From contig JAABSP010000012.1 of assembly GCA_011390345.1 (NCBI GenBank), positions 7,846 through 71,845 of the forward strand: a stretch of DNA of 64,000 nt, read 5' to 3'. Shown in pieces: positions 1 through 64,000 of this stretch. A model generated the notes under the pieces. The model had not been told where the DNA came from. It saw nothing but the letters and a program-made list of their open reading frames with translations, and ran no database searches. How positions within the stretch are numbered: position 1 is the stretch's first letter; each line of letters starts with the position of its first letter. The DNA comes from Desulfobacteraceae bacterium (GTDB lineage: Bacteria; Desulfobacterota; Desulfobacteria; Desulfobacterales; JAABSP01). Made by a program: the position numbers and the translations under genes.

Positions 1-571
1 GGGGAATAATGAGTCCGGCCTGTTCGGCCAAATCCGCGGTGATCCTGCGATTTTGGAATTCGGTGATCAGATTCTCCCATCCCGGCGGGGCGAATCCGAT
101 CTTGAACAATTCCAGAACAGAAGGATCGATCCCGCGCCCTTTCAGGTATTCCCTTGCGGCCCTGCCCCGAGGGCCTTCCAGGGACTGCCGGAAGAAATCC
201 AATGCCGCACCATTGACGGAAAACAGCGCCTCCCGAAGGCGGAGCTTCTGCTTTTCTTCGTCGGACATCTCCTTTTTCGGCAGCTCAATGCCATACCGGT
301 CCGCGAGAATCTTCACGGATTCCGGAAAGGAGAGCCCTTCCTTTTTCATCAGAAAGTTGAAGACATCACCGCCGATTCCGCAGCCGAAACAGTAGTACAT
401 CTGCTTGAGCGGGATGACCGTAAAGGAGGGCGTTTTCTCGGAGTGGAAGGGGCAGAGGCCGACATAATCCTTTCCCGTCTTCTTCAGCACGACGGATTCC
501 GAGACGATCTCCACAATATCGGCAGCGCTTCTGATCTCTGAAATCTTCTCTTCGGGAATGAAACCAGACAC
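1..571 (-). CDS. dnaG: DNA primase DnaG, N-terminal part (gene runs off the window start)
   Basis: Manual minus-strand translation from GTG at 571 gives VSGFIPEEKISEIRSAADIVEIVSESVVLKKTGKDYVGLCPFHSEKTPSFTVIPLKQMYYCFGCGIGGDVFNFLMKKEGLSF... This contains the CHC2 primase zinc finger (CPFHxEKTPSF...CFGCG). A GGAGGG Shine-Dalgarno lies 7 nt upstream of the GTG. The gene is absent from the ORF track because it has a GTG start and no stop inside the window. Confidence 0.85.
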   Translation of the reverse strand, partial: MSGFIPEEKISEIRSAADIVEIVSESVVLKKTGKDYVGLCPFHSEKTPSFTVIPLKQMYYCFGCGIGGDVFNFLMKKEGLSFPESVKILADRYGIELPKKEMSDEEKQKLRLREALFSVNGAALDFFRQSLEGPRGRAAREYLKGRGIDPSVLELFKIGFAPPGWENLITEFQNRRITADLAEQAGLIIP

Positions 572-696
572 TGTCAGACCCTCCACCTGCCGACGCAGCA
601 ACGGAAAAGAGAATGCAATGGCAGAATCGAAAAAAAAGGAGCCGGTTCAAGAGACAAATCGGTTCACCCTATACCGCCAAATTTTCATAAACCTTC

Positions 697-725
697 AGTA
701 TAAGATCCACATACCGAAATGTCAA
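697..725 (-). promoter_or_regulatory. sigma70-like promoter upstream of dnaG (TTGACA-17 nt-TATACT on the minus strand)
   Basis: The minus strand reads TTGACAtttcggtatgtggatctTATACT. The -35 is at 725..720 and the -10 at 702..697. It sits just downstream of the hisA stop and about 120 nt upstream of the dnaG GTG. Confidence 0.45.
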
Positions 726-733
726 GAATATTT

Positions 734-1477
734 TTATGCTCTGTTGCTTCGAGTCTCCCGGCAGAGGCGGATCGCATCACCGAGATCAAGGGTTCCGCTG
801 TAGAGCGCGCGGCCTGTGATAATACCCACCACCCCGGAACTTTCCAGGGGCAGAAGATTTTCAATGTCCTGGAGGGTGGAAACCCCGCCCGAGGCCACCA
901 CCGGAATCGAGATCGCCTCGGCAAGCTTTCTGGTGGCTTCGATATTGGGGCCTGTCTCCATTCCGTCCCGATGGATATCGGTGAAGTTGATCGCTGTAAC
1001 CCCGGCATCTTCCAGTTCCCGTGCCAGGTCCGCGGCATCGGTGTCGGTGGTCTCGGTCCATCCCTCGATGGCAACTCTGCCGTCTCTGGCGTCGATGCCC
1101 ACAACGATCCGTCCCGGATAGGACTTGCAGACCCTGCGGACCATCTCCGGATTCCGGATGGCCTCGGTTCCGATCACGACCCGGGCCACACCGAGATCGA
1201 GATACATCCCCACGGTCTCCTCGTTCCGGATGCCGCCGCCCACCTGGATGTCGGCCTCGACCGTATCCAGGATCTTTTGGATCGCATCGAGGTTTTCGGG
1301 CCGCTTTCCGACCGCGCCGTTCAGATCGACCACATGGATCAGCTCGGCCCCGGCCTTCTCCCACCGAGCGGCCATTGCCGCAGGATCATCGGAGAAGACG
1401 GTCTCCGCATCCATGCGGCCCTGGAGCAGCCGCACACATCTGCCATCCTTGATATCAACTGCCGGAATTATAATCAT
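734..1477 (-). CDS. hisA: ProFAR isomerase HisA (1-(5-phosphoribosyl)-5-[(5-phosphoribosylamino)methylideneamino]imidazole-4-carboxamide isomerase)
   Basis: MIIIPAVDIKDGRCVRLLQGRMD...VGGGIRN...ASGGVS are classic HisA motifs. I chose the start at 1477, where its ATG overlaps the upstream stop as ATGA. The track ORF start at 1540 adds 21 unlikely residues. Confidence 0.93.
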   Translation of the reverse strand: MIIIPAVDIKDGRCVRLLQGRMDAETVFSDDPAAMAARWEKAGAELIHVVDLNGAVGKRPENLDAIQKILDTVEADIQVGGGIRNEETVGMYLDLGVARVVIGTEAIRNPEMVRRVCKSYPGRIVVGIDARDGRVAIEGWTETTDTDAADLARELEDAGVTAINFTDIHRDGMETGPNIEATRKLAEAISIPVVASGGVSTLQDIENLLPLESSGVVGIITGRALYSGTLDLGDAIRLCRETRSNRA

Positions 1478-2178
1478 CGCAAAAAAGGCTTGAGTACATG
1501 TTTCATTGCGCCGATGGCCATCTGCTCCGCAGTGACCCACTGCCCCTCCCGTTCCAGAAAGCTCTCGATCTGGAAGAGGTCTTCGCTCAGCGCATGCTGG
1601 GTCTCGTCGAAATAGCCGGTCCAGATCAGCCGGCCGCTGTCGGCCATGATAAAGTGGACATCAAATGCTACCGATGCCGGAACGGTCGCGGCAAAGGTCT
1701 TTCCCACCCGCTGGCGAAACCGGTAGAGGTGGCCCGCCACCACGATGTCTGCGTCCGCGCTTCTTCCCATTTCAGAGAGGCGGCGCAGGGCATCTGCCCC
1801 GATTTTTCCCTCGTCAAGGGCATCGGCCTTTGCTCCCCGGGCGCTGTCCTGGGGAATGACATCAAAGCGGGTCTCATTTTGAAGCAGGGTGTAGAGGTTC
1901 TGGGTCATCAGCCCCAAGGCTCCTTCGGGAACAGGGCCGGTCATGAAGATATTGCCGGAGAGGGGACAGCGGATATTCCGATGGCTCCCGTCCGGTTCCG
2001 CAAGGCTCTGGAAATCGACCACCAGAAGCTTCTCTTTGCCGGAAAGATCGGGTGTGGGATCGACAACAGCCCTGCTGGGCTGGCACGCCGAAATCGCAAA
2101 AATGAGCAGAACAGTCAAAAACAACAGGAATTTCCCGCGAAGCAACACATGGCCCGGCAAACAGGTCCGATGGATCAT
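1474..2178 (-). CDS. putative lipoprotein of unknown function embedded between hisB and hisA
   Basis: Signal peptide plus lipobox (LLIFAISAC). The RBS GAAGGGGGG lies 6 nt upstream of the ATG. The stop overlaps the hisA start. I recognise no family with confidence. Confidence 0.75.
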   Translation of the reverse strand: MIHRTCLPGHVLLRGKFLLFLTVLLIFAISACQPSRAVVDPTPDLSGKEKLLVVDFQSLAEPDGSHRNIRCPLSGNIFMTGPVPEGALGLMTQNLYTLLQNETRFDVIPQDSARGAKADALDEGKIGADALRRLSEMGRSADADIVVAGHLYRFRQRVGKTFAATVPASVAFDVHFIMADSGRLIWTGYFDETQHALSEDLFQIESFLEREGQWVTAEQMAIGAMKHVLKPFLR

Positions 2179-2200
2179 CGACTACCCCCCTTCAGTGGTT

Positions 2201-2800
2201 TTACAATACCCCCTTGGAAGAGCGGACCCCGCTGATCCGCCGATCAAAGGAGACGGCCTCATCCAGAGCCCGTCCCGTGGCCTTGAAGATGGCCTCTATC
2301 ATATGGTGCTGGTTCTCACCGTACAGGAGCCGGATATGAAGATTCATCCCTCCCCGTACCGAAAATGCCCGAAAGAACTCCTTGGCCAGATGGATATCAA
2401 AGGGCCCCCCGGGATCTTTCGGCTCGGGAACCCCATATACCAGATAGGGGCGGCGGGAGAGATCCAGGGCCACATCCGCGAGGGACTCATCCATGGGAAC
2501 GATGGAATGGCCGTATCGGCGGATCGATTTCCGATCCCCCAGAGCCGCGTCGAATGCATCGCCCAGGGCAAGTCCTACATCCTCTACCGTATGGTGTCCG
2601 TCCACATGCAGATCCCCATCGGCCCGGACAGCGAGATCGAAGAGGCCGTGAACCGCAAAGAGTGTGAGCATATGGTCGAAAAACCCGATGCCGGTCCGGA
2701 TCTCATGGGTTCCGGAACCGTCGAGGTTCAGGCGGATGGAGATGTCGGTCTCGGCGGTTTTACTATGAATGGACGCGGTTCGATCCGCAGATGATCCCAT
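2201..2800 (-). CDS. hisB: imidazoleglycerol-phosphate dehydratase HisB
   Basis: ETDISIRLNLDGSG...GIGFFDHML...DLHVDGHHTVEDVGLALG...MNLHI...GENQHHMIEAIFKA are canonical IGPD motifs. Confidence 0.93.
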   Translation of the reverse strand: MGSSADRTASIHSKTAETDISIRLNLDGSGTHEIRTGIGFFDHMLTLFAVHGLFDLAVRADGDLHVDGHHTVEDVGLALGDAFDAALGDRKSIRRYGHSIVPMDESLADVALDLSRRPYLVYGVPEPKDPGGPFDIHLAKEFFRAFSVRGGMNLHIRLLYGENQHHMIEAIFKATGRALDEAVSFDRRISGVRSSKGVL

Positions 2801-2925
2801 AGAGATTCAGGTCCGCAGTGATAGAGGATGGGTTGAAGGTTGGTTCAAGGCGCTGTATGAAGGACACCGGAAATCGATGCTGGATGGTGGCATCAAATCT
2901 ATTTCGGTCTTGTTTCAAAATAAAA

Positions 2926-3001
2926 TGGTGGAGATGAGGGGATTCGAACCCCTGGCCTCAGCATTGCGAACGCTGCGCTCTCCCAACTGAGCTACATCCC
3001 C
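2926..3001 (-). tRNA. tRNA-Ala (anticodon CGC), CCA encoded
   Basis: The minus strand reads GGGGATGTAGCTCAGTTGGGAGAGCGCAGCGTTCGCAATGCTGAGGCCAGGGGTTCGAATCCCCTCATCTCCACCA. It folds as a cloverleaf with the G3:U70 alanine identity pair. The anticodon loop is TTCGCAA, giving anticodon CGC. The T-loop is GGTTCGAATCC. Confidence 0.9.
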
Positions 3002-3067
3002 ACAGTCAATTCAACTTTTATACAGATGAATTTTCCATCCGTCAATAAAAAACTTGTCTTATGCGCT

Positions 3068-3125
3068 AAAAAATGTTCAACTCTATCTTTTTTCTCTACA
3101 GCCCGGGTCCGGTTGAACATTTTTT
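3068..3125. promoter_or_regulatory. 14-bp perfect inverted repeat (AAAAAATGTTCAAC ... GTTGAACATTTTTT) with a 30-nt spacer, between tRNA-Ala and the YcaO-TPR gene
   Basis: The arms at 3068..3081 and 3112..3125 are exact reverse complements. The element lies in the divergent promoter region. Confidence 0.3.
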
Positions 3126-3151
3126 CGGGACACGGGTTTTCGGGACACGGG
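3122..3151 (+). promoter_or_regulatory. tandem 15-bp direct repeat (TTTTCGGGACACGGG x2) abutting a TATAAAAT -10-like box
   Basis: Two perfect copies lie at 3122..3136 and 3137..3151. They are followed by ccTATAAAAT (3154..3161), then GGAG and the ATG at 3180. There is no -35 match, so this looks like an activator-dependent promoter. Confidence 0.35.
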
Positions 3152-3179
3152 CCTATAAAATAGCGAGACGGAGATTTCC

Positions 3180-4925
3180 ATGAAGATACCCGAAAGATGC
3201 ATCCTCAAACCCAGAGATGTCCGCAAGACCTATTCCCATGACCAGGACAAGATCATCCCGCCCCATGAGACCCTGACCCGGTTCCGGGAGCGTCTGGCAG
3301 GTCTCGAACTCGACATCCTGCAGGAGACAGAGCGGATCGACAACGGACGGCTGGACATCCCGGTCTATTTCAGCACATGCGGAAAAGACGCGGCAGCCGC
3401 CACCGGAACCCGGAAGCAGATGGGGAAAGGGGCCGCGCCCGGGCAGGCCGAGGCGAGCGCGGTCATGGAGCTGGCAGAGCGCTTCAGCTTCTTCACTTTT
3501 TTGGGGAATCCTGAGAACTTCATCACGGAGAAGCTGGTCAATATCAAAGAAGATGCACTCCCTTTTTCCGAGATCGCACAGTCGGTACATGACACCTCTC
3601 GGGATCTGGAGAAGGCGCAGCAGGTCTTTGAAAACCTCTCCCTCCGGTGGACCTGGGGGTATGATCTTGGGGCGGAAAAGCCGGTACTCATCCCATTTGA
3701 CTGGTTCTACGCCATCAATGAATTCAACGGCCCCTCTGCCGGAAACTGCATGGAGGAGGCGATGGTGCAGGGGATCTGCGAGGTGGTGGAGCGCCATGTC
3801 TGCGCGATCGCCAGCCGAAACCGGCTGACCCTGCCGGCCATCCGCCCCGAATCGGCCACTGACCCTGCGGTGATGGAGATGCTGGAGAAGTATAAAAGAG
3901 CGGGGATCGAGGTCTTTCTCTCCGATTTCACGATGGATATGGGCATCCCCACCGTCGGGGTGCTCGCGTATGATCCGGAGACCTTTCCGGAGAAGAGCGA
4001 GATGGTCTGGACCGCGGGAACCGCACCCGATCCCCAGAAGGCATTGAGCCGGGCCCTCACCGAGACCGCACAGCTCGCGGGGGACTTCAACTCCGGAACC
4101 AGCTATGTGGCCAGCGGCCTTCCCAAGCTGACCAGCCTCTCCGAGGCGCACTTTCTCACCCACCCTGAAACTCATGTGGCGATCACGGATCTGCCGGATA
4201 TTTCAGATCAGAATCTGAAGACGGAGATCGAACGGGCTGTCTCCTGCATCTGCCAAAGGGGAATGCGGGTCTACTGCGTCAATACGACCCATCCGGAGCT
4301 TCAGATCCCCGCGCTCTACACCATCATTCCGGGGGCACGATTCCGGGAGCGGACCCAGGGGACGGGCGTCGGCATGTTTATGGCAAAGCTGATCGCGGAA
4401 AACCATCCGCCCCAAGAGGCTCTGGAGAAGATCAAAGAGATGGAGGGGGTGATGGGGAGGAAATACTACACTCGATTTCAGGCCGGCCTATCGACTCTCA
4501 ACATGGGAAAGCCGAGAGAGGCGCTCTTCATCTTCGAGGAGGCCATCGCGCTCGATCCGACCCTCCAGGATCTGGTGAGCATCTACTCATATATGGGCGT
4601 CGGATTGAAAGAGATGGAAGCCTATAAAAAGGCTCTGATCGTTCTGAAGAAGGGGGCTGCCATCGACAGCGGCCGCACCGACATCCACAACCTCATAGGC
4701 TTCTGCAACTTCAAGCTGAAGAACCACAAGGCCGCGATCCAAGCCTTCGAGAAGGTGCTGGCCATCGATCCGGGATCGGCCATCGACTATGCCAACATCG
4801 CAACCAACTATCGGGAGCTGGGGGACAGAGACAGCGCCATCGAATACTACCTCAAAGCCTTGACAATCGACCCTTCCATCGAATTTGCAAGGGAAAATCT
4901 GGACAAACTCCGGACGGGGAAGTAG
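3180..4925 (+). CDS. YcaO-domain protein fused to C-terminal TPR repeats
   Basis: The YcaO core signature is present: GTRKQMGKGAAPGQAEASAVMELAERFSFF, then ...SAGNCMEEAMVQGICEVVERH...GIPTVGV. The C-terminal ~170 aa are TPR-like (ALFIFEEAIALDP..., AIQAFEKVLAIDP..., AIEYYLKALTIDP...). Confidence 0.9.
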   Translation: MKIPERCILKPRDVRKTYSHDQDKIIPPHETLTRFRERLAGLELDILQETERIDNGRLDIPVYFSTCGKDAAAATGTRKQMGKGAAPGQAEASAVMELAERFSFFTFLGNPENFITEKLVNIKEDALPFSEIAQSVHDTSRDLEKAQQVFENLSLRWTWGYDLGAEKPVLIPFDWFYAINEFNGPSAGNCMEEAMVQGICEVVERHVCAIASRNRLTLPAIRPESATDPAVMEMLEKYKRAGIEVFLSDFTMDMGIPTVGVLAYDPETFPEKSEMVWTAGTAPDPQKALSRALTETAQLAGDFNSGTSYVASGLPKLTSLSEAHFLTHPETHVAITDLPDISDQNLKTEIERAVSCICQRGMRVYCVNTTHPELQIPALYTIIPGARFRERTQGTGVGMFMAKLIAENHPPQEALEKIKEMEGVMGRKYYTRFQAGLSTLNMGKPREALFIFEEAIALDPTLQDLVSIYSYMGVGLKEMEAYKKALIVLKKGAAIDSGRTDIHNLIGFCNFKLKNHKAAIQAFEKVLAIDPGSAIDYANIATNYRELGDRDSAIEYYLKALTIDPSIEFARENLDKLRTGK

Positions 4926-4966
4926 AATGAAGAGAGTAACCCCCTAACCAAAAGGAGGCAGGCAAG

Positions 4967-5170
4967 ATGGCACAAAAGACCTATACAGTTCCCAACATCA
5001 GTTGTGGCCACTGCGTCATGAGCATCAAAAACGAGCTGAGCGAGATGGAGGGCGTCAAGTCCGTGGAGGGTGATCCCGATGCCAAGAAGATCACGGTTGA
5101 CTTTGACGCACCGGCCAGCGAGGAGAAGATCGTCGGCAAAATGAAGGAGATCAACTACCCGCCGTCCTGA
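4967..5170 (+). CDS. copZ: heavy-metal-associated (HMA) domain protein, CopZ-like metallochaperone
   Basis: The 67-aa product has the motif SCGHCVMSIKNEL...GV..V and a ferredoxin-like HMA pattern. A strong RBS, AAAGGAGG, lies upstream. The gene starts 41 nt after the YcaO-TPR stop. Confidence 0.8.
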   Translation: MAQKTYTVPNISCGHCVMSIKNELSEMEGVKSVEGDPDAKKITVDFDAPASEEKIVGKMKEINYPPS

Positions 5171-5194
5171 TGCCCCTTTTTCGCTGTAGACCTG

Positions 5195-7546
5195 TCATAC
5201 AGACGCCTCGGCCCGATTGCGGGCCGAGGCATCGCTCTTTTCGGCCTCTTCTGCCAGCGCCGCTTTCAGCTCTTCGATCTGCTTTTCAATGGCCGCGCCC
5301 CTCTCCCCGATCTCCTTCAACGCCTTCGGGTCAGCCCCTTTCTTTTTGGGCCCCTGGTTTCCCACCAGGTCGGCAATAGCGGCCAAATCGGCCTCATATC
5401 CGCCGAACCGTTCCACCAGCTCCCGGTTGAGGTGATCTGACGCGCCGTGGGCCAGCTTGAAGAGGTACTGATACTTGAGGTTCTCCCGGTAATCCTTGAA
5501 ATGAAACCTGATAGATCCCAGCGCCTCTGCCCGCAATCGGGTCACTCCGTCCTTCAATGCCCGGATCTGTGTTCCGCCGTCCCCTTCCCGCCCGAAGAGC
5601 TTTTTGATAAGCCTGCCCAGGGAATAGACCCCGAAACGGATCACGGCCTCGGTCTTGATCCGGGCGCTGTAGCGCATCGCGGCCCTTGCCGGGGGCAGCT
5701 TGATCTTTTTCGTCTGCCGGATCCTGTCCATGTCCGGATTTTCGATGCTTCTGCCGTTGCGGCCGATTCCGGAGATCCCGAAGCCTTCCAAAGAGCGGTT
5801 GTATTCGTCCAGCGCATCGGCCAGCATCACATCATAGGGGCCCGTCACCGATTCGAAAAAGGAGAGGATCTTCTGCTCTTCGGCCTTGATGAACCGGATG
5901 ATCTCCGGGTTGACGGTCTCGGCCATGTAGCCGTCCACCGATCGCTTGAACTCCTGAAAGATCCGGTACATCTCCCTGGAGATCCGTTTTTTCCTTCCGG
6001 CCTCATCCTTCTTCTCGCCCTTGGGAGCCGGTGCAGAAGCGGGATAGGTGACGGGGCAGTTTTCCACGAACCGAAACAGATCCGGGAGAATGCTTTTGCG
6101 TCCGACCGGGTCGAAAAACCGATCCGCATCGGTCTTCAACTCTCCCTTGAGGCGCTGGGCCGCGCCGTCCAGGGTAGAGCGGATCATGGAACGGATTCCG
6201 GCCATCTTCTCCTGGTGGAACCGGATTTTTTGGACGATCTTCTCCCCCCCCTCGGGCCGCTGCTCGGACAGCTCCCGGGCCACCCGGACCTGGTGACCCG
6301 CGGCCGCGGCAATTGCCGACAGCTTTTCGAGCCCGTTTTTGAAGATCAGATGGTTCCGCTTCTCCGTCAGATGGTACCGGAAATCGGCAAGGAAGTTGTT
6401 TCTCCCCGCTCTGGAATAATCGGTAAGATCCGGCTCCTTCTCCCAGGCTTCGACGCGGCCCTGCTCCTTTTCGGAAAGAGAGGAACCCTCAGCCATAAAG
6501 AGATGGTGGAGCGCGGAAAAGGCATGGAGGGCCGGATCGGGAATGATCCTTCCGATCTCCGATTCGATCCTTTCGATCAAAGGGGTCAGCTCCGAAAGTC
6601 CGGGATGCTCATCCAGGTCGATATTGACAACAAAGAGGATCTGCTCCCCCATCCCCATCCGGCGCAGCATGTTCAGAAACCGGATGTCGGCCTGGCGCAG
6701 TCCTGTGCGGCTGCTGACCACATAGACGATCAGATGAGCCCCGGCAAGATAGTCCTGGATCATGGCCATGTGCCACGGGTTGGGAGAGTCGCTCCCCTGG
6801 CAGTCCGCGACCTCGGTGTTTTCATCCAGCAGATCCGCGTCGATGGTCAGTGAGAGATCGGAAAGATAGACCGCCAGCCGGTCATCGCCGGAAAACCGCT
6901 GGTGCTGGGGAAAGTCCCCGGCCTTATAGGTCTTGACCAGACTCTCCTTTTCCGCCAGAATCCCCGAGACTTCCGGATATCCCAGCAGAAAGGTCTCCAG
7001 CAGAACCGTGTCCGGGTTCCGTGTATCCTCTTCGATCCACTGTTCCGGCTTCAATGAGTGCAGCGCCGATGCAACGGCCTCCCGGTGATCCTCCTTCCGG
7101 ATATCGAATTCCGTCTCCTCCCACTGCCGGTCCGGAAAGAGGGTGAGTGCCCGCTGCATCTCCCCATTGACCTCCTCCCAGGATTTGAAGGTGAGCTGCG
7201 CGGTGAGCTTTTCCCCCTTTCGGATCCGGGTGACTATGGAGGTGACCACCCCGGCCCCCCGCTTGAGATAGTCCCTGCCCATGAGAGCATTGACAAAGGT
7301 ACTCTTTCCCGATTTGATGGGACCCACCACAGCGGTATGAACCGTGGAGAATTCATCGGGCTTCCGAACCTGTCGGCAGATCCCCTTCCATCGCTCTATA
7401 GGTTCGCCGTCGATCTTCAGCGCACTCTCCATCCGATCCAGCAGGGAGAGAAGCTCCCCCCCCACATCAAAAAGATCCTCCCGTTCAAAGCGGTCTTTTT
7501 CCACTTTCCTTCCTTGTTCCCCGTCCGATTCTATGCTATAGTTCAT
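5195..7546 (-). CDS. bacterial dynamin-like GTPase (BDLP/DynA family)
   Basis: G1 P-loop VVGPIKSGKSTFVNALMG. The dynamin-type G domain continues with DCQG...D and ...VVNIDLD (the NKxD-equivalent region). A long helical stalk makes up the rest of the 783 aa. Confidence 0.85.
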   Translation of the reverse strand: MNYSIESDGEQGRKVEKDRFEREDLFDVGGELLSLLDRMESALKIDGEPIERWKGICRQVRKPDEFSTVHTAVVGPIKSGKSTFVNALMGRDYLKRGAGVVTSIVTRIRKGEKLTAQLTFKSWEEVNGEMQRALTLFPDRQWEETEFDIRKEDHREAVASALHSLKPEQWIEEDTRNPDTVLLETFLLGYPEVSGILAEKESLVKTYKAGDFPQHQRFSGDDRLAVYLSDLSLTIDADLLDENTEVADCQGSDSPNPWHMAMIQDYLAGAHLIVYVVSSRTGLRQADIRFLNMLRRMGMGEQILFVVNIDLDEHPGLSELTPLIERIESEIGRIIPDPALHAFSALHHLFMAEGSSLSEKEQGRVEAWEKEPDLTDYSRAGRNNFLADFRYHLTEKRNHLIFKNGLEKLSAIAAAAGHQVRVARELSEQRPEGGEKIVQKIRFHQEKMAGIRSMIRSTLDGAAQRLKGELKTDADRFFDPVGRKSILPDLFRFVENCPVTYPASAPAPKGEKKDEAGRKKRISREMYRIFQEFKRSVDGYMAETVNPEIIRFIKAEEQKILSFFESVTGPYDVMLADALDEYNRSLEGFGISGIGRNGRSIENPDMDRIRQTKKIKLPPARAAMRYSARIKTEAVIRFGVYSLGRLIKKLFGREGDGGTQIRALKDGVTRLRAEALGSIRFHFKDYRENLKYQYLFKLAHGASDHLNRELVERFGGYEADLAAIADLVGNQGPKKKGADPKALKEIGERGAAIEKQIEELKAALAEEAEKSDASARNRAEASV
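5205..5230. terminator. GC-rich hairpin between convergent copZ-like and dynamin-like genes (possible bidirectional terminator)
   Basis: GCCTCGGCCC-gattgc-GGGCCGAGGC forms a 10-bp perfect stem. On the plus strand it is followed by atcgctctttt. It overlaps the last codons of the dynamin-like ORF. Confidence 0.4.
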
Positions 7547-7607
7547 CTTGTATTCAAAATCACCTTTTTAACGAGGCGAGTAAAAAAACCCTTTCAACCA
7601 TCGATCC

Positions 7608-7754
7608 ATGTCGAAAAAAAAACCCGAGTGTCCGCTGTACAATCCGTTGAACTGCAAAGAATACAACAACCCTAAGCTTTGCGCGTTCTCGAGGAAAGAC
7701 AAGATCTGCCTCAAAAAGCAGAAGCCGCAGACCAAAAAAAGGGCTTATCGGTAG
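7608..7754 (+). CDS. possible small basic Cys-containing protein (48 aa), not in the ORF track
   Basis: Manual translation gives MSKKKPECPLYNPLNCKEYNNPKLCAFSRKDKICLKKQKPQTKKRAYR. It fills most of the 220-nt gap between algH and the dynamin-like gene but lies on the opposite strand. No clear Shine-Dalgarno is present. Confidence 0.3.
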   Translation: MSKKKPECPLYNPLNCKEYNNPKLCAFSRKDKICLKKQKPQTKKRAYR

Positions 7755-7766
7755 CGTGAAAGGGGA

Positions 7767-8339
7767 TCAGGCGTGACCCGCGGTATCGGAGAGCAGGGCC
7801 GGATCGATGCCGATGCCCCGCATGGCCGCCTCCCAGCGGGCGTCGATATCGGTTTCGAAGATGATCTCTTCGAGCAATGGCCCCGTGAGCCAGGCATTCT
7901 CCCGGATCTCAGCCTCCAGTTGAGACGGCCCCCAACCCGCGCACCCCAGCGCGATGACCGCCGCAACCGGCCCCTCATCCCGGGCCACGGCCCGCAGAAG
8001 ATCCATGGTATTGCTCATGGCCAGCGCCGGAGTGATGGGGAGGCATCCCTCCCAGTGAAAGGGAGGCCCATGCAGGATAAAGATCTCGTTCATATGCACG
8101 GGCCCGCCGATATGGATCGGCAGTTGAGCGGATCTTTTCGTATATTCCAGTTTCAATTCCTCAAAGATGTTCTTGGCCGTCAGAGTCTCATGCTGTCGGT
8201 TGATCACGATGCCCACAGCCCCCTCTGCAGTGTGTTCGCACATGCAGGTGACGGTCTGGGAGAAATTGGGATCGGCCAGTCCCGGCATGGACATGAGGAA
8301 CTGCCCCTTGAGGGACTCAGGATTCGTCGGGTTTTCCAT
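7767..8339 (-). CDS. YqgE/AlgH family protein (UPF0301)
   Basis: LKGQFLMSMPGLADPNFSQTVTCMCEHTAEGAVGIVINR is the family-defining N-terminal block. Confidence 0.9.
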   Translation of the reverse strand: MENPTNPESLKGQFLMSMPGLADPNFSQTVTCMCEHTAEGAVGIVINRQHETLTAKNIFEELKLEYTKRSAQLPIHIGGPVHMNEIFILHGPPFHWEGCLPITPALAMSNTMDLLRAVARDEGPVAAVIALGCAGWGPSQLEAEIRENAWLTGPLLEEIIFETDIDARWEAAMRGIGIDPALLSDTAGHA

Positions 8340-8434
8340 ATCACCTCCCGTAAGCTCGATGGTCTCCTATCTGGAATATCAACCTACGTATATCTTTTAT
8401 TTTTGTCAAGAAAACAAAGACCCGAGGGATTGAA

Positions 8435-9787
8435 ATGAAGCCCCTTCTTCAGATGCATGAGGATGCAGAGGAAATCTTTGCCGCTGCACTGGCTGGGATA
8501 AATCCCGAACATGCGGTGAGGCGCCGTTGCCAGCGGGAAAAGGATCAACTGATCCTCGGGGAGAGGACCTATGATCTCGCCCAATATGAGAACATCTATC
8601 TGCTGGCCGCGGGCAAGGCCGCGGTTCCAATGGCCGGGGCCGGAGCTTCGCTTCTGGATGACCGGTTGACAAAAGGAGTTGTTGTCACCAAATACGGCCA
8701 TACCGAAAAGAGCGATCTCCTCCCCGATTCCCTTGAACTGATCGAGGCCGGACACCCGGTTCCCGATGAAAAGAGCCGCGAAGGAGCGGAAACCCTGCTG
8801 AAACTCGCCTGTGAGGCAAAGGAGAAGGATCTGATTCTCTGCTTGATATCCGGGGGCGGATCTGCGCTCCTTTCCGCGCCCGCGCAGGGGCTGACGGTTC
8901 AAGAAAAGGGAAAGGCCGCAGATGCCCTTCTCTCCTCCGGGGCTTCCATCCATGAGATGAATGCGGTCAGGAAACATCTCTCCGCCATCAAAGGGGGGAG
9001 GCTGGCAAAGGCCGCACATCCCGCGACCCTGATCTGTCTGATCCTGTCGGATGTGGTAGGTGATGACCTCGATGTAATCGCATCGGGCCCCACGGTTCCG
9101 GATGGAAGCTGTTTTTCCGACGCGTTGGAGATCATCGAGCGGTACAATATTGAAGATCGGCTTCCGGCATCGGTGATGGATCATCTGAGATCCGGAGAGA
9201 AGGGAGATCCGGAGGAGACACCCAAAGCGGGAGATGGGCTCTTTTCCAAAACCCAGAACCAAATCATTGCAAATAATCTTTCTGCGGTAAAAGCCGCGCA
9301 GGAAAAGGCCCAAGCCTTGGGATATCGAACCCTTATCCTCACCTCCATGCTACAGGGGGAGACCCGGCAGGTGGCCCGGGTCCATGCCGCGATCGCCAAA
9401 GAGATATTGAAAACCGGCCATCCCATCGAGCCTCCGGCCTGCATCCTCTCCGGCGGCGAGACTACCGTAACCCTGACCGGAGAGGGCAAGGGGGGAAGAA
9501 ATCAGGAGTTTGCCCTTGCCGGGGCCATCGATCTCGCTGGACTGGATCATGTGGTATTATTGAGCGCAGGAACCGACGGAACCGACGGCCCTACCGATGC
9601 GGCCGGAGCCCGCGCGGACGGCCATACGATGGACCGAGCCCGAAAATTGAACCTCGATCCCAGAAGGGCATTGAAAAATAACGACGCGTATCCTTTTTTT
9701 AAAACACTCGATGATCTGCTGATCACCGGCCCCACGCATACCAATGTCATGGATCTGCAAATCCTACTCGTTCGAAAAGCGGATTAA
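8435..9787 (+). CDS. glycerate 2-kinase / hydroxypyruvate reductase family protein (DUF4147 + MOFRL domains)
   Basis: The pattern AAGKAA...SGGGSALL...LSDVVGDDLDVIASGPT...LSGGETTV...GGRNQE...GTDGTDGPTDAAGA matches the TtuD/GckA type. Confidence 0.85.
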   Translation: MKPLLQMHEDAEEIFAAALAGINPEHAVRRRCQREKDQLILGERTYDLAQYENIYLLAAGKAAVPMAGAGASLLDDRLTKGVVVTKYGHTEKSDLLPDSLELIEAGHPVPDEKSREGAETLLKLACEAKEKDLILCLISGGGSALLSAPAQGLTVQEKGKAADALLSSGASIHEMNAVRKHLSAIKGGRLAKAAHPATLICLILSDVVGDDLDVIASGPTVPDGSCFSDALEIIERYNIEDRLPASVMDHLRSGEKGDPEETPKAGDGLFSKTQNQIIANNLSAVKAAQEKAQALGYRTLILTSMLQGETRQVARVHAAIAKEILKTGHPIEPPACILSGGETTVTLTGEGKGGRNQEFALAGAIDLAGLDHVVLLSAGTDGTDGPTDAAGARADGHTMDRARKLNLDPRRALKNNDAYPFFKTLDDLLITGPTHTNVMDLQILLVRKAD

Positions 9788-9817
9788 AACGAAGAATTGG
9801 AAGGAAAGAACTGACAG

Positions 9818-10705
9818 ATGAATTTTTCACCAATAAAACTGGATCAGGAGGCTGAATACCGGAAGTTTCTCGACCGGTGTCCGGAGATCACCTCCGACTA
9901 CAGCTTTGTCAATCTCTGGGGATGGGCAAAGGAGTACGGCCTGGGTTGGGCATGGACCGACAACCTCATTTGGATAAGGCAGGAGGAGCCGGAGCCGCTT
10001 TTATGGGCGCCCGTCGGCTCATGGAACGAAGTGGAGTGGCCCCGGGAACTTGAAGATCTGGAAGTATCTCTCTCCTTCACCCGCATCCCGGAAACCCTTC
10101 TGGCGGTCTGGGAGAAGAATTTCCCGGGAAAACTTCGGGTCTCGGATGCCCGGGATCAGTGGGATTATCTCTATGAGACCAAGGACTTGATCAATCTCAG
10201 CGGCAACCGGTTTCACAAGAAGAAGAACCTGTTGAACCAGTTTCTGAAAAAGTACGAGTTCGAGTATATCCCCCTGAGCGGGGAGGCGGTCTATCAGGCC
10301 CTGAACCTGCAGCAGGAGTGGTGCGAATGGCGGGACTGTGAGGAAACCGACACGCTGGCTGCGGAGAACCGCGTCATCGAGCGCATTCTCACCTCATGGA
10401 AAGATTTTTCCGGACTCAACGGCGGCGCGATCCTGGCCGACGGCCGGATGGTGGCCTACACAGTGGGGGAGATGGTCACGCCGGAGATGCTGCTGATCCA
10501 CTTCGAGAAAGGCTGTCCCGGCTACAAGGGAATCTATCAGGCCGTCAACCAGATGTATGTGGAGAGGACTTTGCAGGAGAATCCGCACCCCTTCTCCCAG
10601 GTCAACCGGGAGCCTGACTTAGGGGACGAGGGGCTGAGAAAGGCGAAGCTCTCCTACAATCCGGTTGAATTTATGAAGAAATACCGGGTACGGATCGAGC
10701 GGTAA
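9818..10705 (+). CDS. DUF2156 domain protein (lysyl-phosphatidylglycerol synthase C-terminal-like acyltransferase fold)
   Basis: SDYSFVNLWGWAKEY...FHKKKNLLNQFLKKY...REPDLGDEGLRKAKLSYNP is a pattern I recognise from DUF2156 proteins. This is family-level only. Confidence 0.7.
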   Translation: MNFSPIKLDQEAEYRKFLDRCPEITSDYSFVNLWGWAKEYGLGWAWTDNLIWIRQEEPEPLLWAPVGSWNEVEWPRELEDLEVSLSFTRIPETLLAVWEKNFPGKLRVSDARDQWDYLYETKDLINLSGNRFHKKKNLLNQFLKKYEFEYIPLSGEAVYQALNLQQEWCEWRDCEETDTLAAENRVIERILTSWKDFSGLNGGAILADGRMVAYTVGEMVTPEMLLIHFEKGCPGYKGIYQAVNQMYVERTLQENPHPFSQVNREPDLGDEGLRKAKLSYNPVEFMKKYRVRIER

Positions 10706-10726
10706 GAATCATTGCTCCGAATCCCC

Positions 10727-11110
10727 TCAAACCAGATGAACGTCATACTGCCTGATCAATTCATCATTCGTGATGATGATCATATTTTCAGCAACTGCCT
10801 GGGCGATCAGTATCCGATCAAAGGGGTCTTTATGATGCATGGGTAGTTTGAACACCGTCAGCGCATGTTCGGTTGTAATATCCAGAGACTGGATATCGTT
10901 CAAGACAAGTTGTTTCCGAACGAAGTCAACAACCGACTCCGGAAGGATCAATTTTCCGATCTGAGCTTTTATGGCCATTTCCCATGCGCTGGCGGCGCTC
11001 AAAAACAGGTTTTCGTCTGTTTCGCCCAGCAGCAGCCGGGTTTCTTTATCCAATTTCGGATTGTCCAGAACCCACCACAGGAAGATATGAGTATCCAAGA
11101 GATAGCTCAT
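10727..11110 (-). CDS. vapC: type II toxin VapC (PIN domain ribonuclease)
   Basis: YLLDTHIFLWW...SAASAWEMAIK...DPFDRILIAQA...IITND contains the PIN acidic residues. It overlaps the upstream antitoxin gene by 4 nt. Confidence 0.9.
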   Translation of the reverse strand: MSYLLDTHIFLWWVLDNPKLDKETRLLLGETDENLFLSAASAWEMAIKAQIGKLILPESVVDFVRKQLVLNDIQSLDITTEHALTVFKLPMHHKDPFDRILIAQAVAENMIIITNDELIRQYDVHLV

Positions 11111-11355
11111 TTATAGAATTCCGCCAGCATCTCATCATCCAGGGGCTCTTCAAAATCATCCGCCATCCAGATCATTCCCTTTGCTGAACCGGGCTTCCGC
11201 TTTTTCTTAACGCTTTTTTTCCTGTCTTCATCCGATTCGACCAAAACAATGATTTCAACGTCTTTTCCGATCATCGTTTTCGGTATCGGCAAATTCAGGA
11301 CTTCCGAATCAATATGTGCTTTGATTTTTAGCGCTTCCATATTAAAATTCTCCAA
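11107..11355 (-). CDS. type II antitoxin (DUF2281-like) paired with VapC
   Basis: 82 aa with the C-terminal motif WMADDFEEPLDDEMLAEFY typical of DUF2281 antitoxins. It is translationally coupled to vapC. GC content is locally lower. Confidence 0.7.
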   Translation of the reverse strand: MENFNMEALKIKAHIDSEVLNLPIPKTMIGKDVEIIVLVESDEDRKKSVKKKRKPGSAKGMIWMADDFEEPLDDEMLAEFYK

Positions 11356-11415
11356 TCGACATCGAAGTTTATCTCTGAAAGCGGCTCACGCTGACCCCGC
11401 CATATCCGATGACAA

Positions 11416-12939
11416 TCAGAGGCCGATAAAAGAGCGCACCGTGATGATCGGCTTCCGCAGGATCTGCATTCCCAGGATGGTGGAATCGCCGTAGATCTTG
11501 GCAGATCCCTTCTGCCCCGGCTGCACTTCGGGCGGATCTCCCACCCAGACTGCCTCGGCCATCACCGACGGGATCTGATCTTCGGAAACCATAACATCGA
11601 AACCGAGACGGGTGATCACCGCGGGAATGGTCCGGAGCGGATCGCTGTCGAGCCGTACCCCCACCCGGGCCCCCTCCTTTAAAAAGCCGACATCACTGGC
11701 CGGGACCATGATCCGTACCTTGGTCTTATCCGGTTCCGCAACGCTCATAACAGCCTGTCCGGTCTGCAGGGCCGCGCCGATGATGGCATCGGGATCATCC
11801 AGTACGATGACCCCGGGATTTACGGTCTTTACCTCGGCCCGGGCCCGCTGACGGGCAAAAAACTCCACATCGGCCTCGGCCCGTTCCACTTCGAGCCGCT
11901 GGACCGGCAACTCTGCCCGGGCCTCCCGATCCCGATGCGCCGCACCCTCCAGTTTGGCCAGCTTTGCACGGGCAACCGCCACATTTCGATACGCCTCGTC
12001 CAGGCGCTTGTCCAACACCCGGGCATCATACCGGAAGAGCACGGTATCCTTTGCCACCCGCTGCCCCGGCTGCACCAGAAGCTCCTTCAGGATGCCGTCC
12101 ATGGGCGCGAAGATGTAATGGGGCCGATCCGGAACCGCGCGCAGAGGCGCGGTGACGCTGGAGGTGACCGGAAGCGCCAGCACCAGCAGCAGAACAAGGC
12201 CGGCCACAGATCGAATGATCCGCTTCCGGGAGCGGAGAGCCGCGCTTCTGGGCCGTGCCAATCCATGCCCCATGAAGAGCGCGGCATGGCGCAGCAGCTC
12301 CACATCGAGGCTGTCATCCCAGCGAAGCCCTCGCCATCGCTCCAGCCAGAGCGCATAAGCGGGCGGAATCTTTCCGTCCCTGTCGAGCCAGAGGGGAAGC
12401 CAGAGGATACCGGTCCCGCCCATGGCCGACTGAACTTTCTGGATCGGACCCTCCTGAGCCGGAGGGAGAATCATCGGCTCCTGCCGGTCTCCGTAGGCAT
12501 CCCGGGCCGCATCGATGGCATCGGCAAAACCACTGTCCTGAGCGGCCTGTCCCCCGCCTGTGACGGCCGCGATGGGCGACTTTCCGGAAAGGCGGACCAG
12601 CACGGCTCGATCGACCCGGGTGATCTCGGCCACCCGGTTGACCACAAGGGCCGCAGCCTCCTGAGGCATCGGCGCGGAGAGGATCGAGGTGCAGACCCTG
12701 AGAAAGCGCGCCAGCACCATATCACTGCCGGCGGGCCGGGCCCTGGGCGGCTGTTGCTGTTCCCCGCTGTTTCCGGCCCCGGGCGGCAGCGGCTGTTCTC
12801 CTCTGTTCCAGGCTCCCGTCGGCTGGGGCTTCGAAATCCCCTTTCCCGGGTCCTGCGGCTGTTCCGCGCCGTTCAGAGATCCATTCAGGTTCCGTGCCGC
12901 GCTCGAATCGAATCCGATTTTAGCCCCGGGTTTAGCCAT
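11416..12939 (-). CDS. HlyD-family membrane-fusion protein with ~230-aa cytoplasmic GAF-like N-terminal domain
   Basis: A Pro/Gln-rich disordered start is followed by a GAF-like block (LARFLRVCTSILSAPMPQEAAALVVNRVAEITRVDRAVLVRL...). A single TM follows (IIRSVAGLVLLLVLALPV). Next come lipoyl, coiled-coil and beta-barrel HlyD features (PMDGILKELLVQPGQRVAKDTVLFRYD...). The ATG overlaps the stop of the upstream HlyD gene. Confidence 0.8.
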   Translation of the reverse strand: MAKPGAKIGFDSSAARNLNGSLNGAEQPQDPGKGISKPQPTGAWNRGEQPLPPGAGNSGEQQQPPRARPAGSDMVLARFLRVCTSILSAPMPQEAAALVVNRVAEITRVDRAVLVRLSGKSPIAAVTGGGQAAQDSGFADAIDAARDAYGDRQEPMILPPAQEGPIQKVQSAMGGTGILWLPLWLDRDGKIPPAYALWLERWRGLRWDDSLDVELLRHAALFMGHGLARPRSAALRSRKRIIRSVAGLVLLLVLALPVTSSVTAPLRAVPDRPHYIFAPMDGILKELLVQPGQRVAKDTVLFRYDARVLDKRLDEAYRNVAVARAKLAKLEGAAHRDREARAELPVQRLEVERAEADVEFFARQRARAEVKTVNPGVIVLDDPDAIIGAALQTGQAVMSVAEPDKTKVRIMVPASDVGFLKEGARVGVRLDSDPLRTIPAVITRLGFDVMVSEDQIPSVMAEAVWVGDPPEVQPGQKGSAKIYGDSTILGMQILRKPIITVRSFIGL

Positions 12940-13726
12940 TGATCCGCACCTCCCCCTTCATCCCCGGCAGGAGTTCATTCCCCGGAGATTCCAGGGTCCA
13001 GATCACCTGAGCCGTATTGCTCAATTCATCCACTTCAGGGACCACCGCATCCACAATTCCGGCGATCGTCGCATCCAGATCATTGACATAGAAGCTGTGG
13101 CGATCCCCCTTTTTCAACTGCACCGCCAGCCAGGAGGGGATATTGCCCACTGCCCGAATCCGGGTCGGCGAGATGAGATCGACCACGGGCTGGCCAATGG
13201 TCACCCACTCATGGGGTTGAACATGACGCCGGACCACAACCCCGTCAAAGGGGGCATAGATCAACGAGTTCCCGATCTGGCGCTTTAAAATCTCGATATC
13301 GGTCCGCACCACATCCCGCTGCATCCGAACCTCAGCCAGATCCTCGTTGGTGGCAAGCCCCTTCTGATTTAGCCGCTCCAGATTGCTCACCTTCACATTG
13401 AGATGCCGCAGGGAGAGTTCGCTCCGCTTCTTCTGCAGCGCCAGCTCCCCGGTATCCACCTGCGCGATGAGGTTTCCCTTTTTAATCGGGCTTCCGGCCT
13501 CGTATTTCAGGCTGGTCAGCACCCCGGCCCGCTCCGCGGAGAGAACGGCCCGATCCAAGGCCTCGAAGATGACCGGAAAGGCATCCCCGCCAGAGGATGC
13601 CGAATAGCCCTCCTGAAAGACCCCTTCCGGAATATTCCCGGACTGTGCCAAGACCCTTTCCGGCATCATGCCGGCGCAAAGAGAAGCCGCCAGTCCCACC
13701 GCAACAACCGCGAGACAGAAGCGCAT
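12932..13726 (-). CDS. HlyD / RND-adaptor-type periplasmic membrane-fusion protein
   Basis: MRFCLAVVAVGLAASLCAGMM is a signal or anchor. Further features are ...GSPIKKGNLIAQVD..coiled coil..IYAPFDGVVVRRHVQPHEWVTIGQPVVDLI. I chose the start at 13726. The track start at 13867 overlaps the upstream gene by 115 nt. Confidence 0.8.
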   Translation of the reverse strand: MRFCLAVVAVGLAASLCAGMMPERVLAQSGNIPEGVFQEGYSASSGGDAFPVIFEALDRAVLSAERAGVLTSLKYEAGSPIKKGNLIAQVDTGELALQKKRSELSLRHLNVKVSNLERLNQKGLATNEDLAEVRMQRDVVRTDIEILKRQIGNSLIYAPFDGVVVRRHVQPHEWVTIGQPVVDLISPTRIRAVGNIPSWLAVQLKKGDRHSFYVNDLDATIAGIVDAVVPEVDELSNTAQVIWTLESPGNELLPGMKGEVRING

Positions 13727-13752
13727 CCATCCATATCCAACAATCCTGTCGA

Positions 13753-15960
13753 TCAAAACAGTCCTCTTTCCGTCAGATGTTTCCAAATAGTTTCGATGGC
13801 CCCTGTCAGAATGGGGCGGCTCTCCCGGGGGAGCCAGATCCAGCCGGGCATGCCGTGGGGCAGCCATTTGGGGCTCCGGTCCACCTCGAAAAGAAATGTG
13901 AAGTAGGCATCCTTGGGCCGAAGGCCCCGGGTGTCTGAAACGGAGATCATAGACCCGCCGGCCGCGTCGAGGAGGCTCTCATTGGGCAGATAATAGACCG
14001 GAAAGAGGCTTTTCTCCCGGAGCCGGCCGGTGATGGCCGGCGCCTTGGACGCGCCAAAGCGGATCTTTGCCGACTCCCCCACTGCCGCAGATACGCCCTG
14101 AACCAGCCGCTCGTGCACATAGGCCCGCACCTCCCGAACCTCCGGATCGGCAACGGTGAAAAGATAGGTTTCCCTGTTGACATAGGCGTTCTTGTAGAGA
14201 TCCGGGTTGACATCGGTGATGCGGCCATCTGCAGGCGAACGGATCTCCAGAAGGCTCTGGGCCTGGGTCAGCTTCTCCAGCACGGCCATCAGACGATTCT
14301 CCTCCTCCAGCAGCCAGTTCCGGTAGGCTCCCTGCTCTCCCCCGCCGCCAAGACTCTGGAGTGTGGCCCGCACCGAAGCCAGATCGAATCTCGCCCCCTC
14401 CACCTCATGGCGCAGGGTTCCGCTCTGAATCCGGATGATGAGGTCGCCTTTTCGCACCGACTTTCCCGGTTCCGGCAGCGACATAACGATCCTTCCGGCC
14501 GAGGGCGCATCGAGTCGGTTGGCGCCCTCGTAGAGGAGCAGGCTTGGCAGGTGAGTGTATCGGGGCAGCGGAATCAGAAGCAACAGGATCAGGGTCAGCA
14601 GAACTCCGCCTGTGATTGCTGCTCTTTTCCGGGAACCGATCTTTTTCCGCTCCCGCACCACCGATTTGATCTCGAAATAGAGTGGCCGGATAAAAAAGAT
14701 CCAGATCTCCACCCCCAGGATGAGAAGCCCCAGCGCGGGAAAGAAGAGATAATAGACCGCAATGGCGATGGCAAGGCCGATGAAGAGCCGATAGAGCAGC
14801 GCCAAAAACCCATAGAAGATCATCCAGTTCCGATTCGGATGGATCTCCGGGGCAGGTTCTTTCCATCCCAGCAGGCGCTGCCGGGTCCAGTGGCGCAGCA
14901 TGGCAAATGCCCGGGGTCTGAGATTGTCGATCCCCCATGCGTCCATGAGCAGATAATAGCCGTCGTAGCGCATGAACGGGTTGAGATTGATGAATACCGA
15001 TGAGACCAGGGAAGTGCCGGAGAGAAAGAACATGAGGCTTTTCAGGATGCCGTCCGGCAGCAGTGCCCAGTAGAGAAGCGCGAGCCCCGCGACCACCAGT
15101 TCGAAGAGTACCCCGGCAGCGCTGATCCACATCCGGCGTCTCCGGTCCGGGATCTTCCACGCATCGGTGGTGTCGGTGTAGAGCAGGGGCCAGAGTACGA
15201 TAAAGAAGATCCCCATGCTCGGCACATGGAGGCCCATTGCTTTTGCCGTATAGGCGTGCGCGAACTCGTGTCCGATCTTCAGGGTCACAAGGCAGAGAAT
15301 AAAGGCAAATGCGCCCTGTGGAGTGAAGAGGTAGTTGATGGTCCCCAGATAGAGTTCGATCTCCGGCAGGGTCAGGGCAAGGCCCAGTATTCCGCAGATC
15401 AGGTAGAACCATCGGGCCGCGGGGGACCAAAGGGGCTTCACCCAGGGAAGGGTCTTTGCGAGAAAGCGGTCTGGCCGGATAAGCGGAACCTGAAAGAAGA
15501 TGGTCCCCTGGAGGATCTTCCGCAGAAAAGGGGGCGCTGTCCCCTCCCCTGCCGACTCCCGCCTGACCGCCTCGTCCGGCGGTATCCGGGCAAGAGACTC
15601 CCGCTGCAGCATCCCGATGAAGGAGAGGATCTCCTGTGGAGTGGGCCGAAGACCCGTGGTGGTGTAGAGGTTGGCCGCGGCCTTGTCCAGATCCGGCTCC
15701 ACCGAGAGGCGGTAGATCAGCTCCCCCTCCACGAATCCCAGCCGGAAATTGTTCCCTCTCACCGGGTCTTCCAGCACCCAGGAGCGCTGGCCGTCATGTT
15801 CGATTGGGCCCGGGTGGAGGATCAGATCGGGCCGAAGCCCATACCACGGGGTTTTTAAAAAATCCTTTAAGCTGTTGCCGCCATTCTGATCCGGTTTCAG
15901 GTTCTGCTGCGAATCCGGGGCTGTATTGGCCGCATTCGGCTGTCGGTTCTGCTCTTCCAT
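13753..15960 (-). CDS. peptidase M50 (site-2-protease-like) membrane domain fused to a C-terminal HlyD-type membrane-fusion domain
   Basis: The HExxH motif sits in a TM helix (LKIGHEFAHAYTAKAMG) and multiple TM helices follow. The motif NLNPFMRYDGYYLLMD is also present. The C-terminal ~270 aa are HlyD-like (GDLIIRIQS..., coiled coil, ...IRSPADGRITDVN...). The N-terminal ~190 aa are soluble. Confidence 0.85.
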   Translation of the reverse strand: MEEQNRQPNAANTAPDSQQNLKPDQNGGNSLKDFLKTPWYGLRPDLILHPGPIEHDGQRSWVLEDPVRGNNFRLGFVEGELIYRLSVEPDLDKAAANLYTTTGLRPTPQEILSFIGMLQRESLARIPPDEAVRRESAGEGTAPPFLRKILQGTIFFQVPLIRPDRFLAKTLPWVKPLWSPAARWFYLICGILGLALTLPEIELYLGTINYLFTPQGAFAFILCLVTLKIGHEFAHAYTAKAMGLHVPSMGIFFIVLWPLLYTDTTDAWKIPDRRRRMWISAAGVLFELVVAGLALLYWALLPDGILKSLMFFLSGTSLVSSVFINLNPFMRYDGYYLLMDAWGIDNLRPRAFAMLRHWTRQRLLGWKEPAPEIHPNRNWMIFYGFLALLYRLFIGLAIAIAVYYLFFPALGLLILGVEIWIFFIRPLYFEIKSVVRERKKIGSRKRAAITGGVLLTLILLLLIPLPRYTHLPSLLLYEGANRLDAPSAGRIVMSLPEPGKSVRKGDLIIRIQSGTLRHEVEGARFDLASVRATLQSLGGGGEQGAYRNWLLEEENRLMAVLEKLTQAQSLLEIRSPADGRITDVNPDLYKNAYVNRETYLFTVADPEVREVRAYVHERLVQGVSAAVGESAKIRFGASKAPAITGRLREKSLFPVYYLPNESLLDAAGGSMISVSDTRGLRPKDAYFTFLFEVDRSPKWLPHGMPGWIWLPRESRPILTGAIETIWKHLTERGLF

Positions 15961-15964
15961 ATCT

Positions 15965-16000
15965 TTAAAAAAGGCTGAACCGCTGAGTTCAGCGGTTCAG
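15965..16000 (-). terminator. intrinsic-terminator-like hairpin between giant cargo gene and M50-HlyD gene
   Basis: Perfect 12-bp inverted repeat CTGAACCGCTGA/TCAGCGGTTCAG (15975..16000) with 2 central nt. On the minus strand it is followed by CCTTTTTTAAAGAT and then the ATG at 15960. Confidence 0.55.
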
Positions 16001-16077
16001 TCATATCATCATTTTTCAGGGTAAAGGGTACTGGGAGATCAGGAGTCGATTCCAACTGCCCGTTCGATCATTGGGCA

Positions 16078-19000
16078 TCAGCAATCAGAGGGATCTCCGC
16101 CGTCCGGTCTCCAGCGGCCCGGGCGCTTATCGGCCTGGTCCGGGCTCAGAAAGACCTCCGCAAAACCGCCGGGGCCCACATCATTGAAGCCCTGGGCTCC
16201 CTGCATGGAGAGCTGGGAATAGACATCATGCTCCTCATCCCGGTTATGCTTGGCAAACGCCTCTTCCTCGGCAGCGCCGAAGGCTTCGGCAAATTCACCG
16301 GGCCGGTGACAGAAGCCCGGGTCTCCCTCCTCCCGCATAAAGAGCTGGTGGAAGAGATCGAACTCAGTGAAGCAGAAGGGCTCGATTTTGGAGACAAAAG
16401 GATCATCCCATCCAAGAGTTCCCTCGAGGTAATCCCAGGTGATGTTGCAGAGCCTTGCCTCGGGATCATAGGCCGGAGCAAGGCGGCATCCGATCTTCAG
16501 GGCCTCTTCCAGGGTGCAGCACTCGTAGAGCTGCTCGTTGCCGCAGGGACCTGCCATCAGAGCGCGGAAGACCTCCATCGGGCCGCCGGTATCGAGTACA
16601 TCGCCGGGGAAGGGGATTGCGCCGAGTTCCAGCCCCTGGAGGCCGCTGTAGCCGGGGCGGGCGATGGGCTCCAGCATCAGTTCCTGAGCCGGAGGTCCTT
16701 CATAGGGAGGTCTTGCCGGAGGACGATTGCCCACAAACAACGTAATAGTATCGGTGTCGGTCATGGGGCCGCCCTCGCCGGTATGGCCCAAATCATTGGT
16801 CGTCATCGTCAAATGGGCTTCTCCGCGGAAGGCCTCACCAGGATTGTACCGCACCTGGGCAAGGGCTTCGTTGATCTCCGGAACCGTTCCCTCGATCACT
16901 ACCTGTGCGGTCCCGTTCCCGGTCACCGTGACCGCCTCTGTATCATTCACCGTGACGCTGCTGTTATCTGCGGTCAGCGTAACCCGAATGTCATCATAGA
17001 CCACATTTCCGGCATCATTATAATGGTAGGCGTCCACATCCTTAACAGATATCCGGTTCCCATTGGCATCGCTAAAGACGACTGTCGCATCCTGCGGGGT
17101 GATGAGGGTATCCGGAAAATCAGCGGTACCGGAATAGAGGTTGATGGGCGCGTCATTGACCGGCGTCACCCGGATGATCCCGTCGCCGGTTTCGCTTGTG
17201 GAGCCGCGGTCATCGGTAATCTGTATCGTGTAGTTCCGATTTGCGGGATTGGGGTTCTCAGACGGATTGAAGAAGCGGACGCTTTCCACTGCAGATTCGT
17301 AATTGGCCACCGAATCCACCCCTGTAAAGTTGAGGATTCCGGCGCTCTCATCATAGGATACGGTGATCCCCGTACCGGCAATGGTCATTCCGTCCGTTAT
17401 GGGGCTGTCTCCGATCCGCAAATCGTCGTTCGGCTTGAGGTCCGTGAAATGGATGGAGAGAGAGGAAAGATTCTCGCTGTCCGGATCATTGATGGAAAAG
17501 TCGTCCTCCACAATGGAAATCGGTGCATCGCCCTCCCGGAATTCCACTTCGGCCGGGCCCGGCCGTTCCGGAGGCTGGTTGCGGTCAATATCAATGGTCA
17601 TCTGATAGTCCGACTCGCTCAGCTTCGGCTCAACGGCCTGCGGCGCATGGGCGGCGTCGTCCTGAACCTTGAATCGGAAGGTATCATAGTTATCCGCAAA
17701 GAAGATATCCTCACTCATGGTATAGACCAACTGGCCGTTCCGGATGGCATCGGTGGAAATCAGGGTATCTGCCGTCACCGTTTCACCGTTGAGGGTAAGC
17801 GTACCCTGATCCGGAAGATCGGTGATCTGAACAGCCTTGAAGTTGTCCCCTTCCATGTCATCGAATTCGAAATCGCCCATATTGAAGGTATAGGTCATAT
17901 CCTCAGTCACGCTCACCTCTCCGTCCGCACTGGTGGGAGGGTCGTTGACCGGCGTTACGATGATCGGCATCAGATAGGCGTCTGCGCTGTATTTGACTCC
18001 GTTATTGACCCGGAACTGAAAATCGGCATATTCGAACTCGTTTATAGGATGGTTTCCATCGCCGTAAGCATCCGCATTCGGTTTAAACTTCAGTTGACCA
18101 TTTTCAATCTGCTCCCGGGAGATTTTGTCAAAGAGATTGACATCCTCGCCGTTGAGCAGCAGGGTTCCGGCCGAAGCGGTCTTAGTGATCCAGAGTTCCT
18201 GGAGATCATTGCCATCGAAATCCTTATATTTGAAATCATCCAGCTTGAAGGTGTATTCGGTATCCTCCTCGATTGAGACCGGGTCCGCAGGCCCCTGAGG
18301 CCGCTGGTTCACCGGGGCCACATCGATGGTCATGGTGTAGTCCGAATGGCTGTATTCAGTGCCGTCATGGACTTCAAACCGAAAGCTCGAATAATCATCT
18401 CCATGCTCATATTCAACCGGAATAAAGACCAGATCACCGTCCATGATATCCTCTGCCGAGATCTCGGTTCCTTCGGTGACCGCGACGCCGTTCAGCAGCA
18501 GAGAAGCACCATCTTTAATGGACAGATCGGTGATCTGCACCTTGGCCATGCTGTCTGTGAGATCCACATCGTTGAAGATGAAATCCTGCAGTTGGAAACG
18601 ATATCCAGGATCGAAGGTCTCCGGATCGACCTCCAGTGCGGTGACGGTGTTGTCGATGGAGGTCGGGGCATCCTGCACCGGAGTCACATCCATGGTCATG
18701 GTGTTGCCGTTGAGGCTGTATGCGGTCCCGTCATGGACTTTAAAGCGGAAGGTCGCGTAATCATCGCCGTAGGCATCCTTGTTCGGAACAAAAACCAGAT
18801 CCCCCTCGTCGATGGCCGCGATGTCAATCTCCTGATTGAGGGCCACCTCCTGGCCATCGAGCAGCAGCTCCCCTGCGGTCTCGAGCTGTGTGATCCTGAT
18901 CTGGGTGAAGGTTCCACCGTCCGGATCACTGAAGCCGAAATCCTCCCGGGTAAAGATATGCTGTGTATCCTCAGCAATGACCACGGTCTCGTTAGTTCCC

Positions 19001-20673
19001 GAAGGGGGGATGTTGCCCACGGTCACATTGATATTCATATTGTATGCGGACTGGCTGTAGGCCGTGCCGTCGGAAACCTGGAATCCAAAATTGGCATATC
19101 CATTGCCGCTGGCATCGGAGGCCGGGGCAAAGAGCAGATTTCCGGCTTCGATCTGATCGACATCGATCTCCTGGTTGAGGGAAACGGCCTGGCCGTTGAG
19201 CAACAGATCTCCCGCTGCCTCCAGCCGGGTGATCTTCACGGTCTGAAAGGAATCCCCCTCATCCACATCGTTGAAGGAGAAGTCGGAGATCTTGAAAGTA
19301 TAATCGGTGTTCTGGCCTGTGGTTACGGTGTTGTCCGCAGAGGTGGGCGGATCATTGACCGGTGTGACATTCATCACCAGGGTATAAGCCGACTGGCTGA
19401 AGGACGTTCCGTCGCTGACCTTGAACCGGAAATTGGAATATGCCGCGCCGTTGGCGTCCGCATCCGGAACAAAGATGAATTCTCCGGCCTCGATCTGAGC
19501 CCGGGTGATCTGCTCGTTGACATTCACCTCACGGCCATTGAGCATCAGGGTACCGGCCGTCTCCAACTGGTTGATCTGAACAGACTGCAGGCTGTCTCCG
19601 GTATCCGGGTCGGTGAACCCGAAGTCGTCCACCTTGAAGGTGTAGGGGGTATCCTCCTGCAGGGTGACGGCCTGATCCGATGCCTTGGGCAGATCGTTGA
19701 CCGGATTGACATCCACCGTCATACGATAGGCATCGGCACTGAATTCCTTACCATCGGAAACCTTGAAGCCGAAGCCGGAATACCCCGCGCCGTTTGCATC
19801 CGTTGCCGGAACAAAGATCAGCCGCCGGGCCACGATATCCTCCACCGCAATCACATCGCCGGCCCCGACGGCCTCTCCGTTGAACTGCAGCGTACCCGCA
19901 GGATCGATATCGGTAATTTGGACCGCCTGCAGCGTATCGCCGCTGTTTACATCCACATCATTGAAGAGAAAATCGTTCCGCTCAAAGACGTAGCTGGTAT
20001 CCTCGTCAGTCACTACGGTATTGTCCAGCGCTGTGGGGGCATCCTGGACCGGCGTCACATCGATGACCATGTTTGCAGCCGTAACGCTGTATGCCGTGCC
20101 ATCATGCACCTTGAACCGAAAGTCGGAATAAGGGCTTCCATTTGCATTTTGATTGGGCACGAAGGTGAGATTCCCGGCCTGGATATCCGTGGCCGAAATC
20201 TCATCATAGAGCCCTACCTCCTGCCCGTTGAGCAGAAGGGAACCGGCCGACTCCAGCTTGGTGATCTGGATCTTGAGGAGAGGGTCGCCTTCCGGATCGG
20301 TGTAGGCACTCTCGAAATCGGCAAGGCTGAATGTATGAGTCCCATCCTCGCTCATTGTAACCGTTCCATCCCCAGTACTCGGAGCCGCTCTCATCACCGG
20401 GCCGTCCGCAGCCTCGGGCCCATCCGCAGGGAGGTCGCCATCTGCCGAAACCCCGTCAGAGATCTGGGTGTCCGGATCGCTCAGCAGTGCGGCCGCACCG
20501 GCCGCGGCATCTGCGGAAAATGAAATGTGCTCCGCGCCTGCCATGTTATCCGGGACCGCAGACCCGTCCGGAACCTGTGCGTCATCATGATCATCGACCG
20601 CATGATCGATCACATGTGCCACAGCAGCTCCGTCGAGGACGATCCTGCGTTCCAGTTTCATCAGGTTCAACAT
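16078..20673 (-). CDS. 1531-aa acidic secreted repeat protein (cadherin-like/Ig-like tandem repeats; N-terminal LEPR-XLL-like motif; Cys-rich C-terminal domain)
   Basis: A strong RBS, AAGGGAGGTGA, precedes the ATG. The N-terminus is MLNLMKLERRIVLDGAAV. Eight repeats of about 113-122 aa are each closed by a V(T/N)PV(N/Q)DxP junction. Each carries the pattern xEDTxYTFxxxDFxFxDxDxGDxLxxVQITxLxxxGxLxLNG...F.P..N..G...F.FKV.DG. Two divergent modules and a 155-aa tail with 8 Cys follow. Confidence 0.9.
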   Translation of the reverse strand: MLNLMKLERRIVLDGAAVAHVIDHAVDDHDDAQVPDGSAVPDNMAGAEHISFSADAAAGAAALLSDPDTQISDGVSADGDLPADGPEAADGPVMRAAPSTGDGTVTMSEDGTHTFSLADFESAYTDPEGDPLLKIQITKLESAGSLLLNGQEVGLYDEISATDIQAGNLTFVPNQNANGSPYSDFRFKVHDGTAYSVTAANMVIDVTPVQDAPTALDNTVVTDEDTSYVFERNDFLFNDVDVNSGDTLQAVQITDIDPAGTLQFNGEAVGAGDVIAVEDIVARRLIFVPATDANGAGYSGFGFKVSDGKEFSADAYRMTVDVNPVNDLPKASDQAVTLQEDTPYTFKVDDFGFTDPDTGDSLQSVQINQLETAGTLMLNGREVNVNEQITRAQIEAGEFIFVPDADANGAAYSNFRFKVSDGTSFSQSAYTLVMNVTPVNDPPTSADNTVTTGQNTDYTFKISDFSFNDVDEGDSFQTVKITRLEAAGDLLLNGQAVSLNQEIDVDQIEAGNLLFAPASDASGNGYANFGFQVSDGTAYSQSAYNMNINVTVGNIPPSGTNETVVIAEDTQHIFTREDFGFSDPDGGTFTQIRITQLETAGELLLDGQEVALNQEIDIAAIDEGDLVFVPNKDAYGDDYATFRFKVHDGTAYSLNGNTMTMDVTPVQDAPTSIDNTVTALEVDPETFDPGYRFQLQDFIFNDVDLTDSMAKVQITDLSIKDGASLLLNGVAVTEGTEISAEDIMDGDLVFIPVEYEHGDDYSSFRFEVHDGTEYSHSDYTMTIDVAPVNQRPQGPADPVSIEEDTEYTFKLDDFKYKDFDGNDLQELWITKTASAGTLLLNGEDVNLFDKISREQIENGQLKFKPNADAYGDGNHPINEFEYADFQFRVNNGVKYSADAYLMPIIVTPVNDPPTSADGEVSVTEDMTYTFNMGDFEFDDMEGDNFKAVQITDLPDQGTLTLNGETVTADTLISTDAIRNGQLVYTMSEDIFFADNYDTFRFKVQDDAAHAPQAVEPKLSESDYQMTIDIDRNQPPERPGPAEVEFREGDAPISIVEDDFSINDPDSENLSSLSIHFTDLKPNDDLRIGDSPITDGMTIAGTGITVSYDESAGILNFTGVDSVANYESAVESVRFFNPSENPNPANRNYTIQITDDRGSTSETGDGIIRVTPVNDAPINLYSGTADFPDTLITPQDATVVFSDANGNRISVKDVDAYHYNDAGNVVYDDIRVTLTADNSSVTVNDTEAVTVTGNGTAQVVIEGTVPEINEALAQVRYNPGEAFRGEAHLTMTTNDLGHTGEGGPMTDTDTITLFVGNRPPARPPYEGPPAQELMLEPIARPGYSGLQGLELGAIPFPGDVLDTGGPMEVFRALMAGPCGNEQLYECCTLEEALKIGCRLAPAYDPEARLCNITWDYLEGTLGWDDPFVSKIEPFCFTEFDLFHQLFMREEGDPGFCHRPGEFAEAFGAAEEEAFAKHNRDEEHDVYSQLSMQGAQGFNDVGPGGFAEVFLSPDQADKRPGRWRPDGGDPSDC
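17575..20373 (-). repeat. eight in-frame tandem coding repeats (~340-366 nt each) inside the giant gene
   Basis: The protein junction motifs fall at about aa 211, 327, 441, 556, 669, 791, 911 and 1033, counted by hand from the track translation. Confidence 0.8.
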
Positions 20674-20755
20674 ATGTCACCTCCCTTTATCGGTGTTTCG
20701 ATAATATGGATGTTCTTTGTTTCGTTCAAACAGATACTGTTTTTTTGTGCAACGA

Positions 20756-22831
20756 TTACCAGTGATTACTCGTCGGCGGGATCACCCAGTACTCCATCCC
20801 GTTTTGTTTCAGATTCTGGGCAAGCTGCTTGGCTTCGGGCTCAGTCAATCCCATCAACCGCACCCGGTTGTAGAGCTTTCCGTTGAGGTTTTTGGTGCTG
20901 ACCCGGGCATCCCGGTTATCTGCCAGCCGCAGTTCCAGATCCTTGATCTGGTCGATCCGCTTGGCCGGCCCTCCGGCCTTGGTGAAAGAGCCCATCTGCA
21001 CCTTCCAGAGAAAACGGTCAGATGCTGCGTTGGACCAACCCCTGGAGGCCGAATAGTCATCTTCGTAGGTTGAAGTATCTGACCAGGGATCGACCGCTCC
21101 GCCGGTTCCGCCCGCTACTCCCCCTGTTCCACCCACCCCTCCGCCGGCAGGGGGTACTGTCCCGGCTCCGGCATCGGTGAAGCCCGCATCTTCGGCCGGA
21201 TATCCGCTTCCGCTGCCATAGGGAGAAGCGCCGCCCAGATCCATGGTGTCGATCTCCGAACCCGAACCGGCTGCGTAATTATCCGCGGCCATATTTGCCA
21301 GCTCTCCGGAGGCGAGGTCATACCCGACGCCTGAAACATCGCCGCTGCCCAGCAGAATGCTCGTGTCGCAGTCCTGGGGAAACATGCCGATGCTGACACA
21401 GAGACGTTTGTGCGCCACCATCATATCGACAACAGCCTCGTCCCTTCTCAGCTTTGCCGCCATCTCCTCCAGATAGCGCTGGGTGACGGCCAGCTCCGGC
21501 AGGCGGCCGGCACTGTTTTTGGCCTTGGCCATATCCAGAAGATTCTCGGCAAGCTGAAAGGTCTCTTCCAGCAGCCGGAACCGGTCCACCTTGATGGCAT
21601 AATCGAGAAGCGAGATATGCACCTGGGTGATGACGCCGACGGTCATCATCAGCCGCTCCACCTCTGCCATATTGACAGTCTTTTTCGTTCCCTGCAGCCT
21701 GGCAATGTTCGAGGGAAGGTCGAGAAGATTCCAGCTCACCCCCGCACCGACGCTGTTCCAGGTGTTGGCATAGAGGAGCCGGTTGTCATCATAATGGGAG
21801 GCCGCAAAGAAGTTGAGTCCCGGAAAGAGGTTCAAAATGGCCGCCTTGGTCTCCTCTTTCTGGATCAGGACCTGGATGTCACGCTGATAGAGTTCGGGGC
21901 GATGCACCAGGGCATACTCCTCCAGAGAGTCGATATCCAGTTCCTTGGTATGGGGAAGCGCCGCGACAATGGGCTTGATGGGCGGTCTGGCCAGGGTGTA
22001 CTGGACGTTCTGATTGAAGCCCATGAGCTGGGAGAGTTCCAGACGGGCCGAGGAGAGATTGGCCTGGAGTTGCCGGACCGTCAGTTCCAGCTCCTTGAGC
22101 CGGAGTTCGGCCTCGGCCGCATCCATCCGGTCCAGATCTCCAGAGGCCACCGCGCTGTCGATCCGACCTTTGACGATCTTCAGCCGTTTCTCCACCGAAT
22201 GGACATAGTCGAGGGCATCTTCCAGAGCTGCGGCCTGCCAGTAGGCCCCCACGATATCCAGAGCCAACTGCTGGGCCTGCCGGACCCGCTTCTGCTCCAG
22301 AAACTGCTCCCGCATCTCCGAGGCGCCGGAGCGGACATACGCGAGCGCTGTGTCCAGCACGTTCCAAGTGAGGGTCAGGTTGGCCCGGAAGGAATCCTTC
22401 AGCTCCGAAACCGTATAATCCTTCTGATCCTGGTCCAGCCGCCAGTTGTAGACATCGCTCTTCCGGAGCTTGTCCCGATACTCGAACCTGGCATCCGCGA
22501 CCAGACCGGGCAGCATCTGAAGCCGTTTGGCCAGGGTCTCCTTGTCCGCGATCTCCTCATCGAGCTTGGCAATGCGGACTTCCAGGTTATTGCGCAGTCC
22601 GATGCTGATGACATCCTCCAAGGTCAGGGGCTGCTCGAAATTGATATCCATCGGGGGCTTGAGCAGCTCCAGATCGGTCTTAGCCTGCTGCTCCCGTTGA
22701 TCCGCCATTTCGGCATCATTGAGAATCTTGGTGCATCCACCGATAAAAAGGAATATGAATGCGACCCAGAAAAACTTCGTCAATGCTGACCATGACGTGC
22801 TCCTGCCGGAACCCTTTCTCATCTCTAACAT
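20756..22831 (-). CDS. TolC/NodT-type outer-membrane factor lipoprotein fused to a C-terminal SPOR domain
   Basis: The lipobox is FLFIGGC. A two-repeat OEP/TolC-like coiled-coil body occupies about aa 60-500. A Gly-rich linker follows (GGGVGGTGGVAGGTGG). The SPOR-like end is FLWKVQMGSFTKAGGPAKRIDQIKDL...YNRVRLMGLTEPEAKQLAQNLKQNGMEYWV. Confidence 0.85.
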   Translation of the reverse strand: MLEMRKGSGRSTSWSALTKFFWVAFIFLFIGGCTKILNDAEMADQREQQAKTDLELLKPPMDINFEQPLTLEDVISIGLRNNLEVRIAKLDEEIADKETLAKRLQMLPGLVADARFEYRDKLRKSDVYNWRLDQDQKDYTVSELKDSFRANLTLTWNVLDTALAYVRSGASEMREQFLEQKRVRQAQQLALDIVGAYWQAAALEDALDYVHSVEKRLKIVKGRIDSAVASGDLDRMDAAEAELRLKELELTVRQLQANLSSARLELSQLMGFNQNVQYTLARPPIKPIVAALPHTKELDIDSLEEYALVHRPELYQRDIQVLIQKEETKAAILNLFPGLNFFAASHYDDNRLLYANTWNSVGAGVSWNLLDLPSNIARLQGTKKTVNMAEVERLMMTVGVITQVHISLLDYAIKVDRFRLLEETFQLAENLLDMAKAKNSAGRLPELAVTQRYLEEMAAKLRRDEAVVDMMVAHKRLCVSIGMFPQDCDTSILLGSGDVSGVGYDLASGELANMAADNYAAGSGSEIDTMDLGGASPYGSGSGYPAEDAGFTDAGAGTVPPAGGGVGGTGGVAGGTGGAVDPWSDTSTYEDDYSASRGWSNAASDRFLWKVQMGSFTKAGGPAKRIDQIKDLELRLADNRDARVSTKNLNGKLYNRVRLMGLTEPEAKQLAQNLKQNGMEYWVIPPTSNHW

Positions 22832-22953
22832 AAGTTCACTCCGTTTTTTACTGGCTTGCTGCCACTAAGGTTTGGGAACCGAAGACCGACGACACTTGAC
22901 CTTATATTATTTTCTTAATTCAAAAGTCTTTGGCTTGTCAAGATATTTCAGCA

Positions 22954-24534
22954 CTAATAAATTCCCCAAGAACCCTTCAAATAGTATCTGTACAACACCG
23001 GACGGCTTCTGGAATTGGTCTCAATCCCTGCCATCCTCTCCTCTTCGAGTACGCCCCTTCCAAAATGGAGCATGGAGACAACCGCATCGGTGTTGAGAAA
23101 ACGAGTATCAATGCCATCAAAATCGATGGCCAGCATCAATGATTTCAATCGAGCTTCATCCATTTCCGTCTCAGGAACCCCCAATGCCCACCCCCATTCT
23201 CCAAGGGTGGGAATGGAATTGTGATAGGGGAGGACAGAAAAACCAGCGGCCCGCACCGTTTTGACGATGCACTGAAAGGCCATCCGGGCAAAATAGGGGC
23301 TTGCGGCCTGGGTGACGAAGACCCCGCCGCGGATAAGACGGCTCTTTGCATTGCCGTAGAAATCAACCGAATAGACATGCATCAGATCCACACTGTCCGG
23401 GTCCGGCAGATCCGCAATGATGACGCCGTAGTGGGAATCATCCTTCTGCAAAAATCCGGCCGCATCCATATTGATTATGGTTACCCGGTCGTCGAGCATG
23501 GAATATCGGTTGACCGAAAGCAGCATGGGATGGGTCTGCCCCAACTGGGTCATCTCCGGGTCGAGATCCACCAGCGTCACGGATTGCACATCCTTATACT
23601 TGAGGACCTCCCGAAGCGCGAGACCGTCTCCGCCGCCCAGGATCAGCACCCGGCTCCGGTCTGGCGTGAGCATCATGGCCGGATGAACCAGGGGCTCGTG
23701 ATACCGCTCCTCGTCAACGGTGGAGAACTGCTCCTGACCGTTGAGATAGAGCCAGTAGTCGTTCTTCCAACGGGTCATGACAATCTTCTGGTAGGGCGTC
23801 TGCGCGGAGAAGATCACTTTGTCCGCATACCGGCGCTGCTCCGCGTAGGTGATCACCGGATTGGCAAAGAAACCGAGCATCAGCAGAAGACAGAAGACCC
23901 CGGCAAATGCGCTCACCAGAAGCCGTTTCCGCTCTAAAAGATCATAGAATCGCCAGAGGATCAGCCCGGCCACCAGAAAGTTGATGCTCCCCAGAACGAT
24001 AGGCGTATAGGTCAGGCCGAGATAGGGCAGCGCAAAAAAGGCGAAGATAATCCCGCCAAAGAGCGCGCCGTAATAATCCTTCTCCATCACCCCCGAGATG
24101 TTGATCCGAAGCTCCTCATATGCGTCGTTCATCCGGGTGACCAGAGGGATCTCCAGGCCGATGAGGCTTCCGATGACCATTGCCTGCACATAGATGATCC
24201 ACTGGAAGCATTCGAAAAATCCAGCCAGGCTGTAGGCGAGGATTGCACTGAGCGCACAGAGCACCGACAGGGTGAACTCGGTCATCACGAATGCATCCAG
24301 CAGGTTTTTGCGGAAAAAGCGGCTCAACCGGCTGCCGACGCCCATTGCAAACAGCATCAGCGACATCATCACGGTCCACTGAAAGATGGCGTTCCCCAAC
24401 AGATATGTGGCCAGGGTAGAGAGAACGAACTCGGCCACGATTCCGGCACAGCCGGTGGCAAAGAGCGCGGCCTTTAAAATCAGGCCGAAAGAGCGGTCTT
24501 CAGACACACCAGTAGACGACAAATCCGGCCGCAA
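22954..24534 (-). CDS. speE: polyamine aminopropyltransferase (spermidine synthase-like) with N-terminal multi-TM domain
   Basis: About 200 aa of TM helices are followed by the PABS/SAM fold (RVLILGGGDGLALREVLKY...VTLVDLDPEM...DLPDP). The start may instead be the GTG at 24507. Confidence 0.85.
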   Translation of the reverse strand: MRPDLSSTGVSEDRSFGLILKAALFATGCAGIVAEFVLSTLATYLLGNAIFQWTVMMSLMLFAMGVGSRLSRFFRKNLLDAFVMTEFTLSVLCALSAILAYSLAGFFECFQWIIYVQAMVIGSLIGLEIPLVTRMNDAYEELRINISGVMEKDYYGALFGGIIFAFFALPYLGLTYTPIVLGSINFLVAGLILWRFYDLLERKRLLVSAFAGVFCLLLMLGFFANPVITYAEQRRYADKVIFSAQTPYQKIVMTRWKNDYWLYLNGQEQFSTVDEERYHEPLVHPAMMLTPDRSRVLILGGGDGLALREVLKYKDVQSVTLVDLDPEMTQLGQTHPMLLSVNRYSMLDDRVTIINMDAAGFLQKDDSHYGVIIADLPDPDSVDLMHVYSVDFYGNAKSRLIRGGVFVTQAASPYFARMAFQCIVKTVRAAGFSVLPYHNSIPTLGEWGWALGVPETEMDEARLKSLMLAIDFDGIDTRFLNTDAVVSMLHFGRGVLEEERMAGIETNSRSRPVLYRYYLKGSWGIY

Positions 24535-25354
24535 TGTAGGAAAAGGCTTCGATAAAGGCCGCGCCGATGTTGGGCTTCTCCTGGCCGTGTGCGATGATCT
24601 CGTGGGTCAGCTTCACCGAGGGCAGAAGGATCTTGTCGGTGAGAAACCGGATGGCCGGCAGCAGCAGGATGCCCAGCACCGCCACAAAGGCATAATTGGG
24701 CAGATCCGTATCCCAGGCATGAAAGTCCCGCTCGGCCGCAAGCCCCACCACGATACCGATGCCGATGAGCGCGCCGCCGAAGCTCACCCCGGCCGCGACA
24801 TTGTCCTTTTCGATCTCGTCATGGACATCAAAGGGGAGCACTTTGGCATAGACCGCACCGGCGATCATCAGGATCAACTGGCCCAGCCCCCAGAAGGCGA
24901 TCGCGGTCCAGATGCTCCCCCCCTCGCCCGATACCGAGCCGAAGATGATCAGCCCTGTGGCCACGCTCATTCCCAACGAAACCGCGCCGGTACCGCAGTT
25001 CTGATCCCGGATCAGTTCATCGCTGATCTTGAATCGGGGCAGCATCACCTTGTCGCAGAGGATCCAGGAGACATTGAGAAGAAGGATGCCCAGTAGACCG
25101 TAGATTCCGATATCGATGAGATCGATGATGATCCCGTGGCTCGGCCCTACGATCGCGCCGCCGATAGAGAATACCAAGCCGAAATAGTAGCCCATCAGCG
25201 CCACCGCGACGGCCGGGTTGTCCTTCTCTACCAGTTCATGGGTCAGGTTGTAATCCCGATGGATCAGGCCGTAGATCAGCTTCCCCAGAAAGAAGAGAAC
25301 ATAAAAAATGACGATATAGATGAGCGCAGTGACGAGTCTGTCGAGAATCTCCAT
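24500..25354 (-). CDS. DUF350 repeat integral membrane protein (YjfL-like)
   Basis: Several repeats of the DUF350 pattern are present (N.A.A....G...G....I). The protein is all-helical and membrane-embedded. The gene abuts its neighbours on both sides. Confidence 0.7.
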   Translation of the reverse strand: MEILDRLVTALIYIVIFYVLFFLGKLIYGLIHRDYNLTHELVEKDNPAVAVALMGYYFGLVFSIGGAIVGPSHGIIIDLIDIGIYGLLGILLLNVSWILCDKVMLPRFKISDELIRDQNCGTGAVSLGMSVATGLIIFGSVSGEGGSIWTAIAFWGLGQLILMIAGAVYAKVLPFDVHDEIEKDNVAAGVSFGGALIGIGIVVGLAAERDFHAWDTDLPNYAFVAVLGILLLPAIRFLTDKILLPSVKLTHEIIAHGQEKPNIGAAFIEAFSYIAAGFVVYWCV

Positions 25355-25355
25355 T

Positions 25356-26099
25356 TTATTTCCCCCTGCCCCCGGCCCGGCTTCTAAAGTTCGACCGGGT
25401 CCGTCCGATGGTTGCCTGCTTCACCTTATCCCCAAACGATGCTTTGCTGACCTTTTGCCTGGCCATGCGCCGCTCGTAGAAATCGGGCTTTCTCTTCTTC
25501 GTGTAAGTCCCCTGTGTGCCGAACTGGTTCTTGCTGCCGAAATAGGGGATGCCTTTGGAATGAGTTTTCCGATAGCTCCGGTAGTCATGCCGGTAGATGT
25601 GAGGGAGGTCGATGTCGATCTCCAGTTCGTCGAACAGAGGCCCGTCTCCCTCGAACTCCCAGTACTCCCCTCCCCGGCCGGAACGCCATCGGCCATACCG
25701 CGGGTCCCCGACAAACTGGTATCCGGGGGGCGCGGCCGCCATGAGCGGTTCTCCGCCCTTCATCCCGGCAAGGGCCATGCCCAACAGCATCTCCGTGGAG
25801 TTGTAGAAATTTTTGGGAACCTTCACCCAGTTCGTTACATCCTGCTTCTTCGGCGTCAGTATCCGATACCGGTGATAATAATCCTTGAAAAAGTTCCCAT
25901 CCTCCTTCATGTTCTCGAGGATGACGGAATAGGTATCGGTCGACTGCCGGAGAGGTTGGGTTATCCGCTGCAGGGGCGGCTCCCCGTCTCCGCCGCACCC
26001 GGCAAGAAAAAGAATGCCCGCAAGCAGGGCTGCCGGGAAAATATGACAGATGCGGCGGGGAATCGACTCGAATTCTTTGGTGCGGCCAAGTGTCGTCAT
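25356..26099 (-). CDS. lipoprotein of unknown function (basic C-terminus)
   Basis: The lipobox is ILFLAGC and the RBS is GAGGAAGGA. It is the first gene of the lipoprotein/DUF350/speE-like run. Confidence 0.65.
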   Translation of the reverse strand: MTTLGRTKEFESIPRRICHIFPAALLAGILFLAGCGGDGEPPLQRITQPLRQSTDTYSVILENMKEDGNFFKDYYHRYRILTPKKQDVTNWVKVPKNFYNSTEMLLGMALAGMKGGEPLMAAAPPGYQFVGDPRYGRWRSGRGGEYWEFEGDGPLFDELEIDIDLPHIYRHDYRSYRKTHSKGIPYFGSKNQFGTQGTYTKKRKPDFYERRMARQKVSKASFGDKVKQATIGRTRSNFRSRAGGRGK

Positions 26100-26218
26100 G
26101 ATCCTTCCTCATTCGCTGAACCCAATTTCAAAATCCATTTAAAGAGATATCAGACCTGCTGGTACAGGTCAAGGAAGAATGCGAACAAATCCTCTCTAAT
26201 TTTGATCCCTGAACCGAT

Positions 26219-27358
26219 TTATCTGATCGCCGCACCGAGCACTTCGAAGAGCCGGTCGATATCCGCATCGACCGTATACAGATGGGGCGATATCCGGATA
26301 GCGGTTCCCCGGACGCTGACATAGACCTTCTTTTCGGCAAGCTGTCGGGGAAGATCTTTTCCGAAGCCGCCCGGAACCGAAATTCCGATCATGTGCGGGG
26401 ATCTTGCATCCTCGGGGGCACAAAGAAGCCGCAGCTCCCGGGCTCTTGCCGCGATAGCCGATGTCTTTGCCTTCAGGGTTCGGGCAATATTCTCGACTCC
26501 CCATTCATGGATCTGCTGCAGGGTTCGGGCCGCGACCGGAGAGAGGAAAAAATTGCTCACCTCCCCGACATCGAACCGGCGGGCTCCGGGCTGATAATCG
26601 TCCTTGTAATCGACCAGCCCGGCAAAATTTTCCGAGTCGGCCCGGTTGAGCCAGTTCTCCTCCAGCGCGGTGCCGTTCTGCCACTTGGGCGCGACATAGC
26701 AGTATCCGAAGCTGTAGGGGCCCAGCATCCATTTGTGCGCGGTGGTCACGAGAAAATCGGGCTGGACCTCCGGAACCGAAAAGGGCATGGCCCCCAGAGA
26801 TTGCGTGCCGTCCACCACCAGCGCCGCGCCGACCTGGCGGCATCTTTTCCCGATCTCGACGAGATCGATGAATGTGCCGTCGGTCCAATGGCAGTTGCCC
26901 AGAGCGACCACTGCTGTATCCTCGCCGATGGCATCGAGCACGGCCGGTGTCCATCGGCTCTCCTCGGGTCGGGGCACGGTGCGGATCACAGCCCCCCTCT
27001 CCTCAGCCACCCGCCGCCAGACATAGACATTGGAAGGGAACTGATCCTGGAGCAGGACGATGGCCTGGTTGGCCTTTACCGGAATATTTCTGGCCGCAAC
27101 GGCAATGCCGTAGGAGACCGCGGGGATGATGGCCACATCATTTGGATTGCAGCTTACCAGACGGGCAAATCCCTCCCGCACCGTCTCGGCCAGCGAGAAG
27201 AAATGGGGCGGCGTGAGAGTCCAGGGATTGGATTTCATCTTTACGGCTCCGGCTGCGGCCTCTGCTGCCGATTTGAGCAGCGGCGCTGTAAAGGCACAGT
27301 TCAGGTAGGCGACATCCTCCGGGATATCGAAGAGGTGGCGCTGTGATGGAATCAACAT
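26219..27358 (-). CDS. aminotransferase class V-fold PLP-dependent enzyme
   Basis: The pattern YLNCAF...LVVDGTQSLGAMP...TAHKWMLGPYSFGYCYV contains the PLP-lysine motif HKW of the class V fold. Confidence 0.85.
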   Translation of the reverse strand: MLIPSQRHLFDIPEDVAYLNCAFTAPLLKSAAEAAAGAVKMKSNPWTLTPPHFFSLAETVREGFARLVSCNPNDVAIIPAVSYGIAVAARNIPVKANQAIVLLQDQFPSNVYVWRRVAEERGAVIRTVPRPEESRWTPAVLDAIGEDTAVVALGNCHWTDGTFIDLVEIGKRCRQVGAALVVDGTQSLGAMPFSVPEVQPDFLVTTAHKWMLGPYSFGYCYVAPKWQNGTALEENWLNRADSENFAGLVDYKDDYQPGARRFDVGEVSNFFLSPVAARTLQQIHEWGVENIARTLKAKTSAIAARARELRLLCAPEDARSPHMIGISVPGGFGKDLPRQLAEKKVYVSVRGTAIRISPHLYTVDADIDRLFEVLGAAIR

Positions 27359-27543
27359 GAAAAAGTCTCCTTATTCATTGGCGTGAGCATATTTGTCATG
27401 GAGTTTTACTTTTAACACTCCTTTCGAGCATGTTTAATAATAGGTGAATCGAAAGAAATATTCAACATGAGAGATGAAGCTGCTCCAATCTCTTGTGGAA
27501 AATTTTTTGGGCTTTCCCCGCAGATGATGTTATACTGCTTTTT

Positions 27544-28584
27544 ATGGAACGAATGGACTACTTCATCAGGCGCATCCTGCTTATCCTCCCCACCTTCATC
27601 GGGATTACCCTGGTCTGTTTCGCGCTGATCCAGTTCGTGCCCGGAGGCCCTGTGGAGCAGGCGATCATGCAGATGCGGGGCATCGGCGAGGGCGAGGCCA
27701 GGCCCGGGGCCGAGGCGGCCTCCATCTCCGAATCCCAGCGCAAGGCTCTGGAGGCTCACTTCGGCTTTGACAAGCCCTTCCACGTCCGGTACTGGAACTG
27801 GCTGGTGGAGGAGCGGCTGGGAACGCAGATGCACTCCTACAAATATCCTGACAAGACCGCTTGGCAGATCATCGGGGGGCGGTTCGAGGTCTCTCTCATC
27901 TTCGGCCTCACCGGGTTTTTCCTCTCCTATCTCGTCTGCATTCCATTGGGGATCGCAAAGGCCCTGCGCCATGACTCCACCTTCGATTTCCTCTCGAGCG
28001 TCATCGTCTTTGTGGGGTATGCCATCCCGCCCTTTGCCTTTGGCATGGTTTTGAAGATGCTCCTCTCCGGAACCGTGGAGGGCCTGTGGGACATCTTTCC
28101 GGTGGCCGGATTCCAATCGGAGAACTACGCGCAGCTAAGCTTCTACGGCAAGGTGCAGGATATCTTCATGCACATGTTTCTGCCGGTGCTCTGCTATGTG
28201 ATCGGAAACTTTGCCATTTTAACCCTTCTGATGAAAAACTCCCTTCTGGAGCAGATCAGCCGGGATTACGTCCGCACGGTACTGGCCAAGGGGGGAACCT
28301 TCCGCAGGGCAGTCTGGGGCCACGCGTTCCGGAATGCACTGATCCCGATCGCCACCGGATTCGGCGCGATCCTTACCGTGATGTTTGCCGGCTCCGTGGT
28401 CATCGAGCAGGTCTTCGAGATCCCGGGCATGGGCAGGCTGAGTCTGGAGGCGATCGTGGGCCGGGACTATCCGATCTTCATGGGGATTCTGGCCATCACC
28501 TCGGTGCTGGGGCTGATCGGAAACGTGCTTTCGGATTTCGCGTATGTGGTGATCGATCCGAGAATCAACTTCCAGGGGAATTGA
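27544..28584 (+). CDS. yejB: ABC transporter permease, YejB/microcin C-type (peptide/opine family)
   Basis: The N-terminus MDYFIRRILLILPTFIGITLVCFALIQFVPGGPVEQ is characteristic of the family. The start is taken at ATG 27544 rather than the track start at 27493. Confidence 0.85.
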   Translation: MERMDYFIRRILLILPTFIGITLVCFALIQFVPGGPVEQAIMQMRGIGEGEARPGAEAASISESQRKALEAHFGFDKPFHVRYWNWLVEERLGTQMHSYKYPDKTAWQIIGGRFEVSLIFGLTGFFLSYLVCIPLGIAKALRHDSTFDFLSSVIVFVGYAIPPFAFGMVLKMLLSGTVEGLWDIFPVAGFQSENYAQLSFYGKVQDIFMHMFLPVLCYVIGNFAILTLLMKNSLLEQISRDYVRTVLAKGGTFRRAVWGHAFRNALIPIATGFGAILTVMFAGSVVIEQVFEIPGMGRLSLEAIVGRDYPIFMGILAITSVLGLIGNVLSDFAYVVIDPRINFQGN

Positions 28585-28593
28585 TCCGCACCC

Positions 28594-30188
28594 ATGCCGC
28601 TCCTCTCCCGATTCATCCGAAACCCCATGACATTAAAGCGCATCCGGCGCTTCAAGGAGGTGAAGCGGGCATACTTCTCCCTCTGGCTGCTTTCCGGGCT
28701 TTTCCTCATCAGCCTCTTTTCCGAGCTGATCTGCAACAACGTCCCCTTATATGTCCGGTTCAACGACAGCTCCTATTTTCCGATCTTCAGCTTCTATACC
28801 GAAGACGAGTTCACCGGCACCGGACTGCTCACCCGGCCCGACTATAAAAAAATCGCAGATATCCCGGCTTTTGCCGAAAATCCGGACAATTACATGATCT
28901 TTCCGCCGGTTCCCTTTGGGCCGTATGAATCGATAGAGCCGGCCTCCATCGAGGTATCCAAAAAGATTACCGCATCCTTTACACCGGTTCCCATAATCGG
29001 CAGGGTCGATATCCTGCCAAATGGTGAGATCGAGCGATCCCTTGCCTTTGCGCCGTTTGTGGAGAAGACCGAAGAGGAGGTTCAGGGAACCGAGCTTTCC
29101 GGATACATCGAGCTTCCCGAAGAAGTTAAGGCAGCGGTTCAGCGCCGATTTGCCAATCAACCGGCCTCCCGCTTCACCCATGCCACCGACGCATTCGGCG
29201 AGGATCGGGTACAGATATCCCTCTCCACCTTCACCCCCAGAGATGCGCCGCCCGATACGGTACGCCTCACCTTTCGGGAGACCGGGGAACGGGCTGAACC
29301 GGTGAAGATGCGCTTCGACAAAGAGGGGGCGCTCTACAGTGATCCGTCAAACCTCTGGCCCCATATCCCCAAGGCCGACAAGGCCGTTGTGCGGGAGTTT
29401 GCCGTCCGCCGGACCCAAGCACCTGTTGACCCGATCCGGCTGCAGATCAAGGGCCGGAACTACATCGTCCACTTCATCGGCATGGAAGTGCGGTTTCCGT
29501 ATCAGCCGGCAGAAGGCCACATCATGGGGATCGACGGCGCGGGGAGGGATGTCCTTGCCCGGATTCTCTACGGCCTGCGCACCTCGCTCACCTTCGGATT
29601 TCTGCTGGTGGCCGGCTCCATGCTGATCGGGATCATCGCGGGCGCGCTCCAGGGCTATTACGGGGGGCTGATCGACATCACGGCTCAGAGACTCACCGAG
29701 ATCTGGAGCGCTCTGCCCTTTTTATATGTGATGATCCTGATGGGCTCGGTCTACGGCAGAAGCTTCATGCTGCTGCTCTTCTGCTACGGCCTCTTCAACT
29801 GGATCGGGATCTCCTATTATATCCGCGCGGAATTCCTGCGGCTCCGGCGGCTCCCATTTGTGGAGGCGGCCAAGTGCATGGGGATTCCGACCTGGAAGGT
29901 CATCTTCAAACACATTCTCCCCAACGGGATGATCCCGGTGATCACCTTTTTTCCCTTCTCGCTGGTGGGGGCCATCGGCGCGCTGGCCGCGCTCGACTAC
30001 CTCGGCTTCGGCCTGCCGCCCCCCACTCCGAGCTGGGGAGAGCTGCTCTTTCAGGCCCAGCAGTACCGGTGGGCCTGGTGGCTGATCCTCTACCCTTCCC
30101 TTGCCCTCTTTACGGTGATGCTGCTGGGGGTCTTCGTGGGGGAAGGGGTCCGAAACGCTTATGATCCGAAACGGTACATCCGGCTGGA

Positions 30189-30192
<4 letters not shown>
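28594..30192 (+). CDS. yejE: ABC transporter permease, YejE-type with large periplasmic insertion
   Basis: The C-terminal BPD permease core is present (HIMGIDGAGRDVLARILYGLRTSL...EAAKCMGIPTWKVIFKHILPN). Confidence 0.85.
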
Positions 30193-31205
<1,013 letters not shown>

Positions 31206-31208
31206 GAA

Positions 31209-32213
31209 ATGGCGCAAATCATTCAGGCAGATTCCATCTCAGCTCCGCCCTCCCCGCTTCTCGATGTAAAGGATCTGAAGACCTGGTTTCCGATCCAGCG
31301 GGGGATCTTCTCAAAGATCGTGGGGCATGTCCGCGCGGTGGACCGCGTCACCTTTTCGATACAGAAGGGGGAAACCCTGGGCCTTGTCGGGGAATCGGGC
31401 TGCGGCAAGACCACATTGGGCCGCACCCTCATCGGGCTGGAGACCGCAATGGAGGGGCAGGCGCTCTTCAACGGCAGGGATCTCGTGACCCTCTCCTCCC
31501 GGGAGCGGCGGCACTTGAGAAGACAGATGCAGATCATCTTTCAGGACCCGCTCTCCTCCCTCAACCCGAGGATGAACATTTTAGACATCGTCACCGAGGG
31601 GATCGCGCAGTTCAAGATGGTGGAGGGAGGCCGGGAGGATCACGCAAAGCGGCTCATGGCCGAGGTAGGGCTGGACAAAGAGGCCATCTACCGGTATCCC
31701 CACGAGTTCTCCGGGGGGCAGCGGCAGCGGATCAACATTGCCAGGGCCATCTCCCTGCGGCCCGACTTCATTGTCTGTGACGAGCCGGTGAGCGCACTTG
31801 ATGTATCGGTGCAGGCCCAGGTGATCAACCTGCTCATGGATCTGCGGAAGAGCCACGGTCTCTCCTACCTCTTCATCTCCCATGATCTGAGCGTGGTGAG
31901 CAACATCGCGGGCCGGACCGCGGTGATGTATCTCGGAACCATCGTGGAGCAGGGGCCGACATCAGACATCATCGAAGATCCGCTTCATCCCTATACAAAG
32001 GCGCTGATTGCCGCGGTTCCCGATCCGGGAAAGGCCAAAATCGGCGAGCGGGAGGAGAGGCTGGTAAAGGGAGAGACCCCCTCCCCTGCCGCGCCGCCCT
32101 CCGGCTGCCGGTTTCATACCCGGTGTCCCGATATCATGGATATCTGCCCCAGGGTCGATCCACCGGACTTCTCCCATGAGACCCGGCTGGTGCGGTGTCA
32201 TCTGTACAAATAG
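31209..32213 (+). CDS. ABC transporter ATP-binding protein (DppF/OppF-like; second half of YejF equivalent)
   Basis: Walker A GESGCGKT, signature FSGGQRQR, Walker B FIVCDEPVSALD, and GCRFHTRCP. Confidence 0.9.
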   Translation: MAQIIQADSISAPPSPLLDVKDLKTWFPIQRGIFSKIVGHVRAVDRVTFSIQKGETLGLVGESGCGKTTLGRTLIGLETAMEGQALFNGRDLVTLSSRERRHLRRQMQIIFQDPLSSLNPRMNILDIVTEGIAQFKMVEGGREDHAKRLMAEVGLDKEAIYRYPHEFSGGQRQRINIARAISLRPDFIVCDEPVSALDVSVQAQVINLLMDLRKSHGLSYLFISHDLSVVSNIAGRTAVMYLGTIVEQGPTSDIIEDPLHPYTKALIAAVPDPGKAKIGEREERLVKGETPSPAAPPSGCRFHTRCPDIMDICPRVDPPDFSHETRLVRCHLYK

Positions 32214-32357
32214 GCATCCGACTTTCACCGCATATCTTTTCCACCATACTTGACAGACAAACAAAAAGCGCTCCCGACATTCGAAAGCGCTCCTTGAAAT
32301 ATATTCCGTTTCAGGGGGGCAATGGCCACCCCTTCAGCTCATTTTGCCAGCCAGCAG

Positions 32358-33374
32358 CTACAAAAACCGCTCGATCTTTGCATCCTTCTTGATCTCTTCA
32401 ATCTGCCCGGCCAGCTTCTCCTGCACCTTCTGCTGCTTCAGAAGATCCTGGAGCCGATCTTTGACCTTCTCATACTCCAGTGTCGAGGCCGGCTTTCCCT
32501 CTTCTTTTTTGATCAGATGATAGCCGAACTGGGTCTCGACCACATCGCTCACCTCACCGGCCTCGAGTGCGAAGGCCGCATCCTCAAAGGCTTTGACCAT
32601 CTGGCCCCGGCCGAAAAATCCGAGATCGCCGCCCCGGTCGCTGCTGGGGCCTTCGGAGTGCTCCTTGGCCAGCTCTGCAAAGTCGCCGCCCTTTTCCACC
32701 TTCTCCTGGACGTCCCCGATCTTCTTCCTGGCCTCGGCCTTATCAGCCTCGGTCGCGTCCGGCTCGGACTTGATCAGGATATGGCGGGCATGGATCTGCT
32801 CAGGCTGCTGGAACATCTCCTGATTGGACCCGTAGAATTCCTTCACTTCCTTGTCGGTGATCTCGATATCCTTTGAGATCCGCTCCTCGATGAATTTTTG
32901 GACCACCAGCCGCTGCCGGATCTGACCTTTAAGCTGCTCCTCGGTGGTCTTCATCCGCTCGATCACCTGCTTGAACTGCTCCTCATCCGGAAACTGACCC
33001 TTCAGCTCCGCGAACTGGGCCTCGATCTCTTCGGGATCGGCCTTGAAGCCCTCCTTCAGGGCATACTGATAGAGCAGCTCCCGGTTGATCATGTTCTCCA
33101 GGATGTCCTTCCGGATCTCCATCAGCTTCTGGGGGTCGGGCTGCTGCCCTTGCATGGCCATCCGCTGGATGGCTGCCTCGGTCTCCTGCTGAAACACTTT
33201 CTGAGTGATAACGGTTCCGTTGACCACGGCAACTTTTTCTGTGGACTGCGCCTGCACGGCCTCTTTTGTCTCCTGTTCTTTCTCCTGCGCATCCTGTGCA
33301 ACGGCTGCAGATGTAATAAAGATCATTGCAGTTCCCAAGAGCAGAACAAGCCCTTTTTTGGATCGCTGAAACAT
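32358..33374 (-). CDS. periplasmic peptidyl-prolyl cis-trans isomerase, SurA-N + parvulin (PpiC) type
   Basis: Signal peptide, then the parvulin block ARHILIK...GGDLGFFGRGQMVKAFEDAAF...VVETQFGYHLIK. Confidence 0.85.
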   Translation of the reverse strand: MFQRSKKGLVLLLGTAMIFITSAAVAQDAQEKEQETKEAVQAQSTEKVAVVNGTVITQKVFQQETEAAIQRMAMQGQQPDPQKLMEIRKDILENMINRELLYQYALKEGFKADPEEIEAQFAELKGQFPDEEQFKQVIERMKTTEEQLKGQIRQRLVVQKFIEERISKDIEITDKEVKEFYGSNQEMFQQPEQIHARHILIKSEPDATEADKAEARKKIGDVQEKVEKGGDFAELAKEHSEGPSSDRGGDLGFFGRGQMVKAFEDAAFALEAGEVSDVVETQFGYHLIKKEEGKPASTLEYEKVKDRLQDLLKQQKVQEKLAGQIEEIKKDAKIERFL

Positions 33375-33508
33375 AGAATAACTCTCCTCCGTCTGGAAAT
33401 AATAGATGCCCTTATCGGCATGTTCTTCTTACAATAACATCCTTGTGTTTAAAATCAAACGATTTTGTCCTTCTTGGTTTGTCCTCCTTGGAGCATCGGA
33501 CATAAATC

Positions 33509-34162
33509 TCAATACCCCAAGGCTTTGTTGATCAGGATCACCGAGACCTTTTCAGCTTTCATGGGCTTTCGGTGAAGTATGGTGGTGACGCGGCAGATCC
33601 GCTGGGGAGAATTGCAGTCCGCACAGAGGCCGGTCTCCGCACAGGGAGTCTTCATCCCCAGGCTTTTTGCTCTCATGGGGCCCGCTACGGTTCGAATGCG
33701 CTCCAGGGCATCTTGAAGAGTATCCGTGATTTTATTTACACCGGCGACGATCATCACCGCCTTGGGGCCAAAACTCATGGCCGCGGTCCGGTTGCCGATG
33801 CCGTCCACATTGACGATCTCTCCGGTTGCGGAGATGGCGTTTGCACTCGTGAAGAAACAGTCGCACCGGCCCTGGTTCAAGCGCAATTCCATATCCTGCT
33901 CCGGAGTATCGGTCTCCCAATGGTCATACAGGGTCTTGCCGGCCGATTTCAATTCTTCGAGAATGCCGATCTTCCGCACCGTGTCGGAGCCGCCGACGCC
34001 GAAGGTCTCATACCCCTCGATACGCTCCCGAAGAGCCGTACATGCGCTCACCCCATCCGGAACGAGAACGGCATCGAAGCCGTGTGTTTTCAGGTTTTCC
34101 GCACACCGCTCTCCCCGCATCCTCCCGAGCCATTTTCCGTAATCCTGATCCGCTGGATTCAC
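33509..34162 (-). CDS. LUD-domain (DUF162, lactate-utilisation LutC/YkgG-like) protein
   Basis: The pattern ...GVGGSDT...FFTSANAISATGEIVNVDGIGNRTAAMSFGPKAVMIVAGVNK matches LUD-domain proteins. Confidence 0.7.
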   Translation of the reverse strand: MNPADQDYGKWLGRMRGERCAENLKTHGFDAVLVPDGVSACTALRERIEGYETFGVGGSDTVRKIGILEELKSAGKTLYDHWETDTPEQDMELRLNQGRCDCFFTSANAISATGEIVNVDGIGNRTAAMSFGPKAVMIVAGVNKITDTLQDALERIRTVAGPMRAKSLGMKTPCAETGLCADCNSPQRICRVTTILHRKPMKAEKVSVILINKALGY

Positions 34163-34201
34163 TTTTTTGATCTCTCCTTTCGATTCCGGTGCGCCTCCGA
34201 T

Positions 34202-35998
34202 CTATTCGGAACTGCTCTTGATCTCGTTGATTTTCTGGTTGTAAAAGGAGATCACCTCTCTCCGGTTGAGCATTCCGATGAGGATGCAGTGATCCTCGTC
34301 CCTGACTACCGGCAGGCTGTCGATGTTCTTCTGGGTGAACTTCTGCAGCACTGTGTTGAGGTCATCAGAGGGAAAGGTGACGATGATGTCTGAGGTGCAG
34401 ATGTCCTTCATCCGCACCAGGTGCTCGATGCCGTCGGCAAAGAGGACACCGCGGATATCGGTGCTGGAGAAGATCCCGTTGAGCCGATAGTGCTCGTCCA
34501 TCACCGGGAAGTAGTGCTGCTTGGTCTCCGCGAAGAACTCCTTGAACTCCTTGAAGCTCATCTCCTGGGGGATCAGCTCCACCTTTCGCACCACAGGCAT
34601 GAGATCCTGCACCCGGAACTTCTGGAGCACATCCACGAAAAACTCACCCGCGTGGGCCGCAGAGGCCAGCTTGTTCTTCACCTGCTTTTCATAGATGGTC
34701 CACCGCTGGGATATGAGATAGGCCACGGAGCAGACCAGCAGCGACGGAAGTAGCAGATGGTAGGAGTTGGTCATCTCCGAGACAAAGATGATGGTTGAGA
34801 TAGGGGTGTTGGAGACCGCGGTGAAAAATCCGGCCATTCCGACGATGACGAAGGTTCCCGGCTCAGTCACCACCCCGGGCATCATCTCGTTGAAGAAGCG
34901 GCCCACCACGCCGCCCATCGCGCCGCCGATCACCACCGAAGGGCCGAAGACGCCGCCCGAGCCGCCCGAGCCGATGGAAAAGGAGGTGGTCAATATCTTT
35001 CCGATGGCCAGGGTCAGCAGAAAGGGAATGGTCAACTGGTTGAGAATGGCCAACTGCGCGAAGCCGTAGCCAAAGGCCAGGGTATGGGGAAGATAGAAGC
35101 CGATGATGCCGGTGCAGAGGCCCCCGAGCGCGGGCTTGATGTGGTTGGGGATCTTCATCCGCCGGAAGATTACGGTGATGCCGTAGAATGCCTTGATATA
35201 GAAGATGCCGGCCCCGACCAGCACAAAGGCCAGCACCAGATAGGGGCCCAGCTCCAAAGGATTTCGGAACCGGAAAGGCGGGGCTTCGAAGAGGGACCCC
35301 CAGCCGAATACGAGGCAGAATACGCAGTAGGCCACCACCGAGGAGATTCCGGCCGGGATGATCACCTCGGATTCGAACTCCGGGTCCCGGTAGAGGACCT
35401 CGGCCGCGAAGAGCGCGCCGGCCAGCGGGGCCCGGAAGATACTGCCGACGCCGGCGCCGATCCCGGCCGCCATCATGATCCGCCGTTCACGGTCCGACAG
35501 CTTCAGCCGTGTGGCCAGAAAAGAGCCGAAGCCCGCGCCTATCTGCGCGATGGGCCCCTCCCGGCCCCCGGAGCCGCCCGTGGTAAGGGTGATGGCCGAA
35601 GCAATGGTCTTGATTACCGGAACCTGGGGCCGGATAAAGCCGCCCTTGTTATGGTAGGCATCGATGGCCGCGTCCGTGCCGTGCCCCTCGGCCTCGGGCG
35701 CGAAGGTGTAGACGAGCCAGCCGCTCAGTATGCCGCCGAAGGCCGGCAGAAAAAGGAGGAGCCATCGGTTGAAGGGTCTCTCCGTGGGCGGCAGGAGATG
35801 GTGCTCCCCGGCCGGGGCCGGGGGGCGGTATCCCGCGATCATGTCCATGAAATAGTGGACCCCGAGCCCGCAGAGATAGTGAAAGATGATGGAGCCGGCG
35901 CCGGCAATGAGGCCGATGAGGATGAAGAGGATGAACCACTTGCCGGCCCGGGTATAGGATTGAAGCTTCTTTGCCTGTTTCTGGAGAAGAATTCCCAT
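34202..35998 (-). CDS. ClC-family voltage-gated chloride channel / H+-Cl- antiporter with C-terminal CBS pair
   Basis: The selectivity motifs are present: GSGGREGP, GIGAGVGSIFRAPL and GGVFGPS. Two CBS domains follow. The start is taken at ATG 35998 (MGILLQK), 4 nt after the upstream stop. The track start at 36079 would overlap the upstream gene. Confidence 0.88.
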   Translation of the reverse strand: MGILLQKQAKKLQSYTRAGKWFILFILIGLIAGAGSIIFHYLCGLGVHYFMDMIAGYRPPAPAGEHHLLPPTERPFNRWLLLFLPAFGGILSGWLVYTFAPEAEGHGTDAAIDAYHNKGGFIRPQVPVIKTIASAITLTTGGSGGREGPIAQIGAGFGSFLATRLKLSDRERRIMMAAGIGAGVGSIFRAPLAGALFAAEVLYRDPEFESEVIIPAGISSVVAYCVFCLVFGWGSLFEAPPFRFRNPLELGPYLVLAFVLVGAGIFYIKAFYGITVIFRRMKIPNHIKPALGGLCTGIIGFYLPHTLAFGYGFAQLAILNQLTIPFLLTLAIGKILTTSFSIGSGGSGGVFGPSVVIGGAMGGVVGRFFNEMMPGVVTEPGTFVIVGMAGFFTAVSNTPISTIIFVSEMTNSYHLLLPSLLVCSVAYLISQRWTIYEKQVKNKLASAAHAGEFFVDVLQKFRVQDLMPVVRKVELIPQEMSFKEFKEFFAETKQHYFPVMDEHYRLNGIFSSTDIRGVLFADGIEHLVRMKDICTSDIIVTFPSDDLNTVLQKFTQKNIDSLPVVRDEDHCILIGMLNRREVISFYNQKINEIKSSSE

Positions 35999-36002
35999 CG
36001 GC

Positions 36003-37340
36003 TCAGGCGCCGGCCCCGCCTTCGAGATCTTTGATCCCCTTGTAGATGAACTCGAAGAAGTCGTCCAGGTTCTTTTCATCCACTGAGGAGAAGGCGATCC
36101 GAATATCGGCCTGGCCCGTGGCGATCAACCCCACCTTGTACTTCTCCAGCAGATGGACCCTAAGCTTCTCCGCATCCACGGTCAGAAGCTTCAGGCACAT
36201 GAAATAGCCGGAGTTGAAGGGATACATATTCCAGGCATCTGCATATTTCGGATCGGCCAGAATCTCCTTGATCCGGTTGGCCCGGCGCTTTAAAATCGCC
36301 ACCTTCTCCTCCCGCTCCTTTGCATAATCCGGGGAGAGCAGGGTCTTCAAAACAATGGACTGGCTCAGGTGGCTCGCATTGGAGACGGTTCCCCGGATAT
36401 TGCCGGCGGTCTTCCGTTCCAGAGCCTCGTAGAAGGCCGGCACATTTCCATTCACAACGGTTCCAAAGGTGATGAAACCGACCCGAAGGCCCCAGACGAA
36501 CATCTCCTTGGTGGCTCCGTCCAGCTTGACCGCCAAAAGCCTCGGCTCCCGGCCGCAGAGGCGGGCGAAGATCGACTCCTTGATAGGCCCTTCCTCATAG
36601 TTCAGACCGAAATAGGCATCATCTGTCACCGCGATGACGTTGGTCCCCTCGGCCGCGACTTTGACCAGAATCTCGGTGATCCGGTCCGCCTCGGCCTCGT
36701 TGATGGTGTATCCGGTGGGGTTGTTGGGGAAGTTTAAGAAGACCACTACCTTATAGTTGTTGTCCGCCTGTTCCCGAACCGTACTTTCAAAGGCATCGGT
36801 GTTGAAGCCCCCGGATTGGGTGAACATGGGATAGTTGATGATCTGCGCATCCCCCCGCACCGACATGACCAGGTTGTTGTTGCCCCACATCTTGTCGGGG
36901 AAGATGACCACGTCATCCGGGTCCAGAAACATATCGGCAAATACGCTGATGCCGTGGGTGATGCCGTTGGTCACCACCGGCAGGCTGAGTACATTGTCCT
37001 TCAAAGATCGGTTCTTCTCGTATAACGTCTCCCGCCAGTGACTCCTCAGCCCCGGAACCCCGAAGGAGGAGGCATAGGTGAGGGCATCGCTGGGCCTGAG
37101 CTTCTCCTCGTTCATAAAGGACATCACCGTGGGCAGGCACATGGTGCTCAGGTTTTCGGTGGCGATGCCGATGGTCCCGTTGAACTTGTCATAGGCCATC
37201 TGCCGGGCCTCCGCGCTCTGGCTCAGAATACCCTTGGGGAAAAAGAGCCTGCGGCCGATCTTGGAAAACATCTCCATCAGATAGGGGTTGCCCCGTTTGA
37301 TGATGGCATTCAGCTCCTGTGCGATTGGGGAAATCTTCAT
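36003..37340 (-). CDS. aminotransferase class I/II-fold PLP-dependent enzyme
   Basis: The pattern ...NFPNNPTGYT...DDAYFGL...KLDGATKEMFVWGLRVGF carries the fold-type I PLP-Lys region. Substrate is not assignable by eye. Confidence 0.8.
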   Translation of the reverse strand: MKISPIAQELNAIIKRGNPYLMEMFSKIGRRLFFPKGILSQSAEARQMAYDKFNGTIGIATENLSTMCLPTVMSFMNEEKLRPSDALTYASSFGVPGLRSHWRETLYEKNRSLKDNVLSLPVVTNGITHGISVFADMFLDPDDVVIFPDKMWGNNNLVMSVRGDAQIINYPMFTQSGGFNTDAFESTVREQADNNYKVVVFLNFPNNPTGYTINEAEADRITEILVKVAAEGTNVIAVTDDAYFGLNYEEGPIKESIFARLCGREPRLLAVKLDGATKEMFVWGLRVGFITFGTVVNGNVPAFYEALERKTAGNIRGTVSNASHLSQSIVLKTLLSPDYAKEREEKVAILKRRANRIKEILADPKYADAWNMYPFNSGYFMCLKLLTVDAEKLRVHLLEKYKVGLIATGQADIRIAFSSVDEKNLDDFFEFIYKGIKDLEGGAGA

Positions 37341-37405
37341 CGACTCTGCTTCCTCGTCCTCGAATATAGGGGTTTACGATATCTTCGCTATTCAACCTCT
37401 TGGGA

Positions 37406-38623
37406 TCATTCCCGATCCAGCCCGAATGCGGTATGGAGAACCCGGACCGCGAGTTCGGCTTGGCGCTGCTCCACCACGCAGGAGATCCGGATCTCGGAGG
37501 TGCTGATCATGATGATGTTGATGTTCTCCTTGGCCAGTGCCGAGAACATCCGGGCCGCGACGCCGGAATGGCTCTTCATGCCCACGCCGATCACCGAGAC
37601 CTTGGCGATGTTGTCGTCGCCGAAGACATCCTCCGCGCCAATCTGCTGCGCCACTTCCCGCTCCAGATCCAGGGCCTTCTGGTATTCGTTCTTGGGCACG
37701 GTGAAGGTGAGATCTGTCTGGCCCCCGGCGCGGGTGTTCTGGATGATCATATCGACATTGATATTGGCATCCGAGATGGGGCCGAAGATCTTTGCCGCGA
37801 TTCCGGGCTGATCCGGGACCTTCTTCAGGGTGATCCGGGCCTCGTTCTTGCTGTAGGTGATCCCGGAAACCACCGGTCTTTCCATATCCTGCTCGCCGTT
37901 GATGAGCATGGTTCCTTCCTCCTCGTTGAATGATGATCGGACGTAAACGGGGACATGGTGCTTGAGTGCGAACTCCACGGACCGCAGGTGAAGCACCTTG
38001 GCCCCGAGACTGGCCATCTCCAGCATCTCTTCGCAGGAGATCTTCGAAAGCTTTTTCGCCTTGTTGCAGACATTGGGATCGGCCGTGTAGATCCCGTCCA
38101 CATCGGTAAAGATCTCGCACTTGTCAGCCTTCAGGGCCGCGGCGATGGCCACGGCAGAGGTGTCGGAGCCGCCCCGGCCCAGGGTGGTGATGTTCCCCTC
38201 CGTGTCGCACCCCTGGAACCCGGCCACCACAACGATGTTGTGGTCCGTCAGAAGATTTTTGATCTGGCCGGCTCCCACCTCCACGATCCGGGCGTTGCCG
38301 AACGCGCAGTCGGTTTTCACCTCGGCCTGAAATCCCAAAAGGGAGCGGGCCGGGTAGTTCATGGACTTCAATGTCATGGAGAGCAGCGCAGCCGTGGTCT
38401 GCTCCCCGGTGGCCAGCAGCACGTCCAGCTCCCGCCGGTCCGGGGTCTCGGTCATCTTGTTGGCCAGATGGATGAGTCCATCGGTCACGCCGGCCATGGC
38501 CGAAAGAATCACCACCACATCGTTTCCGGCATCATAGGTCCTGGCCACACGCTTTGCCACATTGCGAATCCGATCCGGATTTGCAACCGATGTGCCGCCA
38601 AATTTCTGTACGATCAGCCCCAT
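37406..38623 (-). CDS. lysC: aspartate kinase with two C-terminal ACT domains
   Basis: MGLIVQKFGGTSV...VVILSAMAGVTD...GRGGSDTSAVAIAA...DVDGIYTADP is the canonical AK signature. Confidence 0.93.
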   Translation of the reverse strand: MGLIVQKFGGTSVANPDRIRNVAKRVARTYDAGNDVVVILSAMAGVTDGLIHLANKMTETPDRRELDVLLATGEQTTAALLSMTLKSMNYPARSLLGFQAEVKTDCAFGNARIVEVGAGQIKNLLTDHNIVVVAGFQGCDTEGNITTLGRGGSDTSAVAIAAALKADKCEIFTDVDGIYTADPNVCNKAKKLSKISCEEMLEMASLGAKVLHLRSVEFALKHHVPVYVRSSFNEEEGTMLINGEQDMERPVVSGITYSKNEARITLKKVPDQPGIAAKIFGPISDANINVDMIIQNTRAGGQTDLTFTVPKNEYQKALDLEREVAQQIGAEDVFGDDNIAKVSVIGVGMKSHSGVAARMFSALAKENINIIMISTSEIRISCVVEQRQAELAVRVLHTAFGLDRE

Positions 38624-38860
38624 GCTCTCTCCTTCATCTGTATCTGCAAAAATCCAAATCCTTAATCATAACAAAAAAAGAATGAAAAATCACTTTTGTA
38701 ATCGCTCGTGAAAAAAAAAGCAAGGAAAAAAAGGGAGTAAAATTCGGACAGGCACTTCCATATGCCTTGACACTCCCGGTTGATAAAGCTACGCTTATCC
38801 ATGATGGATTCAGAGTTGAGATAACCGGACCCGCTACAATAGCAGAAAAGGGCCAAATCG

Positions 38861-41800
38861 ATGAAGTACCGTGATCTTATCCGTTTTCAACCCATCGAAA
38901 ACCTCCTTCGGATCGATGACACCGCAGATCCGCAGACCGCAGCAGCGCTTGCCGATACATTCGCCGTCTCTTTGGAGACCCGGGCCGCAATCGCAGAAAG
39001 AATCCTGCCGCAGCTTCACCTGGAACCGCCGGGCCGGGGAATCCTTTTGATGGGAAGCTACGGAACCGGCAAGACCCATCTGATGTCGCTGATCGCAGGC
39101 GTTGCAGAGGGAACCCTTCCCCCTGAGGCATTGAGGGATCAGCAGTGCGCAAGGGCAGCCGCTGCCATCGAGGGACGATACAAGGTGGTACGGGCCGCGG
39201 TGGAGCCATCGATCCAGCCGCTTCGAGAACTTCTGCTGGCAGAAATCCAGGGCTATCTGCTCCAGGAGGATGCCATCGATGATGAGCATCCCGAATTGCC
39301 CGTCTCCCCGGATTCCTTTGATCGGATCATGGAAAAATTCAACAGCCGGTTTCCGGATCATGCGCTTCTGCTGCTGGTGGACGGTCTGACCGATTATCTC
39401 AAGGCCCGAAGCGAATCGGCTCTGGCTTCAGACATTGAATTTCTGTCGGAACTGAGCCGGATGGGAGAGAAGAATGCTTTCCGGATCATGGCGGGATTGC
39501 GGGAGATCGGCCATGACAGGGGCGGCAGAGAAGGCCGGGGAGAAGATACGGTCTCTGCTGAATGGCCCCAGTTTCAGGAGCAGGTCTTCGGGCTCCAGGA
39601 TCATTTCGAAACTCTCCGCCTCACGGAGCGGGACCTCGATGGAATCGTGGCAAACCGGCTTCTGGGCATTACCGCGGAAAACCTCGAGCGCATCAGAGCG
39701 CACCTGGAACCCTTCATCCCCTGCTACAGCAACCTGGAAAATGATCCGGATACCTTTGCCCATCTTTTCCCGTTTCATCCGGAAACGGTTGAGATGCTGG
39801 CCCAGATCTCGATGCTGGGAAGAGAGCCGGTGCTCCGGATGCTGTCGGACATCCTCTCTCCCTATCTGGACCGGGATCTGCCAGAAGATGAGCCGGGAAT
39901 AATCACCTGCGATGCGTGCTGGCTCTTCATCAAGGCCAATCCCGCCTTCAGCGCAATTCCGGATGTGAAATCGGTGATCGACTGCAATCAGCTCATCGAG
40001 TCGCGCATCCAGCGCAGCTTCACGCCGGTCGAGCACCGGGAGCTGGCCGTCAGAATCATCCGGGCTCTGTCCATGCACCGGCTCACAACCGGCGGAATTC
40101 ATATCCGAAAGGGGATCTCTCCCAAAGCGCTTCGGGATCTCATCCTTCCATCGCCCGCTTTGATCAGGAACCGGCAGGGAGATCCCGCAGAACAACTGCT
40201 CCAGCGGGTCGATTCCGTGCTGGGAGAATTGATGAAGACCCTTGACGGGCAGTTTCTCTCCCGCCACTCTCTGAGCAATCAGTATTTCATCGATCTGAAA
40301 AAGACCGAGAACTTTGACGCCAACATCGAAAAGCGGACAAAGGATCTCACCCCTCCTCTGCTGGACCGGTACTACTACGAGGTGCTAAAGCGCACCATGG
40401 AATGCACCTATGACACCTATGTCTCGGGATACCGGATCTGGTATCACGATCTGCAATGGTATGAACGAAACGCCTCCAGAAAAGGATACCTCATCTTTGG
40501 CTCCCCTGACGAAGGAACCTCCCGGATTCCCCGGCTCGACTTCAAGATCTACTTTATCCAGCCCTTTGTCCCGCCCGAATTCGACGACAGTCCGGGGGCA
40601 GGGGAGGTCTTTCTCCGGATCTCCCGGGGCAGCGCCTATTTCTGGAATCTGCTCAAAAGTTATGCCGCGGCTATGGAGTTGGCGTCGGAAACAGGGGATC
40701 ATGCGGAGTTCATCTATGAGATCAAGGCATCGGGATTTTTGAAAAAGCTGCTCCGGTGGCTGGATGACAACCTGAGCCCGGCCTTTGAACTGATCTACCG
40801 GGGCCGCTCCGCCTCTCTGCTCCGGTGGGCCGAGGGGCACAACATCCGGGAACTCTCCCGGATATCTCCCAATGAGCGGATCAACTTCAAGAATTTCGTC
40901 AATACGGTCTGCGGCATTGTCCTCTCCCGCCATTTTTCGGACCAGGCCCCGGCCTACCCTTTCTTTCCGATTCCCATTCCGGCTGCGGACCGGGGTCGGG
41001 TGGCGCAGGAGGCGCTATGGGGAATTGCCGGCGGAAGGTTCTCCCCCGAGTCCCGAACGGTGATGGAGGGGCTGGAGCTGATGAACGACCGGGGGCAGGT
41101 GGAGCCCATGCGCTCACGGTATGGCCGCTTTATGCTCCGAACGGTGGATGAACAGGGAGATGAGGGGCGGCTCTATCGATCAAAGCTCATCATCGATATC
41201 GGCGGGGCCGTCTATATGGCCCCGGAGGATGTCCGTCTGGAAGCTGAATGGGCCATAGTCCTGCTGGCCGCCTTTATCTACTCCGGAGATCTCGTGCTGG
41301 TACTCTCCAGAGGCCGGTTCGACGCGGGCCGGCTCTCGGATCTTGCGGCCCGCCCCCTTCCGGAGCTGATGAATTTCGAATTCGTCGAACACTCCCGGGA
41401 ATGGAACCCCGCGCTGGTCCGGGATATCTTCGATCTTCTGAAACTGCCGGCCCATCTTTCCCAGTTGGTTTTTCAGGGAAAGAGGGAGCCGATTGAAAAG
41501 CTTCGGATCCGTCTGGAAAAGCTCTTTGAGGAGATCGAAGGGGCTCAGGAAATCCTCTCCTCGCAGATTTCCTTCTGGGGGGCTGTCCTCATCCATGAGA
41601 ATCAGATTGGGATATTCAGGGGCCAGCTTGATGATCTGACAGACTTTGCAAGGCGGCTGATGGGATATGTCCTGGCCGAAAACCTGAAGGACTTCTCCTG
41701 CAAGGCGTCGGAATTCGAAGAGTGCAAAAAGGGAATGGAGGTACTCATCGAGCTGCTCTCCCTTCAGGAATTCGTGCGGGACATGGGAGAGCTGACCAGC

Positions 41801-42616
41801 TTTCTCACCGCGGCAGGGGCCGCGTTTTTGGAAAAGGATGAGTGGGTTCGGCAGATGCGGGGAGTGAAAAGCGAACTTCTAACCCGAATCTCCCGGTTCG
41901 GTGAGCACCGGACCCCCCAGTTCCGAAACGGAACATTTCAGCGGCTCCGGCAGCTCAAGGGCTCTTATATCGATGCGTATCTCTATCTCCATGGTATGGC
42001 CCGACTCAGTGGCGACGAAGAGAAGCAGCGCCAGGAGTTGCTCCGATCCGATCCCCGGCTCCAAAAGCTGAGGCAACTGGCCAAGATACCGCTGATGCCG
42101 GCAAATGGGCTTTCCGAGCTGATCGCAAGGCTGGAGGAATTGATCACCTGCACCCAGTTGACCGAAGGGGATCTGCGCCACTATCCCCTTTGCCCCCACT
42201 GCTTTTTCAAACCAGCAGCAGAGCCGCTTTCGATCACTGCAGGCAAGAAGCTGGAGCGTCTGAATGCAGAAATCGACCGATTAACCCAGACCTGGACCAA
42301 GACCTTGCAAACCCATTTCTCTGCCTTTTCCGACGGAGAGGTCTCCCTGATGCTCCCCCGGTCCGTGACCCGGTTTGCCGAGGACATGCAGGAGAAGGGA
42401 GAGCTTCCGGATGATATCTCCGATGACTTCATCCGGGAGATGATAGATCTTTTCGCAGCCTATCCAAAACAGGAACTTCCCATGGAACGGATCAAAGCCG
42501 CGCTGGAGGCCGAGGGAAATCCGGCCTCTCCGGCCGACCTGAAGCGCCTCTTTTCCGCATTGCTGGATGAGATGAGCGGTGAGGACGGGGATCGGGTGCG
42601 GATCGAGATCGCCTGA
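38861..42616 (+). CDS. 1251-aa P-loop NTPase resembling the BrxC/PglY-DUF6079 class of large defence-associated ATPases
   Basis: The N-terminal block is YRDLIRFQPIENLLRIDD...ADTFAVS. Walker A is GSYGTGKTH (aa 65-72). The Walker B-like motif is ALLLLVDGLTDYL. A very long helical remainder ends with a CPHC motif near the C-terminus. The family call is from memory of this architecture, not from a search. Confidence 0.6.
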   Translation: MKYRDLIRFQPIENLLRIDDTADPQTAAALADTFAVSLETRAAIAERILPQLHLEPPGRGILLMGSYGTGKTHLMSLIAGVAEGTLPPEALRDQQCARAAAAIEGRYKVVRAAVEPSIQPLRELLLAEIQGYLLQEDAIDDEHPELPVSPDSFDRIMEKFNSRFPDHALLLLVDGLTDYLKARSESALASDIEFLSELSRMGEKNAFRIMAGLREIGHDRGGREGRGEDTVSAEWPQFQEQVFGLQDHFETLRLTERDLDGIVANRLLGITAENLERIRAHLEPFIPCYSNLENDPDTFAHLFPFHPETVEMLAQISMLGREPVLRMLSDILSPYLDRDLPEDEPGIITCDACWLFIKANPAFSAIPDVKSVIDCNQLIESRIQRSFTPVEHRELAVRIIRALSMHRLTTGGIHIRKGISPKALRDLILPSPALIRNRQGDPAEQLLQRVDSVLGELMKTLDGQFLSRHSLSNQYFIDLKKTENFDANIEKRTKDLTPPLLDRYYYEVLKRTMECTYDTYVSGYRIWYHDLQWYERNASRKGYLIFGSPDEGTSRIPRLDFKIYFIQPFVPPEFDDSPGAGEVFLRISRGSAYFWNLLKSYAAAMELASETGDHAEFIYEIKASGFLKKLLRWLDDNLSPAFELIYRGRSASLLRWAEGHNIRELSRISPNERINFKNFVNTVCGIVLSRHFSDQAPAYPFFPIPIPAADRGRVAQEALWGIAGGRFSPESRTVMEGLELMNDRGQVEPMRSRYGRFMLRTVDEQGDEGRLYRSKLIIDIGGAVYMAPEDVRLEAEWAIVLLAAFIYSGDLVLVLSRGRFDAGRLSDLAARPLPELMNFEFVEHSREWNPALVRDIFDLLKLPAHLSQLVFQGKREPIEKLRIRLEKLFEEIEGAQEILSSQISFWGAVLIHENQIGIFRGQLDDLTDFARRLMGYVLAENLKDFSCKASEFEECKKGMEVLIELLSLQEFVRDMGELTSFLTAAGAAFLEKDEWVRQMRGVKSELLTRISRFGEHRTPQFRNGTFQRLRQLKGSYIDAYLYLHGMARLSGDEEKQRQELLRSDPRLQKLRQLAKIPLMPANGLSELIARLEELITCTQLTEGDLRHYPLCPHCFFKPAAEPLSITAGKKLERLNAEIDRLTQTWTKTLQTHFSAFSDGEVSLMLPRSVTRFAEDMQEKGELPDDISDDFIREMIDLFAAYPKQELPMERIKAALEAEGNPASPADLKRLFSALLDEMSGEDGDRVRIEIA

Positions 42617-42721
42617 AGATGAAGTTCAAAAATCGATGAAGGATTATCACCCCCATTCTACCTGAAAAAAGAGCTGTTCACACGGAGATATCCACAGCCG
42701 GAAATACTCACAGGAGGAACC

Positions 42722-43264
42722 ATGTTCTACGAGATATTGAAGAGACGAAGAAGCATCCGCAAGTTTCAGGATAGGGAGATCGAGGATAATCAGATCGAGC
42801 TGCTGCTCAAGGCCGCGCTCCTCTCCCCCTCCTCCCGGGGGATCCGGCCCTGGGAATTCATCATGATCGAAGATGCAAAGACCCTGGAGACCCTTGCCGG
42901 GTCCAAGCCCCACGGCGCAGGGTTTTTGAAGGGCGCGGCCGTCGGCATCGCGATCATCGCAGAGACCTCCAAATCGGACGTCTGGGTGGAGGACACATCC
43001 ATTGCCGCTGCCATTCTGCTGCTCATGGCCGAAGAGCTGGGGATGGGCGCGTGCTGGTGTCAGATCCGGAACCGGAAGTACGACGAGAAGTCCTCGGCCT
43101 CGGATTTCGTCCGAAAGACCCTTCAGATCCCGGACAAGTACGAAGTGGAGGCGATCATCGGTATAGGATATCCGGACGAGCAGAAGCGGCCTTATGTGGA
43201 CCAGGATCTGCTCTATGACAAGGTGCATCAGGGGATCTTCGGCCGGAAGCGGTATGAGGCATGA
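42722..43264 (+). CDS. nitroreductase-family FMN oxidoreductase
   Basis: The pattern RRSIRKFQDREIEDNQIELLLKAALLSPSSRGIRPWEF...GMGACW...IGIGYP matches the family. The stop overlaps the next ATG as ATGA. Confidence 0.88.
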   Translation: MFYEILKRRRSIRKFQDREIEDNQIELLLKAALLSPSSRGIRPWEFIMIEDAKTLETLAGSKPHGAGFLKGAAVGIAIIAETSKSDVWVEDTSIAAAILLLMAEELGMGACWCQIRNRKYDEKSSASDFVRKTLQIPDKYEVEAIIGIGYPDEQKRPYVDQDLLYDKVHQGIFGRKRYEA

Positions 43265-46200
43265 CCGAACCGAAAAATTACCCCAGGCTGGACCCGAAAC
43301 TGGAGAAGCTGCTGGAAAAGGCCGATGTAAAGCCCCTGGACATCAGCGAGGCCATCTGGCAGCCACTTGCCCAGAACATCCCCGCACAGCAGAACCTGGT
43401 CGTCACGACGCCCGGAAGAGCTGAAAAGACGGTCATCGCAGTGACCATTGCCGCCATCCTGTCCAGGTATGTGGAACGGATCTGGTATGTGGAGCCCCGG
43501 AGGGAAACGGATGACTACCGAACCTTCCGGATCTCCGCGGCCCTCTCCCATATCGGAACATCGACCTTCACCCGAGGGGAAGGGGGTGATTTCAATGCCC
43601 CGGTGCTGATCTGGCCCCTCGACATGGTGCTGGATCATTTGGCCGATCTCGAGGACATCCCCTGGCCCGGGGCTTTGATCTTAAACGGGCTGGAGCGGAT
43701 GGATCACCCACAGGACGGGGCGTTGATGGAGGCCCTGCTCCTTGCCCTGCCGGCCGACATTCCCGTTGCTGGGGTCGGAAGCGGGATTGCAAACATCGAT
43801 GCCGTGGCCAGTTGGCTGGAGACCCTCAAGGGACGGCCCTGCCGCAGCTATCACGCAGATATCGAGCCGATGCCCCGGATTCCGGCCTTTCTGACCTCGG
43901 AATGGGAACTGCTGCCTCTGCTGGACAGAAAAAAGCTCTCGGGAAGGGTAAAGCGGAGCCTGAAAGAACTGTCGCCCTTTGATGCCGACTCCCCCAAGTT
44001 CATGCGCGAGCTGCTGGAATTTTTAGGGGCCGGCTTCGGCCCTGCCCTGGCGGTTGCGGCCGCGCCCGGTGAGTGTGACAGTGCGGTTTTCAGAGGCCCA
44101 AAGGCCGCGAAAAAGGCCGGGGACCCCCTGACCGAACCTCTGGTGAGCCGCATTCTGGACCAGAACCCGGACATCAAGGAGGCCCCCCTGCTCAAGGAGG
44201 TGCTGGCCCGGCGGATCGGTACGGTCCACGAGAACCACCATCCCCTCTGGAACCGGCTCATGGAGCACCTCATGGCTATGGATGGACTGGATCTGATCGT
44301 CGGAACCCCGGGAACCCTTTCGGAGATGGATGTCCGTACAAAGAGTGTACTCTTTCTTGCATCGGAAACTCCGGAGCCCCACAAGGAGGCAGAGGAGATA
44401 TCCCACTGGGACGGGAACCGGATCATTCGGCTTGCGGGGCGCCGCGGGGTCGATGATGCCGGGTGGGTCATCGCGGTCCACGAGTCAGACACGGACCCGG
44501 TTCGGATCAAGGATCTCTTTCTGGCCGACGAGCATTCCCTCTCGGGCGCGTTCCGGTGCGATTTCCGGACGGTGCTGGCGCTCTGCAGCCAGGCACGCTT
44601 CGGCGTTCCAAAAGATATGCTGGAGAGATCCTTCACCGGAGACGCGGAAGAGCCGTTTACCGGCTTCGACCTCTCTGAGTTCCGGCAGGGTCTTGCAGAA
44701 GAGATCCCCAATGCCCGGTGCAGCGGCCACATCCAGTCGGTATCCGCGCTGAAGGATCTGCGGATTCGGCTGACTTTGGAGATGACGCGGATCGAAGATA
44801 CCCATCCCCGGGAGGCAAAGGGGAAAGAGGCTGCGCTGAAGCGGCGCCTCCAAGAGCTGGAGACCTTTCTGCCGGAGCTTCCCTGCGAGGGCTGCGACCA
44901 TTTCTCCCTCTGCCACGGCCGGGGCACCAAGACCTTCCGGGCACTGATGGAACAGTACTATGAAAACCTGGAGCCGTTGAAGGAGAGCCGCGCCGGGCTG
45001 CTACTCGACCTGGACCACCGGATCGAGTCTCTGCGGGCCTTCGGTTTGATCGATGATGAGGACAGGCTCACGGAAATGGGAAAGAGTGCCCTCAGAACCG
45101 GCCTGGAGACGCCCCAGCCCCTGGTGGAATGCCTGCGGCAGGGGGTTTTCGAGGATCTGGAGCCGCAGATCGCGATCGCCCTGGCCGGCGGGTTCATCGA
45201 AATGGGGGAATGGCGGCCCAAACCCCATATGGAAGAGAATCTGAGAAGCTTTTTTTCCGATCTGGAACCGGTCTATGCGAAGATGGAACCGGCCATCGAC
45301 AGTGCCCGAAGGGAGATGCTCCGCTTCGGCTTTGCCGTCAAAGCGCCGTCGCCCCAGCAGTCGGCCATCATCCTGGCCTGGACCGGGGAAACCGATGAAC
45401 GGACTCTGAAGCAGTACACGGGGATTCCCATGGGGCCCCTCGCGGAACTGATCCGGAGGACCCGGTATCTCTGCCGGCAGTTGAACATCGGACCGCTCTC
45501 AGGGGTCTGCCATACGGATGATCGAATCGACGACCGCTCAACCGGGGAAGAGGATATCAAAGAGGGAGAAAACGCTCCGATCAGGGAAAAGGAAAGGGAT
45601 GAAAATATGATGCAGCCGCTCGTCTATCGGATTCATCTGGAGCCGGATCCGGACCGGTTCCGGTTCTCAGGAAATGTAAAGATCCGTTTTCAGGTCCGAA
45701 AGCCTTCGGATACCATTGTACTGAACATTCTGGATCTTGCGGTCTGGCGCTGCGAGATCCTCCGGGACGGGGAAAAGATCCCCTGCGCCTTCTCTGCGGA
45801 GCCCCGGAAGGAGGAACTGATCATTACCCTTCCGGAGCCGGCCGAGGGCGAGATCGAAATCTTCATCGAATATGAAGGGAACATCAACGACCAGATGGCC
45901 GGGTTCTATCGGAGCGGCTACAAGGTCGGGGAGGAGACCCGGTACATCGCAGTGACCCAGTTCCAGGAGAGCGATGCCCGAAGGGTCTTTCCCTGCATGG
46001 ACCACCCGCAGCAGAAGGCCGTCTTCGAGATCGAGATGGTCTGTGACCGGCGACTCACCCCGATCGCGAACACCCTGCCGGTCGAAGAGCGGAAGATCGA
46101 TGAGAACCGGCGGCTGACCCGTTTCGCGCCGACGCCCAAGATGTCAACCTATCTCCTCTTCATGGGGATCGGCGAGTTCGACATCGTCGGGGATTCGGAG

Positions 46201-48078
46201 GACCCGAGGATTCGGGTGATCACGACCCCGGGTCTCACCAGGTACGGAAAGCTTGGGCTCGATTTCGGGAAAAAGGCGCTGCAGTACTGCGAGGAATATT
46301 ACGACATCCCCTTCCCCCTGCCCAAGCTGGATCAGATCGCAGTCCCCGACTTCGCGTTCGGCGCGATGGAGAACTGGGGCGCGATCACCTACCGGGAGAA
46401 CCTGCTCCTCGATTTTCCCGAGATCACCTCCAAGGCGGGCCGTGAGCGGATCTGCGAGGTGATCGCGCACGAGACCGCGCACCAGTGGTTCGGCAACCTG
46501 GTCACGCCGTCGGACTGGAAATACCTCTGGCTCAACGAGAGCTTTGCCACCTATTTCGGCTTCGGGGTGGTGGATCACTACTATCCGGAATGGGAGATCT
46601 GGGATCAGTTCATCCATACCGAGACCCATGTGGCCCTGGTGCGGGATGCTCTGCATGAGACCTTTCCCATCGAGATTCCGGGCGGCGAGCATGTGGTCAT
46701 AAACGCGAGCACAGCGCCCATCATCTACAACAAAGGGGGCAGCATTCTCCGGCAGGTCGAGGGGTATATCGGAACCGAGAGCTTTCAGGGTGGGCTGAGA
46801 AGCTATCTGAAGAAGTTCGAATACGGATGCGCTTCCAGCCATGATCTCTGGGACGCGCTGGCCGCGGCATCGGATGCCCCCATCACCCGGATGATGAAGG
46901 GATGGGTGGAGCAGCCGGGATTTCCGGTCATCGAGGCCCGGCGGGACAGCGATGAGCTGACCCTGACCCAGCGCAGATTTACCTATCTGCCCAATGATTC
47001 GGAGCAGGTCTGGCCCGTGCCGGTGATCCTGCGCCTCTTCGATGAAAAAGGGGAATCGAGGGCCGAGACGATCCTTCTGGAAAAAGTTTCTGAGACGATA
47101 CCGATAGATCCGGGCACCACAGCCTTCAAGATCAACGACGGCCAGACCGGCTTCTATCGGGTCCGGTATGAGGAGAAGGATCTGGAAAACCTGGCCCCGC
47201 TGGTGAAGGAGAAAGTACTCTCTCCCCAGGACCGGTGGGGGCTGGAGAGCGATCTATACGAGCAGGTCAAGGCCGCAAACCTGACGCCGGATAAGTACCT
47301 CGATTTCCTGGATCACTACAGGGATGAGGATGCCTTCCTCCCCCTGGTGAGCATCGCGGGCAACCTCTTCGGCTCCTATCTGATCCTTTCGGAGAAGTGG
47401 AAAGAGCGGATTGCGTCAACCGCAAAGGGGATTTTCGAGCCGCTGCTCGCCAGGATCGGATATGAGCCCGCGGAAGATGAGCCCCACACCACTTCCCTGC
47501 TCCGGGACCGGATCATCTGGCCTCTGGCTCTTTACGGATCGGATGAGACGCGGGAATTCTGCCGGAAGAGGTTTTCGGTTCTACAGTCCGGCGGAAGAGT
47601 CCATCCGGATATTGCAAAGAGTGTGATGCAGGTGGCCGCGCTATCGGGCGGAGAGGAGGTCTGGGAATGGCTGATCAACCGGCTGAAGAGTACCGAGAGC
47701 GAGCATGAGCGGATGAACATCCTGATCGCGATGGGCTGTTTTTCTGATAAGTCGCTGATCGACCGGGCAAAGGAGTATATTCTGGAAAAAGTCCCCAGCC
47801 GCAACCGGTTCGTGCCCATCTCCGCGCTGACCATGAATCCCCATGCCATTCCCGATATGTGGAACTGGTATCAGGAGAACCTGCGCGCGCTGGAGGCATT
47901 TCACCCGATCCATTACGAGCGGGTGATCGAATCGATCATGCCGGTCTGCGGGCTGGTCAGTCCCGATGCGGTGAAGGCGTTCTTCAAGGAGTATGGGAGC
48001 AAGAAGCCGGCGTTCAAGGATATAATCAACCTCTCTCTGGAGAAGCTGGAGATCAACCTGCGGATGGCGGAGATGTAA
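43261..48078 (+). CDS. single 1605-aa ORF: degenerate Ski2/HelY-like helicase (aa 1-~770) fused in frame to an M1-family aminopeptidase (aa ~783-1605)
   Basis: The N-terminal half keeps Ski2-like landmarks (IGTVHENHHP...GLDLIVGTPGTLSEMDV; LAGRRGVDDAGWVIAV) and a DSHCT-like end. Its Walker A reads TTPGRAEKT and the DEVH position reads NGLE. The C-terminal half has intact M1 motifs GAMENWG, HETAHQWFGNLV and WLNESFA plus an ERAP1-like C-domain. No stop codon separates the halves. Confidence 0.85.
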   Translation: MTEPKNYPRLDPKLEKLLEKADVKPLDISEAIWQPLAQNIPAQQNLVVTTPGRAEKTVIAVTIAAILSRYVERIWYVEPRRETDDYRTFRISAALSHIGTSTFTRGEGGDFNAPVLIWPLDMVLDHLADLEDIPWPGALILNGLERMDHPQDGALMEALLLALPADIPVAGVGSGIANIDAVASWLETLKGRPCRSYHADIEPMPRIPAFLTSEWELLPLLDRKKLSGRVKRSLKELSPFDADSPKFMRELLEFLGAGFGPALAVAAAPGECDSAVFRGPKAAKKAGDPLTEPLVSRILDQNPDIKEAPLLKEVLARRIGTVHENHHPLWNRLMEHLMAMDGLDLIVGTPGTLSEMDVRTKSVLFLASETPEPHKEAEEISHWDGNRIIRLAGRRGVDDAGWVIAVHESDTDPVRIKDLFLADEHSLSGAFRCDFRTVLALCSQARFGVPKDMLERSFTGDAEEPFTGFDLSEFRQGLAEEIPNARCSGHIQSVSALKDLRIRLTLEMTRIEDTHPREAKGKEAALKRRLQELETFLPELPCEGCDHFSLCHGRGTKTFRALMEQYYENLEPLKESRAGLLLDLDHRIESLRAFGLIDDEDRLTEMGKSALRTGLETPQPLVECLRQGVFEDLEPQIAIALAGGFIEMGEWRPKPHMEENLRSFFSDLEPVYAKMEPAIDSARREMLRFGFAVKAPSPQQSAIILAWTGETDERTLKQYTGIPMGPLAELIRRTRYLCRQLNIGPLSGVCHTDDRIDDRSTGEEDIKEGENAPIREKERDENMMQPLVYRIHLEPDPDRFRFSGNVKIRFQVRKPSDTIVLNILDLAVWRCEILRDGEKIPCAFSAEPRKEELIITLPEPAEGEIEIFIEYEGNINDQMAGFYRSGYKVGEETRYIAVTQFQESDARRVFPCMDHPQQKAVFEIEMVCDRRLTPIANTLPVEERKIDENRRLTRFAPTPKMSTYLLFMGIGEFDIVGDSEDPRIRVITTPGLTRYGKLGLDFGKKALQYCEEYYDIPFPLPKLDQIAVPDFAFGAMENWGAITYRENLLLDFPEITSKAGRERICEVIAHETAHQWFGNLVTPSDWKYLWLNESFATYFGFGVVDHYYPEWEIWDQFIHTETHVALVRDALHETFPIEIPGGEHVVINASTAPIIYNKGGSILRQVEGYIGTESFQGGLRSYLKKFEYGCASSHDLWDALAAASDAPITRMMKGWVEQPGFPVIEARRDSDELTLTQRRFTYLPNDSEQVWPVPVILRLFDEKGESRAETILLEKVSETIPIDPGTTAFKINDGQTGFYRVRYEEKDLENLAPLVKEKVLSPQDRWGLESDLYEQVKAANLTPDKYLDFLDHYRDEDAFLPLVSIAGNLFGSYLILSEKWKERIASTAKGIFEPLLARIGYEPAEDEPHTTSLLRDRIIWPLALYGSDETREFCRKRFSVLQSGGRVHPDIAKSVMQVAALSGGEEVWEWLINRLKSTESEHERMNILIAMGCFSDKSLIDRAKEYILEKVPSRNRFVPISALTMNPHAIPDMWNWYQENLRALEAFHPIHYERVIESIMPVCGLVSPDAVKAFFKEYGSKKPAFKDIINLSLEKLEINLRMAEM

Positions 48079-48093
48079 GCACCCGAAACCATA

Positions 48094-48675
48094 TTATACG
48101 CCGAAGACCGCGTCCAGATCGATGACAAGCCCCTCGATGGATGCGGTCTTTTTGCTTCCGCCCTCCAGAATTTCCGTTGCGCCATATCGGCCGTCAGGCC
48201 CCAGGATACGAACGTAGAGAATATTATCCGCCGGATGAATGATCCAGTACTCTTTTACACCATGTTTTTCGTATAAGGAGAGCTTCCGGATCTGATCCTT
48301 GGCCGCAGTGGAAGGCGACAGGATTTCGATGATGAAATCCGGCGCGCCCCGACACCCCCGGTCATCGACCTTTGAAGAATCACAGACCACGGAAAAATCC
48401 GGCTGCACAACGGTGATGATCTCGTCATCCGCCTCATTCTTCTCCGGTAGCCGGACATCGAAGGGCGCAATATAGGGAATACACTCGCTGTCCTGTAAAT
48501 GATTGCTGATCTGACGGCCCAGTTCCAACAGGATTCGCTGATGACGTGGATGGGGTGCAGGACTCATATCATAAGGAACCCCTTGGATCAGCTCACATCG
48601 TTCCTCATCGGGCCAGTTTCGGTAATCTCTATAGGTTAGGATCTCTTTTTCGTTTTTCAAGCTCGGCATCGACAT
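48094..48675 (-). CDS. Uma2-family (DUF820) restriction-endonuclease-fold protein, copy 1
   Basis: ...WPDEERCELIQGVPYDMSPAPHPRHQ...VVQPDFSVVCD...GAPDFIIEILSPSTAAKDQIRKLSLYEKHGVKEYWII contains the PD-(D/E)xK core. Confidence 0.85.
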   Translation of the reverse strand: MSMPSLKNEKEILTYRDYRNWPDEERCELIQGVPYDMSPAPHPRHQRILLELGRQISNHLQDSECIPYIAPFDVRLPEKNEADDEIITVVQPDFSVVCDSSKVDDRGCRGAPDFIIEILSPSTAAKDQIRKLSLYEKHGVKEYWIIHPADNILYVRILGPDGRYGATEILEGGSKKTASIEGLVIDLDAVFGV

Positions 48676-48734
48676 GGCATTTGCTCACCCTTTGAAATTG
48701 TTGAATGGCCGGGATGTAAGCGCCCCAAACCGTT

Positions 48735-49316
48735 TCATACGCTGAAGACCGCGTCCAGATCGATGATAAGTTCCGGAACGGCTGCGATCTTTTTGCTTCC
48801 GCCCACCACGATTTCCGACACACCGTATCGACCGTCGGGGCCGAGGGTCCGGACATAGAGGATGTTGTCCGTGGGATGGATGATCCAATACTCTTTCACC
48901 CCATGCTTTTCGTAGAGCGAGAGCTTCCGGGTCTGATCCTTGGCTGCGGTCGACGGCGACAGGATTTCGATGATGAAATCCGGCGCGCCCCGACACCCCC
49001 GGTCATCGACCTTTGAAGAATCACAGACGACCGCAAGATCCGGCTGGACAACGGTGATGATCTCGTCATCGGCCTCATCCTTCTCAGGAAGCCGGAAATC
49101 GTAGGGCGCCACAAAGAGCCTGCAGTCTCTGTTCATTAAACATCGGAAAATCTGGTAGTTCAGCGCCACAAGGATCTCCTGATGGCGGGTATTGGGTGCA
49201 GGACTCATATCATAAGGAACCCCTTGGATCAGCTCCCATCGTTCCTCTCCGGGCCAGTTCCGGTAATCCCCATAGGTGAGGATCTCTTTTTCGTTTTTCA
49301 GATTCGGCATCGACAT
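48735..49316 (-). CDS. Uma2-family (DUF820) restriction-endonuclease-fold protein, copy 2
   Basis: This is a paralog of copy 1. The start is set at ATG 49316 (MSMPNLKNEK), preceded by AAAGGAGAG at 8 nt, matching the copy 1 start context. The track start at 49343 is an upstream extension. Confidence 0.85.
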   Translation of the reverse strand: MSMPNLKNEKEILTYGDYRNWPGEERWELIQGVPYDMSPAPNTRHQEILVALNYQIFRCLMNRDCRLFVAPYDFRLPEKDEADDEIITVVQPDLAVVCDSSKVDDRGCRGAPDFIIEILSPSTAAKDQTRKLSLYEKHGVKEYWIIHPTDNILYVRTLGPDGRYGVSEIVVGGSKKIAAVPELIIDLDAVFSV

Positions 49317-49346
49317 GGCATTTGCTCTCCTTTTCATGCTCATCTA

Positions 49347-49404
49347 TTTTTTAAGAACAGAATCTTTTCCAAGACTTTTTTAAGAATAGAATCTTTTCCA
49401 AGAC
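49347..49404. repeat. tandem 29-bp direct repeat (TTTTTTAAGAAYAGAATCTTTTCCAAGAC x2)
   Basis: Copies at 49347..49375 and 49376..49404 differ at one position (C/T). The repeat lies in the divergent Uma2/moaC intergenic region. Confidence 0.75.
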
Positions 49405-49437
49405 TTTGCAACCCCGATCCTTCACCGGACATTTCCC

Positions 49438-49467
49438 TTGACAGAGAGGGTCAAGGTAAACCATACT
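49438..49467 (+). promoter_or_regulatory. possible sigma70-like promoter for moaC (TTGACA-18 nt-CATACT) with overlapping 7-bp inverted repeat CCTTGAC/GTCAAGG
   Basis: The sequence is ccTTGACAgagagggtcaaggtaaacCATACT, about 35 nt upstream of the moaC ATG. Confidence 0.3.
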
Positions 49468-49500
49468 CTTCCTTTGATATTGCAGAAGGGAGGGCTGCAG

Positions 49501-50010
49501 ATGACCGACTTCACCCACATCGACGAAAAAGGGCAGGTTCGGATGGTGGATGTCTCGGAAAAGGCCGAAACCGTTCGAACCGCGACCGCAGAAGCCCGCA
49601 TCGAGATGAAACCGGAGACCTTTCGCCGGATCTATGACAAGGAGATCAAAAAGGGGAATGTGCTGGAGACGGCCCGGATCGCGGGCGTCATGGCCGCAAA
49701 AAGAACCGGGGAGCTGATCCCCATGTGCCATCCCATCCCCATCACCCACGCGCAGGTCGATTTTCTGCCGGAGCCGGATACCCATACCATCCGGATCAGC
49801 GCAACGGCCCGCACAGTGGGCCAGACCGGGGTGGAGATGGAGGCGCTGACCGCGGCCTCTGTGGCGGCCCTGACCATCTATGACATGTGCAAGGCCATCG
49901 ACCGGGAGATGACCGTGAAAGAGATCCGGCTGATGGAAAAATCAGGGGGAAAGAGCGGAGATTTTCTTAGGACCCAAGCGGATGCATCTAAAGGAGAGGC
50001 GGGGCCATGA
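49501..50010 (+). CDS. moaC: cyclic pyranopterin monophosphate synthase MoaC
   Basis: [21 protein letters not shown]...[21 protein letters not shown]...[23 protein letters not shown]. The start at 49501 is preceded by GAAGGGAGGG. Confidence 0.92.
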
Positions 50011-51296
50011 GAAAAAAAACATATGCAGCATTTGGCGTTCTGATCAGTCTTCTGTTTGCACTCTGGGGATGCCCTCAAAAACCGCTGCCGCCGCCGGAAC
50101 CGGAAAAGCCCGACCTGGTCCGGCTGGCACTGGAAGATTATCCCCGGTTTGCCGATGATATGAACTACGACGGGCTGGACCAAGCCATCCAGAAGAGCCT
50201 GCTCTACCTGAACCGGATTCCGCCGAACCGCACCTTTTCCCTCGGTGAGGAGACTGTATCCGCAGCCCATGTAAAGCGTTCCCTGGAGCGGTTTCAGGAT
50301 ATCCTCTTCCTGAAACCGACGCCCGATGATCTGAACCGGTTCATCCGGGAGAACTTCCGGGTTTACGGATCTTTGGCGCCGGCACCAGAACCCCCGACAG
50401 CAGAGGAATCAGAGGAGGAATCAGAGCCCGAATTAGAACCGGATGCCCCCCCTTTAAAAACCGCAGAGAATGCGGTTCTCTTCACCGGATATTTCGAGCC
50501 CCTGCTGCAGGGAAGCCTCTCCCGGGGCGGCCCCTATCAGTATCCGGTCTACGGGATGCCCCAAAATATTGCGGTGGTGGATCTCTCCCTCTTTTCAGAT
50601 AAATATGCCGGAGAGAAGATCATCGGCCGGGTCTCGGGAAAGAGCTTTGTTCCCTATTATGAGCGCAAGGAGATCGAAGAGAAGGGGGTATTGCGGAATA
50701 ATGCCCCGGTGCGGGCCTGGGTCGATGACCCGATCGATCTCTTCTTTCTGCAGATCCAGGGGTCCGGAAAGATCGAACTGACGGATAAAGAGATCATCGA
50801 TGTCCATTACAGCGGAAAGAATGGCCGCCCCTATCGGGCCATCGGCCGGCTGCTCATCGACGAGGGAAAGGTCTCCAAAGAAGAGATGTCGATGCAGCGG
50901 ATCCGCCAATATCTGGAGGAGAACCCTGATGACGCGGATCGGGTGATGAACTACAACCCGAGCTATGTCTTTTTCAGTATCGAAGATGACGGGCCCAAAG
51001 GCGCATTGAACGTGGTGCTGACCCCGGGCCGCTCTCTTGCGGTGGACCGGGGGATCTTCCCCATGGCCGCGCTCGCGTTTGTCCGAACAGAAAAGCCGCT
51101 GCTGGACCATGAGGGCCGGATTCGAGAATGGACCCATTTTTCCCGATTCATGCTCCATCAGGATACCGGAGGCGCGATCAAAGGCGCGGACAGGGCAGAC
51201 ATCTTCTGGGGAAGCGGCCATTATGCCGAGATCGCGGCGGGACATCTGCGCCACCGGGGAGAGCATTATCTACTGCTGCTGAACCCGGATAAATAG
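50007..51296 (+). CDS. mltA: murein transglycosylase A (MltA) lipoprotein
   Basis: The lipobox is LFALWGC. The MltA and 3D domain blocks are present (TGYFEPLLQGS..., FLQIQGSGKI, GRPYRAIGRLL, LHQDTGGAIKGADRADIFWG). Confidence 0.88.
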   Translation: MRKKTYAAFGVLISLLFALWGCPQKPLPPPEPEKPDLVRLALEDYPRFADDMNYDGLDQAIQKSLLYLNRIPPNRTFSLGEETVSAAHVKRSLERFQDILFLKPTPDDLNRFIRENFRVYGSLAPAPEPPTAEESEEESEPELEPDAPPLKTAENAVLFTGYFEPLLQGSLSRGGPYQYPVYGMPQNIAVVDLSLFSDKYAGEKIIGRVSGKSFVPYYERKEIEEKGVLRNNAPVRAWVDDPIDLFFLQIQGSGKIELTDKEIIDVHYSGKNGRPYRAIGRLLIDEGKVSKEEMSMQRIRQYLEENPDDADRVMNYNPSYVFFSIEDDGPKGALNVVLTPGRSLAVDRGIFPMAALAFVRTEKPLLDHEGRIREWTHFSRFMLHQDTGGAIKGADRADIFWGSGHYAEIAAGHLRHRGEHYLLLLNPDK

Positions 51297-51343
51297 AACA
51301 ACTTCATGGATCAACTCATTTGAAATAGGACAGGAGATATATC

Positions 51344-51805
51344 ATGTTCGGCATGGGAATGCCTGAAATCATTCTTATACTGGCCATCGCACTGATTGTG
51401 ATCGGCCCAAAAAAGCTTCCGGAAATGGCCAAATCCCTGGGCCGGGCCATGGGGGAGTTCAAAAGAGCCACCAGCGATTTCCGGGAGACCCTGGAGATCG
51501 ACAATGAACTCTCCCAGGTGAAGAAAGCCTTTGACGACATGAACGTCGAAGATCAGGAGGAGAAAAGACCGCCGGCCCCCCTGAAGGAGAAAAAGGCATC
51601 GCCGCCCAAGGAGAGCATCGAGGTTTCCGATGATCCGGCTGCGGCCCCGGATATAGTGGCCATGACCGAGGGAGAGGCGACAAAAGCAGAGAAGCCCCTG
51701 GCGGAAAAGGAAGCTGGAGAGAGAGCCCCGGAATCGGAAAAGCCCTTGTCTCAAAAGGGTTCAGAACCGGAAACCGCTTCGGAAAAAGGAACCGCCAATG
51801 CTTAG
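51344..51805 (+). CDS. tatB: twin-arginine translocase TatA/TatB-family protein with long acidic tail
   Basis: MFGMGMPEIILILAIALIVIGPKKLPEMAKSLGRAMGEFKRA is the TatA/E/B N-terminal signature. The 153-aa length suggests a TatB-like role. Confidence 0.85.
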   Translation: MFGMGMPEIILILAIALIVIGPKKLPEMAKSLGRAMGEFKRATSDFRETLEIDNELSQVKKAFDDMNVEDQEEKRPPAPLKEKKASPPKESIEVSDDPAAAPDIVAMTEGEATKAEKPLAEKEAGERAPESEKPLSQKGSEPETASEKGTANA

Positions 51806-52583
51806 GGAAGAGGACAAGATTCCCTTTACCGAGCATCTGGAGGAGCTTAGAACCCGGCTGATCAACTCCTTTATCGCTGTCTTCATCGGCTTTTTCATCT
51901 GCTACTTCTTCAAGGAAACTCTTTTCCAGATTCTCACCGCGCCGCTGATTGCGGTCATGGGCGAGGGGGACAAGCTGATCTTCACCAATCTGCCCGAGGC
52001 CTTCTTCACCTACCTGAAGGTGGCCTTGCTGGCCGGGATCATGCTGGCCGCGCCCTTCCTTTTCTACCAGTTCTGGATGTTCGTCGCGCCGGGCCTCTAT
52101 CAGAAGGAGCGCCGGATTCTGATCCCCATCGTTCTTCTCTCTTCGATCTTCTTTGTGGGGGGCGCGCTCTTCGGCTATTTCATCGTCTTCCCCTGGGGTT
52201 TCAAATTCTTTTTAGGGTTTGCAAGCGAGACTATCCGGCCCCTTCCCTCCATGAAGGAGTATCTGAGTTTTTCCAGCAAGCTGCTGATCGCGTTCGGCGT
52301 AGTCTTCGAGCTTCCCCTGGTGCTCACCTTCATGGCCCGGCTGGGGATGGTTTCGGTCGATTTTCTGAAGAAGAACCGAAAATATGCGCTGCTGCTCTTT
52401 TTTATCGGTTCGGCCATTCTCACCCCGCCCGATGTGGTGACGCAGGTGATGATGGCGCTTCCCCTGATGCTGCTCTACGAGGTCAGCATCATCGGCGCGC
52501 GGATCTTTGGCCGGAAGCCTTTGGATGCGGATTTGCCGGACATGGATGAGGATGAATTGAAACAGAAGAAAGATAAAGCATGA
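51798..52583 (+). CDS. tatC: twin-arginine translocase subunit TatC
   Basis: FTEHLEELRTRLI..., six TM helices, ...LTPPDVVTQ... It overlaps tatA/B by 8 nt. Confidence 0.93.
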   Translation: MLREEDKIPFTEHLEELRTRLINSFIAVFIGFFICYFFKETLFQILTAPLIAVMGEGDKLIFTNLPEAFFTYLKVALLAGIMLAAPFLFYQFWMFVAPGLYQKERRILIPIVLLSSIFFVGGALFGYFIVFPWGFKFFLGFASETIRPLPSMKEYLSFSSKLLIAFGVVFELPLVLTFMARLGMVSVDFLKKNRKYALLLFFIGSAILTPPDVVTQVMMALPLMLLYEVSIIGARIFGRKPLDADLPDMDEDELKQKKDKA

Positions 52584-54337
52584 CAGACAACGATAAACCG
52601 ATCCAGCGGGAAACCTTCGACGATTTCAACTACCCTCTTCCCATGGAATATCTTCTGGAGCTGGAGGATACTTCGGCAAGCTCCGGATATTTCGGCTGCG
52701 TCCCAAAGGAAGAGCGGGTTTTCAGCGCGGGGCTGGCCTATTTAAGAGAACGGCCCTATGATGAGTTTCTCCATAAAAGGCTCCTCAATGCAATGCAGGT
52801 GCTGCCCCAGAGCCGGATCGTGGAGTGGATCAAGGAGACCGGGCCGGGCGCGGAAAAGGAGGCGGACAAGGTCTTCCGGGCCATGCTCTATGAAGCCTGT
52901 ATCCTCTACGAGCGATTCAATCCCCTGCTGTGGCGCTTCAAGGCCGAAGAGATCGAAGAACTTGCGGCCCATACGCCGCTGGTCTATATCAAATCGGTCA
53001 ATATGCCGGATCATGAGCTGCACCTGCAGTGGATGGGGGCGTTTGCAGGAAACATCGGAAAGCACCAGCTCCTGCCGAAATCTGCCGATGCCGGGGTCTC
53101 CTTTCCGGTATCGGATGAGGCCATCAAAGCCGCAGAGGGTATCGTTCCGGTGCAAAAGATCCGGCTTCAATTCAAAAGCGATGAGAAGATCATGGCCTGT
53201 GCGCCCCAGCCCCCGGAAACCGTGGCGCAGGAGGCGATCACCCGGCTGGAGCGGATGGGTGTTCTGGAAGGACCCGAGATGCGCCACATGACCTCCCTTT
53301 CTCCGATGGGGCTTCTCCGGAAATGGCATATGGGGCTTCGGGTGGTCAACGGCCGCCTCGACTATCTTCTCTCGGGAATCCAGACCTCCTATGGCCGGGG
53401 GATCGACGAGAATTCGGCCCGGGCCTCCTGCGCGATGGAGGTGGCCGAGCGGGTCTCCTCTTTTGCCGGCATCGGGGATCAGGGGGTGCTGGATCGGACC
53501 TATACCTATCCCCTCACCCATGCCCGGTACAGCAGACTGAAAAATGACGGGATCGAGGCCCTGGACCCGAACCGGCTCCATCTGGAGGCCCCATACCATG
53601 ACGAGCCCCTCTACTGGATCTCCGGAGAGCGGGCACACGGGACCGCGGTTCTGGTGCCGGCCCAGTGCGTCTTTCTCTTTGCCAACCTGGATGAAATCTC
53701 CCTCTTCTCCGGGCTCGGCTCAACAGGGCTGGCCTCGGGAACCACGTTGACAGGGGCCAAGGTGAGCGCGCTGCTGGAGTGCATCGAGCGGGATGCCGAG
53801 GGAACCACGCCCTTTCATCTGGAGGGTTGCTTTATCCTGGAAACCGATGATCCCGAGATCTCAAAACTTCTTGGGGAATACCGGGAAAAGGGGGTGCAGG
53901 TCTGGTTTCAGGAAATCACCTCGGCCTTTGGGGTTCCCTGCTTTAAATCCTTTGTGATCGGCCCAGACGGCGAGATTGCAAAGGGTGTGGGCGCGCATCT
54001 CAACGGCCGGCGGGCGCTTCTCTCCGCGATGACCGAAACGCCCTACCCTTTTCCGTCGGGGCCCCCCTCACTGCCGGGGCCGCCCGATCTTCCGGCTCGA
54101 AAACTGGAGGATCTGCCGGACTTCTCCACGGGCCGTGCCGAGACCGATCTTCAGCTTCTGGAGGCGCTGCTGACGGAAAACCGCGCCGCGCCCATATATG
54201 TGGAGATCACCCGGACAGACCTCTCCATTCCCGTTGTCCGAGCCATTGTTCCGGGGCTTGCCCTGTCTGCCGATTTTGACCGCTTCTCCAGGGTTCACCC
54301 CCGGCTCTTTGCCAACTATCTCAGGATGTACGGGTAA
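52580..54337 (+). CDS. YcaO-domain protein with ~210-aa unassigned N-terminal domain
   Basis: The YcaO core is SYGRGIDENSARASCAMEVAERVSSFAG...GLASGTTLTGAKVSALLECIERDA...FGVPCF... The ATG overlaps the tatC stop (ATGA at 52580..52583). Confidence 0.88.
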   Translation: MTDNDKPIQRETFDDFNYPLPMEYLLELEDTSASSGYFGCVPKEERVFSAGLAYLRERPYDEFLHKRLLNAMQVLPQSRIVEWIKETGPGAEKEADKVFRAMLYEACILYERFNPLLWRFKAEEIEELAAHTPLVYIKSVNMPDHELHLQWMGAFAGNIGKHQLLPKSADAGVSFPVSDEAIKAAEGIVPVQKIRLQFKSDEKIMACAPQPPETVAQEAITRLERMGVLEGPEMRHMTSLSPMGLLRKWHMGLRVVNGRLDYLLSGIQTSYGRGIDENSARASCAMEVAERVSSFAGIGDQGVLDRTYTYPLTHARYSRLKNDGIEALDPNRLHLEAPYHDEPLYWISGERAHGTAVLVPAQCVFLFANLDEISLFSGLGSTGLASGTTLTGAKVSALLECIERDAEGTTPFHLEGCFILETDDPEISKLLGEYREKGVQVWFQEITSAFGVPCFKSFVIGPDGEIAKGVGAHLNGRRALLSAMTETPYPFPSGPPSLPGPPDLPARKLEDLPDFSTGRAETDLQLLEALLTENRAAPIYVEITRTDLSIPVVRAIVPGLALSADFDRFSRVHPRLFANYLRMYG

Positions 54338-54352
54338 AAACAGGTTCTGAAG

Positions 54353-54907
54353 ATGGACCTGCCTCTCCCCCCTCCCCTGCGGACCCGCTGGTGCGTGATC
54401 ACGGGCGCGCCCTGTTCCGGAAAGACCACGGTGATCGACATCCTCGCTCGCCAGGGTTTTCACACGGCTCTGGAGGAGGCCCGGGCATATATCGACGAGG
54501 AGTTGGACAAGGGCAGAACCATCGAGGAGATCCGATCGGACCTGCTCTCCTTCGAGCGAAACATTCTCCACCGGAAGATCCGATCCGAAGAGGGGCTTCC
54601 CCGGGAGGAGCGGGTCTTTCTGGACCGGGCCCTGCCGGACAGCGTCGCCTATTATCGAATGGACGGCCTGAACCCGGAAGAGCCGTTGGCTTTTGCCCGG
54701 AAATACCGGTATGAAAGGGTATTCTTCTTCGAACCGCTCAAATTCCAAAAGGATCGGGTCCGGGCAGAGGACGAGGAGCGGGCGCAAAAGCTGGACTGGC
54801 TCCTCAGTTCAGCCTATCACAGCCTCGGATACGATCTCATCCGGGTTCCGGTTGTGTCGATCCCGGACCGGGTGCGGCTCGTTCTGACGGCTCTAAACGA
54901 CGGATGA
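54353..54907 (+). CDS. AAA_28 / NadR-type small P-loop ATPase
   Basis: Walker A is ITGAPCSGKTT. The pattern ...FLDRALPDSVAYY..., ...RVFFFEPL... is typical of the AAA_28 family. Confidence 0.7.
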   Translation: MDLPLPPPLRTRWCVITGAPCSGKTTVIDILARQGFHTALEEARAYIDEELDKGRTIEEIRSDLLSFERNILHRKIRSEEGLPREERVFLDRALPDSVAYYRMDGLNPEEPLAFARKYRYERVFFFEPLKFQKDRVRAEDEERAQKLDWLLSSAYHSLGYDLIRVPVVSIPDRVRLVLTALNDG

Positions 54908-55067
54908 TGAAAAATAGACCCATTTTTAGAGATGGTGACAAATCTCGCTGCCAACAAGAGGAGTGGCAATCTGCGGAAAAGGGGGCCACGGAGGATTATC
55001 TGGCCGGAAAAACCGAATCTTCACCAAGTATCGAGGAGATGTTTCGGCGAATTGAGAGGTGTACCGA

Positions 55068-55096
55068 TTGACAAAACTCTCCCTGTTCATTAGGAT
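55068..55096 (+). promoter_or_regulatory. sigma70-like promoter for ilvA (TTGACA-17 nt-TAGGAT)
   Basis: The sequence is gaTTGACAaaactctccctgttcatTAGGATc, 46 nt upstream of the ilvA ATG. The RBS AAAGGAGG lies at 55127. Confidence 0.4.
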
Positions 55097-55141
55097 CATT
55101 AAGATTATGAGAGATTTGCGAAAAAAGGAGGTTTTCTGCGG

Positions 55142-56347
55142 ATGGTAAATCTTGAAGCCATCCAAGAGGCTGCATCGCTTCTAAAGGGCCGGATCTTTCG
55201 GACCCCCGTGGTCCACTCCCCCACTCTGAGCCGAACCTTTGGCGGCAGCATCTTTCTAAAGCTCGAAAATCTCCAGCGAACCGGCTCTTTCAAGATTCGC
55301 GGCGCAACCTGCAAGATGGCAATGGCCGCGGAAAAAATCGGCTCTGCAGGCGTGGTCGCGGCCTCTGCGGGCAATCATGCCCAGGGGGTGGCTCTGGCAG
55401 CAAAGGAGGCAGGATTTCCTGCAACCATCGTCATGCCTGAATGGGCCTCCATCTCCAAGCAGGAGGCCACCCGGGGCTATGGGGGCGAGGTGATCCTTTA
55501 CGGCCAGAGCATCGAAGAGAGCCTTGAAAAGGCGCACTCTCTTTCCCAAGAGGGCGGGGTATTTATCCATCCCTTTGATGATCCGGAGATCGTCGCCGGC
55601 CAGGGGACCATCGGGCTGGAGATTTTAGAGGAGGTGAAGGATGCGGATCTGCTGATCGTTCCGATCGGCGGGGGCGGCCTCATCTCCGGCATCGCGGCTG
55701 CTGCAAAGGCCATCCGACCCAAGATCCGCGTGATCGGCGTACAGACCGGCATCTGCCCCTCGGCCTATGAATCCCGGCGTCTGGGGCGGCGGATCGAGGT
55801 GTCGTCAGGGGCTTCCATTGCAGACGGCATCTCTGTCAAGCAGATCGGCGAGTGCAACTATTCCCTCATTGAAAAGCATGTGGACGAGATCGTCCTTGTC
55901 GGTGAGGAAGGGATCGCAGCGGCCCTGCTGATGCTGCTGGAGCGGAAAAAAGTCCTCTCAGAAGGGGCCGGCGCGGTCCCCCTGGCCGCGCTCATCGAGG
56001 GAAAAATCTCCATCTCTGCGGCGGAGAAGGCGGTTCTGGTCATCAGCGGCGGCAATGTTGACAGCCCCCTGCTGGGAAGGATCATCAACCGGGGGCTGCT
56101 TCGAAACGGCCGGATCATGCGGGTCTGCGTGACCCTGAGCGACACCCCCGGCTCTCTGGCAAAGCTGCTGGGACGGGTGGCGCAGCTTAAGGCCAATGTT
56201 CTCCACATCTATCACGACCGGAACCGGGAGAACCTGCCCATCAACAGCACCTGCGTGGAGCTGGAACTGGAGACCCGGAGCAGCAATCATATCGACGCGC
56301 TTCGGCGGGAACTGCAGCTCTCGGGCTATGCCATTCAAACCCTGTAA
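55142..56347 (+). CDS. ilvA: threonine ammonia-lyase (short form with single C-terminal ACT-like domain)
   Basis: LENLQRTGSFKIRGA contains the PLP-Lys. Also present are SAGNHAQGVA and GGGGLISG, plus a C-terminal regulatory domain. Confidence 0.92.
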   Translation: MVNLEAIQEAASLLKGRIFRTPVVHSPTLSRTFGGSIFLKLENLQRTGSFKIRGATCKMAMAAEKIGSAGVVAASAGNHAQGVALAAKEAGFPATIVMPEWASISKQEATRGYGGEVILYGQSIEESLEKAHSLSQEGGVFIHPFDDPEIVAGQGTIGLEILEEVKDADLLIVPIGGGGLISGIAAAAKAIRPKIRVIGVQTGICPSAYESRRLGRRIEVSSGASIADGISVKQIGECNYSLIEKHVDEIVLVGEEGIAAALLMLLERKKVLSEGAGAVPLAALIEGKISISAAEKAVLVISGGNVDSPLLGRIINRGLLRNGRIMRVCVTLSDTPGSLAKLLGRVAQLKANVLHIYHDRNRENLPINSTCVELELETRSSNHIDALRRELQLSGYAIQTL

Positions 56348-56352
56348 AACTT

Positions 56353-57030
56353 ATGGAACAAATGGAGGATGTTTTGAAATCCATCGCCAAACCCATCATT
56401 TCCCTTCTCACCCTGCTCGTCCTTCTGCTGCTCTTTACGGGATGCCAGAAGACCTATTACGCGTTCTGGGAGAAGCTCGGCAAGGAGAAGCGCCACCTGC
56501 TAAAAGACAATGTGGAGGATGCCAAGGACGCGCAGGAGGAGGCATCCGAGGAGTTCAAGGAGGTGCTGACCCGGATCAAGGAGATCTACGGATTCGAAGG
56601 CGGAGAGCTGGAGGAATTCTACGTTCAGTTGAAGAGCGATTACGAGGGCGCCCAGAATCGGGCACAGGCCGTCAGAGCCCGGATCAAGGAGGCTGAGGCG
56701 ATCGCGGGAGACCTCTTTGCGGAGTGGGAGGCCGAGATCGAGCGGATGGACAACGCCAAATTCCGGGCCAACAGCCGGGAATCCCTGCGCGAGACCCGCA
56801 GACGCTTTCAAAACCTCCACAAGACCATGACCAAAGCCCAGGCCAAAATGACTCCGGTGCTGGACGAGCTGGAGGATTATGTACTCTATCTGAAGCACAA
56901 CCTGAACGCCAGGGCCATCGGAGTACTTCGGCAGGAGGCCGCTGGCATCGAGATCGAAGTCCAGTCCCTGATCGACGATATCCGCAGCTCGGTTCAGGAG
57001 GCCGATGAATTCCTGAAGTCGATGGAATAG
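56353..57030 (+). CDS. DUF2959-family lipoprotein
   Basis: The lipobox is LLFTGC. It is followed by YYAFWEKLGKEKRHLL.DNVEDA and a helical body typical of DUF2959. Confidence 0.7.
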   Translation: MEQMEDVLKSIAKPIISLLTLLVLLLLFTGCQKTYYAFWEKLGKEKRHLLKDNVEDAKDAQEEASEEFKEVLTRIKEIYGFEGGELEEFYVQLKSDYEGAQNRAQAVRARIKEAEAIAGDLFAEWEAEIERMDNAKFRANSRESLRETRRRFQNLHKTMTKAQAKMTPVLDELEDYVLYLKHNLNARAIGVLRQEAAGIEIEVQSLIDDIRSSVQEADEFLKSME

Positions 57031-57696
57031 ATGGCAATAGACGATCCCAAAGATCCGATCCTGATCCTGGCGTCCCAGTCCCCCCGGCGACGCTATCTGC
57101 TGGAACAGGCTGGGCTTTCCTTTTCGGTAATTCCCAGCCGTTTCGACGAGGAGGCCGTTCCCTTCAAACCCGGGGATGCGCCCGAAGACTATGTCCGGAA
57201 GCTGGCCCAGGGAAAGGCCCTCGAGGTATCTGCCCGATACCCCCGCAGTTGGATCATCGGCGCGGACACAACAGTCATGATCCAAGGCAAAAACCTGGGG
57301 AAGCCTTCTTCGAATGCAGAAGCCTTTGAAATGCTCAAACAGCTCAGCGGCGAGACCCATGAAGTTCATACCGGATTCTGCATCTGTTCGGAGAGCGCGG
57401 AAAAGCGGTTTTCCCAATCCGTTCGAACCGAAGTGCTTTTCAAAGAGCTGACCCATGCCGAGATCGACTGGTACATCAAGACCGGCGAGCCCTTTGACAA
57501 AGCCGGTGGATACGGCATACAGGGAGTCGGGATTATTCTGGTGAGAAGCATCAACGGCTCCTACACCAACGTGGTGGGGCTGCCGGTCTGCGAGGTGATC
57601 GAGACCCTGATCCGGGAGGGGATTGCGGGATTCTGCAGCGGGAACGGCTTTGATCTGAACCGGCCCGAAAATGTCTCTTCCGGAGCGTTCGGATAA
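57031..57696 (+). CDS. maf: Maf-family nucleoside triphosphate pyrophosphatase
   Basis: ILASQSPRRRYLLEQAG...IGADT...KAGGYGIQG. Confidence 0.92.
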   Translation: MAIDDPKDPILILASQSPRRRYLLEQAGLSFSVIPSRFDEEAVPFKPGDAPEDYVRKLAQGKALEVSARYPRSWIIGADTTVMIQGKNLGKPSSNAEAFEMLKQLSGETHEVHTGFCICSESAEKRFSQSVRTEVLFKELTHAEIDWYIKTGEPFDKAGGYGIQGVGIILVRSINGSYTNVVGLPVCEVIETLIREGIAGFCSGNGFDLNRPENVSSGAFG

Positions 57697-57905
57697 TCGT
57701 AAATTTAAGTAAAAATCGTAAATATCAAAAATTTAAAAATGTTACAAAACATGAAGTTTGGAAAGCTTGAAAAAGCATGGCGAACCTATACCTCCGTCAA
57801 TATACGAAAAAAATCGATTATCAAACGAAATCTTGCGTGGATGGTGATTTGTGGCTGGTGGTTAAGCGTTTTATTACAGGCAAAAAAACAGTTATAAAAA
57901 GTTAA

Positions 57906-58220
57906 ATGTTTAAAACAATTAAGTATATAAGGAATGAAGTAAAAAACGAAACATATGAGATATCAATTCACGCAGATGATGAAAGGCTGAATGATGAACT
58001 TACAATCGAAGATATTGAGTATGTTTTGAATAATTGTGAAATTATCGAAAAATATCCGTCTGATAAAAGAGGAGAAAGCTGTCTGATTTACGGTGATACC
58101 CCGGGAAGTTTGCCAGTTCATATTGTATGTGGCAAAAACTCGCTGAATCATCTGTTTATTATTACAGTTTATATTCCTAAGATGCCAAAATGGAAGAATC
58201 CTCGTGTCAGAAACCGATAG
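57906..58220 (+). CDS. DUF4258-domain toxin-like protein
   Basis: 104 aa. The pattern ISIHADDERL...ITIEDIEYVLNNCEIIEKYP.D.RGESCLIYG...LHIVC......IITVY.P matches DUF4258. The gene lies in an AT-rich islet. Confidence 0.75.
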   Translation: MFKTIKYIRNEVKNETYEISIHADDERLNDELTIEDIEYVLNNCEIIEKYPSDKRGESCLIYGDTPGSLPVHIVCGKNSLNHLFIITVYIPKMPKWKNPRVRNR

Positions 58221-58229
58221 ATAAGAGAG

Positions 58230-58484
58230 GTGGCAATGAGTGAATACAGTGACTGCTATTATTGCAGAGGGGTGGTTAAAGAACAGAATATTTCTCGTGA
58301 GATCTGGTGGAAAGGTAATCTCTATATTTTTGAGAATGTCCCTGTCGGAGTATGTATTCAATGTGGTGAAAAAGTAATAAAACCTAAAACAGCAAAGCAG
58401 ATTGATAACATGCTTAAAATGGAAACGGAACCTCATAAAATGATAAAGGTTCCGGTATTTGAATATGGCTTAAAACCCGTATAA
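58230..58484 (+). CDS. YgiT-type (MqsA N-terminal-like) zinc-finger antitoxin-like protein
   Basis: CYYC...16 aa...ENVPVGVCIQCGEKV is a four-Cys zinc ribbon. The gene starts 9 nt after the DUF4258 gene. Confidence 0.75.
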   Translation: MAMSEYSDCYYCRGVVKEQNISREIWWKGNLYIFENVPVGVCIQCGEKVIKPKTAKQIDNMLKMETEPHKMIKVPVFEYGLKPV

Positions 58485-58525
58485 AGGGCATGTAGAGCTA
58501 CATCTCAAAATTGAACCATAGGAAA

Positions 58526-59212
58526 ATGATTGAACATAATCTCGCAGCCATTGAAGAACGCATCAGGGCCGCGGCCATCGAATCCGGAAGAGATCCGGAC
58601 GAGATCCGGCTGATCGCGGTTTCAAAGACCGTGCCTGCGGAAAGGGTGAGGGAGGCGGTCCAGGCCGGGGCGCATACACTGGGGGAAAACTACATCCAGG
58701 AGACCAGGGAAAAGGTCGAAGCGCTCAAAGAGACCCCGGCATCCTGGCACTTCATCGGCCATTTACAGACCAACAAGGCCAAGTATGTGGTGAGATTCGC
58801 GGATCTGATCCATTCCGTTGATCGGATCAAGCTGGCGGCCGAATTGGACAAACAGGCCAATAAGCTCGGAAAAATCCAGCCGATCCTGATCCAGGTAAAT
58901 GTGAGCGGCGAAGCCACCAAATCGGGAACTGCCCCCGAAGACCTGAGAGAACTGCTTCAGGAAGCCTCTCAGCTCCCCAATATTTCGATCCAGGGGTTTA
59001 TGACCCTGCCCCCTTTCTTCGACGACCCAAAACGGGCTCGCCCCTATTTCCGAAGACTTGCCGAATTGAGAGATGAGATGGCCGCATTGAATATTGAAAA
59101 CATATCCGTCAAAGAGCTTTCCATGGGCATGACCGGCGACTTCGAAGCAGCCATCGCAGAGGGTGCTACAATGGTGCGCATCGGCACCGCGATCTTCGGG
59201 GCCCGGGCATGA
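58526..59212 (+). CDS. yggS: YggS-family pyridoxal-phosphate homeostasis protein
   Basis: LIAVSKT contains the PLP-Lys. Also present are ...GENYIQE..., WHFIGHLQTNK and LSMGMTGDFEAAI..G.T.VRIGTAIFG. ATG 58526 is preferred over the TTG at 58511. Confidence 0.9.
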   Translation: MIEHNLAAIEERIRAAAIESGRDPDEIRLIAVSKTVPAERVREAVQAGAHTLGENYIQETREKVEALKETPASWHFIGHLQTNKAKYVVRFADLIHSVDRIKLAAELDKQANKLGKIQPILIQVNVSGEATKSGTAPEDLRELLQEASQLPNISIQGFMTLPPFFDDPKRARPYFRRLAELRDEMAALNIENISVKELSMGMTGDFEAAIAEGATMVRIGTAIFGARA

Positions 59213-59742
59213 AGCTCCTACTTCACACCTGTTGCGGCCCCTGCACCATCTACCCGCTCGATGTCCTGCGAAAGGAGGGGATGGAGGTGATGGGCTTCTT
59301 CTACCGCCACAATATCCACCCCTACACCGAATGCCAAAGGAGAGAGGAGACCCTCCTCGATTATGCCGCGTCCGTAGATTTCAAGGTGATCGTCCATAAG
59401 GGGTACGAGCTGGAGGAATTCCTCCGGCGGGTTGTCTTCCGGGAGTCCCACCGCTGCCGGATCTGCTACCACGAACGGCTGACGGCAACAGCGCTGACGG
59501 CCAAGCGGGGAAAGTTCGACGCCTTCTCCACTACGCTCCTCTACAGCAAATTCCAGCAGCACGACCTCATCCGGGAGATCGGCGAGGCGGCCGGAAAATC
59601 AGCCGGAGTTCCCTTTCACTATCAGGACTTCCGGGAGGGCTGGAAAACGGGAATCGAGGCATCCAAACGGCTGGGGCTCTACAGGCAACAGTACTGCGGC
59701 TGCATCTACAGCGAAAAAGAACGCTACTTCAACCGCGAATAG
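59209..59742 (+). CDS. queH: epoxyqueuosine reductase QueH (DUF208)
   Basis: LLLHTCCGPC...CRICYHERL...YCGCIYS are the conserved Cys clusters of QueH. The gene overlaps yggS by 4 nt. Confidence 0.9.
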   Translation: MKLLLHTCCGPCTIYPLDVLRKEGMEVMGFFYRHNIHPYTECQRREETLLDYAASVDFKVIVHKGYELEEFLRRVVFRESHRCRICYHERLTATALTAKRGKFDAFSTTLLYSKFQQHDLIREIGEAAGKSAGVPFHYQDFREGWKTGIEASKRLGLYRQQYCGCIYSEKERYFNRE

Positions 59743-59759
59743 ATCCTGCTTATATTTTT

Positions 59760-61652
59760 ATGTTCGGTAACTTCATATACTTCATCATCGTCCTGCTGAT
59801 CTACACCACCTATCAGCCGACCCAGAAGACCAACTTCTCCCTTCCGGAGACCCTTGCCCTCTTCATATCGCTGACCGGGATCTTTACCCTGATCACCTGG
59901 GCACAGTTCCGGAGGCTGGAGTCACGCCTCTTTGACGAGAGCTTCTTTCGAATGGATCACCGGCTGGACCAGCGCTTCAACGGGATCATCACCCGGCAGT
60001 CGATCATGGCCATCGTTCTCTTTGCCATCAATATCTATCTGCTGGATCTCTCCTCCTTTCTCACCGGATATGCACTTCTGGCGGCCTTCCCGACCCTCAA
60101 GGCCCTGATCTTTCTGGGGCTTTTCATCGGATATCTGGCCATCGTCTGGTATTTCGCGCACCGGGTCTATCAGAAGCTCTATTCATCGGAACTCTCGGCC
60201 CGGGCCTATGTGATCTCCAACATCTCCTTTTCCATCCCGATCCTGCTGCCCTGGCTGCTCCTTTCGGGAGTCTCCGACATCATCTACTTTCTTCCCTTTG
60301 ACCTCCCCAAGCAGTTTCTCTCCACCACCGAAGGGGAAGTGATCTACTTCTTCGTCTTTCTGATCCTGGTCGCGGTTGCAGGCCCCCTGCTGATCCAGAA
60401 GTTCTGGCGGTGCCGGCCCGTGGAGCCGGGGATTGTCCGCCGGCGGATCGAATTAATCTGCGAAAAGGCAGATCTCGAGTATAAGGATATCCTCTACTGG
60501 CCCATCTTCGAGGGCCGGATGATCACGGCAGGCGTCATGGGGCTGGTGAAGCGGTTCCGCTACATCCTCGTGACCGATGCCCTGATCAGCCTTTTAAGAC
60601 CCGAAGAGGTGGATACGGTGATCGCGCACGAGATCGGCCACATCAAACGGAAGCATCTCCTCTTCTACCTCTTCTTCTTTGTGGGCTACATGCTGCTCAC
60701 CTACGCGACCTTCGACCTGATCATCTACGCGATCCTCTATGCCGAGCCCTTCTACCGCTTTATCAACGTCACCGGCTTCAATCAGACGGCCGTCACCTCA
60801 GCCCTCTTCACCATCATCACCATCACCATCTTTCTCATCTACTTCCGCTACATCTTCGGCTTTTTCATGCGAAACTTCGAGCGCCAGGCCGACACCTACG
60901 TCTATACGCTCTTCAACAGCGCAGTCCCGCTGATCACCACCTTCGAGAAGATCGCCTTCTCCAGCGGCCAGTCCCCGGACAAGCCGAACTGGCACCACTT
61001 CAGCATCACCCAGCGGATCGCTTTTTTAAAGAAATGCGAGATGGACCGCTCCTGGATCGACCGGCACGAGCGGAAGGTGAAAAGGGGGATCGGCGTCTAT
61101 GTTGCGGCCATGCTGATACTGGCCGGGATCGGATACCACCTCAACTACGGGGAGACCGGAGAGCGGCTCAATGCCCGATTTCTCGAGACCATCCTTTTGA
61201 GGGAGATCGAAAGAACCGGGGGCAATGCCAATCTCTACAGCATGCTGGGGGATCACTATTACCGCGGAAATGAGTACGGTGAAACAATCCGGGCCTATGA
61301 ACAGGCCATCCAGAAGAACCCCAAAAGCGCCCATGCTCTGAACAACCTGGCATGGCTCTACGCGACCTGCGAAGAGGAATCCTACAGAGATCCCCAACGG
61401 TCTCTTACCCTGGCCCAGGCGGCACTGGAAGTCCTCCACGCACCGTATATCCTCGATACCCTCGCACAGAGCTACTATGTCAACGGCCGGTACGACGATG
61501 CCATTATTGCCGGAAAAGCGGCCCTGGATGCAGCCGAGTCCAGGAAAGCCTACGATGAATATAAAAAACATCTCGAAATATTCTTGGACGCGGCAAAAAA
61601 AAAGAGACCCTACAAGCGGGCCTCTGATATGGATAAATCCGGCATAGAATAA
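59760..61652 (+). CDS. M48-family (HtpX/Ste24-like) membrane metalloprotease with C-terminal TPR domain
   Basis: Multiple TM helices. The HExxH motif is VIAHEIGHIKRKH and the downstream Glu region is NFERQAD. The TPR region is (YGETIRAYEQAIQKNPKSAHALNNLAWLYA...). Confidence 0.85.
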   Translation: MFGNFIYFIIVLLIYTTYQPTQKTNFSLPETLALFISLTGIFTLITWAQFRRLESRLFDESFFRMDHRLDQRFNGIITRQSIMAIVLFAINIYLLDLSSFLTGYALLAAFPTLKALIFLGLFIGYLAIVWYFAHRVYQKLYSSELSARAYVISNISFSIPILLPWLLLSGVSDIIYFLPFDLPKQFLSTTEGEVIYFFVFLILVAVAGPLLIQKFWRCRPVEPGIVRRRIELICEKADLEYKDILYWPIFEGRMITAGVMGLVKRFRYILVTDALISLLRPEEVDTVIAHEIGHIKRKHLLFYLFFFVGYMLLTYATFDLIIYAILYAEPFYRFINVTGFNQTAVTSALFTIITITIFLIYFRYIFGFFMRNFERQADTYVYTLFNSAVPLITTFEKIAFSSGQSPDKPNWHHFSITQRIAFLKKCEMDRSWIDRHERKVKRGIGVYVAAMLILAGIGYHLNYGETGERLNARFLETILLREIERTGGNANLYSMLGDHYYRGNEYGETIRAYEQAIQKNPKSAHALNNLAWLYATCEEESYRDPQRSLTLAQAALEVLHAPYILDTLAQSYYVNGRYDDAIIAGKAALDAAESRKAYDEYKKHLEIFLDAAKKKRPYKRASDMDKSGIE

Positions 61653-61709
61653 TCTGATGGAATAATCCGGGGAAAACCGAAAGAGAAATCCTTTTCCCGG
61701 TCCCGCGCT

Positions 61710-63980
61710 TTAGCTGATGCAGACCTTCTTCACCTGCAACAGATCGGTTGCACCGCCGAAGATCTTTTCAACGCCGTCCTGCTTCAGTGTCCGCATCCCC
61801 TCCTCGATGGCCTGCGTCTGAATGTCCTTGACCCGGGCCTGGGTCTGGATCAGCTTCTTGATCTCGTCGGTGCCGACCAGCAGCTCATGGATGCCCATCC
61901 GGCCCCGGTATCCGGTGTTGTTGCACTTGTCGCACCCTTCAGGCTTGTACAGAGTGACATCGCTGAGCGGAATCTTCAGGTTCTTGTGGAAATCCTTCTC
62001 CCCATACTCCCGGATCAGGTTCTCATACTCCTGCTTATTGGGCGTGTACGGCTTCTTGCAGTCCTTGCAGAGGGTCCGGAGCAGCCGCTGGGCCATAATC
62101 CCGAGCATTGCGTCGGCAAAGTTGAAGGGGTCCATGCCCATGTCCAAAAGACGGGTGATACTCTCGGGCGCGGAGTTGGTATGGAGAGTCGAGAAGACAA
62201 GGTGGCCCGTGAGGGAGGCCTCGATGCCGATGGCAGTCGTCTCCTTGTCCCGCATTTCACCGACCATGATCACGTCCGGGTCAGCACGGAGAAAGGCGCG
62301 CATGGCAGACGCGAAGTTGAGGCCGATCTTGGGCTGCATCTGCACCTGGCGCAGACCCTTCTGGGTGATTTCAACCGGGTCCTCCGCGGTCCAGATCTTC
62401 CTGTCAACGGTGTTGATGACCTTCAAGGCCGAGTGAAGCGTGGTGGTCTTACCGGAACCGGTGGGGCCGCAGACGAAGATGATCCCGTAGGGCTGCTTGA
62501 TGATTTCCAGAAACCGGTTCCGGTTGATGTCGGCAAAGCCGAGCTTGTCAAATGGGATGGGCTCGCCGGCCGCGAGGATACGCATGACGATATCCTCCAG
62601 GCCCCCCTGGGTCGGGATGGTGGCAACACGAAGCTCGATATCGAGTCCGCCGTACTTCTTGAAGGGGATCTTACCGTCCTGGGGCTTGCGCCGTTCCGCG
62701 ATGTCGAGCCCCGACATGATCTTGATCCGGGAGGCGATGGCATTCCGATGGGTATACGGGATCTTCATGGGATACCACTGGCACGCGCCGTCGATCCGGG
62801 TCCGGATCCTGACATCCTCTTTTCCGGGCTGGGGCTCGATATGGATATCCGAGACATTGCTGTGGAAAGAGTCGATGATGATCTTGTTGACGAGCTTCAC
62901 CACCGCACTGCTCTCCTCGCTGACCAGCGAATCCTCCTCCGAGCTTTCATCATCCCCCTCAACCCCCTTCAACAGCTCATCTGAAAGCGCCTCGATATCG
63001 ATGTCGGCCGGCTCGGGCGCGGATTTCTTCTTCCCCTCGGTGAAGAGCCGGATATATTCGAGGATATCTTCTTTGGTAGCAACAATGAACTCGAGGGGAT
63101 TGTTGGGAAAGACCGATTTGATCGCACCAATCTTCTGGAAGTTCTGCGGATCATCGATGACGATGATGATCTTGTCCTTCTCGATGCGCAGGGGAACCCA
63201 TAGATTGTTGCGCATAAAGGGAACTTTGACCCCCCGGAGAAGATCCTTGGGAATCGGGGTCTCCTCATTGTATTCAATGGCCGGGGCTCCGTGATATTTG
63301 CCCAGGGATTCGACAATATCCTTCTTGGCAACGCTGTAGCGGTTCATCAGGACGTTTTCGATGTTGTCCCGGTTCCGGGCCGCATCATCCTGAGCCGCTT
63401 TCAGATCTTTGGGGGAGACGATATGGTTCTGGAGAAGGTGCGTGTATTTATGATTGGACTGGCGCTGGGTTCTCTTGAGATTGTGCAGACCGATGCCGAT
63501 GATCTTGGCCAGTTCCATCAGGGCCTTCTCATCCAGCTTCGTAAACGGGGTGCCGTCCTTGTGATTGATGAGCTGGATCGCCCCCATCAGATACCGCTGG
63601 AAAAAGATGGGCGCCGCCAGCACCTGTTTTGTGACAAAGCCGCTCTTTTCGTCCCAGTTCTTGTTGAACTTGAGTTCAGGATCGATGGAGGCCAGTTCCT
63701 TGTCGTCATATGCATTTTTGATATTGACGAGCTTCTGCCTGTGCGCGGCATAGCCGGAGATGCTCTCCGAGGAGACCTTGGTGCGGATCTCTTTGGTATC
63801 ATTTCCGGTCTTGTACTGGGAGACGAGTTCCCGCTTCTCACCGTCGAGCACATAGATGGTGATCCGCTCCGCCTTGAAAAGATCCGCGATCTCTCCGACA
63901 AGACTGACAAGGATTTCATGCAGGTTTTTGGCCCCATAGATCTTGCTCGCGATCTTCTGGAACTGGATTTTGAACTGCAT
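61710..63980 (-). CDS. GspE/PilB-family secretion ATPase with N-terminal GAF domain
   Basis: The GAF-like N-terminus is LHEILVSLVGEIADLFKAERITIYVLDGEKRELVS. Walker A is VCGPTGSGKTTTL. The Asp and His boxes are present (IMVGEMRD, GHLVFSTLHTN). The tetracysteine is CKDC...CDKC. Confidence 0.88.
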   Translation of the reverse strand: MQFKIQFQKIASKIYGAKNLHEILVSLVGEIADLFKAERITIYVLDGEKRELVSQYKTGNDTKEIRTKVSSESISGYAAHRQKLVNIKNAYDDKELASIDPELKFNKNWDEKSGFVTKQVLAAPIFFQRYLMGAIQLINHKDGTPFTKLDEKALMELAKIIGIGLHNLKRTQRQSNHKYTHLLQNHIVSPKDLKAAQDDAARNRDNIENVLMNRYSVAKKDIVESLGKYHGAPAIEYNEETPIPKDLLRGVKVPFMRNNLWVPLRIEKDKIIIVIDDPQNFQKIGAIKSVFPNNPLEFIVATKEDILEYIRLFTEGKKKSAPEPADIDIEALSDELLKGVEGDDESSEEDSLVSEESSAVVKLVNKIIIDSFHSNVSDIHIEPQPGKEDVRIRTRIDGACQWYPMKIPYTHRNAIASRIKIMSGLDIAERRKPQDGKIPFKKYGGLDIELRVATIPTQGGLEDIVMRILAAGEPIPFDKLGFADINRNRFLEIIKQPYGIIFVCGPTGSGKTTTLHSALKVINTVDRKIWTAEDPVEITQKGLRQVQMQPKIGLNFASAMRAFLRADPDVIMVGEMRDKETTAIGIEASLTGHLVFSTLHTNSAPESITRLLDMGMDPFNFADAMLGIMAQRLLRTLCKDCKKPYTPNKQEYENLIREYGEKDFHKNLKIPLSDVTLYKPEGCDKCNNTGYRGRMGIHELLVGTDEIKKLIQTQARVKDIQTQAIEEGMRTLKQDGVEKIFGGATDLLQVKKVCIS

Positions 63981-64000
63981 GTCGGTCCGGGGCGTCTGTG

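Follow-up and report, generated by a model that had tools for sequence, protein, structure and literature searches.

A leader-bearing cadherin-like giant protein with a conserved Cys-containing C-terminal tail, encoded among M50 protease-HlyD and TolC-like genes in a Desulfobacteraceae bacterium

The 64-kb stretch of Desulfobacteraceae DNA analysed here, referred to as the window, encodes a 1531-aa protein (the cargo) within a five-gene operon that runs from a TolC-like lipoprotein through the cargo and an M50 protease-HlyD fusion to two HlyD genes. An earlier note on this DNA is corrected in that the cargo gene lies on the minus strand. From N- to C-terminus the cargo consists of a leader, an acidic linker, eight repeats, two modules, a Pro/Gly-rich hinge and a Cys-containing tail. 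The features are located as follows:

16078..20673, minus strand: whole cargo gene, 1531 aa, ATG start, pI ~4.05
20584..20673, minus strand: conserved N-terminal leader of 25-30 aa, aa 1-30 (MLNLMKLERRIVLDGAAVAHVIDHA...), resembling the LEPR-XLL motif
20383..20583, minus strand: acidic linker, aa 31-97; a further conserved motif, AAALL.DP, lies at ~aa 60
17575..20382, minus strand: eight tandem cadherin-like repeats of ~115 aa each, aa 98-1033 (BLASTP, HMM and Pfam)
16732..17574, minus strand: two divergent modules, aa 1034-1314, no Pfam match
16564..16731, minus strand: Pro/Gly-rich hinge NRPPARPPYEGPP, about aa 1315-1370
16081..16563, minus strand: Cys-containing tail core, aa 1371-1531, ~160 aa, defined by conserved motifs and homologue alignment
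20756..22831, minus strand: TolC-like outer-membrane factor (OMF) of 691 aa; lipoprotein-type signal, Gly-rich linker, C-terminus weakly SPOR-like
13753..15960, minus strand: fusion of a PqqD/RRE-like N-domain, M50 and HlyD, with HEFAH at aa 231
12932..13756, minus strand: second HlyD-type adaptor, of probably 274 aa (a longer ORF of 311 aa, reaching 13867, is likely over-extended)
11416..12939, minus strand: third HlyD-type adaptor of 507 aa; long cytoplasmic N-terminus, one TM segment

The cargo ORF is a real gene of a sulfate-reducing bacterium and encodes a surface protein of cadherin-like type; it is also present, at 1531 aa and with 0-1 aa differences, in the independent Logan assemblies DRR846335, DRR846332 and SRR29699989. 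Neither a TM segment nor a Sec-like hydrophobic core was predicted in the cargo. The tandem array of eight ~115-aa repeats reported earlier is borne out by BLASTP and HMM comparisons, which place the units at residues 98-208, 208-324, 324-438, 438-551, 552-665, 665-787, 787-908 and 908-1033, within a few residues of the junctions first proposed. Two signatures ascribed to every unit hold in part: the V(T/N)PV(N/Q)DxP motif is found at the junctions generally, with its strict form absent at 551 and 1030, and a D.D..GD-type acidic motif is present in units 2-8, with unit 1 outside that list. The suggested cadherin-like character of the repeats is matched by Pfam hits to Cadherin_4 (4.6e-50, 168.5 bits against a cutoff of 25.1, in eight stretches), Big_9 (117.4 bits) and Cadherin_5 (91.2 bits), and the NCBIfam tandem-95 repeat model NF012211 scores 133.3 bits (cutoff 90). 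With several tandem domains above curated cutoffs, the cargo belongs among the bacterial cadherin-like repeat proteins.

Pairwise identity among the units is 37-54% for protein and 49-65% for DNA, and TRF detected no DNA tandem repeat in the cargo gene. The nucleotide-level check that had been proposed for recent repeat expansion therefore rejects it, and the repeats are old. As to repeat number among homologues, the window-type repeat occurs in 6, 8 or 10 copies where present and is missing from ~60% of full-length tail-family members; P0004, P0008, P0018 and P0021 keep an eight-unit array that agrees in number and spacing of units. The two divergent modules described after the repeats were recovered, and homologues have them ahead of their tails as well. 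The Pro-rich hinge that had been placed ahead of the tail is likewise present, with NRPPARPPYEGPP starting at aa 1316. A Pro/Gly spacer of about 55-70 aa precedes the tail throughout the family (median of 73 aa from the P-rich start to the invariant Cys in 34 members), and the hinge has an AF2 pLDDT below 50.

The tail carries the motifs C(C)TLEEALRIGCRFAP, LGW..P, LDEE.DLY..LF.RE.GDPGF, FN..GPGELK.AFF.GRE.LD..GRW and a terminal C, and is highly acidic and rich in aromatic and acidic residues. An exhaustive phmmer search of 1.84 billion proteins with the tail resulted in 36 clusters, compared with 2-3 fragments from a k-mer-indexed search; together with the conserved motifs, these clusters uphold the tail as a distinct conserved module. 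All tail-bearing genome loci (16/16) belong to Desulfobacterales. In every homologue the tail sits at the C-terminus or close to it, nearly always at the extreme end, and the proteins, of 1200-2100 aa, share a common leader. Desulfonema-type members extend further at the C-terminus, and this added stretch ends in a conserved amphipathic motif, a possible secretion signal. Searches of Pfam and NCBIfam with the tail alone gave no family at E<=10, with T9SS CTD, PEP-CTERM, GlyGly-CTERM, LPXTG and similar models in these collections unmatched. The 24 aligned tails had no shared Pfam family, a PDB profile search with the tail alignment gave zero matches at E<=10, and no TM helix was found in the tail. 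That the tail could be assigned to no family thus holds across Pfam, NCBIfam, PDB profiles and Foldseek, and judged by its sequence it is a previously undescribed domain family.

The eight Cys residues of the cargo are at positions 1377, 1385, 1386, 1396, 1409, 1434, 1455 and 1531, all within the C-terminal 155 residues and none in the first 1376, in agreement with the original count. Cys makes up 0.94% of residues in 22 other long ORFs of the window, a rate at which ~13 would be expected in 1376 aa; the probability of finding none is ~2e-6, and that of all eight falling within the last 155 aa is ~1e-8. Only C1386 and C1396 are invariant family-wide, being present in every tail that covers them. 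C1377 and C1409 are present or missing as a pair among family tails, as are C1385 and the downstream terminal Cys, and the two pairs are uncoupled from one another in P0010, P0011 and P0016. These four Cys are kept within the window protein's own subclade. C1434 and C1455 are conserved in no other family member and co-occur only in the window protein. Because the Cys are present or absent in pairs, their distribution suggests three disulfides in the tail, with C1386-C1396 as the putative invariant bond and C1377-C1409 and C1385-C1531 as putative subclade-specific ones. Perhaps no more than 2-3 independent evolutionary events underlie the co-occurrence, which may therefore in part reflect clade structure, and sulfidic habitats may destabilise disulfides.

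Structure prediction, another check put forward for the tail, gave no confident fold. AF2 modelling of aa 1321-1531 with 24 sequences yielded a pLDDT of 51.8 and a pTM of 0.18, and aa 1352-1531 with 35 sequences yielded 54.6 and 0.21, with short helices only; a Foldseek search of the tail model against the PDB returned noise (best E 7.8), the models being too poor for fold comparison. Such results would be expected if the tail were acidic and for the most part disordered, its conserved helical motifs being short and its Cys being free, ligands of a metal or sites of covalent attachment. The invariance of only two Cys, the highly acidic composition and a habitat that is sulfidic and anoxic, as judged from the taxonomy of the organism, point the same way. 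However, motif conservation is strong over ~160 aa and includes many aromatic and hydrophobic positions, paired Cys co-occurrence fits disulfide partners better than independent ligands, and the shallow alignments (24-35 sequences) are sufficient reason for the low pLDDT, so that we regard a disordered tail as distinctly improbable. Of the disulfide-knotted C-terminal module in the earlier note, the distinct conserved module stands; the knot is weakened by the AF2 result and by Cys invariance in two of eight positions. Since the tail is conserved, it cannot be called outright either poorly conserved or disordered, or lacking in conserved Cys, of which two are invariant, four are conserved at the level of the subclade and two are specific to the window protein.

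At the opposite end of the protein, the leader-like N-terminus first noticed in the window proved to be a conserved leader: every full-length tail-bearing homologue starts with ML.L.KLE.RIVLDGAA, and a related leader is found on cargos of Gamma- and Betaproteobacteria. Giant LEPR-XLL (NF012209)/DUF4347 (PF14252) proteins similarly have L-E-x-R-x-V-L-D at the extreme N-terminus of huge repeat proteins. The window leader scored 12 bits (E 0.12) against NF012209, below the 17-bit cutoff, and among six other leaders compared with the same model three scored 12.5-15.2 bits and three gave no match; the window leader thus appears related in pattern to LEPR-XLL, though under the NF012209 threshold. 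DUF4347 lies right behind the leader in most tail-family homologues and is present on all distant cargos examined, whereas Pfam detects none in the window cargo, whose repeats begin at aa 98.

Giant repeat adhesins are usually explained by classical T1SS export, marked by an ABC transporter, a signal at the C-terminus and RTX repeats. The T1SS setting suggested earlier for the cargo had to be given up in this classic form: the operon lacks an ABC transporter gene and contains an M50 protease-HlyD fusion instead, and GG.G.D (RTX nonapeptide) matches number zero in the whole protein. Pfam gave no LapA-family match for the cargo. The order OMF-cargo-M50HlyD-HlyD-HlyD is kept in every tail-bearing locus with flanks, and Pfam/NCBIfam identify OEP and HlyD_3 in the genes adjacent to the cargo. 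No ABC transporter gene was found in the operon, the window or the 16 homologous loci (an unlinked gene is possible), and a motif scan of the whole 64-kb window detected no Walker A plus LSGGQ pair. Some loci have a gap between the cargo and M50-HlyD genes; the sole such gap inspected, in L013, is filled by insertions of unrelated content, namely toxin-antitoxin-like genes, a dehydratase and masked repeats, without an ABC transporter.

The fusion protein is predicted to comprise a cytoplasmic PqqD/RRE-like N-domain, an M50 intramembrane metalloprotease and a periplasmic HlyD adaptor. Its M50 domain has as best NCBIfam matches the RiPP maturation metalloproteases daptide_HExxH (6.1e-46, below cutoff) and YydH/LiaK, which likens it to RiPP machinery of the daptide MpaP and YydH/LiaK types. 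A profile of the N-domain retrieved lasso-peptide RRE proteins as its top three PDB matches (weak E of 0.12-0.66), and Pfam PqqD was matched by 2 of 18 M50-HlyD family members (best 1.4e-5), with no match for the window copy; the N-terminus bears a weak resemblance to PqqD RiPP leader-recognition domains. In RiPP machinery and in bacteriocin exporters with a fused leader peptidase, as would be the case here, the exporter recognises an N-terminal leader. Unlike RiPP systems, the substrate is not a short peptide but a 1531-aa structural protein (elsewhere up to ~5000 aa) and no modification enzymes are encoded in the operon; and whereas the protease of bacteriocin exporters is fused to the ABC transporter, here it is fused to the periplasmic adaptor. 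The searchable literature contained nothing relevant on an M50-HlyD/TolC combination or a Desulfonema cadherin and no work uniting 'peptidase M50', HlyD, TolC and secretion; LEPR-XLL and DUF4347 are mentioned in five papers of it, once each, and never in a title or abstract.

The leader accompanies the M50-HlyD system across phyla, in all five more distant loci (5/5). The related Gamma- and Betaproteobacterial systems keep the leader and have no tail, and the tail is also missing from a paralogous Desulfococcaceae system. The tail is therefore not needed by the machinery in general, and these homologous systems rule it out as a secretion signal of general use. A narrower coupling to secretion, in place of anchoring, can be envisaged, in which the tail would act as a folding nucleus or ratchet that is oxidised and folds once outside and so stops back-sliding, or as a recognition or chaperone-docking segment for the exporter of this clade, compensating for the missing ATPase. 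C-terminal capping structures drive the secretion of RTX proteins such as CyaA, the absence of an ATPase gene from the operon makes folding-driven ratcheting attractive, and the tail is kept together with the operon in 16 of 16 loci. Yet homologous exporters with 34-48% identity serve tail-less cargos, and comparison of adaptor N-termini and of the OMF C-terminus showed no exporter feature peculiar to tail-bearing systems and no component that co-varies with the tail. We consider this coupling quite unlikely.

The passenger between leader and tail is swapped while both ends stay constant, a pattern expected of ends that contact export or anchoring machinery, and the sequences thus favour a role for the ends tied to one or the other. 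We infer, tentatively and at somewhat less than an even chance, that the cargo is a leader-dependent exported adhesin whose tail is a cell-proximal stopper or anchor. The RRE-like domain would bind the leader in the cytoplasm and the M50 domain may cut it; the unfolded Cys-free passenger would thread through the adaptor/TolC conduit, and the cadherin-like units would fold outside the cell, likely in a Ca-dependent manner. The tail would leave the cytoplasm last and then be oxidised, remaining as the cell-proximal stopper while the Pro/Gly spacer threads the outer-membrane channel, in analogy to the LapA retention module with reversed polarity. Against this model, an ATPase energy source is not encoded in the operon, AF2 gives the tail no confident fold, Cys invariance is limited to two residues, and the RRE assignment of the M50-HlyD N-domain is weak.

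The direction of export would be reversed if the tail were a distal head, that is, a small disulfide-stabilised binding domain (lectin-like, for cell-cell recognition, or a toxin) that is exported C-terminus first. TolC/HlyD-type conduits classically export C-terminus first, as in T1SS, and the amphipathic motif of the Desulfonema-type extension could serve as the secretion signal; the tail is also lineage-specific, as a niche-specific ligand binder could be, and rich in aromatic and acidic residues. Heads, however, usually diversify on stable stalks, whereas here the tail is constant and the whole passenger is exchanged. The element conserved system-wide is the N-terminal leader rather than the C-terminus, and no family of lectins or toxins resembles the tail. 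A distal head is accordingly an unlikely reading in our estimate.

The cargo shares much with T1SS adhesins of the LapA/MpIBP/SiiE type, which like it are giant, very acidic and Cys-poor, have tandem Ig/cadherin-like repeats whose acidic motifs are likely Ca-binding, lack a Sec signal, adjoin TolC-like and HlyD-like genes and have conserved terminal modules around a variable middle. Their retention module, with a linker that plugs the OMF, is the arrangement proposed for the tail. In contrast to these adhesins, the window operon has no ABC gene and the cargo no RTX GGxGxD repeats; a conserved leader occupies the N-terminus where they have a retention module, the putative retention module of the cargo being C-terminal and Cys-containing; and the operon has an M50 protease fused to an adaptor and three HlyD-type proteins. 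In a broader and rather doubtful form of the proposal, the operon would be an undescribed, widespread export route for giant leader-bearing proteins. It would combine an RRE-like leader receptor and an M50 intramembrane protease with three HlyD-type adaptors and a channel that is TolC-like and may be anchored by SPOR, while encoding no ABC transporter. The Desulfobacterales-specific tail would then be a new C-terminal retention domain, locked by disulfides and keeping the adhesin in the channel of the outer membrane, a mirror image of LapA retention.

The window cargo and its relatives fit none of the classical T1SS marks, namely ABC transporter, C-terminal signal and RTX repeats, and the combination of a strictly conserved leader with a protease-adaptor fusion bearing a putative RiPP-like leader-binding domain extends over Desulfobacterota, Gammaproteobacteria and Betaproteobacteria. 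If the stopper model is true, it would explain how giant proteins of the DUF4347/LEPR-XLL type exit the cell and would provide a second, reversed-polarity case of adhesin retention. The tail-bearing proteins are candidate cell-cell or cell-surface adhesins of environmental sulfate reducers, including filamentous Desulfonema.

The locus proposed in the earlier note as a giant cargo gene consists of one open reading frame and is encoded on the minus strand:

16078-20673, minus strand: the cargo, a single ORF of 1531 aa with an ATG start

The whole protein sequence was checked for cysteines. As the earlier note had counted, all eight (aa 1377, 1385, 1386, 1396, 1409, 1434, 1455, and 1531) are confined to the 155-aa C-terminus, with none upstream of aa 1377. 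At the background rate of 0.94% calculated from 22 other long ORFs in the window, ~13 cysteines would be expected in the first 1376 residues versus zero observed (P ~2e-6), and the probability of all eight falling within the last 155 residues is ~1e-8. With a pI of ~4.05 the protein is strongly acidic, and no membrane segment is predicted in it. Because independent Logan assemblies (DRR846335, DRR846332, and SRR29699989) yield the same 1531-aa protein with 0-1 substitutions, neither the gene nor its number of repeats is an assembly artefact. The exact protein was not among the matches of protein-collection searches, which recovered its M50-HlyD neighbour at 100% identity on an 81-kb contig. 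The closest public MAG (L001; GenBank JAABSZ010000023.1, Desulfobacteraceae bacterium S20.Bin068) carries the last 157 cargo residues at 100% identity beside neighbour genes that are 92-99% identical to those of the window; its contig breaks off within the Cys-containing C-terminal module (the tail), and the giant gene is therefore absent from that assembly's annotation.

The cargo is encoded within an operon whose genes all lie on the minus strand, with a 691-aa TolC-like OMF before it and a 735-aa M50-HlyD fusion and two HlyD-type adaptors after it:

11416-22831, minus strand: whole operon, in the order OMF, cargo, M50-HlyD, HlyD, HlyD
20756-21350, minus strand: C-terminal ~200 aa of the OMF, comprising a linker and a SPOR-like end
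15571-15873, minus strand: N-domain of M50-HlyD (aa ~30-130), PqqD-type and RRE-like

The OMF has a predicted lipoprotein signal (..FLFIGGC), a Gly-rich linker, and a C-terminal end weakly similar to peptidoglycan-binding SPOR domains (19.6 bits versus a cutoff of 21). This extension is conserved throughout the Desulfobacterales loci; a different one, of ~215 aa, is found on the gammaproteobacterial OMF. In the fusion protein, a cytoplasmic N-domain is joined to an M50 metalloprotease (HEFAH) and to a HlyD part in the periplasm. A 311-aa HlyD ORF (12932-13867, minus strand) shares 115 nt with the end of the M50-HlyD gene; judging by gene calls on identical contigs and by where homology starts in relatives, the product is probably 274 aa (12932-13756), with a 4-nt overlap. 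Synteny is kept in every locus with flanks, and the one cargo-to-M50-HlyD gap inspected (L013) contains unrelated insertions. No ABC transporter gene was found in the window or in the operons of the 16 related loci, and the cargo contains no RTX GGxGxD nonapeptides. Lacking both features, the system is not a classic T1SS of the kind to which the earlier note compared the tail; the cargo would work like a LapA/MpIBP-type giant adhesin.

Other genes in the window were also recorded. Immediately downstream of the operon is a PIN-domain toxin preceded by a small ORF (10727-11355, minus strand). Elsewhere are a YcaO cyclodehydratase fused to TPR repeats (3180-4925, plus strand), a 783-aa dynamin-family GTPase (5195-7546, minus strand), and an AAA-type DUF6079 protein of 1251 aa (2.7e-291; 38861-42616, plus strand). 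The DUF6079 gene is ~650 nt upstream of a gene for a 1605-aa fusion of unusual architecture (43261-48078, plus strand), which joins a DSHCT helicase-associated domain, an M1 aminopeptidase, and an ERAP1-like C-domain; this pair may be part of a defence island.

M50-HlyD has more than 300 homologues. Five more distant loci (L017 and L019-L022) were drawn from two Gammaproteobacteria MAGs, Massilia sp. W12, a metagenome contig, and a paralogous Desulfococcaceae system, and in all five a DUF4347 giant (2500-5200 aa) adjoins or sits near M50-HlyD. The whole operon order without an ABC gene is found in Desulfobacterales, the two Gammaproteobacteria MAGs, and the metagenome contig L021; the Massilia locus (Betaproteobacteria) showed no more than M50-HlyD near a DUF4347 giant. 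The leader-like N-terminus described earlier was borne out: the three distant N-termini inspected all have the same leader type (MVKL[IV]KHEKRIVLDGG in both Gammaproteobacteria MAGs, LALESRVVFDGAA in Massilia). The leader of the cargo family resembles the LEPR-XLL motif (NF012209), with scores below the cutoff (12-15.2 versus 17 bits). By this comparison, the leader is the element that accompanies the export machinery across phyla. None of these distant cargos has the Cys tail. When a family profile of the M50-HlyD N-domain was compared with the PDB, the top three matches were the lasso-peptide RRE/PqqD proteins TfuB1, 9x90_B, and TbiB1 (E 0.12-0.66), and 2 of 18 family members matched Pfam PqqD (up to 1.4e-5). 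This weak but coherent signal points to a leader-recognition element, suggesting a single protein in which a putative leader receptor, a leader protease, and a periplasmic adaptor are fused. The window protein differs from the DUF4347 giants in lacking the domain that most relatives have. The DUF4347 block (aa ~70-230 in P0003, P0004, P0010, and other homologues) contains the conserved motifs ..LSHG..G.F.LG.. and ..I.FGC.., which we take to resemble a caspase/CHAT-like His-Cys dyad, and is missing entirely from the window protein, P0005, P0018, and P0036.

Between leader and tail, BLASTP of one unit against the cargo and an HMM of the units delimit eight tandem repeats (minus strand; cargo residues):

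aa 98-208: unit 1
aa 208-324: unit 2
aa 324-438: unit 3
aa 438-551: unit 4
aa 552-665: unit 5
aa 665-787: unit 6
aa 787-908: unit 7
aa 908-1033: unit 8

The hand-counted number of units agrees with this result; two of the junctions lack the motif in its strict form. Pfam matches to Cadherin_4 (4.6e-50, in eight stretches), Big_9, Cadherin_5, and Cadherin_3, all within the class of bacterial cadherin-like and Ig domains, confirmed the proposed cadherin-like character, and the NCBIfam name is tandem-95 repeat. An acidic D.D..GD-type motif, claimed for every unit, was found in units 2-8. The same array is present in homologues P0004, P0008, P0018, and P0021, with units 6 and 7 the longest in P0004 and P0008 as in the window protein, and array identity between proteins is 44-62% versus a mean of 45% among units inside the cargo. 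The shared unit count, unit-length pattern, and between-protein identity argue that the array is old and probably positionally orthologous. Recent expansion, raised earlier as a point to check, is contradicted by the sharing of the array, by unit-to-unit identities of 49-65% for DNA (37-54% for protein), and by the lack of any DNA tandem repeat in the cargo by TRF. Repeat number does vary across the tail family: arrays of 6 or 10 units occur in other members, and ~60% of full-length members have no window-type unit and carry other repeat families instead.

A k-mer-indexed search for the tail returned fragments only. An exhaustive phmmer scan, covering 1.84 billion representatives, identified 36 tail clusters (28 at E<=1e-10), in nearly all of which the tail is the extreme C-terminus of a 1200-2100 aa protein. 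When genomes were scanned at one per species, all 16 tail loci were from Desulfobacteraceae or Desulfobacterales; tail-bearing taxa include Desulfonema magnum, D. limicola, and Desulfatirhabdium. Neither scan showed the stand-alone or internal copies that the earlier note proposed seeking, and short matches resemble gene fragments. The conserved motifs are FPG.V, C[ST][LI]EEAL+..GCRFA, LGW..P, LDEE.DLY..LF.RE.GDPGF, and FN..GPGELK.AFF.GRE.LD, preceded by a Pro/Gly-rich spacer (30-45% P+G; median 73 aa, counted from where the P-rich stretch starts up to the invariant Cys). A Desulfonema-type subgroup (L012-L016; Desulfonema magnum CP061800 and relatives) has a further 100-130 aa of acidic sequence beyond the tail, closing with the conserved amphipathic motif L..LD.VI.SLG.A.K, which may be a separate terminal signal. 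The tail thus stands as a distinct conserved module. Pfam, NCBIfam, and a PDB profile search gave no match for it, in keeping with the earlier note, which could assign it to no family. It is an unannotated domain family and a Desulfobacterales-specific addition, retained even though the passenger separating it from the leader is swapped. Such a pattern of constant ends around an exchangeable middle marks ends that handle export or anchoring machinery, and is seen in LapA-type adhesins, autotransporters, and T9SS cargo.

The earlier note took the tail to be disulfide-knotted. Across 46 non-redundant tails, only two of the eight cysteines are invariant, namely C1386 and C1396. Tails have either both C1377 and C1409 or neither, and C1385 occurs exactly when there is a Cys near the C-terminus, either the terminal residue or that of a VIPC motif. 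P0010, P0011, and P0016 retain the 1385/terminal pair and lack the 1377/1409 pair, so the two pairs are separable. The window protein is alone in having both C1434 and C1455 (P0003 has the first only, L002 the second only). This co-occurrence, which reflects few independent evolutionary events, supports three putative disulfides: 1386-1396, 1377-1409, and 1385-1531. Two AlphaFold2 models, built from 24 and 35 sequences, reached pLDDT of 51.8 and 54.6 and pTM of 0.18 and 0.21, with short helices common to both (e.g., 1388-1394, 1432-1445, and 1467-1481), and a Foldseek search of the PDB returned only noise. A folded domain is plausible; a rival reading of the low model confidence and the partly conserved cysteines is that the tail is largely disordered and acidic, with its cysteines free or metal-binding.

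In the mechanism we propose, the leader would be captured by the RRE-like domain and possibly cleaved by the M50 domain, and the Cys-free passenger would be threaded through the adaptor/OMF conduit. The tail would exit last and then oxidise, forming a cell-proximal stopper or anchor; the ~70-aa spacer would be long enough to thread a TolC-type tunnel. If export instead proceeded C-terminus first, the tail would be a distal binding head; a further rival is that it would serve as a secretion-coupled folding ratchet. No description of the association of M50-HlyD, leader, and giant cargo was found in the literature searched. The operon as a whole may merit more attention than the tail.

What the first reader, a model, noticed from the sequence alone, without database searches (positions are those of the whole stretch)
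38861..49316. Possible defence/surveillance island: BrxC/PglY-like giant ATPase + nitroreductase + pseudo-helicase::peptidase + two Uma2 nucleases
A 10.5-kb block lies between the core genes lysC and moaC. Its plus-strand genes are as follows.
- A 1251-aa P-loop protein has an N-terminus and Walker A/B arrangement (GSYGTGKTH ... LLLLVDGLTDYL) resembling the BrxC/PglY-DUF6079 class found in BREX-type loci.
- A nitroreductase follows 105 nt later.
- The helicase-like::M1 fusion is coupled to the nitroreductase by an ATGA overlap.

Two tandem Uma2 (PD-(D/E)xK) genes follow on the opposite strand.

None of the canonical partners is present: no PglX methyltransferase, PglZ, BrxA/B/L or DUF1998. This is therefore not a known BREX or DISARM arrangement. 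The combination of large ATPase, redox enzyme, nucleic-acid-binding scaffold, protease and nucleases is the kind of mix seen in uncharacterised anti-phage loci. It could equally be three unrelated insertions.
Basis: inference. Interest (0 to 1): 0.65.

Follow-up and report, generated by a model that had tools for sequence, protein, structure and literature searches.

The report
Orphan dead BrxC beside unrelated genes
The five genes are real, but they are not a recognisable anti-phage system: a lone BREX-type ATPase that has lost its partners and its catalytic residues sits beside an ordinary nitroreductase, a one-off fusion of a dead helicase to an aminopeptidase, and two duplicated nuclease genes, with ordinary housekeeping genes all around.

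Summary

The 1251-aa protein is a full-length BrxC (Pfam DUF6079, E 2.7e-291; PADLOC BrxC, 1032 bits). It is an orphan: no PglZ, PglX or BrxA/B/L was found in the 64 kb. It is also catalytically eroded:
- The Walker B Glu is Gly, whereas all 46 homologues have DE.
- Both arginine-finger positions are lost.
- 40 of 128 near-invariant family positions are changed, against 0-21 in other members.

Three of its closest relatives (32-36% identity) sit in BREX-type loci.

The helicase-like half of the 1605-aa protein has a complete Mtr4/Ski2 fold with dead motifs. It belongs to a family of standalone ~740-aa proteins that share no conserved neighbour. Only this protein is fused to M1. Relatives of the M1 half are standalone, and an internal ribosome-binding site and ATG remain, so the fusion probably arose by loss of a stop codon.

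The nitroreductase is ordinary. The two Uma2 genes are a tandem duplication that matches only a PADLOC candidate family.

No synteny of the trio was found anywhere. Codon usage is host-like, and the window shows no mobile-element marks and no neighbouring defence genes.

Best reading: a mosaic of unrelated genes, not a defence system. Interest is low to moderate.

The parts
38861..42616 (+). Orphan BrxC/PglY-family AAA+ protein (DUF6079), 1251 aa. The ORF is intact and all family domains are present.
   Evidence: Pfam PF19557 covers residues 1-1250, E 2.7e-291. PADLOC BrxC model PDLC02482 scores 1032 bits. The precomputed domain set PF26383-PF26388 is present. The closest homologue is only 36-37% identical.
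39053..39076 (+). BrxC Walker A motif (G65-T72, GSYGTGKT), intact.
   Evidence: Alignment with 46 homologues. Y67, G68, G70, K71 and H73 are invariant columns.
39365..39385 (+). BrxC Walker B motif (L169-G175, LLLLVDG). The catalytic Glu is replaced by Gly (E175G).
   Evidence: All 46 homologues have hhhhDE. The position aligns to the LFLVDE stretch of the solved BrxC chain 9zn5. The E->Q mutation at this residue sharply reduces BrxC ATPase activity but leaves ATP-dependent DNA binding (PMC13326643).
39587..39604 (+). BrxC arginine-finger region. The family consensus VRRVKDRF reads VFGLQDHF here (G244 and H248), so both basic residues are lost. A 16-residue insertion unique to this protein lies just upstream (about residues 220-235).
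   Evidence: Column-by-column comparison. The positions were mapped to Acinetobacter BrxC K326/R330 through the 9zn5 alignment and the paper.
42722..43264 (+). Small FMN nitroreductase-family protein, 180 aa, with a strong ribosome-binding site (AGGAGG). Its stop codon overlaps the start of the next gene (ATGA).
   Evidence: Pfam PF00881, E 2.9e-24. Solved structure 5j6c 'putative reductase', E 1e-55. Sequence read directly.
43261..45498 (+). Pseudo-helicase module of the fusion protein (residues 1-746). It has a complete Mtr4/Ski2-type fold: RecA1, RecA2 and a DSHCT-type C-terminal region, with no arch insertion.
   Evidence: phmmer against solved Mtr4 chains, E 1.8e-13, in three segments. 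AlphaFold2 model with pLDDT 85.9 and pTM 0.85. Foldseek best hits are Mtr4, FRH and Ski2, E 5.6e-27. It belongs to a standalone ~740-aa family.
43411..43431 (+). Eroded helicase motif I (P51-T57, PGRAEKT, in place of PTGxGKT).
   Evidence: Alignments with family members and with intact helicases.
43684..43695 (+). Eroded helicase motif II (N142-E145, NGLE, in place of DExH).
   Evidence: Alignments.
44719..44913 (+). Conserved four-cysteine set (C487, C542, C545, C551; LPCEGCDHFSLCH), a probable metal-binding site.
   Evidence: Invariant in the 18-member family alignment. Also present in most of the ~900-aa relatives that keep active helicase motifs.
45499..45606 (+). Linker of the fusion (residues 747-782), acidic and predicted to be disordered. 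It probably derives from the former intergenic spacer. An RBS-like GGAAAGGGA lies at 45591-45599.
   Evidence: pLDDT about 30 for residues 747-780. Family members end near residue 745. DNA read directly.
45607..48078 (+). M1 aminopeptidase module (residues 783-1605), with GAMEN, HETAH...E and the YxKG Tyr intact. It starts at two internal ATG codons retained in frame.
   Evidence: Pfam M1_N, M1 and ERAP1_C. Solved puromycin-sensitive aminopeptidase, E 2.8e-133; tricorn-interacting factor F3, E 3.4e-107. Standalone relatives at 50-60% identity begin at residue ~784. Motifs read from the translation.
48094..48675 (-). Uma2 (PD-(D/E)xK) gene, copy a, 193 aa, convergent with the fusion gene (15-nt gap).
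   Evidence: Pfam PF05685, E 4e-32. PADLOC candidate family PDC-S03, E 4.2e-48. Sequence read directly.
48735..49343 (-). Uma2 gene, copy b. It is a tandem duplicate of copy a, and its likely true start is 49316.
   Evidence: 79% amino-acid identity to copy a. 641-nt direct repeat unit, 83-85% DNA identity. Pfam and PADLOC hits.

Best explanation
The block is a mosaic of three independent pieces, not one system.

(1) A long-resident, orphaned BrxC.
- It has lost its BREX partners and its ATP-hydrolysis machinery: the Walker B Glu is Gly and both arginine fingers are gone.
- It keeps the P-loop and every downstream domain.
- Inferred: it still binds nucleotide and DNA as a non-hydrolysing protein whose role is unknown.
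- It cannot run a BREX-type reaction alone, because that needs PglZ and PglX.

(2) A two-gene operon.
- It encodes an ordinary FMN nitroreductase, translationally coupled to a lineage-specific fusion protein.
- The fusion arose when a standalone Ski2/Mtr4-fold pseudo-helicase gene lost its stop codon and read through a spacer of roughly 35 codons into the neighbouring M1 aminopeptidase gene.
- The aminopeptidase half is predicted to be catalytically competent. It may also be made on its own from the retained internal ribosome-binding site and ATG (inferred).

(3) A recent tandem duplication of a Uma2 nuclease-fold gene.

Shown: gene identities, motif states, the absence of partner genes among the ORFs tested in the window, the absence of synteny elsewhere, host-like codon usage, and the anatomy of the fusion.

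Inferred: what the eroded BrxC still does, the route by which the fusion arose, and the independence of the three pieces.
For: BrxC identity and erosion:
- Family assignment.
- DG in place of DE, against 46 of 46 homologues.
- Arginine-finger positions G244 and H248 in place of basic residues, mapped through the solved chain 9zn5 and PMC13326643.
- 40 of 128 near-invariant columns changed, against 0-21 for the 24 other members in a leave-one-out test.
- The change is densest in residues 131-340, at 44%.

Orphan status:
- No PglZ, PglX or BrxA/B/L among the ORFs tested in the 64 kb.
- Homologues P0005 and P0006 sit in loci of small ORF, BrxC, N6_N4 methyltransferase, PglZ. P0002 sits in a similar locus with the methyltransferase and a helicase.

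Long residence:
- Codon-usage distance is 0.061 for BrxC and 0.069-0.102 for the nitroreductase and the fusion, within the range of core genes.
- No flanking direct repeats and no tRNA gene at the block. No integrase or transposase domain in any ORF tested.

Fusion:
- Exhaustive HMMER search finds 43 clusters at E<=1e-30. Among the 150 best listed, the ~740-aa pseudo-helicase-type members are standalone and only the window protein carries an M1 half.
- M1 relatives start at residue ~784 and have no pseudo-helicase upstream.
- The internal RBS and ATG are retained, and the linker is predicted to be disordered.
- The same fusion ORF is present in two independent read-set assemblies, and a third contig ends inside it.

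No shared neighbours:
- Five pseudo-helicase contexts.
- M1 contexts.

Other pieces:
- Ordinary nitroreductase.
- Uma2 duplication.
Against: - The 105-nt BrxC-nitroreductase gap holds no predicted terminator. BrxC could therefore be co-transcribed with the two downstream genes.
- Two large pseudo-NTPases side by side, followed by nucleases, is an unusual coincidence.
- Three of the five pseudo-helicase contexts have conflict-type genes within a few kb: a type IIG restriction-modification gene, PemK with a TIR-NACHT protein, and MoxR-VWA.
- The Uma2 genes match a PADLOC candidate family.
- The lineage is poorly sampled (best LysC match 82%), so absence of synteny is weak negative evidence.
- The rest of the genome, including the contig beyond the window, could not be inspected for PglZ or PglX.
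Confidence: 0.6

Rival explanations
1. The plus-strand trio, with or without the Uma2 genes, is a new BREX-derived defence module. The non-hydrolysing BrxC and the dead Ski2-type helicase act as nucleic-acid sensors or scaffolds. The M1 aminopeptidase, and perhaps the nucleases, act as effectors. The nitroreductase is an accessory.
For: - Same strand, a short gap without a terminator, and an ATGA overlap.
- BrxC is a bona fide defence-family protein.
- Inactive NTPase modules are recurrent in BREX components, and a Ski2-like helicase (BrxHI) belongs to type 2 BREX (paper 10.1101/2025.10.09.681413).
- Uma2 matches PADLOC PDC-S03.
- Some pseudo-helicase relatives lie near conflict-type genes.
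Against: - The gene combination is not conserved anywhere searched.
- The fusion protein has no PADLOC hit, so it does not match the BrxHI or HamB models.
- The M1 half is a generic aminopeptidase of the PSA/F3 type, and the nitroreductase is a generic enzyme.
- The neighbourhood is housekeeping.
- The fusion looks like an accidental stop loss with the second gene's start signals still in place.
Confidence: 0.08
2. This BrxC is a split-off component that works in trans with PglZ, PglX and other BREX genes encoded elsewhere in the same genome.
For: - The ORF is intact, with the complete domain set and the P-loop.
- The genome outside the window was not available. The NCBI contig is 81 kb, of which the window shows 64 kb.
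Against: - The three BrxC relatives whose BREX-type loci could be read have the partner genes immediately adjacent.
- The catalytic Glu and both arginine fingers, which the BrxC study reports as well conserved across BrxC species, are lost.
- Nothing BREX-like lies among the ORFs tested within 38 kb upstream or 21 kb downstream.
Confidence: 0.07
3. This BrxC is a functionless relic on its way to becoming a pseudogene, and the fusion is a neutral accident. Nothing in the block apart from the aminopeptidase, the nitroreductase and the Uma2 genes does anything.
For: - Loss of partners and of catalytic residues.
- An exceptional number of changes at conserved positions.
Against: - A 3.7-kb ORF without a single stop or frameshift still aligns end to end with the family profile at only ~36% identity.
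- 88 of 128 near-invariant positions are kept, including the whole Walker A motif.
- Codon usage is fully host-like.
- Together these indicate continued purifying selection (inference).
Confidence: 0.2

Closest known systems
BrxC/PglY AAA+ ATPase of BREX systems (Pfam DUF6079/PF19557; PADLOC BrxC model PDLC02482)
   Same: Full-length, end-to-end match to the family profile. All six DUF6079 sub-domains are present, the Walker A motif is intact, and the length is similar.
   Different: - No PglZ, PglX, BrxA/B/L or upstream small ORF.
- Walker B DE reads DG, both arginine-finger residues are lost, and there is a 16-residue insertion after the sensor-1 region.
- 40 of 128 near-invariant positions are changed.
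- It lies in a housekeeping neighbourhood.
Ski2/Mtr4-type DExH helicases (solved Mtr4, FRH and Ski2) and their bacterial ~900-aa relatives that carry a DSHCT domain
   Same: The same overall fold: RecA1, RecA2 and a DSHCT-type C-terminal region. The four-cysteine motif is shared with the bacterial relatives that keep active motifs.
   Different: - Motif I reads PGRAEKT, motif II reads NGLE, and motif III is lost.
- There is no arch/KOW insertion.
- The module belongs to a ~740-aa family in which these motifs are eroded in most members.
- Here, and only here, it is fused to an M1 peptidase.
M1 aminopeptidases of the puromycin-sensitive aminopeptidase / tricorn-interacting factor F3 / PepN type
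   Same: The four-domain architecture (M1_N, catalytic domain, ERAP1_C), with GAMEN and HExxH-E motifs intact.
   Different: It carries a 780-residue N-terminal extension (pseudo-helicase plus linker). The closest relatives, at 50-60% identity, are standalone proteins of about 820 aa.
Uma2 family (PF05685) / PADLOC candidate system PDC-S03
   Same: Full-length HMM matches for both copies.
   Different: PDC-S03 is only a candidate family; from my own knowledge, it is not experimentally validated. The two copies here are a local tandem duplication with no further defence neighbours.
BREX-related variants described in 10.1101/2025.10.09.681413 (DUF499-centred BR systems; the HerA/FtsK-centred system with DUF6079 and PglZ)
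   Same: A BrxC-type ATPase occurs outside a canonical BREX operon.
   Different: Those systems keep a methyltransferase with a helicase, or PglZ with STAND, DUF4007, HerA, GNAT and TGT. No such partner appeared among the ORFs tested here. The paper does not mention a nitroreductase or an aminopeptidase.

Membership tests
BREX system (any type) | BrxC/PglY-type ATPase present | tested here: met
   PF19557, E 2.7e-291; PADLOC BrxC, 1032 bits.
BREX system (any type) | PglZ alkaline-phosphatase-fold protein in the locus | tested here: not met
   No PF08665 hit in any ORF tested across the 64-kb window. Homologue loci L107 and L108 do carry it.
BREX system (any type) | A modification enzyme in the locus (PglX/PglXI methyltransferase, or BrxP) | tested here: not met
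   No N6_Mtase, N6_N4_Mtase or PAPS-reductase domain in the ORFs tested.
BREX system (any type) | Accessory genes BrxA, BrxB, BrxL, BrxF or BrxH adjacent | tested here: not met
   PADLOC gave no such hit for the block proteins. There is no plus-strand ORF in the 237-nt spacer upstream of BrxC.
BrxC family as an active AAA+ ATPase | Walker A GxxGxGK[ST] | tested here: met
   GSYGTGKT at residues 65-72.
BrxC family as an active AAA+ ATPase | Walker B hhhhDE with the catalytic Glu | tested here: not met
   LLLLVDG here; 46 of 46 homologues have DE.
BrxC family as an active AAA+ ATPase | Trans-acting basic 'arginine finger' residues (Acinetobacter BrxC K326/R330) | tested here: not met
   G244 and H248 lie at the aligned positions.
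Ski2-like DExH helicase | Two RecA domains followed by the Ski2/Mtr4-type C-terminal (DSHCT) region | tested here: met
   AlphaFold2 model with pLDDT 85.9; Foldseek hit to Mtr4 at E 5.6e-27.
Ski2-like DExH helicase | Motif I (GxGKT) and motif II (DExH) | tested here: not met
   PGRAEKT and NGLE.
M1 zinc aminopeptidase | GAMEN exopeptidase motif and HExxH-x18-E zinc site | tested here: met
   GAMEN and HETAH...WLNES are read in the translation. Pfam Peptidase_M1, E 6.2e-68.
DISARM | DrmA (helicase with DUF1998), DrmB (DUF1998) and DrmC or a methyltransferase | tested here: not met
   No PADLOC or Pfam hit of these kinds in the block proteins.
Defence island (operational) | Several known defence genes clustered nearby | tested here: not met
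   The neighbours tested are housekeeping genes. The only other PADLOC hit among the ten further ORFs scanned is a weak LeoA match about 31 kb away.
Defence island (operational) | Variable or mobile region: foreign composition, integrase, tRNA gene or flanking repeats | tested here: inconclusive
   The lysC-proximal side differs in each of the three relatives annotated. However, codon usage is host-like, and there are no flanking repeats, integrase or tRNA gene at the block.

The most novel reading that the evidence does not exclude
A BREX-derived BrxC that can no longer hydrolyse ATP has been co-opted, together with a dead Ski2-type helicase fused to an M1 aminopeptidase and a nitroreductase, into a new nucleic-acid-sensing module with a peptidase effector. 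This would be a BrxC-centred system that needs neither PglZ nor a methyltransferase.
Probability: 0.08. Interest if true: 0.7.

Novelty: new variant of a known kind. Interest (0 to 1): 0.3.

Why it matters
If the eroded BrxC is functional, it would be a natural version of the Walker-B mutant used in vitro, which still binds DNA but hydrolyses little ATP. It would also be a rare case of a BREX core component surviving without PglZ or PglX, and so a handle on what BrxC does by itself.

The pseudo-helicase family, with its conserved four-cysteine site, has no family model of its own (only a weak Pfam DSHCT match) and may deserve one.

As a defence-system lead, the locus is weak. It shows that a strong single-gene BrxC hit plus 'interesting' neighbours is not enough to call a system.

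Tried and rejected
- **Link between BrxC and the pseudo-helicase.** I asked whether the pseudo-helicase family is linked to BrxC, a nitroreductase or M1. Five contexts (L006, L102, L105, L106, L109) share no partner with each other, and none of them contains BrxC, a nitroreductase or M1.
- **Pseudo-helicase or nitroreductase upstream of M1 relatives.** tblastn on 12 metagenome loci found only the M1 half. Their neighbours are metabolic genes.
- **Profile search of the word-indexed protein database with the family alignment.** One context look-up (P0057) found nothing on record.
- **Plasmid search with the pseudo-helicase.** No match.
- **Solved BrxC structures by single-sequence search.** None at E 0.01. 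A profile search did reach 9zn5.
- **Rfam scan.** Only the distant tRNA-Ala gene.
- **Promoter and terminator scan.** Nothing above the shuffled background inside the block.
- **Flanking repeats.** Only short chance-level matches besides the Uma2 duplication.
- **Literature searches for Uma2 and defence, and for bacterial HelY.** Nothing useful.
- **Synteny between P0055's locus and the window.** The loci share the pseudo-helicase, a T2SSE-type gene and a weak OppB-like match, but none of the genes between the pseudo-helicase and T2SSE is shared, so I rejected real synteny.
- **SagB/McbC-type dehydrogenase.** I considered this role for the nitroreductase because of the two YcaO genes in the window. 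NCBIfam and the solved structures point to a generic small nitroreductase instead.

Full report
**Observation.**
- Pfam and PADLOC confirm each assignment:
  - The 1251-aa protein matches DUF6079/BrxC-PglY over its whole length (E 2.7e-291; PADLOC BrxC 1032 bits).
  - The 180-aa protein is a nitroreductase.
  - The 1605-aa protein carries a complete M1 aminopeptidase (M1_N, M1, ERAP1_C) at residues 785-1597, plus a weak DSHCT match at 601-742.
  - The two minus-strand genes are Uma2.
- The 105-nt gap and the ATGA overlap are read directly.
- The flanking genes are lysC and moaC/mltA.
- The ORFs tested in the rest of the 64 kb are housekeeping: an oligopeptide ABC transporter, SurA, CLC, tatBC, two YcaO genes, Maf, YggS, QueH, and a type-I-secretion adhesin cluster. 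The only other PADLOC hit among the ten further ORFs scanned is a weak LeoA match about 31 kb away.
- LysC similarity (best 82%) places the organism in the Desulfobacterales.

**BrxC.** A recent comparative study finds DUF6079 to be the top profile match for canonical BrxC (10.1101/2025.10.09.681413).
- Of 5.8 billion clustered proteins, the closest relative apart from the identical sequence is only 36-37% identical.
- Three of the closest relatives whose loci could be read lie in BREX-type loci. P0005 and P0006 have small ORF, BrxC, (SLFN/HATPase_c_4), N6_N4 methyltransferase, PglZ, and a protein of about 250 aa. P0002 has the methyltransferase and a helicase on the stretch read.
- The window copy has none of these partners. 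It has also lost its catalytic apparatus:
  - Walker A (GSYGTGKT) is intact.
  - Walker B reads LLLLVDG, where all 46 aligned homologues have DE.
  - A profile built from the family reaches the solved BrxC-BrxB chain 9zn5. That alignment confirms the Walker B position.
  - The same alignment, read with the BrxC study (PMC13326643), maps the two arginine-finger residues (K326/R330 in Acinetobacter BrxC) to G244 and H248 here.
  - A 16-residue insertion follows the sensor-1 region.
- Overall, 40 of 128 near-invariant family columns are changed, against 0-21 (typically 2-5) for the 24 other members in a leave-one-out test.
- The changes are densest in residues 131-340, at 44% of conserved columns against about 25% elsewhere.
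- The ORF is nevertheless uninterrupted, aligns end to end with the profile, keeps 88 of the 128 conserved positions, and has host-like codon usage (distance 0.061).
- I infer a long-resident protein still under selection for fold and for nucleotide or DNA binding, but not for ATP turnover.
- Experimentally, the BrxC Walker B E->Q mutant retains ATP-dependent DNA binding.

**Nitroreductase and fusion protein.** The nitroreductase is a generic small FMN enzyme (solved 5j6c, E 1e-55).
- Residues 1-746 of the fusion protein match Mtr4/Ski2 helicases in three segments.
- They fold with high confidence (pLDDT 85.9, pTM 0.85) into an Mtr4/Ski2-type core without the arch (Foldseek E 5.6e-27).
- An exhaustive HMMER search of 1.84 billion representatives finds 43 clusters at E<=1e-30. 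Among the 150 best listed, the pseudo-helicase-type members are standalone proteins of about 740 aa, and only the window protein (P0054) is fused to M1.
- In this family motifs I, II and III are eroded in most members (here PGRAEKT and NGLE). A four-cysteine motif (C487, C542, C545, C551) is invariant in the 18-member family alignment and shared with most ~900-aa relatives that keep GSGKT, DEAH, SAT and GRAGRRG.
- Five family contexts share no neighbour with each other, and none contains BrxC, a nitroreductase or M1.
- The M1 half is closest to puromycin-sensitive aminopeptidase and tricorn-interacting factor F3, with intact GAMEN and HExxH-E motifs.
- Its relatives at 50-60% identity are standalone, start at residue ~784, have no pseudo-helicase upstream and sit among metabolic genes.
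- The fusion anatomy fits the loss of a stop codon between two adjacent genes:
  - Family members end near residue 745.
  - Residues 747-780 are predicted to be disordered.
  - An RBS-like GGAAAGGGA and two ATG codons are retained at 45591-45612.
- The same fusion ORF appears in two independent read-set assemblies, and a third contig ends inside it. One assembly has a single amino-acid difference, so the fusion is not an assembly error.

**Uma2 genes.** The two copies are 79% identical and form a 641-nt tandem repeat. They match PADLOC's candidate family PDC-S03, which to my knowledge is not experimentally validated. Their GC3 is somewhat lower than the surroundings.

**Context.**
- In the two closest relatives, lysC, the aminotransferase, CLC and SurA remain syntenic.
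- The other side of lysC differs in each of the three relatives annotated (a PKS; an MCP gene and a trypsin-like peptidase gene; a STAND-kinase). It never carries BrxC, the nitroreductase, the fusion, Uma2 or moaC.
- The junction is therefore a synteny breakpoint. At this divergence that says little.
- There are no flanking repeats and no tRNA gene at the block, and no integrase domain in any ORF tested.

**Interpretation.** The most economical reading (confidence about 0.6) is a mosaic:
- an orphaned, non-hydrolysing BrxC of unknown residual role;
- an unrelated nitroreductase plus pseudo-helicase::M1 operon created by a lineage-specific fusion;
- a duplicated Uma2 gene.

The rival readings are:
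- a genuinely new BrxC-centred module (about 0.08);
- BrxC acting in trans with a distant BREX locus (about 0.07);
- a functionless relic (about 0.2).

Points that keep the novel reading alive:
- BrxC may be co-transcribed with the two downstream genes, since the gap holds no terminator.
- Two pseudo-NTPases lie side by side.
- Conflict-type genes lie near some pseudo-helicase relatives.
- The lineage is poorly sampled.

**Comparison and verdict.**
- As a protein, the ATPase is a member of the BrxC family by sequence. It fails the tests for an active AAA+ ATPase (Walker B Glu, arginine fingers).
- The locus fails every BREX membership test except the presence of BrxC, and it fails the DISARM tests.
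- The helicase-like module has the Ski2 fold but fails the motif tests.
- The M1 module passes its tests.
- The finding is best filed as a new variant of a known kind (an orphan, eroded BrxC) beside a one-off gene fusion.
- Interest is 0.3: real and mildly unusual, but without any evidence of a system.

Noticed in passing
window 43261-45498 (+); relatives P0052, P0055-P0084; loci L006, L102, L105, L106, L109: An uncharacterised family of ~740-aa standalone Ski2/Mtr4-fold pseudo-helicases with eroded ATPase motifs. The search found 43 clusters at E<=1e-30, including related helicases. A four-cysteine motif (LPCExCxHxxxCH plus one upstream Cys) is invariant in the 18-member family alignment. Pfam covers these proteins only through a weak DSHCT match. 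The motif is shared with most ~900-aa relatives that keep active helicase motifs.
   Followed up: partly
P0051 (879 aa; homologue list, compared): This protein starts with the first ~16 residues of BrxC and skips the whole P-loop core. It continues with BrxC residues 262-485 (35% identity) and then runs into cytochrome b and multihaem cytochrome c domains. It is another BrxC fragment living outside BREX, or a gene-calling artefact.
   Followed up: partly
window 3180-4925 (+) and 52580-54337 (+): Two YcaO-domain genes. The first is fused to TPR repeats. The start of the second overlaps the stop of tatC, and an AAA_28 gene follows it. No RiPP partner genes were identified.
   Followed up: no
window 11416-22831 (-): A type-I-secretion-like cluster: two HlyD proteins, an M50-HlyD fusion, an OEP protein and a 1531-aa cadherin/Big_9 repeat adhesin.
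   Followed up: no
window 5195-7546 (-): A 783-aa dynamin-family GTPase with a weak match to PADLOC LeoA (E 1.2e-11). It is isolated, with no LeoB/C-type partners among the ORFs tested.
   Followed up: partly
window 57000-59000: A low-GC stretch (0.45-0.48, against about 0.57 elsewhere). It contains an ORF at 57963-58436 (-) with no Pfam or PADLOC hit.
   Followed up: partly
window 49347-49404: Two tandem copies, one mismatch apart, of a 29-nt unit (TTTTTTAAGAAYAGAATCTTTTCCAAGAC) in the spacer between Uma2b and moaC. The moaC start is more likely the ATG at 49502, which has a GGGAGGG ribosome-binding site, than the listed TTG at 49438.
   Followed up: no
L102 3018-6002 (-), L105 6435-11475 (-), L006 7922-9889 (-): Three of the five pseudo-helicase family contexts have conflict-type genes within a few kb: an MmeI/Eco57I-type methyltransferase-endonuclease, a PemK toxin pair with a TIR-NACHT-FGE protein, and a MoxR-VWA protein. 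The sample is too small to tell whether this exceeds chance.
   Followed up: no

What the first reader, a model, noticed from the sequence alone, without database searches (positions are those of the whole stretch)
43261..48078. In-frame fusion of a catalytically degenerate Ski2/HelY-like helicase to an intact M1 aminopeptidase (1605 aa)
The first ~770 aa follow the Ski2/HelY/Mtr4 layout, with RecA1, RecA2, arch/winged-helix and a DSHCT-like end. Motif VI is retained as LAGRRGVDDAG, along with the HHaGllP-like IGTVHENHHP block.

The ATPase residues are gone. Walker A reads TTPGRAEKT, so the GK of GxGKT is lost. The DEVH position reads NGLE.

A low-complexity linker follows (GEEDIKEGENAPIREKERDEN). 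Its DNA looks like a former intergenic region and still contains AAGGAAAGGGA 7 nt before ATGATG at 45607. The ORF then continues without a stop into a complete M1 peptidase (GAMENWG, HETAHQWFGNLV, WLNESFA, ERAP1-like C-domain).

I know of no described helicase-M1 fusion. A dead helicase could act as a nucleic-acid-sensing or scaffold domain controlling a peptidase. Alternatively, this may be a very recent stop-codon loss or an assembly error.
Basis: partly seen in the sequence, partly recalled or inferred. Interest (0 to 1): 0.75.

Follow-up and report, generated by a model that had tools for sequence, protein, structure and literature searches.

The report
Dead helicase fused to M1 aminopeptidase
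One uncultured lineage of sulfate-reducer-type bacteria (Desulfobacteraceae) has really joined a catalytically dead Ski2/HelY-like helicase gene to an ordinary, intact M1 aminopeptidase gene, but it is a one-lineage event that looks like loss of a stop codon, not a new molecular machine.

Summary
The 1605-aa ORF (43261-48078, +) is real. The same in-frame junction occurs in a separate read-set assembly with 1 SNP in 10 kb. It also occurs in a different Desulfobacteraceae MAG at 96% nt identity, so an assembly error is excluded.

The N-terminal 744 aa have a Ski2/Mtr4/HelY fold: phmmer E 2e-13, Pfam DSHCT, AF2 pLDDT 87.5 and Foldseek E 4.5e-27. Motifs Ia, Ib, II, III and V are lost and motif I is damaged. 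This decay is not specific to the fusion. About 30 clusters of standalone 710-760-aa relatives show the same decay, and all keep a C...PCxxCxHxxxC metal-site motif.

The C-terminal 823 aa equal a full-length, intact Desulfobacteraceae M1 peptidase. More than 4,700 strong M1 matches were found, the listed ones all standalone at 55-60% identity. Their start codon aligns with ATGATG at 45607, behind a retained Shine-Dalgarno sequence.

Among 1.84 billion representative proteins, only this one is fused. In seven relatives of the helicase-like half and two of the M1 half, the genes are unlinked. The helicase-like half is under purifying selection in the fused state (dN/dS 0.18).

Best reading: a young, lineage-restricted fusion by stop loss, tolerated or mildly useful. 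No emergent function is demonstrated.

The parts
42722..43264 (+). Nitroreductase-family gene (180 aa). Its stop overlaps the fusion gene's ATG (ATGA), so it is a likely operon partner.
   Evidence: Pfam Nitroreductase E 2.9e-24. It is conserved with the fusion gene in L006. Homology between the two genomes begins at window 42709.
43261..48078 (+). Fusion ORF of 1605 aa and about 182 kDa.
   Evidence: The identical protein is found in Logan DRR846335. The same junction is found in MAG S20.Bin068.
43261..45492 (+). Ski2/HelY-like pseudohelicase module (residues 1-744): RecA1, RecA2, winged helix plus helical hairpin, and a DSHCT helical bundle.
   Evidence: phmmer against PDB, Mtr4 E 2e-13. AF2 pLDDT 87.5. 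Foldseek Mtr4/FRH/Ski2 E 4.5e-27. Standalone homologues of 710-760 aa cover residues 10-741.
43408..43431 (+). Motif I remnant TPGRAEKT. Lys-Thr is kept; the Gly before Lys has become Glu.
   Evidence: Alignments.
43681..43698 (+). Motif II position LNGLER, in place of LDEVHY. Both acidic residues and the His are lost.
44428..44457 (+). Motif VI remnant RLAGRRGVDD. AGRRG is kept; the Gln and the first Gly-Arg are lost.
44710..44916 (+). Metal-site motif: C487 (in NARCSG), then PC542-x2-C545-x-H547-x3-C551. The ligands flank a helical hairpin (residues 491-539).
   Evidence: The four Cys are invariant and H547 is nearly invariant (at least 90%) across 32 family members. The Cys ligands are also present in active relatives P0034, P0035, P0036 and P0038, and as CxxCx5H in P0152. 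The metal identity is inferred.
45061..45486 (+). DSHCT (NUC185) domain, residues 601-742.
   Evidence: Pfam PF08148, 26.9 bits against a cut-off of 22.7. It aligns to the Mtr4 C-terminal bundle.
45493..45606 (+). Acidic linker of 38 aa, predicted to be disordered. It is probably the translated former 3' tail, intergenic region and 5' UTR.
   Evidence: pLDDT below 50 for residues 747-781. Standalone homologues end at about residues 741-750. pI 4.4.
45589..45609 (+). Retained Shine-Dalgarno-like AAGGAAAGGGA, with AGGGA 7 nt before ATG 45607, which is the ancestral M1 start codon.
   Evidence: M1 orthologues carry AGGGAG or AGGGGG 5-6 nt before their ATG. Their N-termini, M-x3-NPxNYKIHLEPD, align with MMQPLVYRIHLEPD.
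45607..48078 (+). Complete M1 aminopeptidase module (823 aa, about 95 kDa): M1_N 45613-46155, catalytic domain 46258-46905, ERAP1_C 47125-48051.
   Evidence: Pfam E 1e-46 to 2e-68. It is 55-60% identical over 100% of its length to standalone 825-840-aa Desulfobacteraceae M1 peptidases. The best PDB matches are puromycin-sensitive aminopeptidase (E 3e-133) and tricorn-interacting factor F3.
46360..46548 (+). M1 active-site motifs: GAMENWG (46360-46380), HETAH (46468-46482), and the third zinc ligand Glu in WLNESFA (46528-46548). The catalytic Tyr lies in IIYNKGGS at 46720-46743.

Best explanation
This is a genuine but young and lineage-restricted gene fusion in an uncultured Desulfobacteraceae lineage.

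**How it arose (inferred).** The gene for a standalone HelY/Ski2-derived pseudohelicase came to lie directly upstream of the housekeeping M1 aminopeptidase gene. Loss of the upstream stop codon, by point mutation or a small indel, put the roughly 110-nt tail, intergenic region and 5' UTR in frame. That stretch now encodes an acidic, disordered 38-aa linker.

**The pseudohelicase module.** It belongs to a family that lost ATPase and canonical RNA-contact motifs long ago. The family keeps the Ski2 fold and a Cys3-His/Cys4 metal site. This module cannot hydrolyse ATP or unwind (inferred from motifs). It most likely acts as a structural or protein-binding module.

**The M1 module.** It keeps every catalytic residue, so it most likely still works as a cytosolic aminopeptidase trimming oligopeptides (inferred from the family). 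M1 enzymes tolerate N-terminal extensions; eukaryotic APN and PSA have them.

**Products.** The ancestral ribosome-binding site and ATG are intact. The locus can plausibly make both a 182-kDa fusion protein and a 95-kDa free peptidase (inferred, untested).

**Overall.** The fusion tethers two functions that are independent elsewhere. No emergent, coupled activity needs to be invoked.
For: **The fusion is real**
- The ORF has no stop.
- The same protein is on an independent Logan assembly, with 1 synonymous SNP in 10,182 nt.
- The same in-frame junction is in MAG S20.Bin068 at 96% nt identity.

**The fusion is restricted**
- In 1.84 billion representatives, the 150 best of 424 hits include only one fused protein, the window's own. 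The next roughly 30 clusters are standalone proteins of 710-760 aa.
- A scan of JGI metagenomes with the junction segment found nothing.
- Seven standalone relatives have no M1 gene nearby and no conserved neighbour.
- Two M1 orthologue loci have no helicase-like gene nearby.

**The junction is a former 5' UTR**
- Orthologue start codons align to MM at 45607.
- Comparable AGGGA-type ribosome-binding sites precede them.
- Some orthologue gene calls that start upstream translate their UTR into a similar 'EKERK' stretch.
- The linker is predicted to be disordered.

**Both halves are still functional proteins**
- dN/dS for the pseudohelicase half between the two fused genomes is 0.18, from 53 synonymous and 31 non-synonymous changes.
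- The M1 motifs are intact.

**The pseudohelicase is a family trait**
- The motif table covers 32 members and 6 active relatives.
- The invariant columns are the Cys ligands, not ATPase residues.
Against: - No intermediate genome with the two genes adjacent but separate was found, so the stop-loss route is inferred, not shown.
- Retention in two genomes that have diverged (dS about 0.09), together with purifying selection on the N-terminal half, is also what a beneficial, functionally coupled fusion would show.
- The 128 codons spanning the linker and the start of M1 carry no synonymous change, where about 8 would be expected. This is unexplained. It could reflect extra constraint such as an internal start or mRNA structure, or recombination.
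- There are no expression or protein data.
Confidence: 0.62

Rival explanations
1. The fusion is a functionally coupled chimeric enzyme. The pseudohelicase module acts as a recruiting or regulatory domain, binding a partner protein, a ribosome/RNA complex or a substrate. It localises or gates the aminopeptidase, so the fusion was selected for.
For: - The fusion is kept in two diverged genomes.
- The N-terminal half is under purifying selection in the fused state (dN/dS 0.18).
- A flexible linker is typical of tethered domains.
- The junction region is unusually conserved.
- Precedent from established knowledge: Ski2-like helicases can act as ATPase-independent scaffolds, as FRH does in the Neurospora clock. 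FRH is among the best structural matches.
Against: - Only a single lineage has the fusion.
- The two genes are unlinked in all other genomes seen, so there is no guilt-by-association signal.
- RNA-contact motifs are lost and the module is acidic.
- The retained ribosome-binding site and ATG suggest the peptidase can still be made alone.
Confidence: 0.25
2. The fusion is an artefact: a sequencing or assembly error has removed a stop codon or frameshift between two separate adjacent genes.
For: - The junction looks like an intergenic region with a ribosome-binding site and ATG.
- A TGA lies in another frame within the linker.
Against: - The identical junction is found in an independent read-set assembly.
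- It is also found in a different MAG that has 100 nucleotide differences across the 3.2-kb shared stretch.
- The same error arising three times is very unlikely.
Confidence: 0.03
3. The fusion gene is part of an anti-phage defence island together with the upstream BrxC/PglY-like DUF6079 ATPase, with the peptidase as effector.
For: A DUF6079 gene at 38861-42616 matches the PADLOC BrxC model at 1032 bits and lies two genes upstream on the same strand.
Against: - DUF6079 is absent from the related MAG. Synteny starts only at 42709.
- Neither half of the fusion matches any PADLOC model.
- Standalone relatives sit in housekeeping contexts.
- The M1 half is the ordinary, widespread Desulfobacteraceae orthologue.
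Confidence: 0.03

Closest known systems
Ski2-like SF2 RNA helicases (Mtr4/Dob1, Ski2, FRH; bacterial HelY)
   Same: - Same fold and domain order: RecA1, RecA2, winged helix and a DSHCT helical bundle.
- Family-signature residues outside the active site are kept: RG..WEE-like G153/E157, PC(R/H), HH..P and AGRRG.
- The Cys-rich motif is shared with active bacterial relatives.
   Different: - Motifs Ia, Ib, II, III and V are lost, and motifs I and VI are damaged.
- There is no arch with a KOW domain, only a helical hairpin.
- The module is acidic rather than basic.
- It is about 740 aa, against 810-1090 aa for active bacterial relatives.
Standalone HelY-derived pseudohelicase family (unnamed; P0001 and P0004-P0033, 710-760 aa)
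   Same: - The N-terminal 744 aa are a full-length member, 34-38% identical end to end.
- They show the same motif decay and the same invariant C...PCxxCxHxxxC.
   Different: - All other members stop at about residue 745 and are never fused.
- The window's copy is the most acidic.
- It is among those with the most degraded motif II (NGLE, against the commoner D-D/E-x-E).
M1 aminopeptidases of the PSA / tricorn-interacting factor F3 type (bacterial 'M1 family metallopeptidase', about 827 aa)
   Same: - Full-length collinear match with all four regions.
- GAMEN, HExxH-x18-E and the catalytic Tyr are present.
- 55-60% identity to Desulfobacteraceae orthologues.
   Different: It carries a 782-aa N-terminal extension, where the orthologues start at the equivalent of M783.
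Known pseudohelicases (yeast Utp25, Deinococcus PriA)
   Same: These are helicase folds with degenerate ATPase motifs that serve non-catalytic roles (PMC9539457, PMC4504706; titles and abstracts only).
   Different: They belong to different helicase families (DEAD-box-like, PriA). None is Ski2-like, and none is fused to a peptidase.

Membership tests
Ski2-like (Mtr4/Ski2/HelY) helicases | RecA1-RecA2-WH-helical bundle (DSHCT) architecture | tested here: met
   Pfam DSHCT above cut-off. Three collinear phmmer stretches to Mtr4. AF2 model with Foldseek E 4.5e-27 and TM 0.6-0.7.
Ski2-like (Mtr4/Ski2/HelY) helicases | Motif I, GxGKT (P-loop) | tested here: not met
   The sequence is TPGRAEKT. Lys-Thr is kept, but Glu replaces the Gly.
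Ski2-like (Mtr4/Ski2/HelY) helicases | Motif II, DExH | tested here: not met
   NGLE.
Ski2-like (Mtr4/Ski2/HelY) helicases | Motifs Ia, Ib, III and V (RNA contact and coupling) | tested here: not met
   VEPRRETDDYR, WPLDMV, GSG and GTPGTLSEMDVRT, against PLKALSNxK, TTE, SAT and TxTxxxGxNxPA.
Ski2-like (Mtr4/Ski2/HelY) helicases | Motif VI, QxxGRAGRRG | tested here: inconclusive
   RIIRLAGRRG. The AGRRG core is kept; the Gln and first Gly-Arg are lost.
Ski2-like (Mtr4/Ski2/HelY) helicases | RNA-stimulated ATPase and 3'-5' unwinding activity | not testable with these tools
   Needs biochemistry. The motifs predict no activity.
MEROPS M1 aminopeptidases (gluzincins) | HExxH-x18-E zinc site | tested here: met
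   HETAH, then 18 residues, then the E of WLNESFA. It aligns to the PSA HELAH...NEGFA.
MEROPS M1 aminopeptidases (gluzincins) | GxMEN exopeptidase motif and catalytic Tyr | tested here: met
   GAMENWG. The Tyr of IIYNKGGS aligns to the PSA ISYSKGAS.
MEROPS M1 aminopeptidases (gluzincins) | N-domain, thermolysin-like catalytic domain and ERAP1-like C-domain | tested here: met
   Pfam PF17900, PF01433 and PF11838, all far above cut-off.
MEROPS M1 aminopeptidases (gluzincins) | Aminopeptidase activity | not testable with these tools
   Needs an enzyme assay.
Bona fide gene fusion (composite gene) | Continuous reading frame reproduced in independent assemblies or genomes | tested here: met
Bona fide gene fusion (composite gene) | Both components exist as separate full-length genes elsewhere | tested here: met
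Bona fide gene fusion (composite gene) | A fused polypeptide is actually produced | not testable with these tools
   Needs proteomics or a western blot. An internal ribosome-binding site and ATG could give a separate M1 product.
BREX-type defence locus | BrxC/PglY-like ATPase conserved next to the gene of interest | tested here: not met
   DUF6079 is present in the window but absent from the related MAG. Other BREX genes were not searched for across the whole window.

The most novel reading that the evidence does not exclude
The HelY-derived pseudohelicase is a metal-stapled protein- or RNP-docking module. In this lineage it has been recruited to target or gate an M1 aminopeptidase, for example at ribosomes or RNA-decay complexes. 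That would be a new kind of partner-controlled exopeptidase, and it would give a first functional handle on an unannotated pseudohelicase family.
Probability: 0.12. Interest if true: 0.65.

Novelty: new variant of a known kind. Interest (0 to 1): 0.33.

Why it matters
If the fusion is only a tolerated stop-loss event, it is a clean, well-documented example of how composite genes are born in bacteria. The ancestral ribosome-binding site and start codon are still visible inside the ORF. That is useful mainly as an annotation caution and as a case study.

The more general by-product is an unannotated family of Ski2/HelY-derived pseudohelicases, about 30 clusters at 50% identity.
- The most conserved feature of the family is a Cys/His metal site rather than the ATPase.
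- The same motif is present in active bacterial HelY-like helicases.
- This points to a structural metal site in bacterial Ski2-like proteins that merits biochemical attention.

If the fusion were functionally coupled, it would hint at what the pseudohelicase family does.

Tried and rejected
1. **Profile-based locus searches.** The search for related loci with alignments A1 and A2 failed because no stretch of 7-10 columns was conserved enough. The single-protein search then used the only genome-contig scan, which found one relative.
2. **Profile protein search.** The search for homologous proteins with profile A1 returned only two active helicases and not even the known family members. This reflects the limits of the word index, and one search was wasted.
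3. **Metagenome scan.** A scan with the junction segment found no relatives.
4. **AlphaFold database search.** The afdb50 fold library was unavailable.
5. **Named families.** No NCBIfam or PADLOC family matches the N-terminal half.
6. **Promoter and terminator scan.** It shows nothing in or near the linker, and counts are at shuffle level.
7. **Literature.** Searches found no description of a bacterial DSHCT pseudohelicase or of a helicase-M1 fusion. Absence from this library is not proof.
8. **Ancestral stop.** An out-of-frame TGA lies in the linker, but the event that removed the stop cannot be reconstructed without an intermediate genome.
9. **Defence-island reading.** Rejected on synteny.
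10. **A second M1 or helicase-like copy in the window.** None found.


Full report
**1.

The ORF listing gives one ORF, 43261..48078 on the + strand, of 1605 aa. Pfam finds DSHCT at residues 601-742 (26.9 bits, above the 22.7 cut-off). It then finds Peptidase_M1_N (785-965), Peptidase_M1 (1000-1215) and ERAP1_C (1289-1597). No DEAD or Helicase_C model fires.

**2. The N-terminal half is Ski2-like but catalytically dead**

- phmmer against PDB sequences hits Mtr4/Dob1, FRH and Ski2 (best E 1.8e-13) in three collinear stretches covering RecA1, RecA2 and the DSHCT bundle.
- An AlphaFold2 model built on 32 family sequences is confident (pLDDT 87.5, pTM 0.87), apart from residues 747-781, which are disordered.
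- Foldseek against the PDB puts Mtr4, FRH and Ski2 first (E 4.5e-27 to 1e-19, TM about 0.6). The best target-normalised score is for arch-less Mtr4 (6c90, 0.71).
- There is no KOW-bearing arch, only a helical hairpin at about residues 491-539.

Aligned to Mtr4 and to six active bacterial relatives:

| Motif | Active helicases | This protein |
|---|---|---|
| I | AHTSAGKT / PTGSGKT | TPGRAEKT |
| Ia | PLKALSNxK | EPRRETDDYR |
| Ib | TTE | PLD |
| II | DEVH | NGLE |
| III | SAT | GSG |
| V | TxTxxxGxNxPA | GTPGTLSEMDVRT |
| VI | QxxGRAGRRG | RIIRLAGRRG |

Lys-Thr is retained, and the preceding Gly is now Glu. The conclusion of no ATPase activity is well founded on motifs, but it remains an inference.

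**3. The degeneracy is a family trait**

An exhaustive phmmer run over 1.84 billion representatives gave 424 hits.
- After the window's own protein (P0003, 1605 aa) come about 30 clusters of standalone proteins of 710-760 aa. They match residues about 10-741 end to end (E 1e-128 to 1e-38, 22-38% identity).
- Only then come active HelY-like helicases of 809-923 aa.

In the motif table, every one of the 32 family members lacks motifs Ia, Ib, III and V and a DExH box. Some keep GKT and a D-D/E-x-E at motif II.

The invariant columns are P261, D344, C487, P541, C542, C545, C551 and G607, with H547 nearly invariant. Together they form a C...PCxxCxHxxxC motif flanking the helical hairpin.
- The Cys ligands of the motif are present in the active relatives P0034, P0035, P0036 and P0038.
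- It appears as CxxCx5H in an actinobacterial HelY-like protein, P0152.
- I infer a structural metal site, probably zinc given the Cys/His interchange. An Fe-S cluster is not excluded.

No Pfam model (apart from DSHCT), NCBIfam model or PADLOC model covers this family, and no source gives its members a name.

The window's module is the most acidic in the family. Its pI is 5.3 and its net charge is -26, against 5.9-8.7 for the rest of the family and 9.5-9.8 for the closest active relatives. This argues, weakly, against nucleic-acid binding.

**4. The C-terminal half is an ordinary, intact M1 peptidase**

- It matches puromycin-sensitive aminopeptidase (E 3e-133) and tricorn-interacting factor F3 (E 3e-107) from its third residue onward.
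- GAMEN, HETAH-x18-E and the catalytic Tyr are in place.
- A search returned 4,702 proteins with E <= 1e-100. The best 120 are all standalone, 821-847 aa, 55-60% identical over 99-100% of the query. Where they are named, they come from Desulfobacteraceae, Desulfobacterales or other Deltaproteobacteria.
- Their N-termini, M-x3-NPxNYKIHLEPD, align with MMQPLVYRIHLEPD. ATG 45607 is therefore the ancestral start.
- Orthologue loci carry AGGGAG or AGGGGG 5-6 nt before their ATG. The window keeps AGGGA 7 nt before its ATG.
- Orthologue gene calls that start too far upstream translate their UTR into '...KPEKERKM', much like the window's '...REKERDENMM'.

The linker therefore reads as a translated ribosome-binding region.

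**5. The fusion is real**

- The exact 1605-aa protein is on a Logan assembly of run DRR846335. That contig differs from the window by one synonymous SNP in 10,182 nt.
- The one genome-contig scan found MAG 'Desulfobacteraceae bacterium S20.Bin068' (JAABSZ010000075.1), 95% identical in protein. Its reading frame runs uninterrupted through the same linker into the M1 N-domain until the contig ends.
- The two DNAs differ at 100 positions over 3.2 kb and by an in-frame 24-nt SEFR repeat expansion.

These are different genomes sharing the junction, so an assembly or sequencing artefact is excluded for practical purposes.

**6. The fusion is restricted and the partners are otherwise unlinked**

- No other fused protein appears among the 150 best hits.
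- A JGI metagenome scan with the junction segment found nothing.
- Seven standalone family members sit next to unrelated genes. These include CysS, a Cache-PP2C phosphatase, a HAD-AIRS protein, kinases, an Rnf cluster and a CxxCxxCC protein. None has an M1 peptidase, a nitroreductase or any recurrent neighbour.
- Two M1 orthologue loci have RNase III or a small ORF upstream and no helicase-like gene.
- The window holds no second copy of either half.

**7. Selection**

Between the window and the S20.Bin068 genome, the pseudohelicase half has 53 synonymous and 31 non-synonymous differences. That gives dS 0.10, dN 0.019 and dN/dS 0.18. The half has therefore been kept as a functional protein while fused.

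The 128 codons covering the linker and the first 90 codons of M1 show 0 synonymous and 3 non-synonymous changes, and mismatch density falls toward the 3' end. This is unexplained. The numbers are small.

**8. Context**

A 180-aa nitroreductase gene (42722-43264) overlaps the fusion's ATG by ATGA. It is the only neighbour shared with the related MAG, where synteny begins at 42709. The BrxC/PglY-like DUF6079 ATPase upstream (38861-42616) is not shared, so a defence-island reading is rejected.

**9. Interpretation**

*Shown:*
- A real composite gene.
- A dead-motif Ski2 fold belonging to a standalone pseudohelicase family.
- An intact M1 peptidase equal to the lineage's housekeeping orthologue.
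- A disordered linker that retains the M1 ribosome-binding site and ATG.
- Restriction to one lineage.
- Purifying selection on the N-terminal half.

*Inferred:*
- Origin by stop loss between genes that had become adjacent.
- No ATPase or unwinding activity.
- Peptidase activity retained.
- Possible dual products of 182 and 95 kDa.
- The pseudohelicase acts as a structural or protein-binding module.

Passive tethering without emergent function is the most economical reading (0.62). A selected, functionally coupled chimera remains possible (0.25).

**10. Novelty and score**

The domain combination is, as far as these searches reach, unique. However, it is built from known kinds, is found in one uncultured lineage, and carries no evidence of a new mechanism. 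I rate it a 'new variant of a known kind', with interest 0.33. The unannotated pseudohelicase family and the shared Cys/His motif of bacterial HelY-like proteins are the more general, modest by-products.

Noticed in passing
window 38861-42616 (+): A solitary 1251-aa DUF6079 / BrxC-PglY-like ATPase (Pfam 970 bits, PADLOC BrxC 1032 bits). It lies between amino-acid-metabolism genes and the nitroreductase. It is absent from the related MAG, whose synteny with the window starts only at 42709, so this looks like an insertion or rearrangement breakpoint. Other BREX components were not looked for.
   Followed up: partly
window 44710-44916; P0034, P0035, P0036, P0038, P0152: A C...(P)CxxCxHxxxC motif (CxxCx5H in actinobacterial HelY-like P0152) is shared by active bacterial Ski2/HelY-like helicases and by the pseudohelicase family. 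In the pseudohelicase family it is the most conserved feature. It is probably a structural Zn site, or possibly Fe-S, stapling the base of the helical hairpin. I found no description of it in the searchable literature.
   Followed up: partly
L006 about 11412-11435, against window about 44676: An in-frame 24-nt tandem expansion in the related MAG (SEFRSEFRSEFRQ against SEFRQ). It lies in a surface loop just before the first Cys ligand.
   Followed up: no
window 45493-45877 against L006: There are no synonymous differences in the 128 codons spanning the linker and the start of M1, where about 8 would be expected from the upstream rate. Mismatch density declines steadily toward the 3' end. Possible causes are recombination, extra constraint around an internal start, or chance.
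   Followed up: partly
window 48094-48675 and 48735-49343 (-): Two tandem Uma2-family (DUF820) putative endonuclease paralogues lie immediately downstream of the fusion gene, convergent with it.
   Followed up: no
window 49438-54337 (+): A run of MoaC, MltA-3D lytic transglycosylase, TatC and a 585-aa YcaO-domain protein. MltA and TatC mark the organism as a diderm bacterium. The YcaO context was not examined.
   Followed up: no
L011 7288-11475 (-); L001 4537-6468 (-): The neighbourhoods of two standalone pseudohelicases contain FGE-sulfatase-domain fusions: a TIR-Metallophos-NACHT-FGE protein of 1395 aa and a Pkinase-FGE protein of 643 aa. This is probably coincidental, but it recurs in two unrelated contigs.
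   Followed up: no
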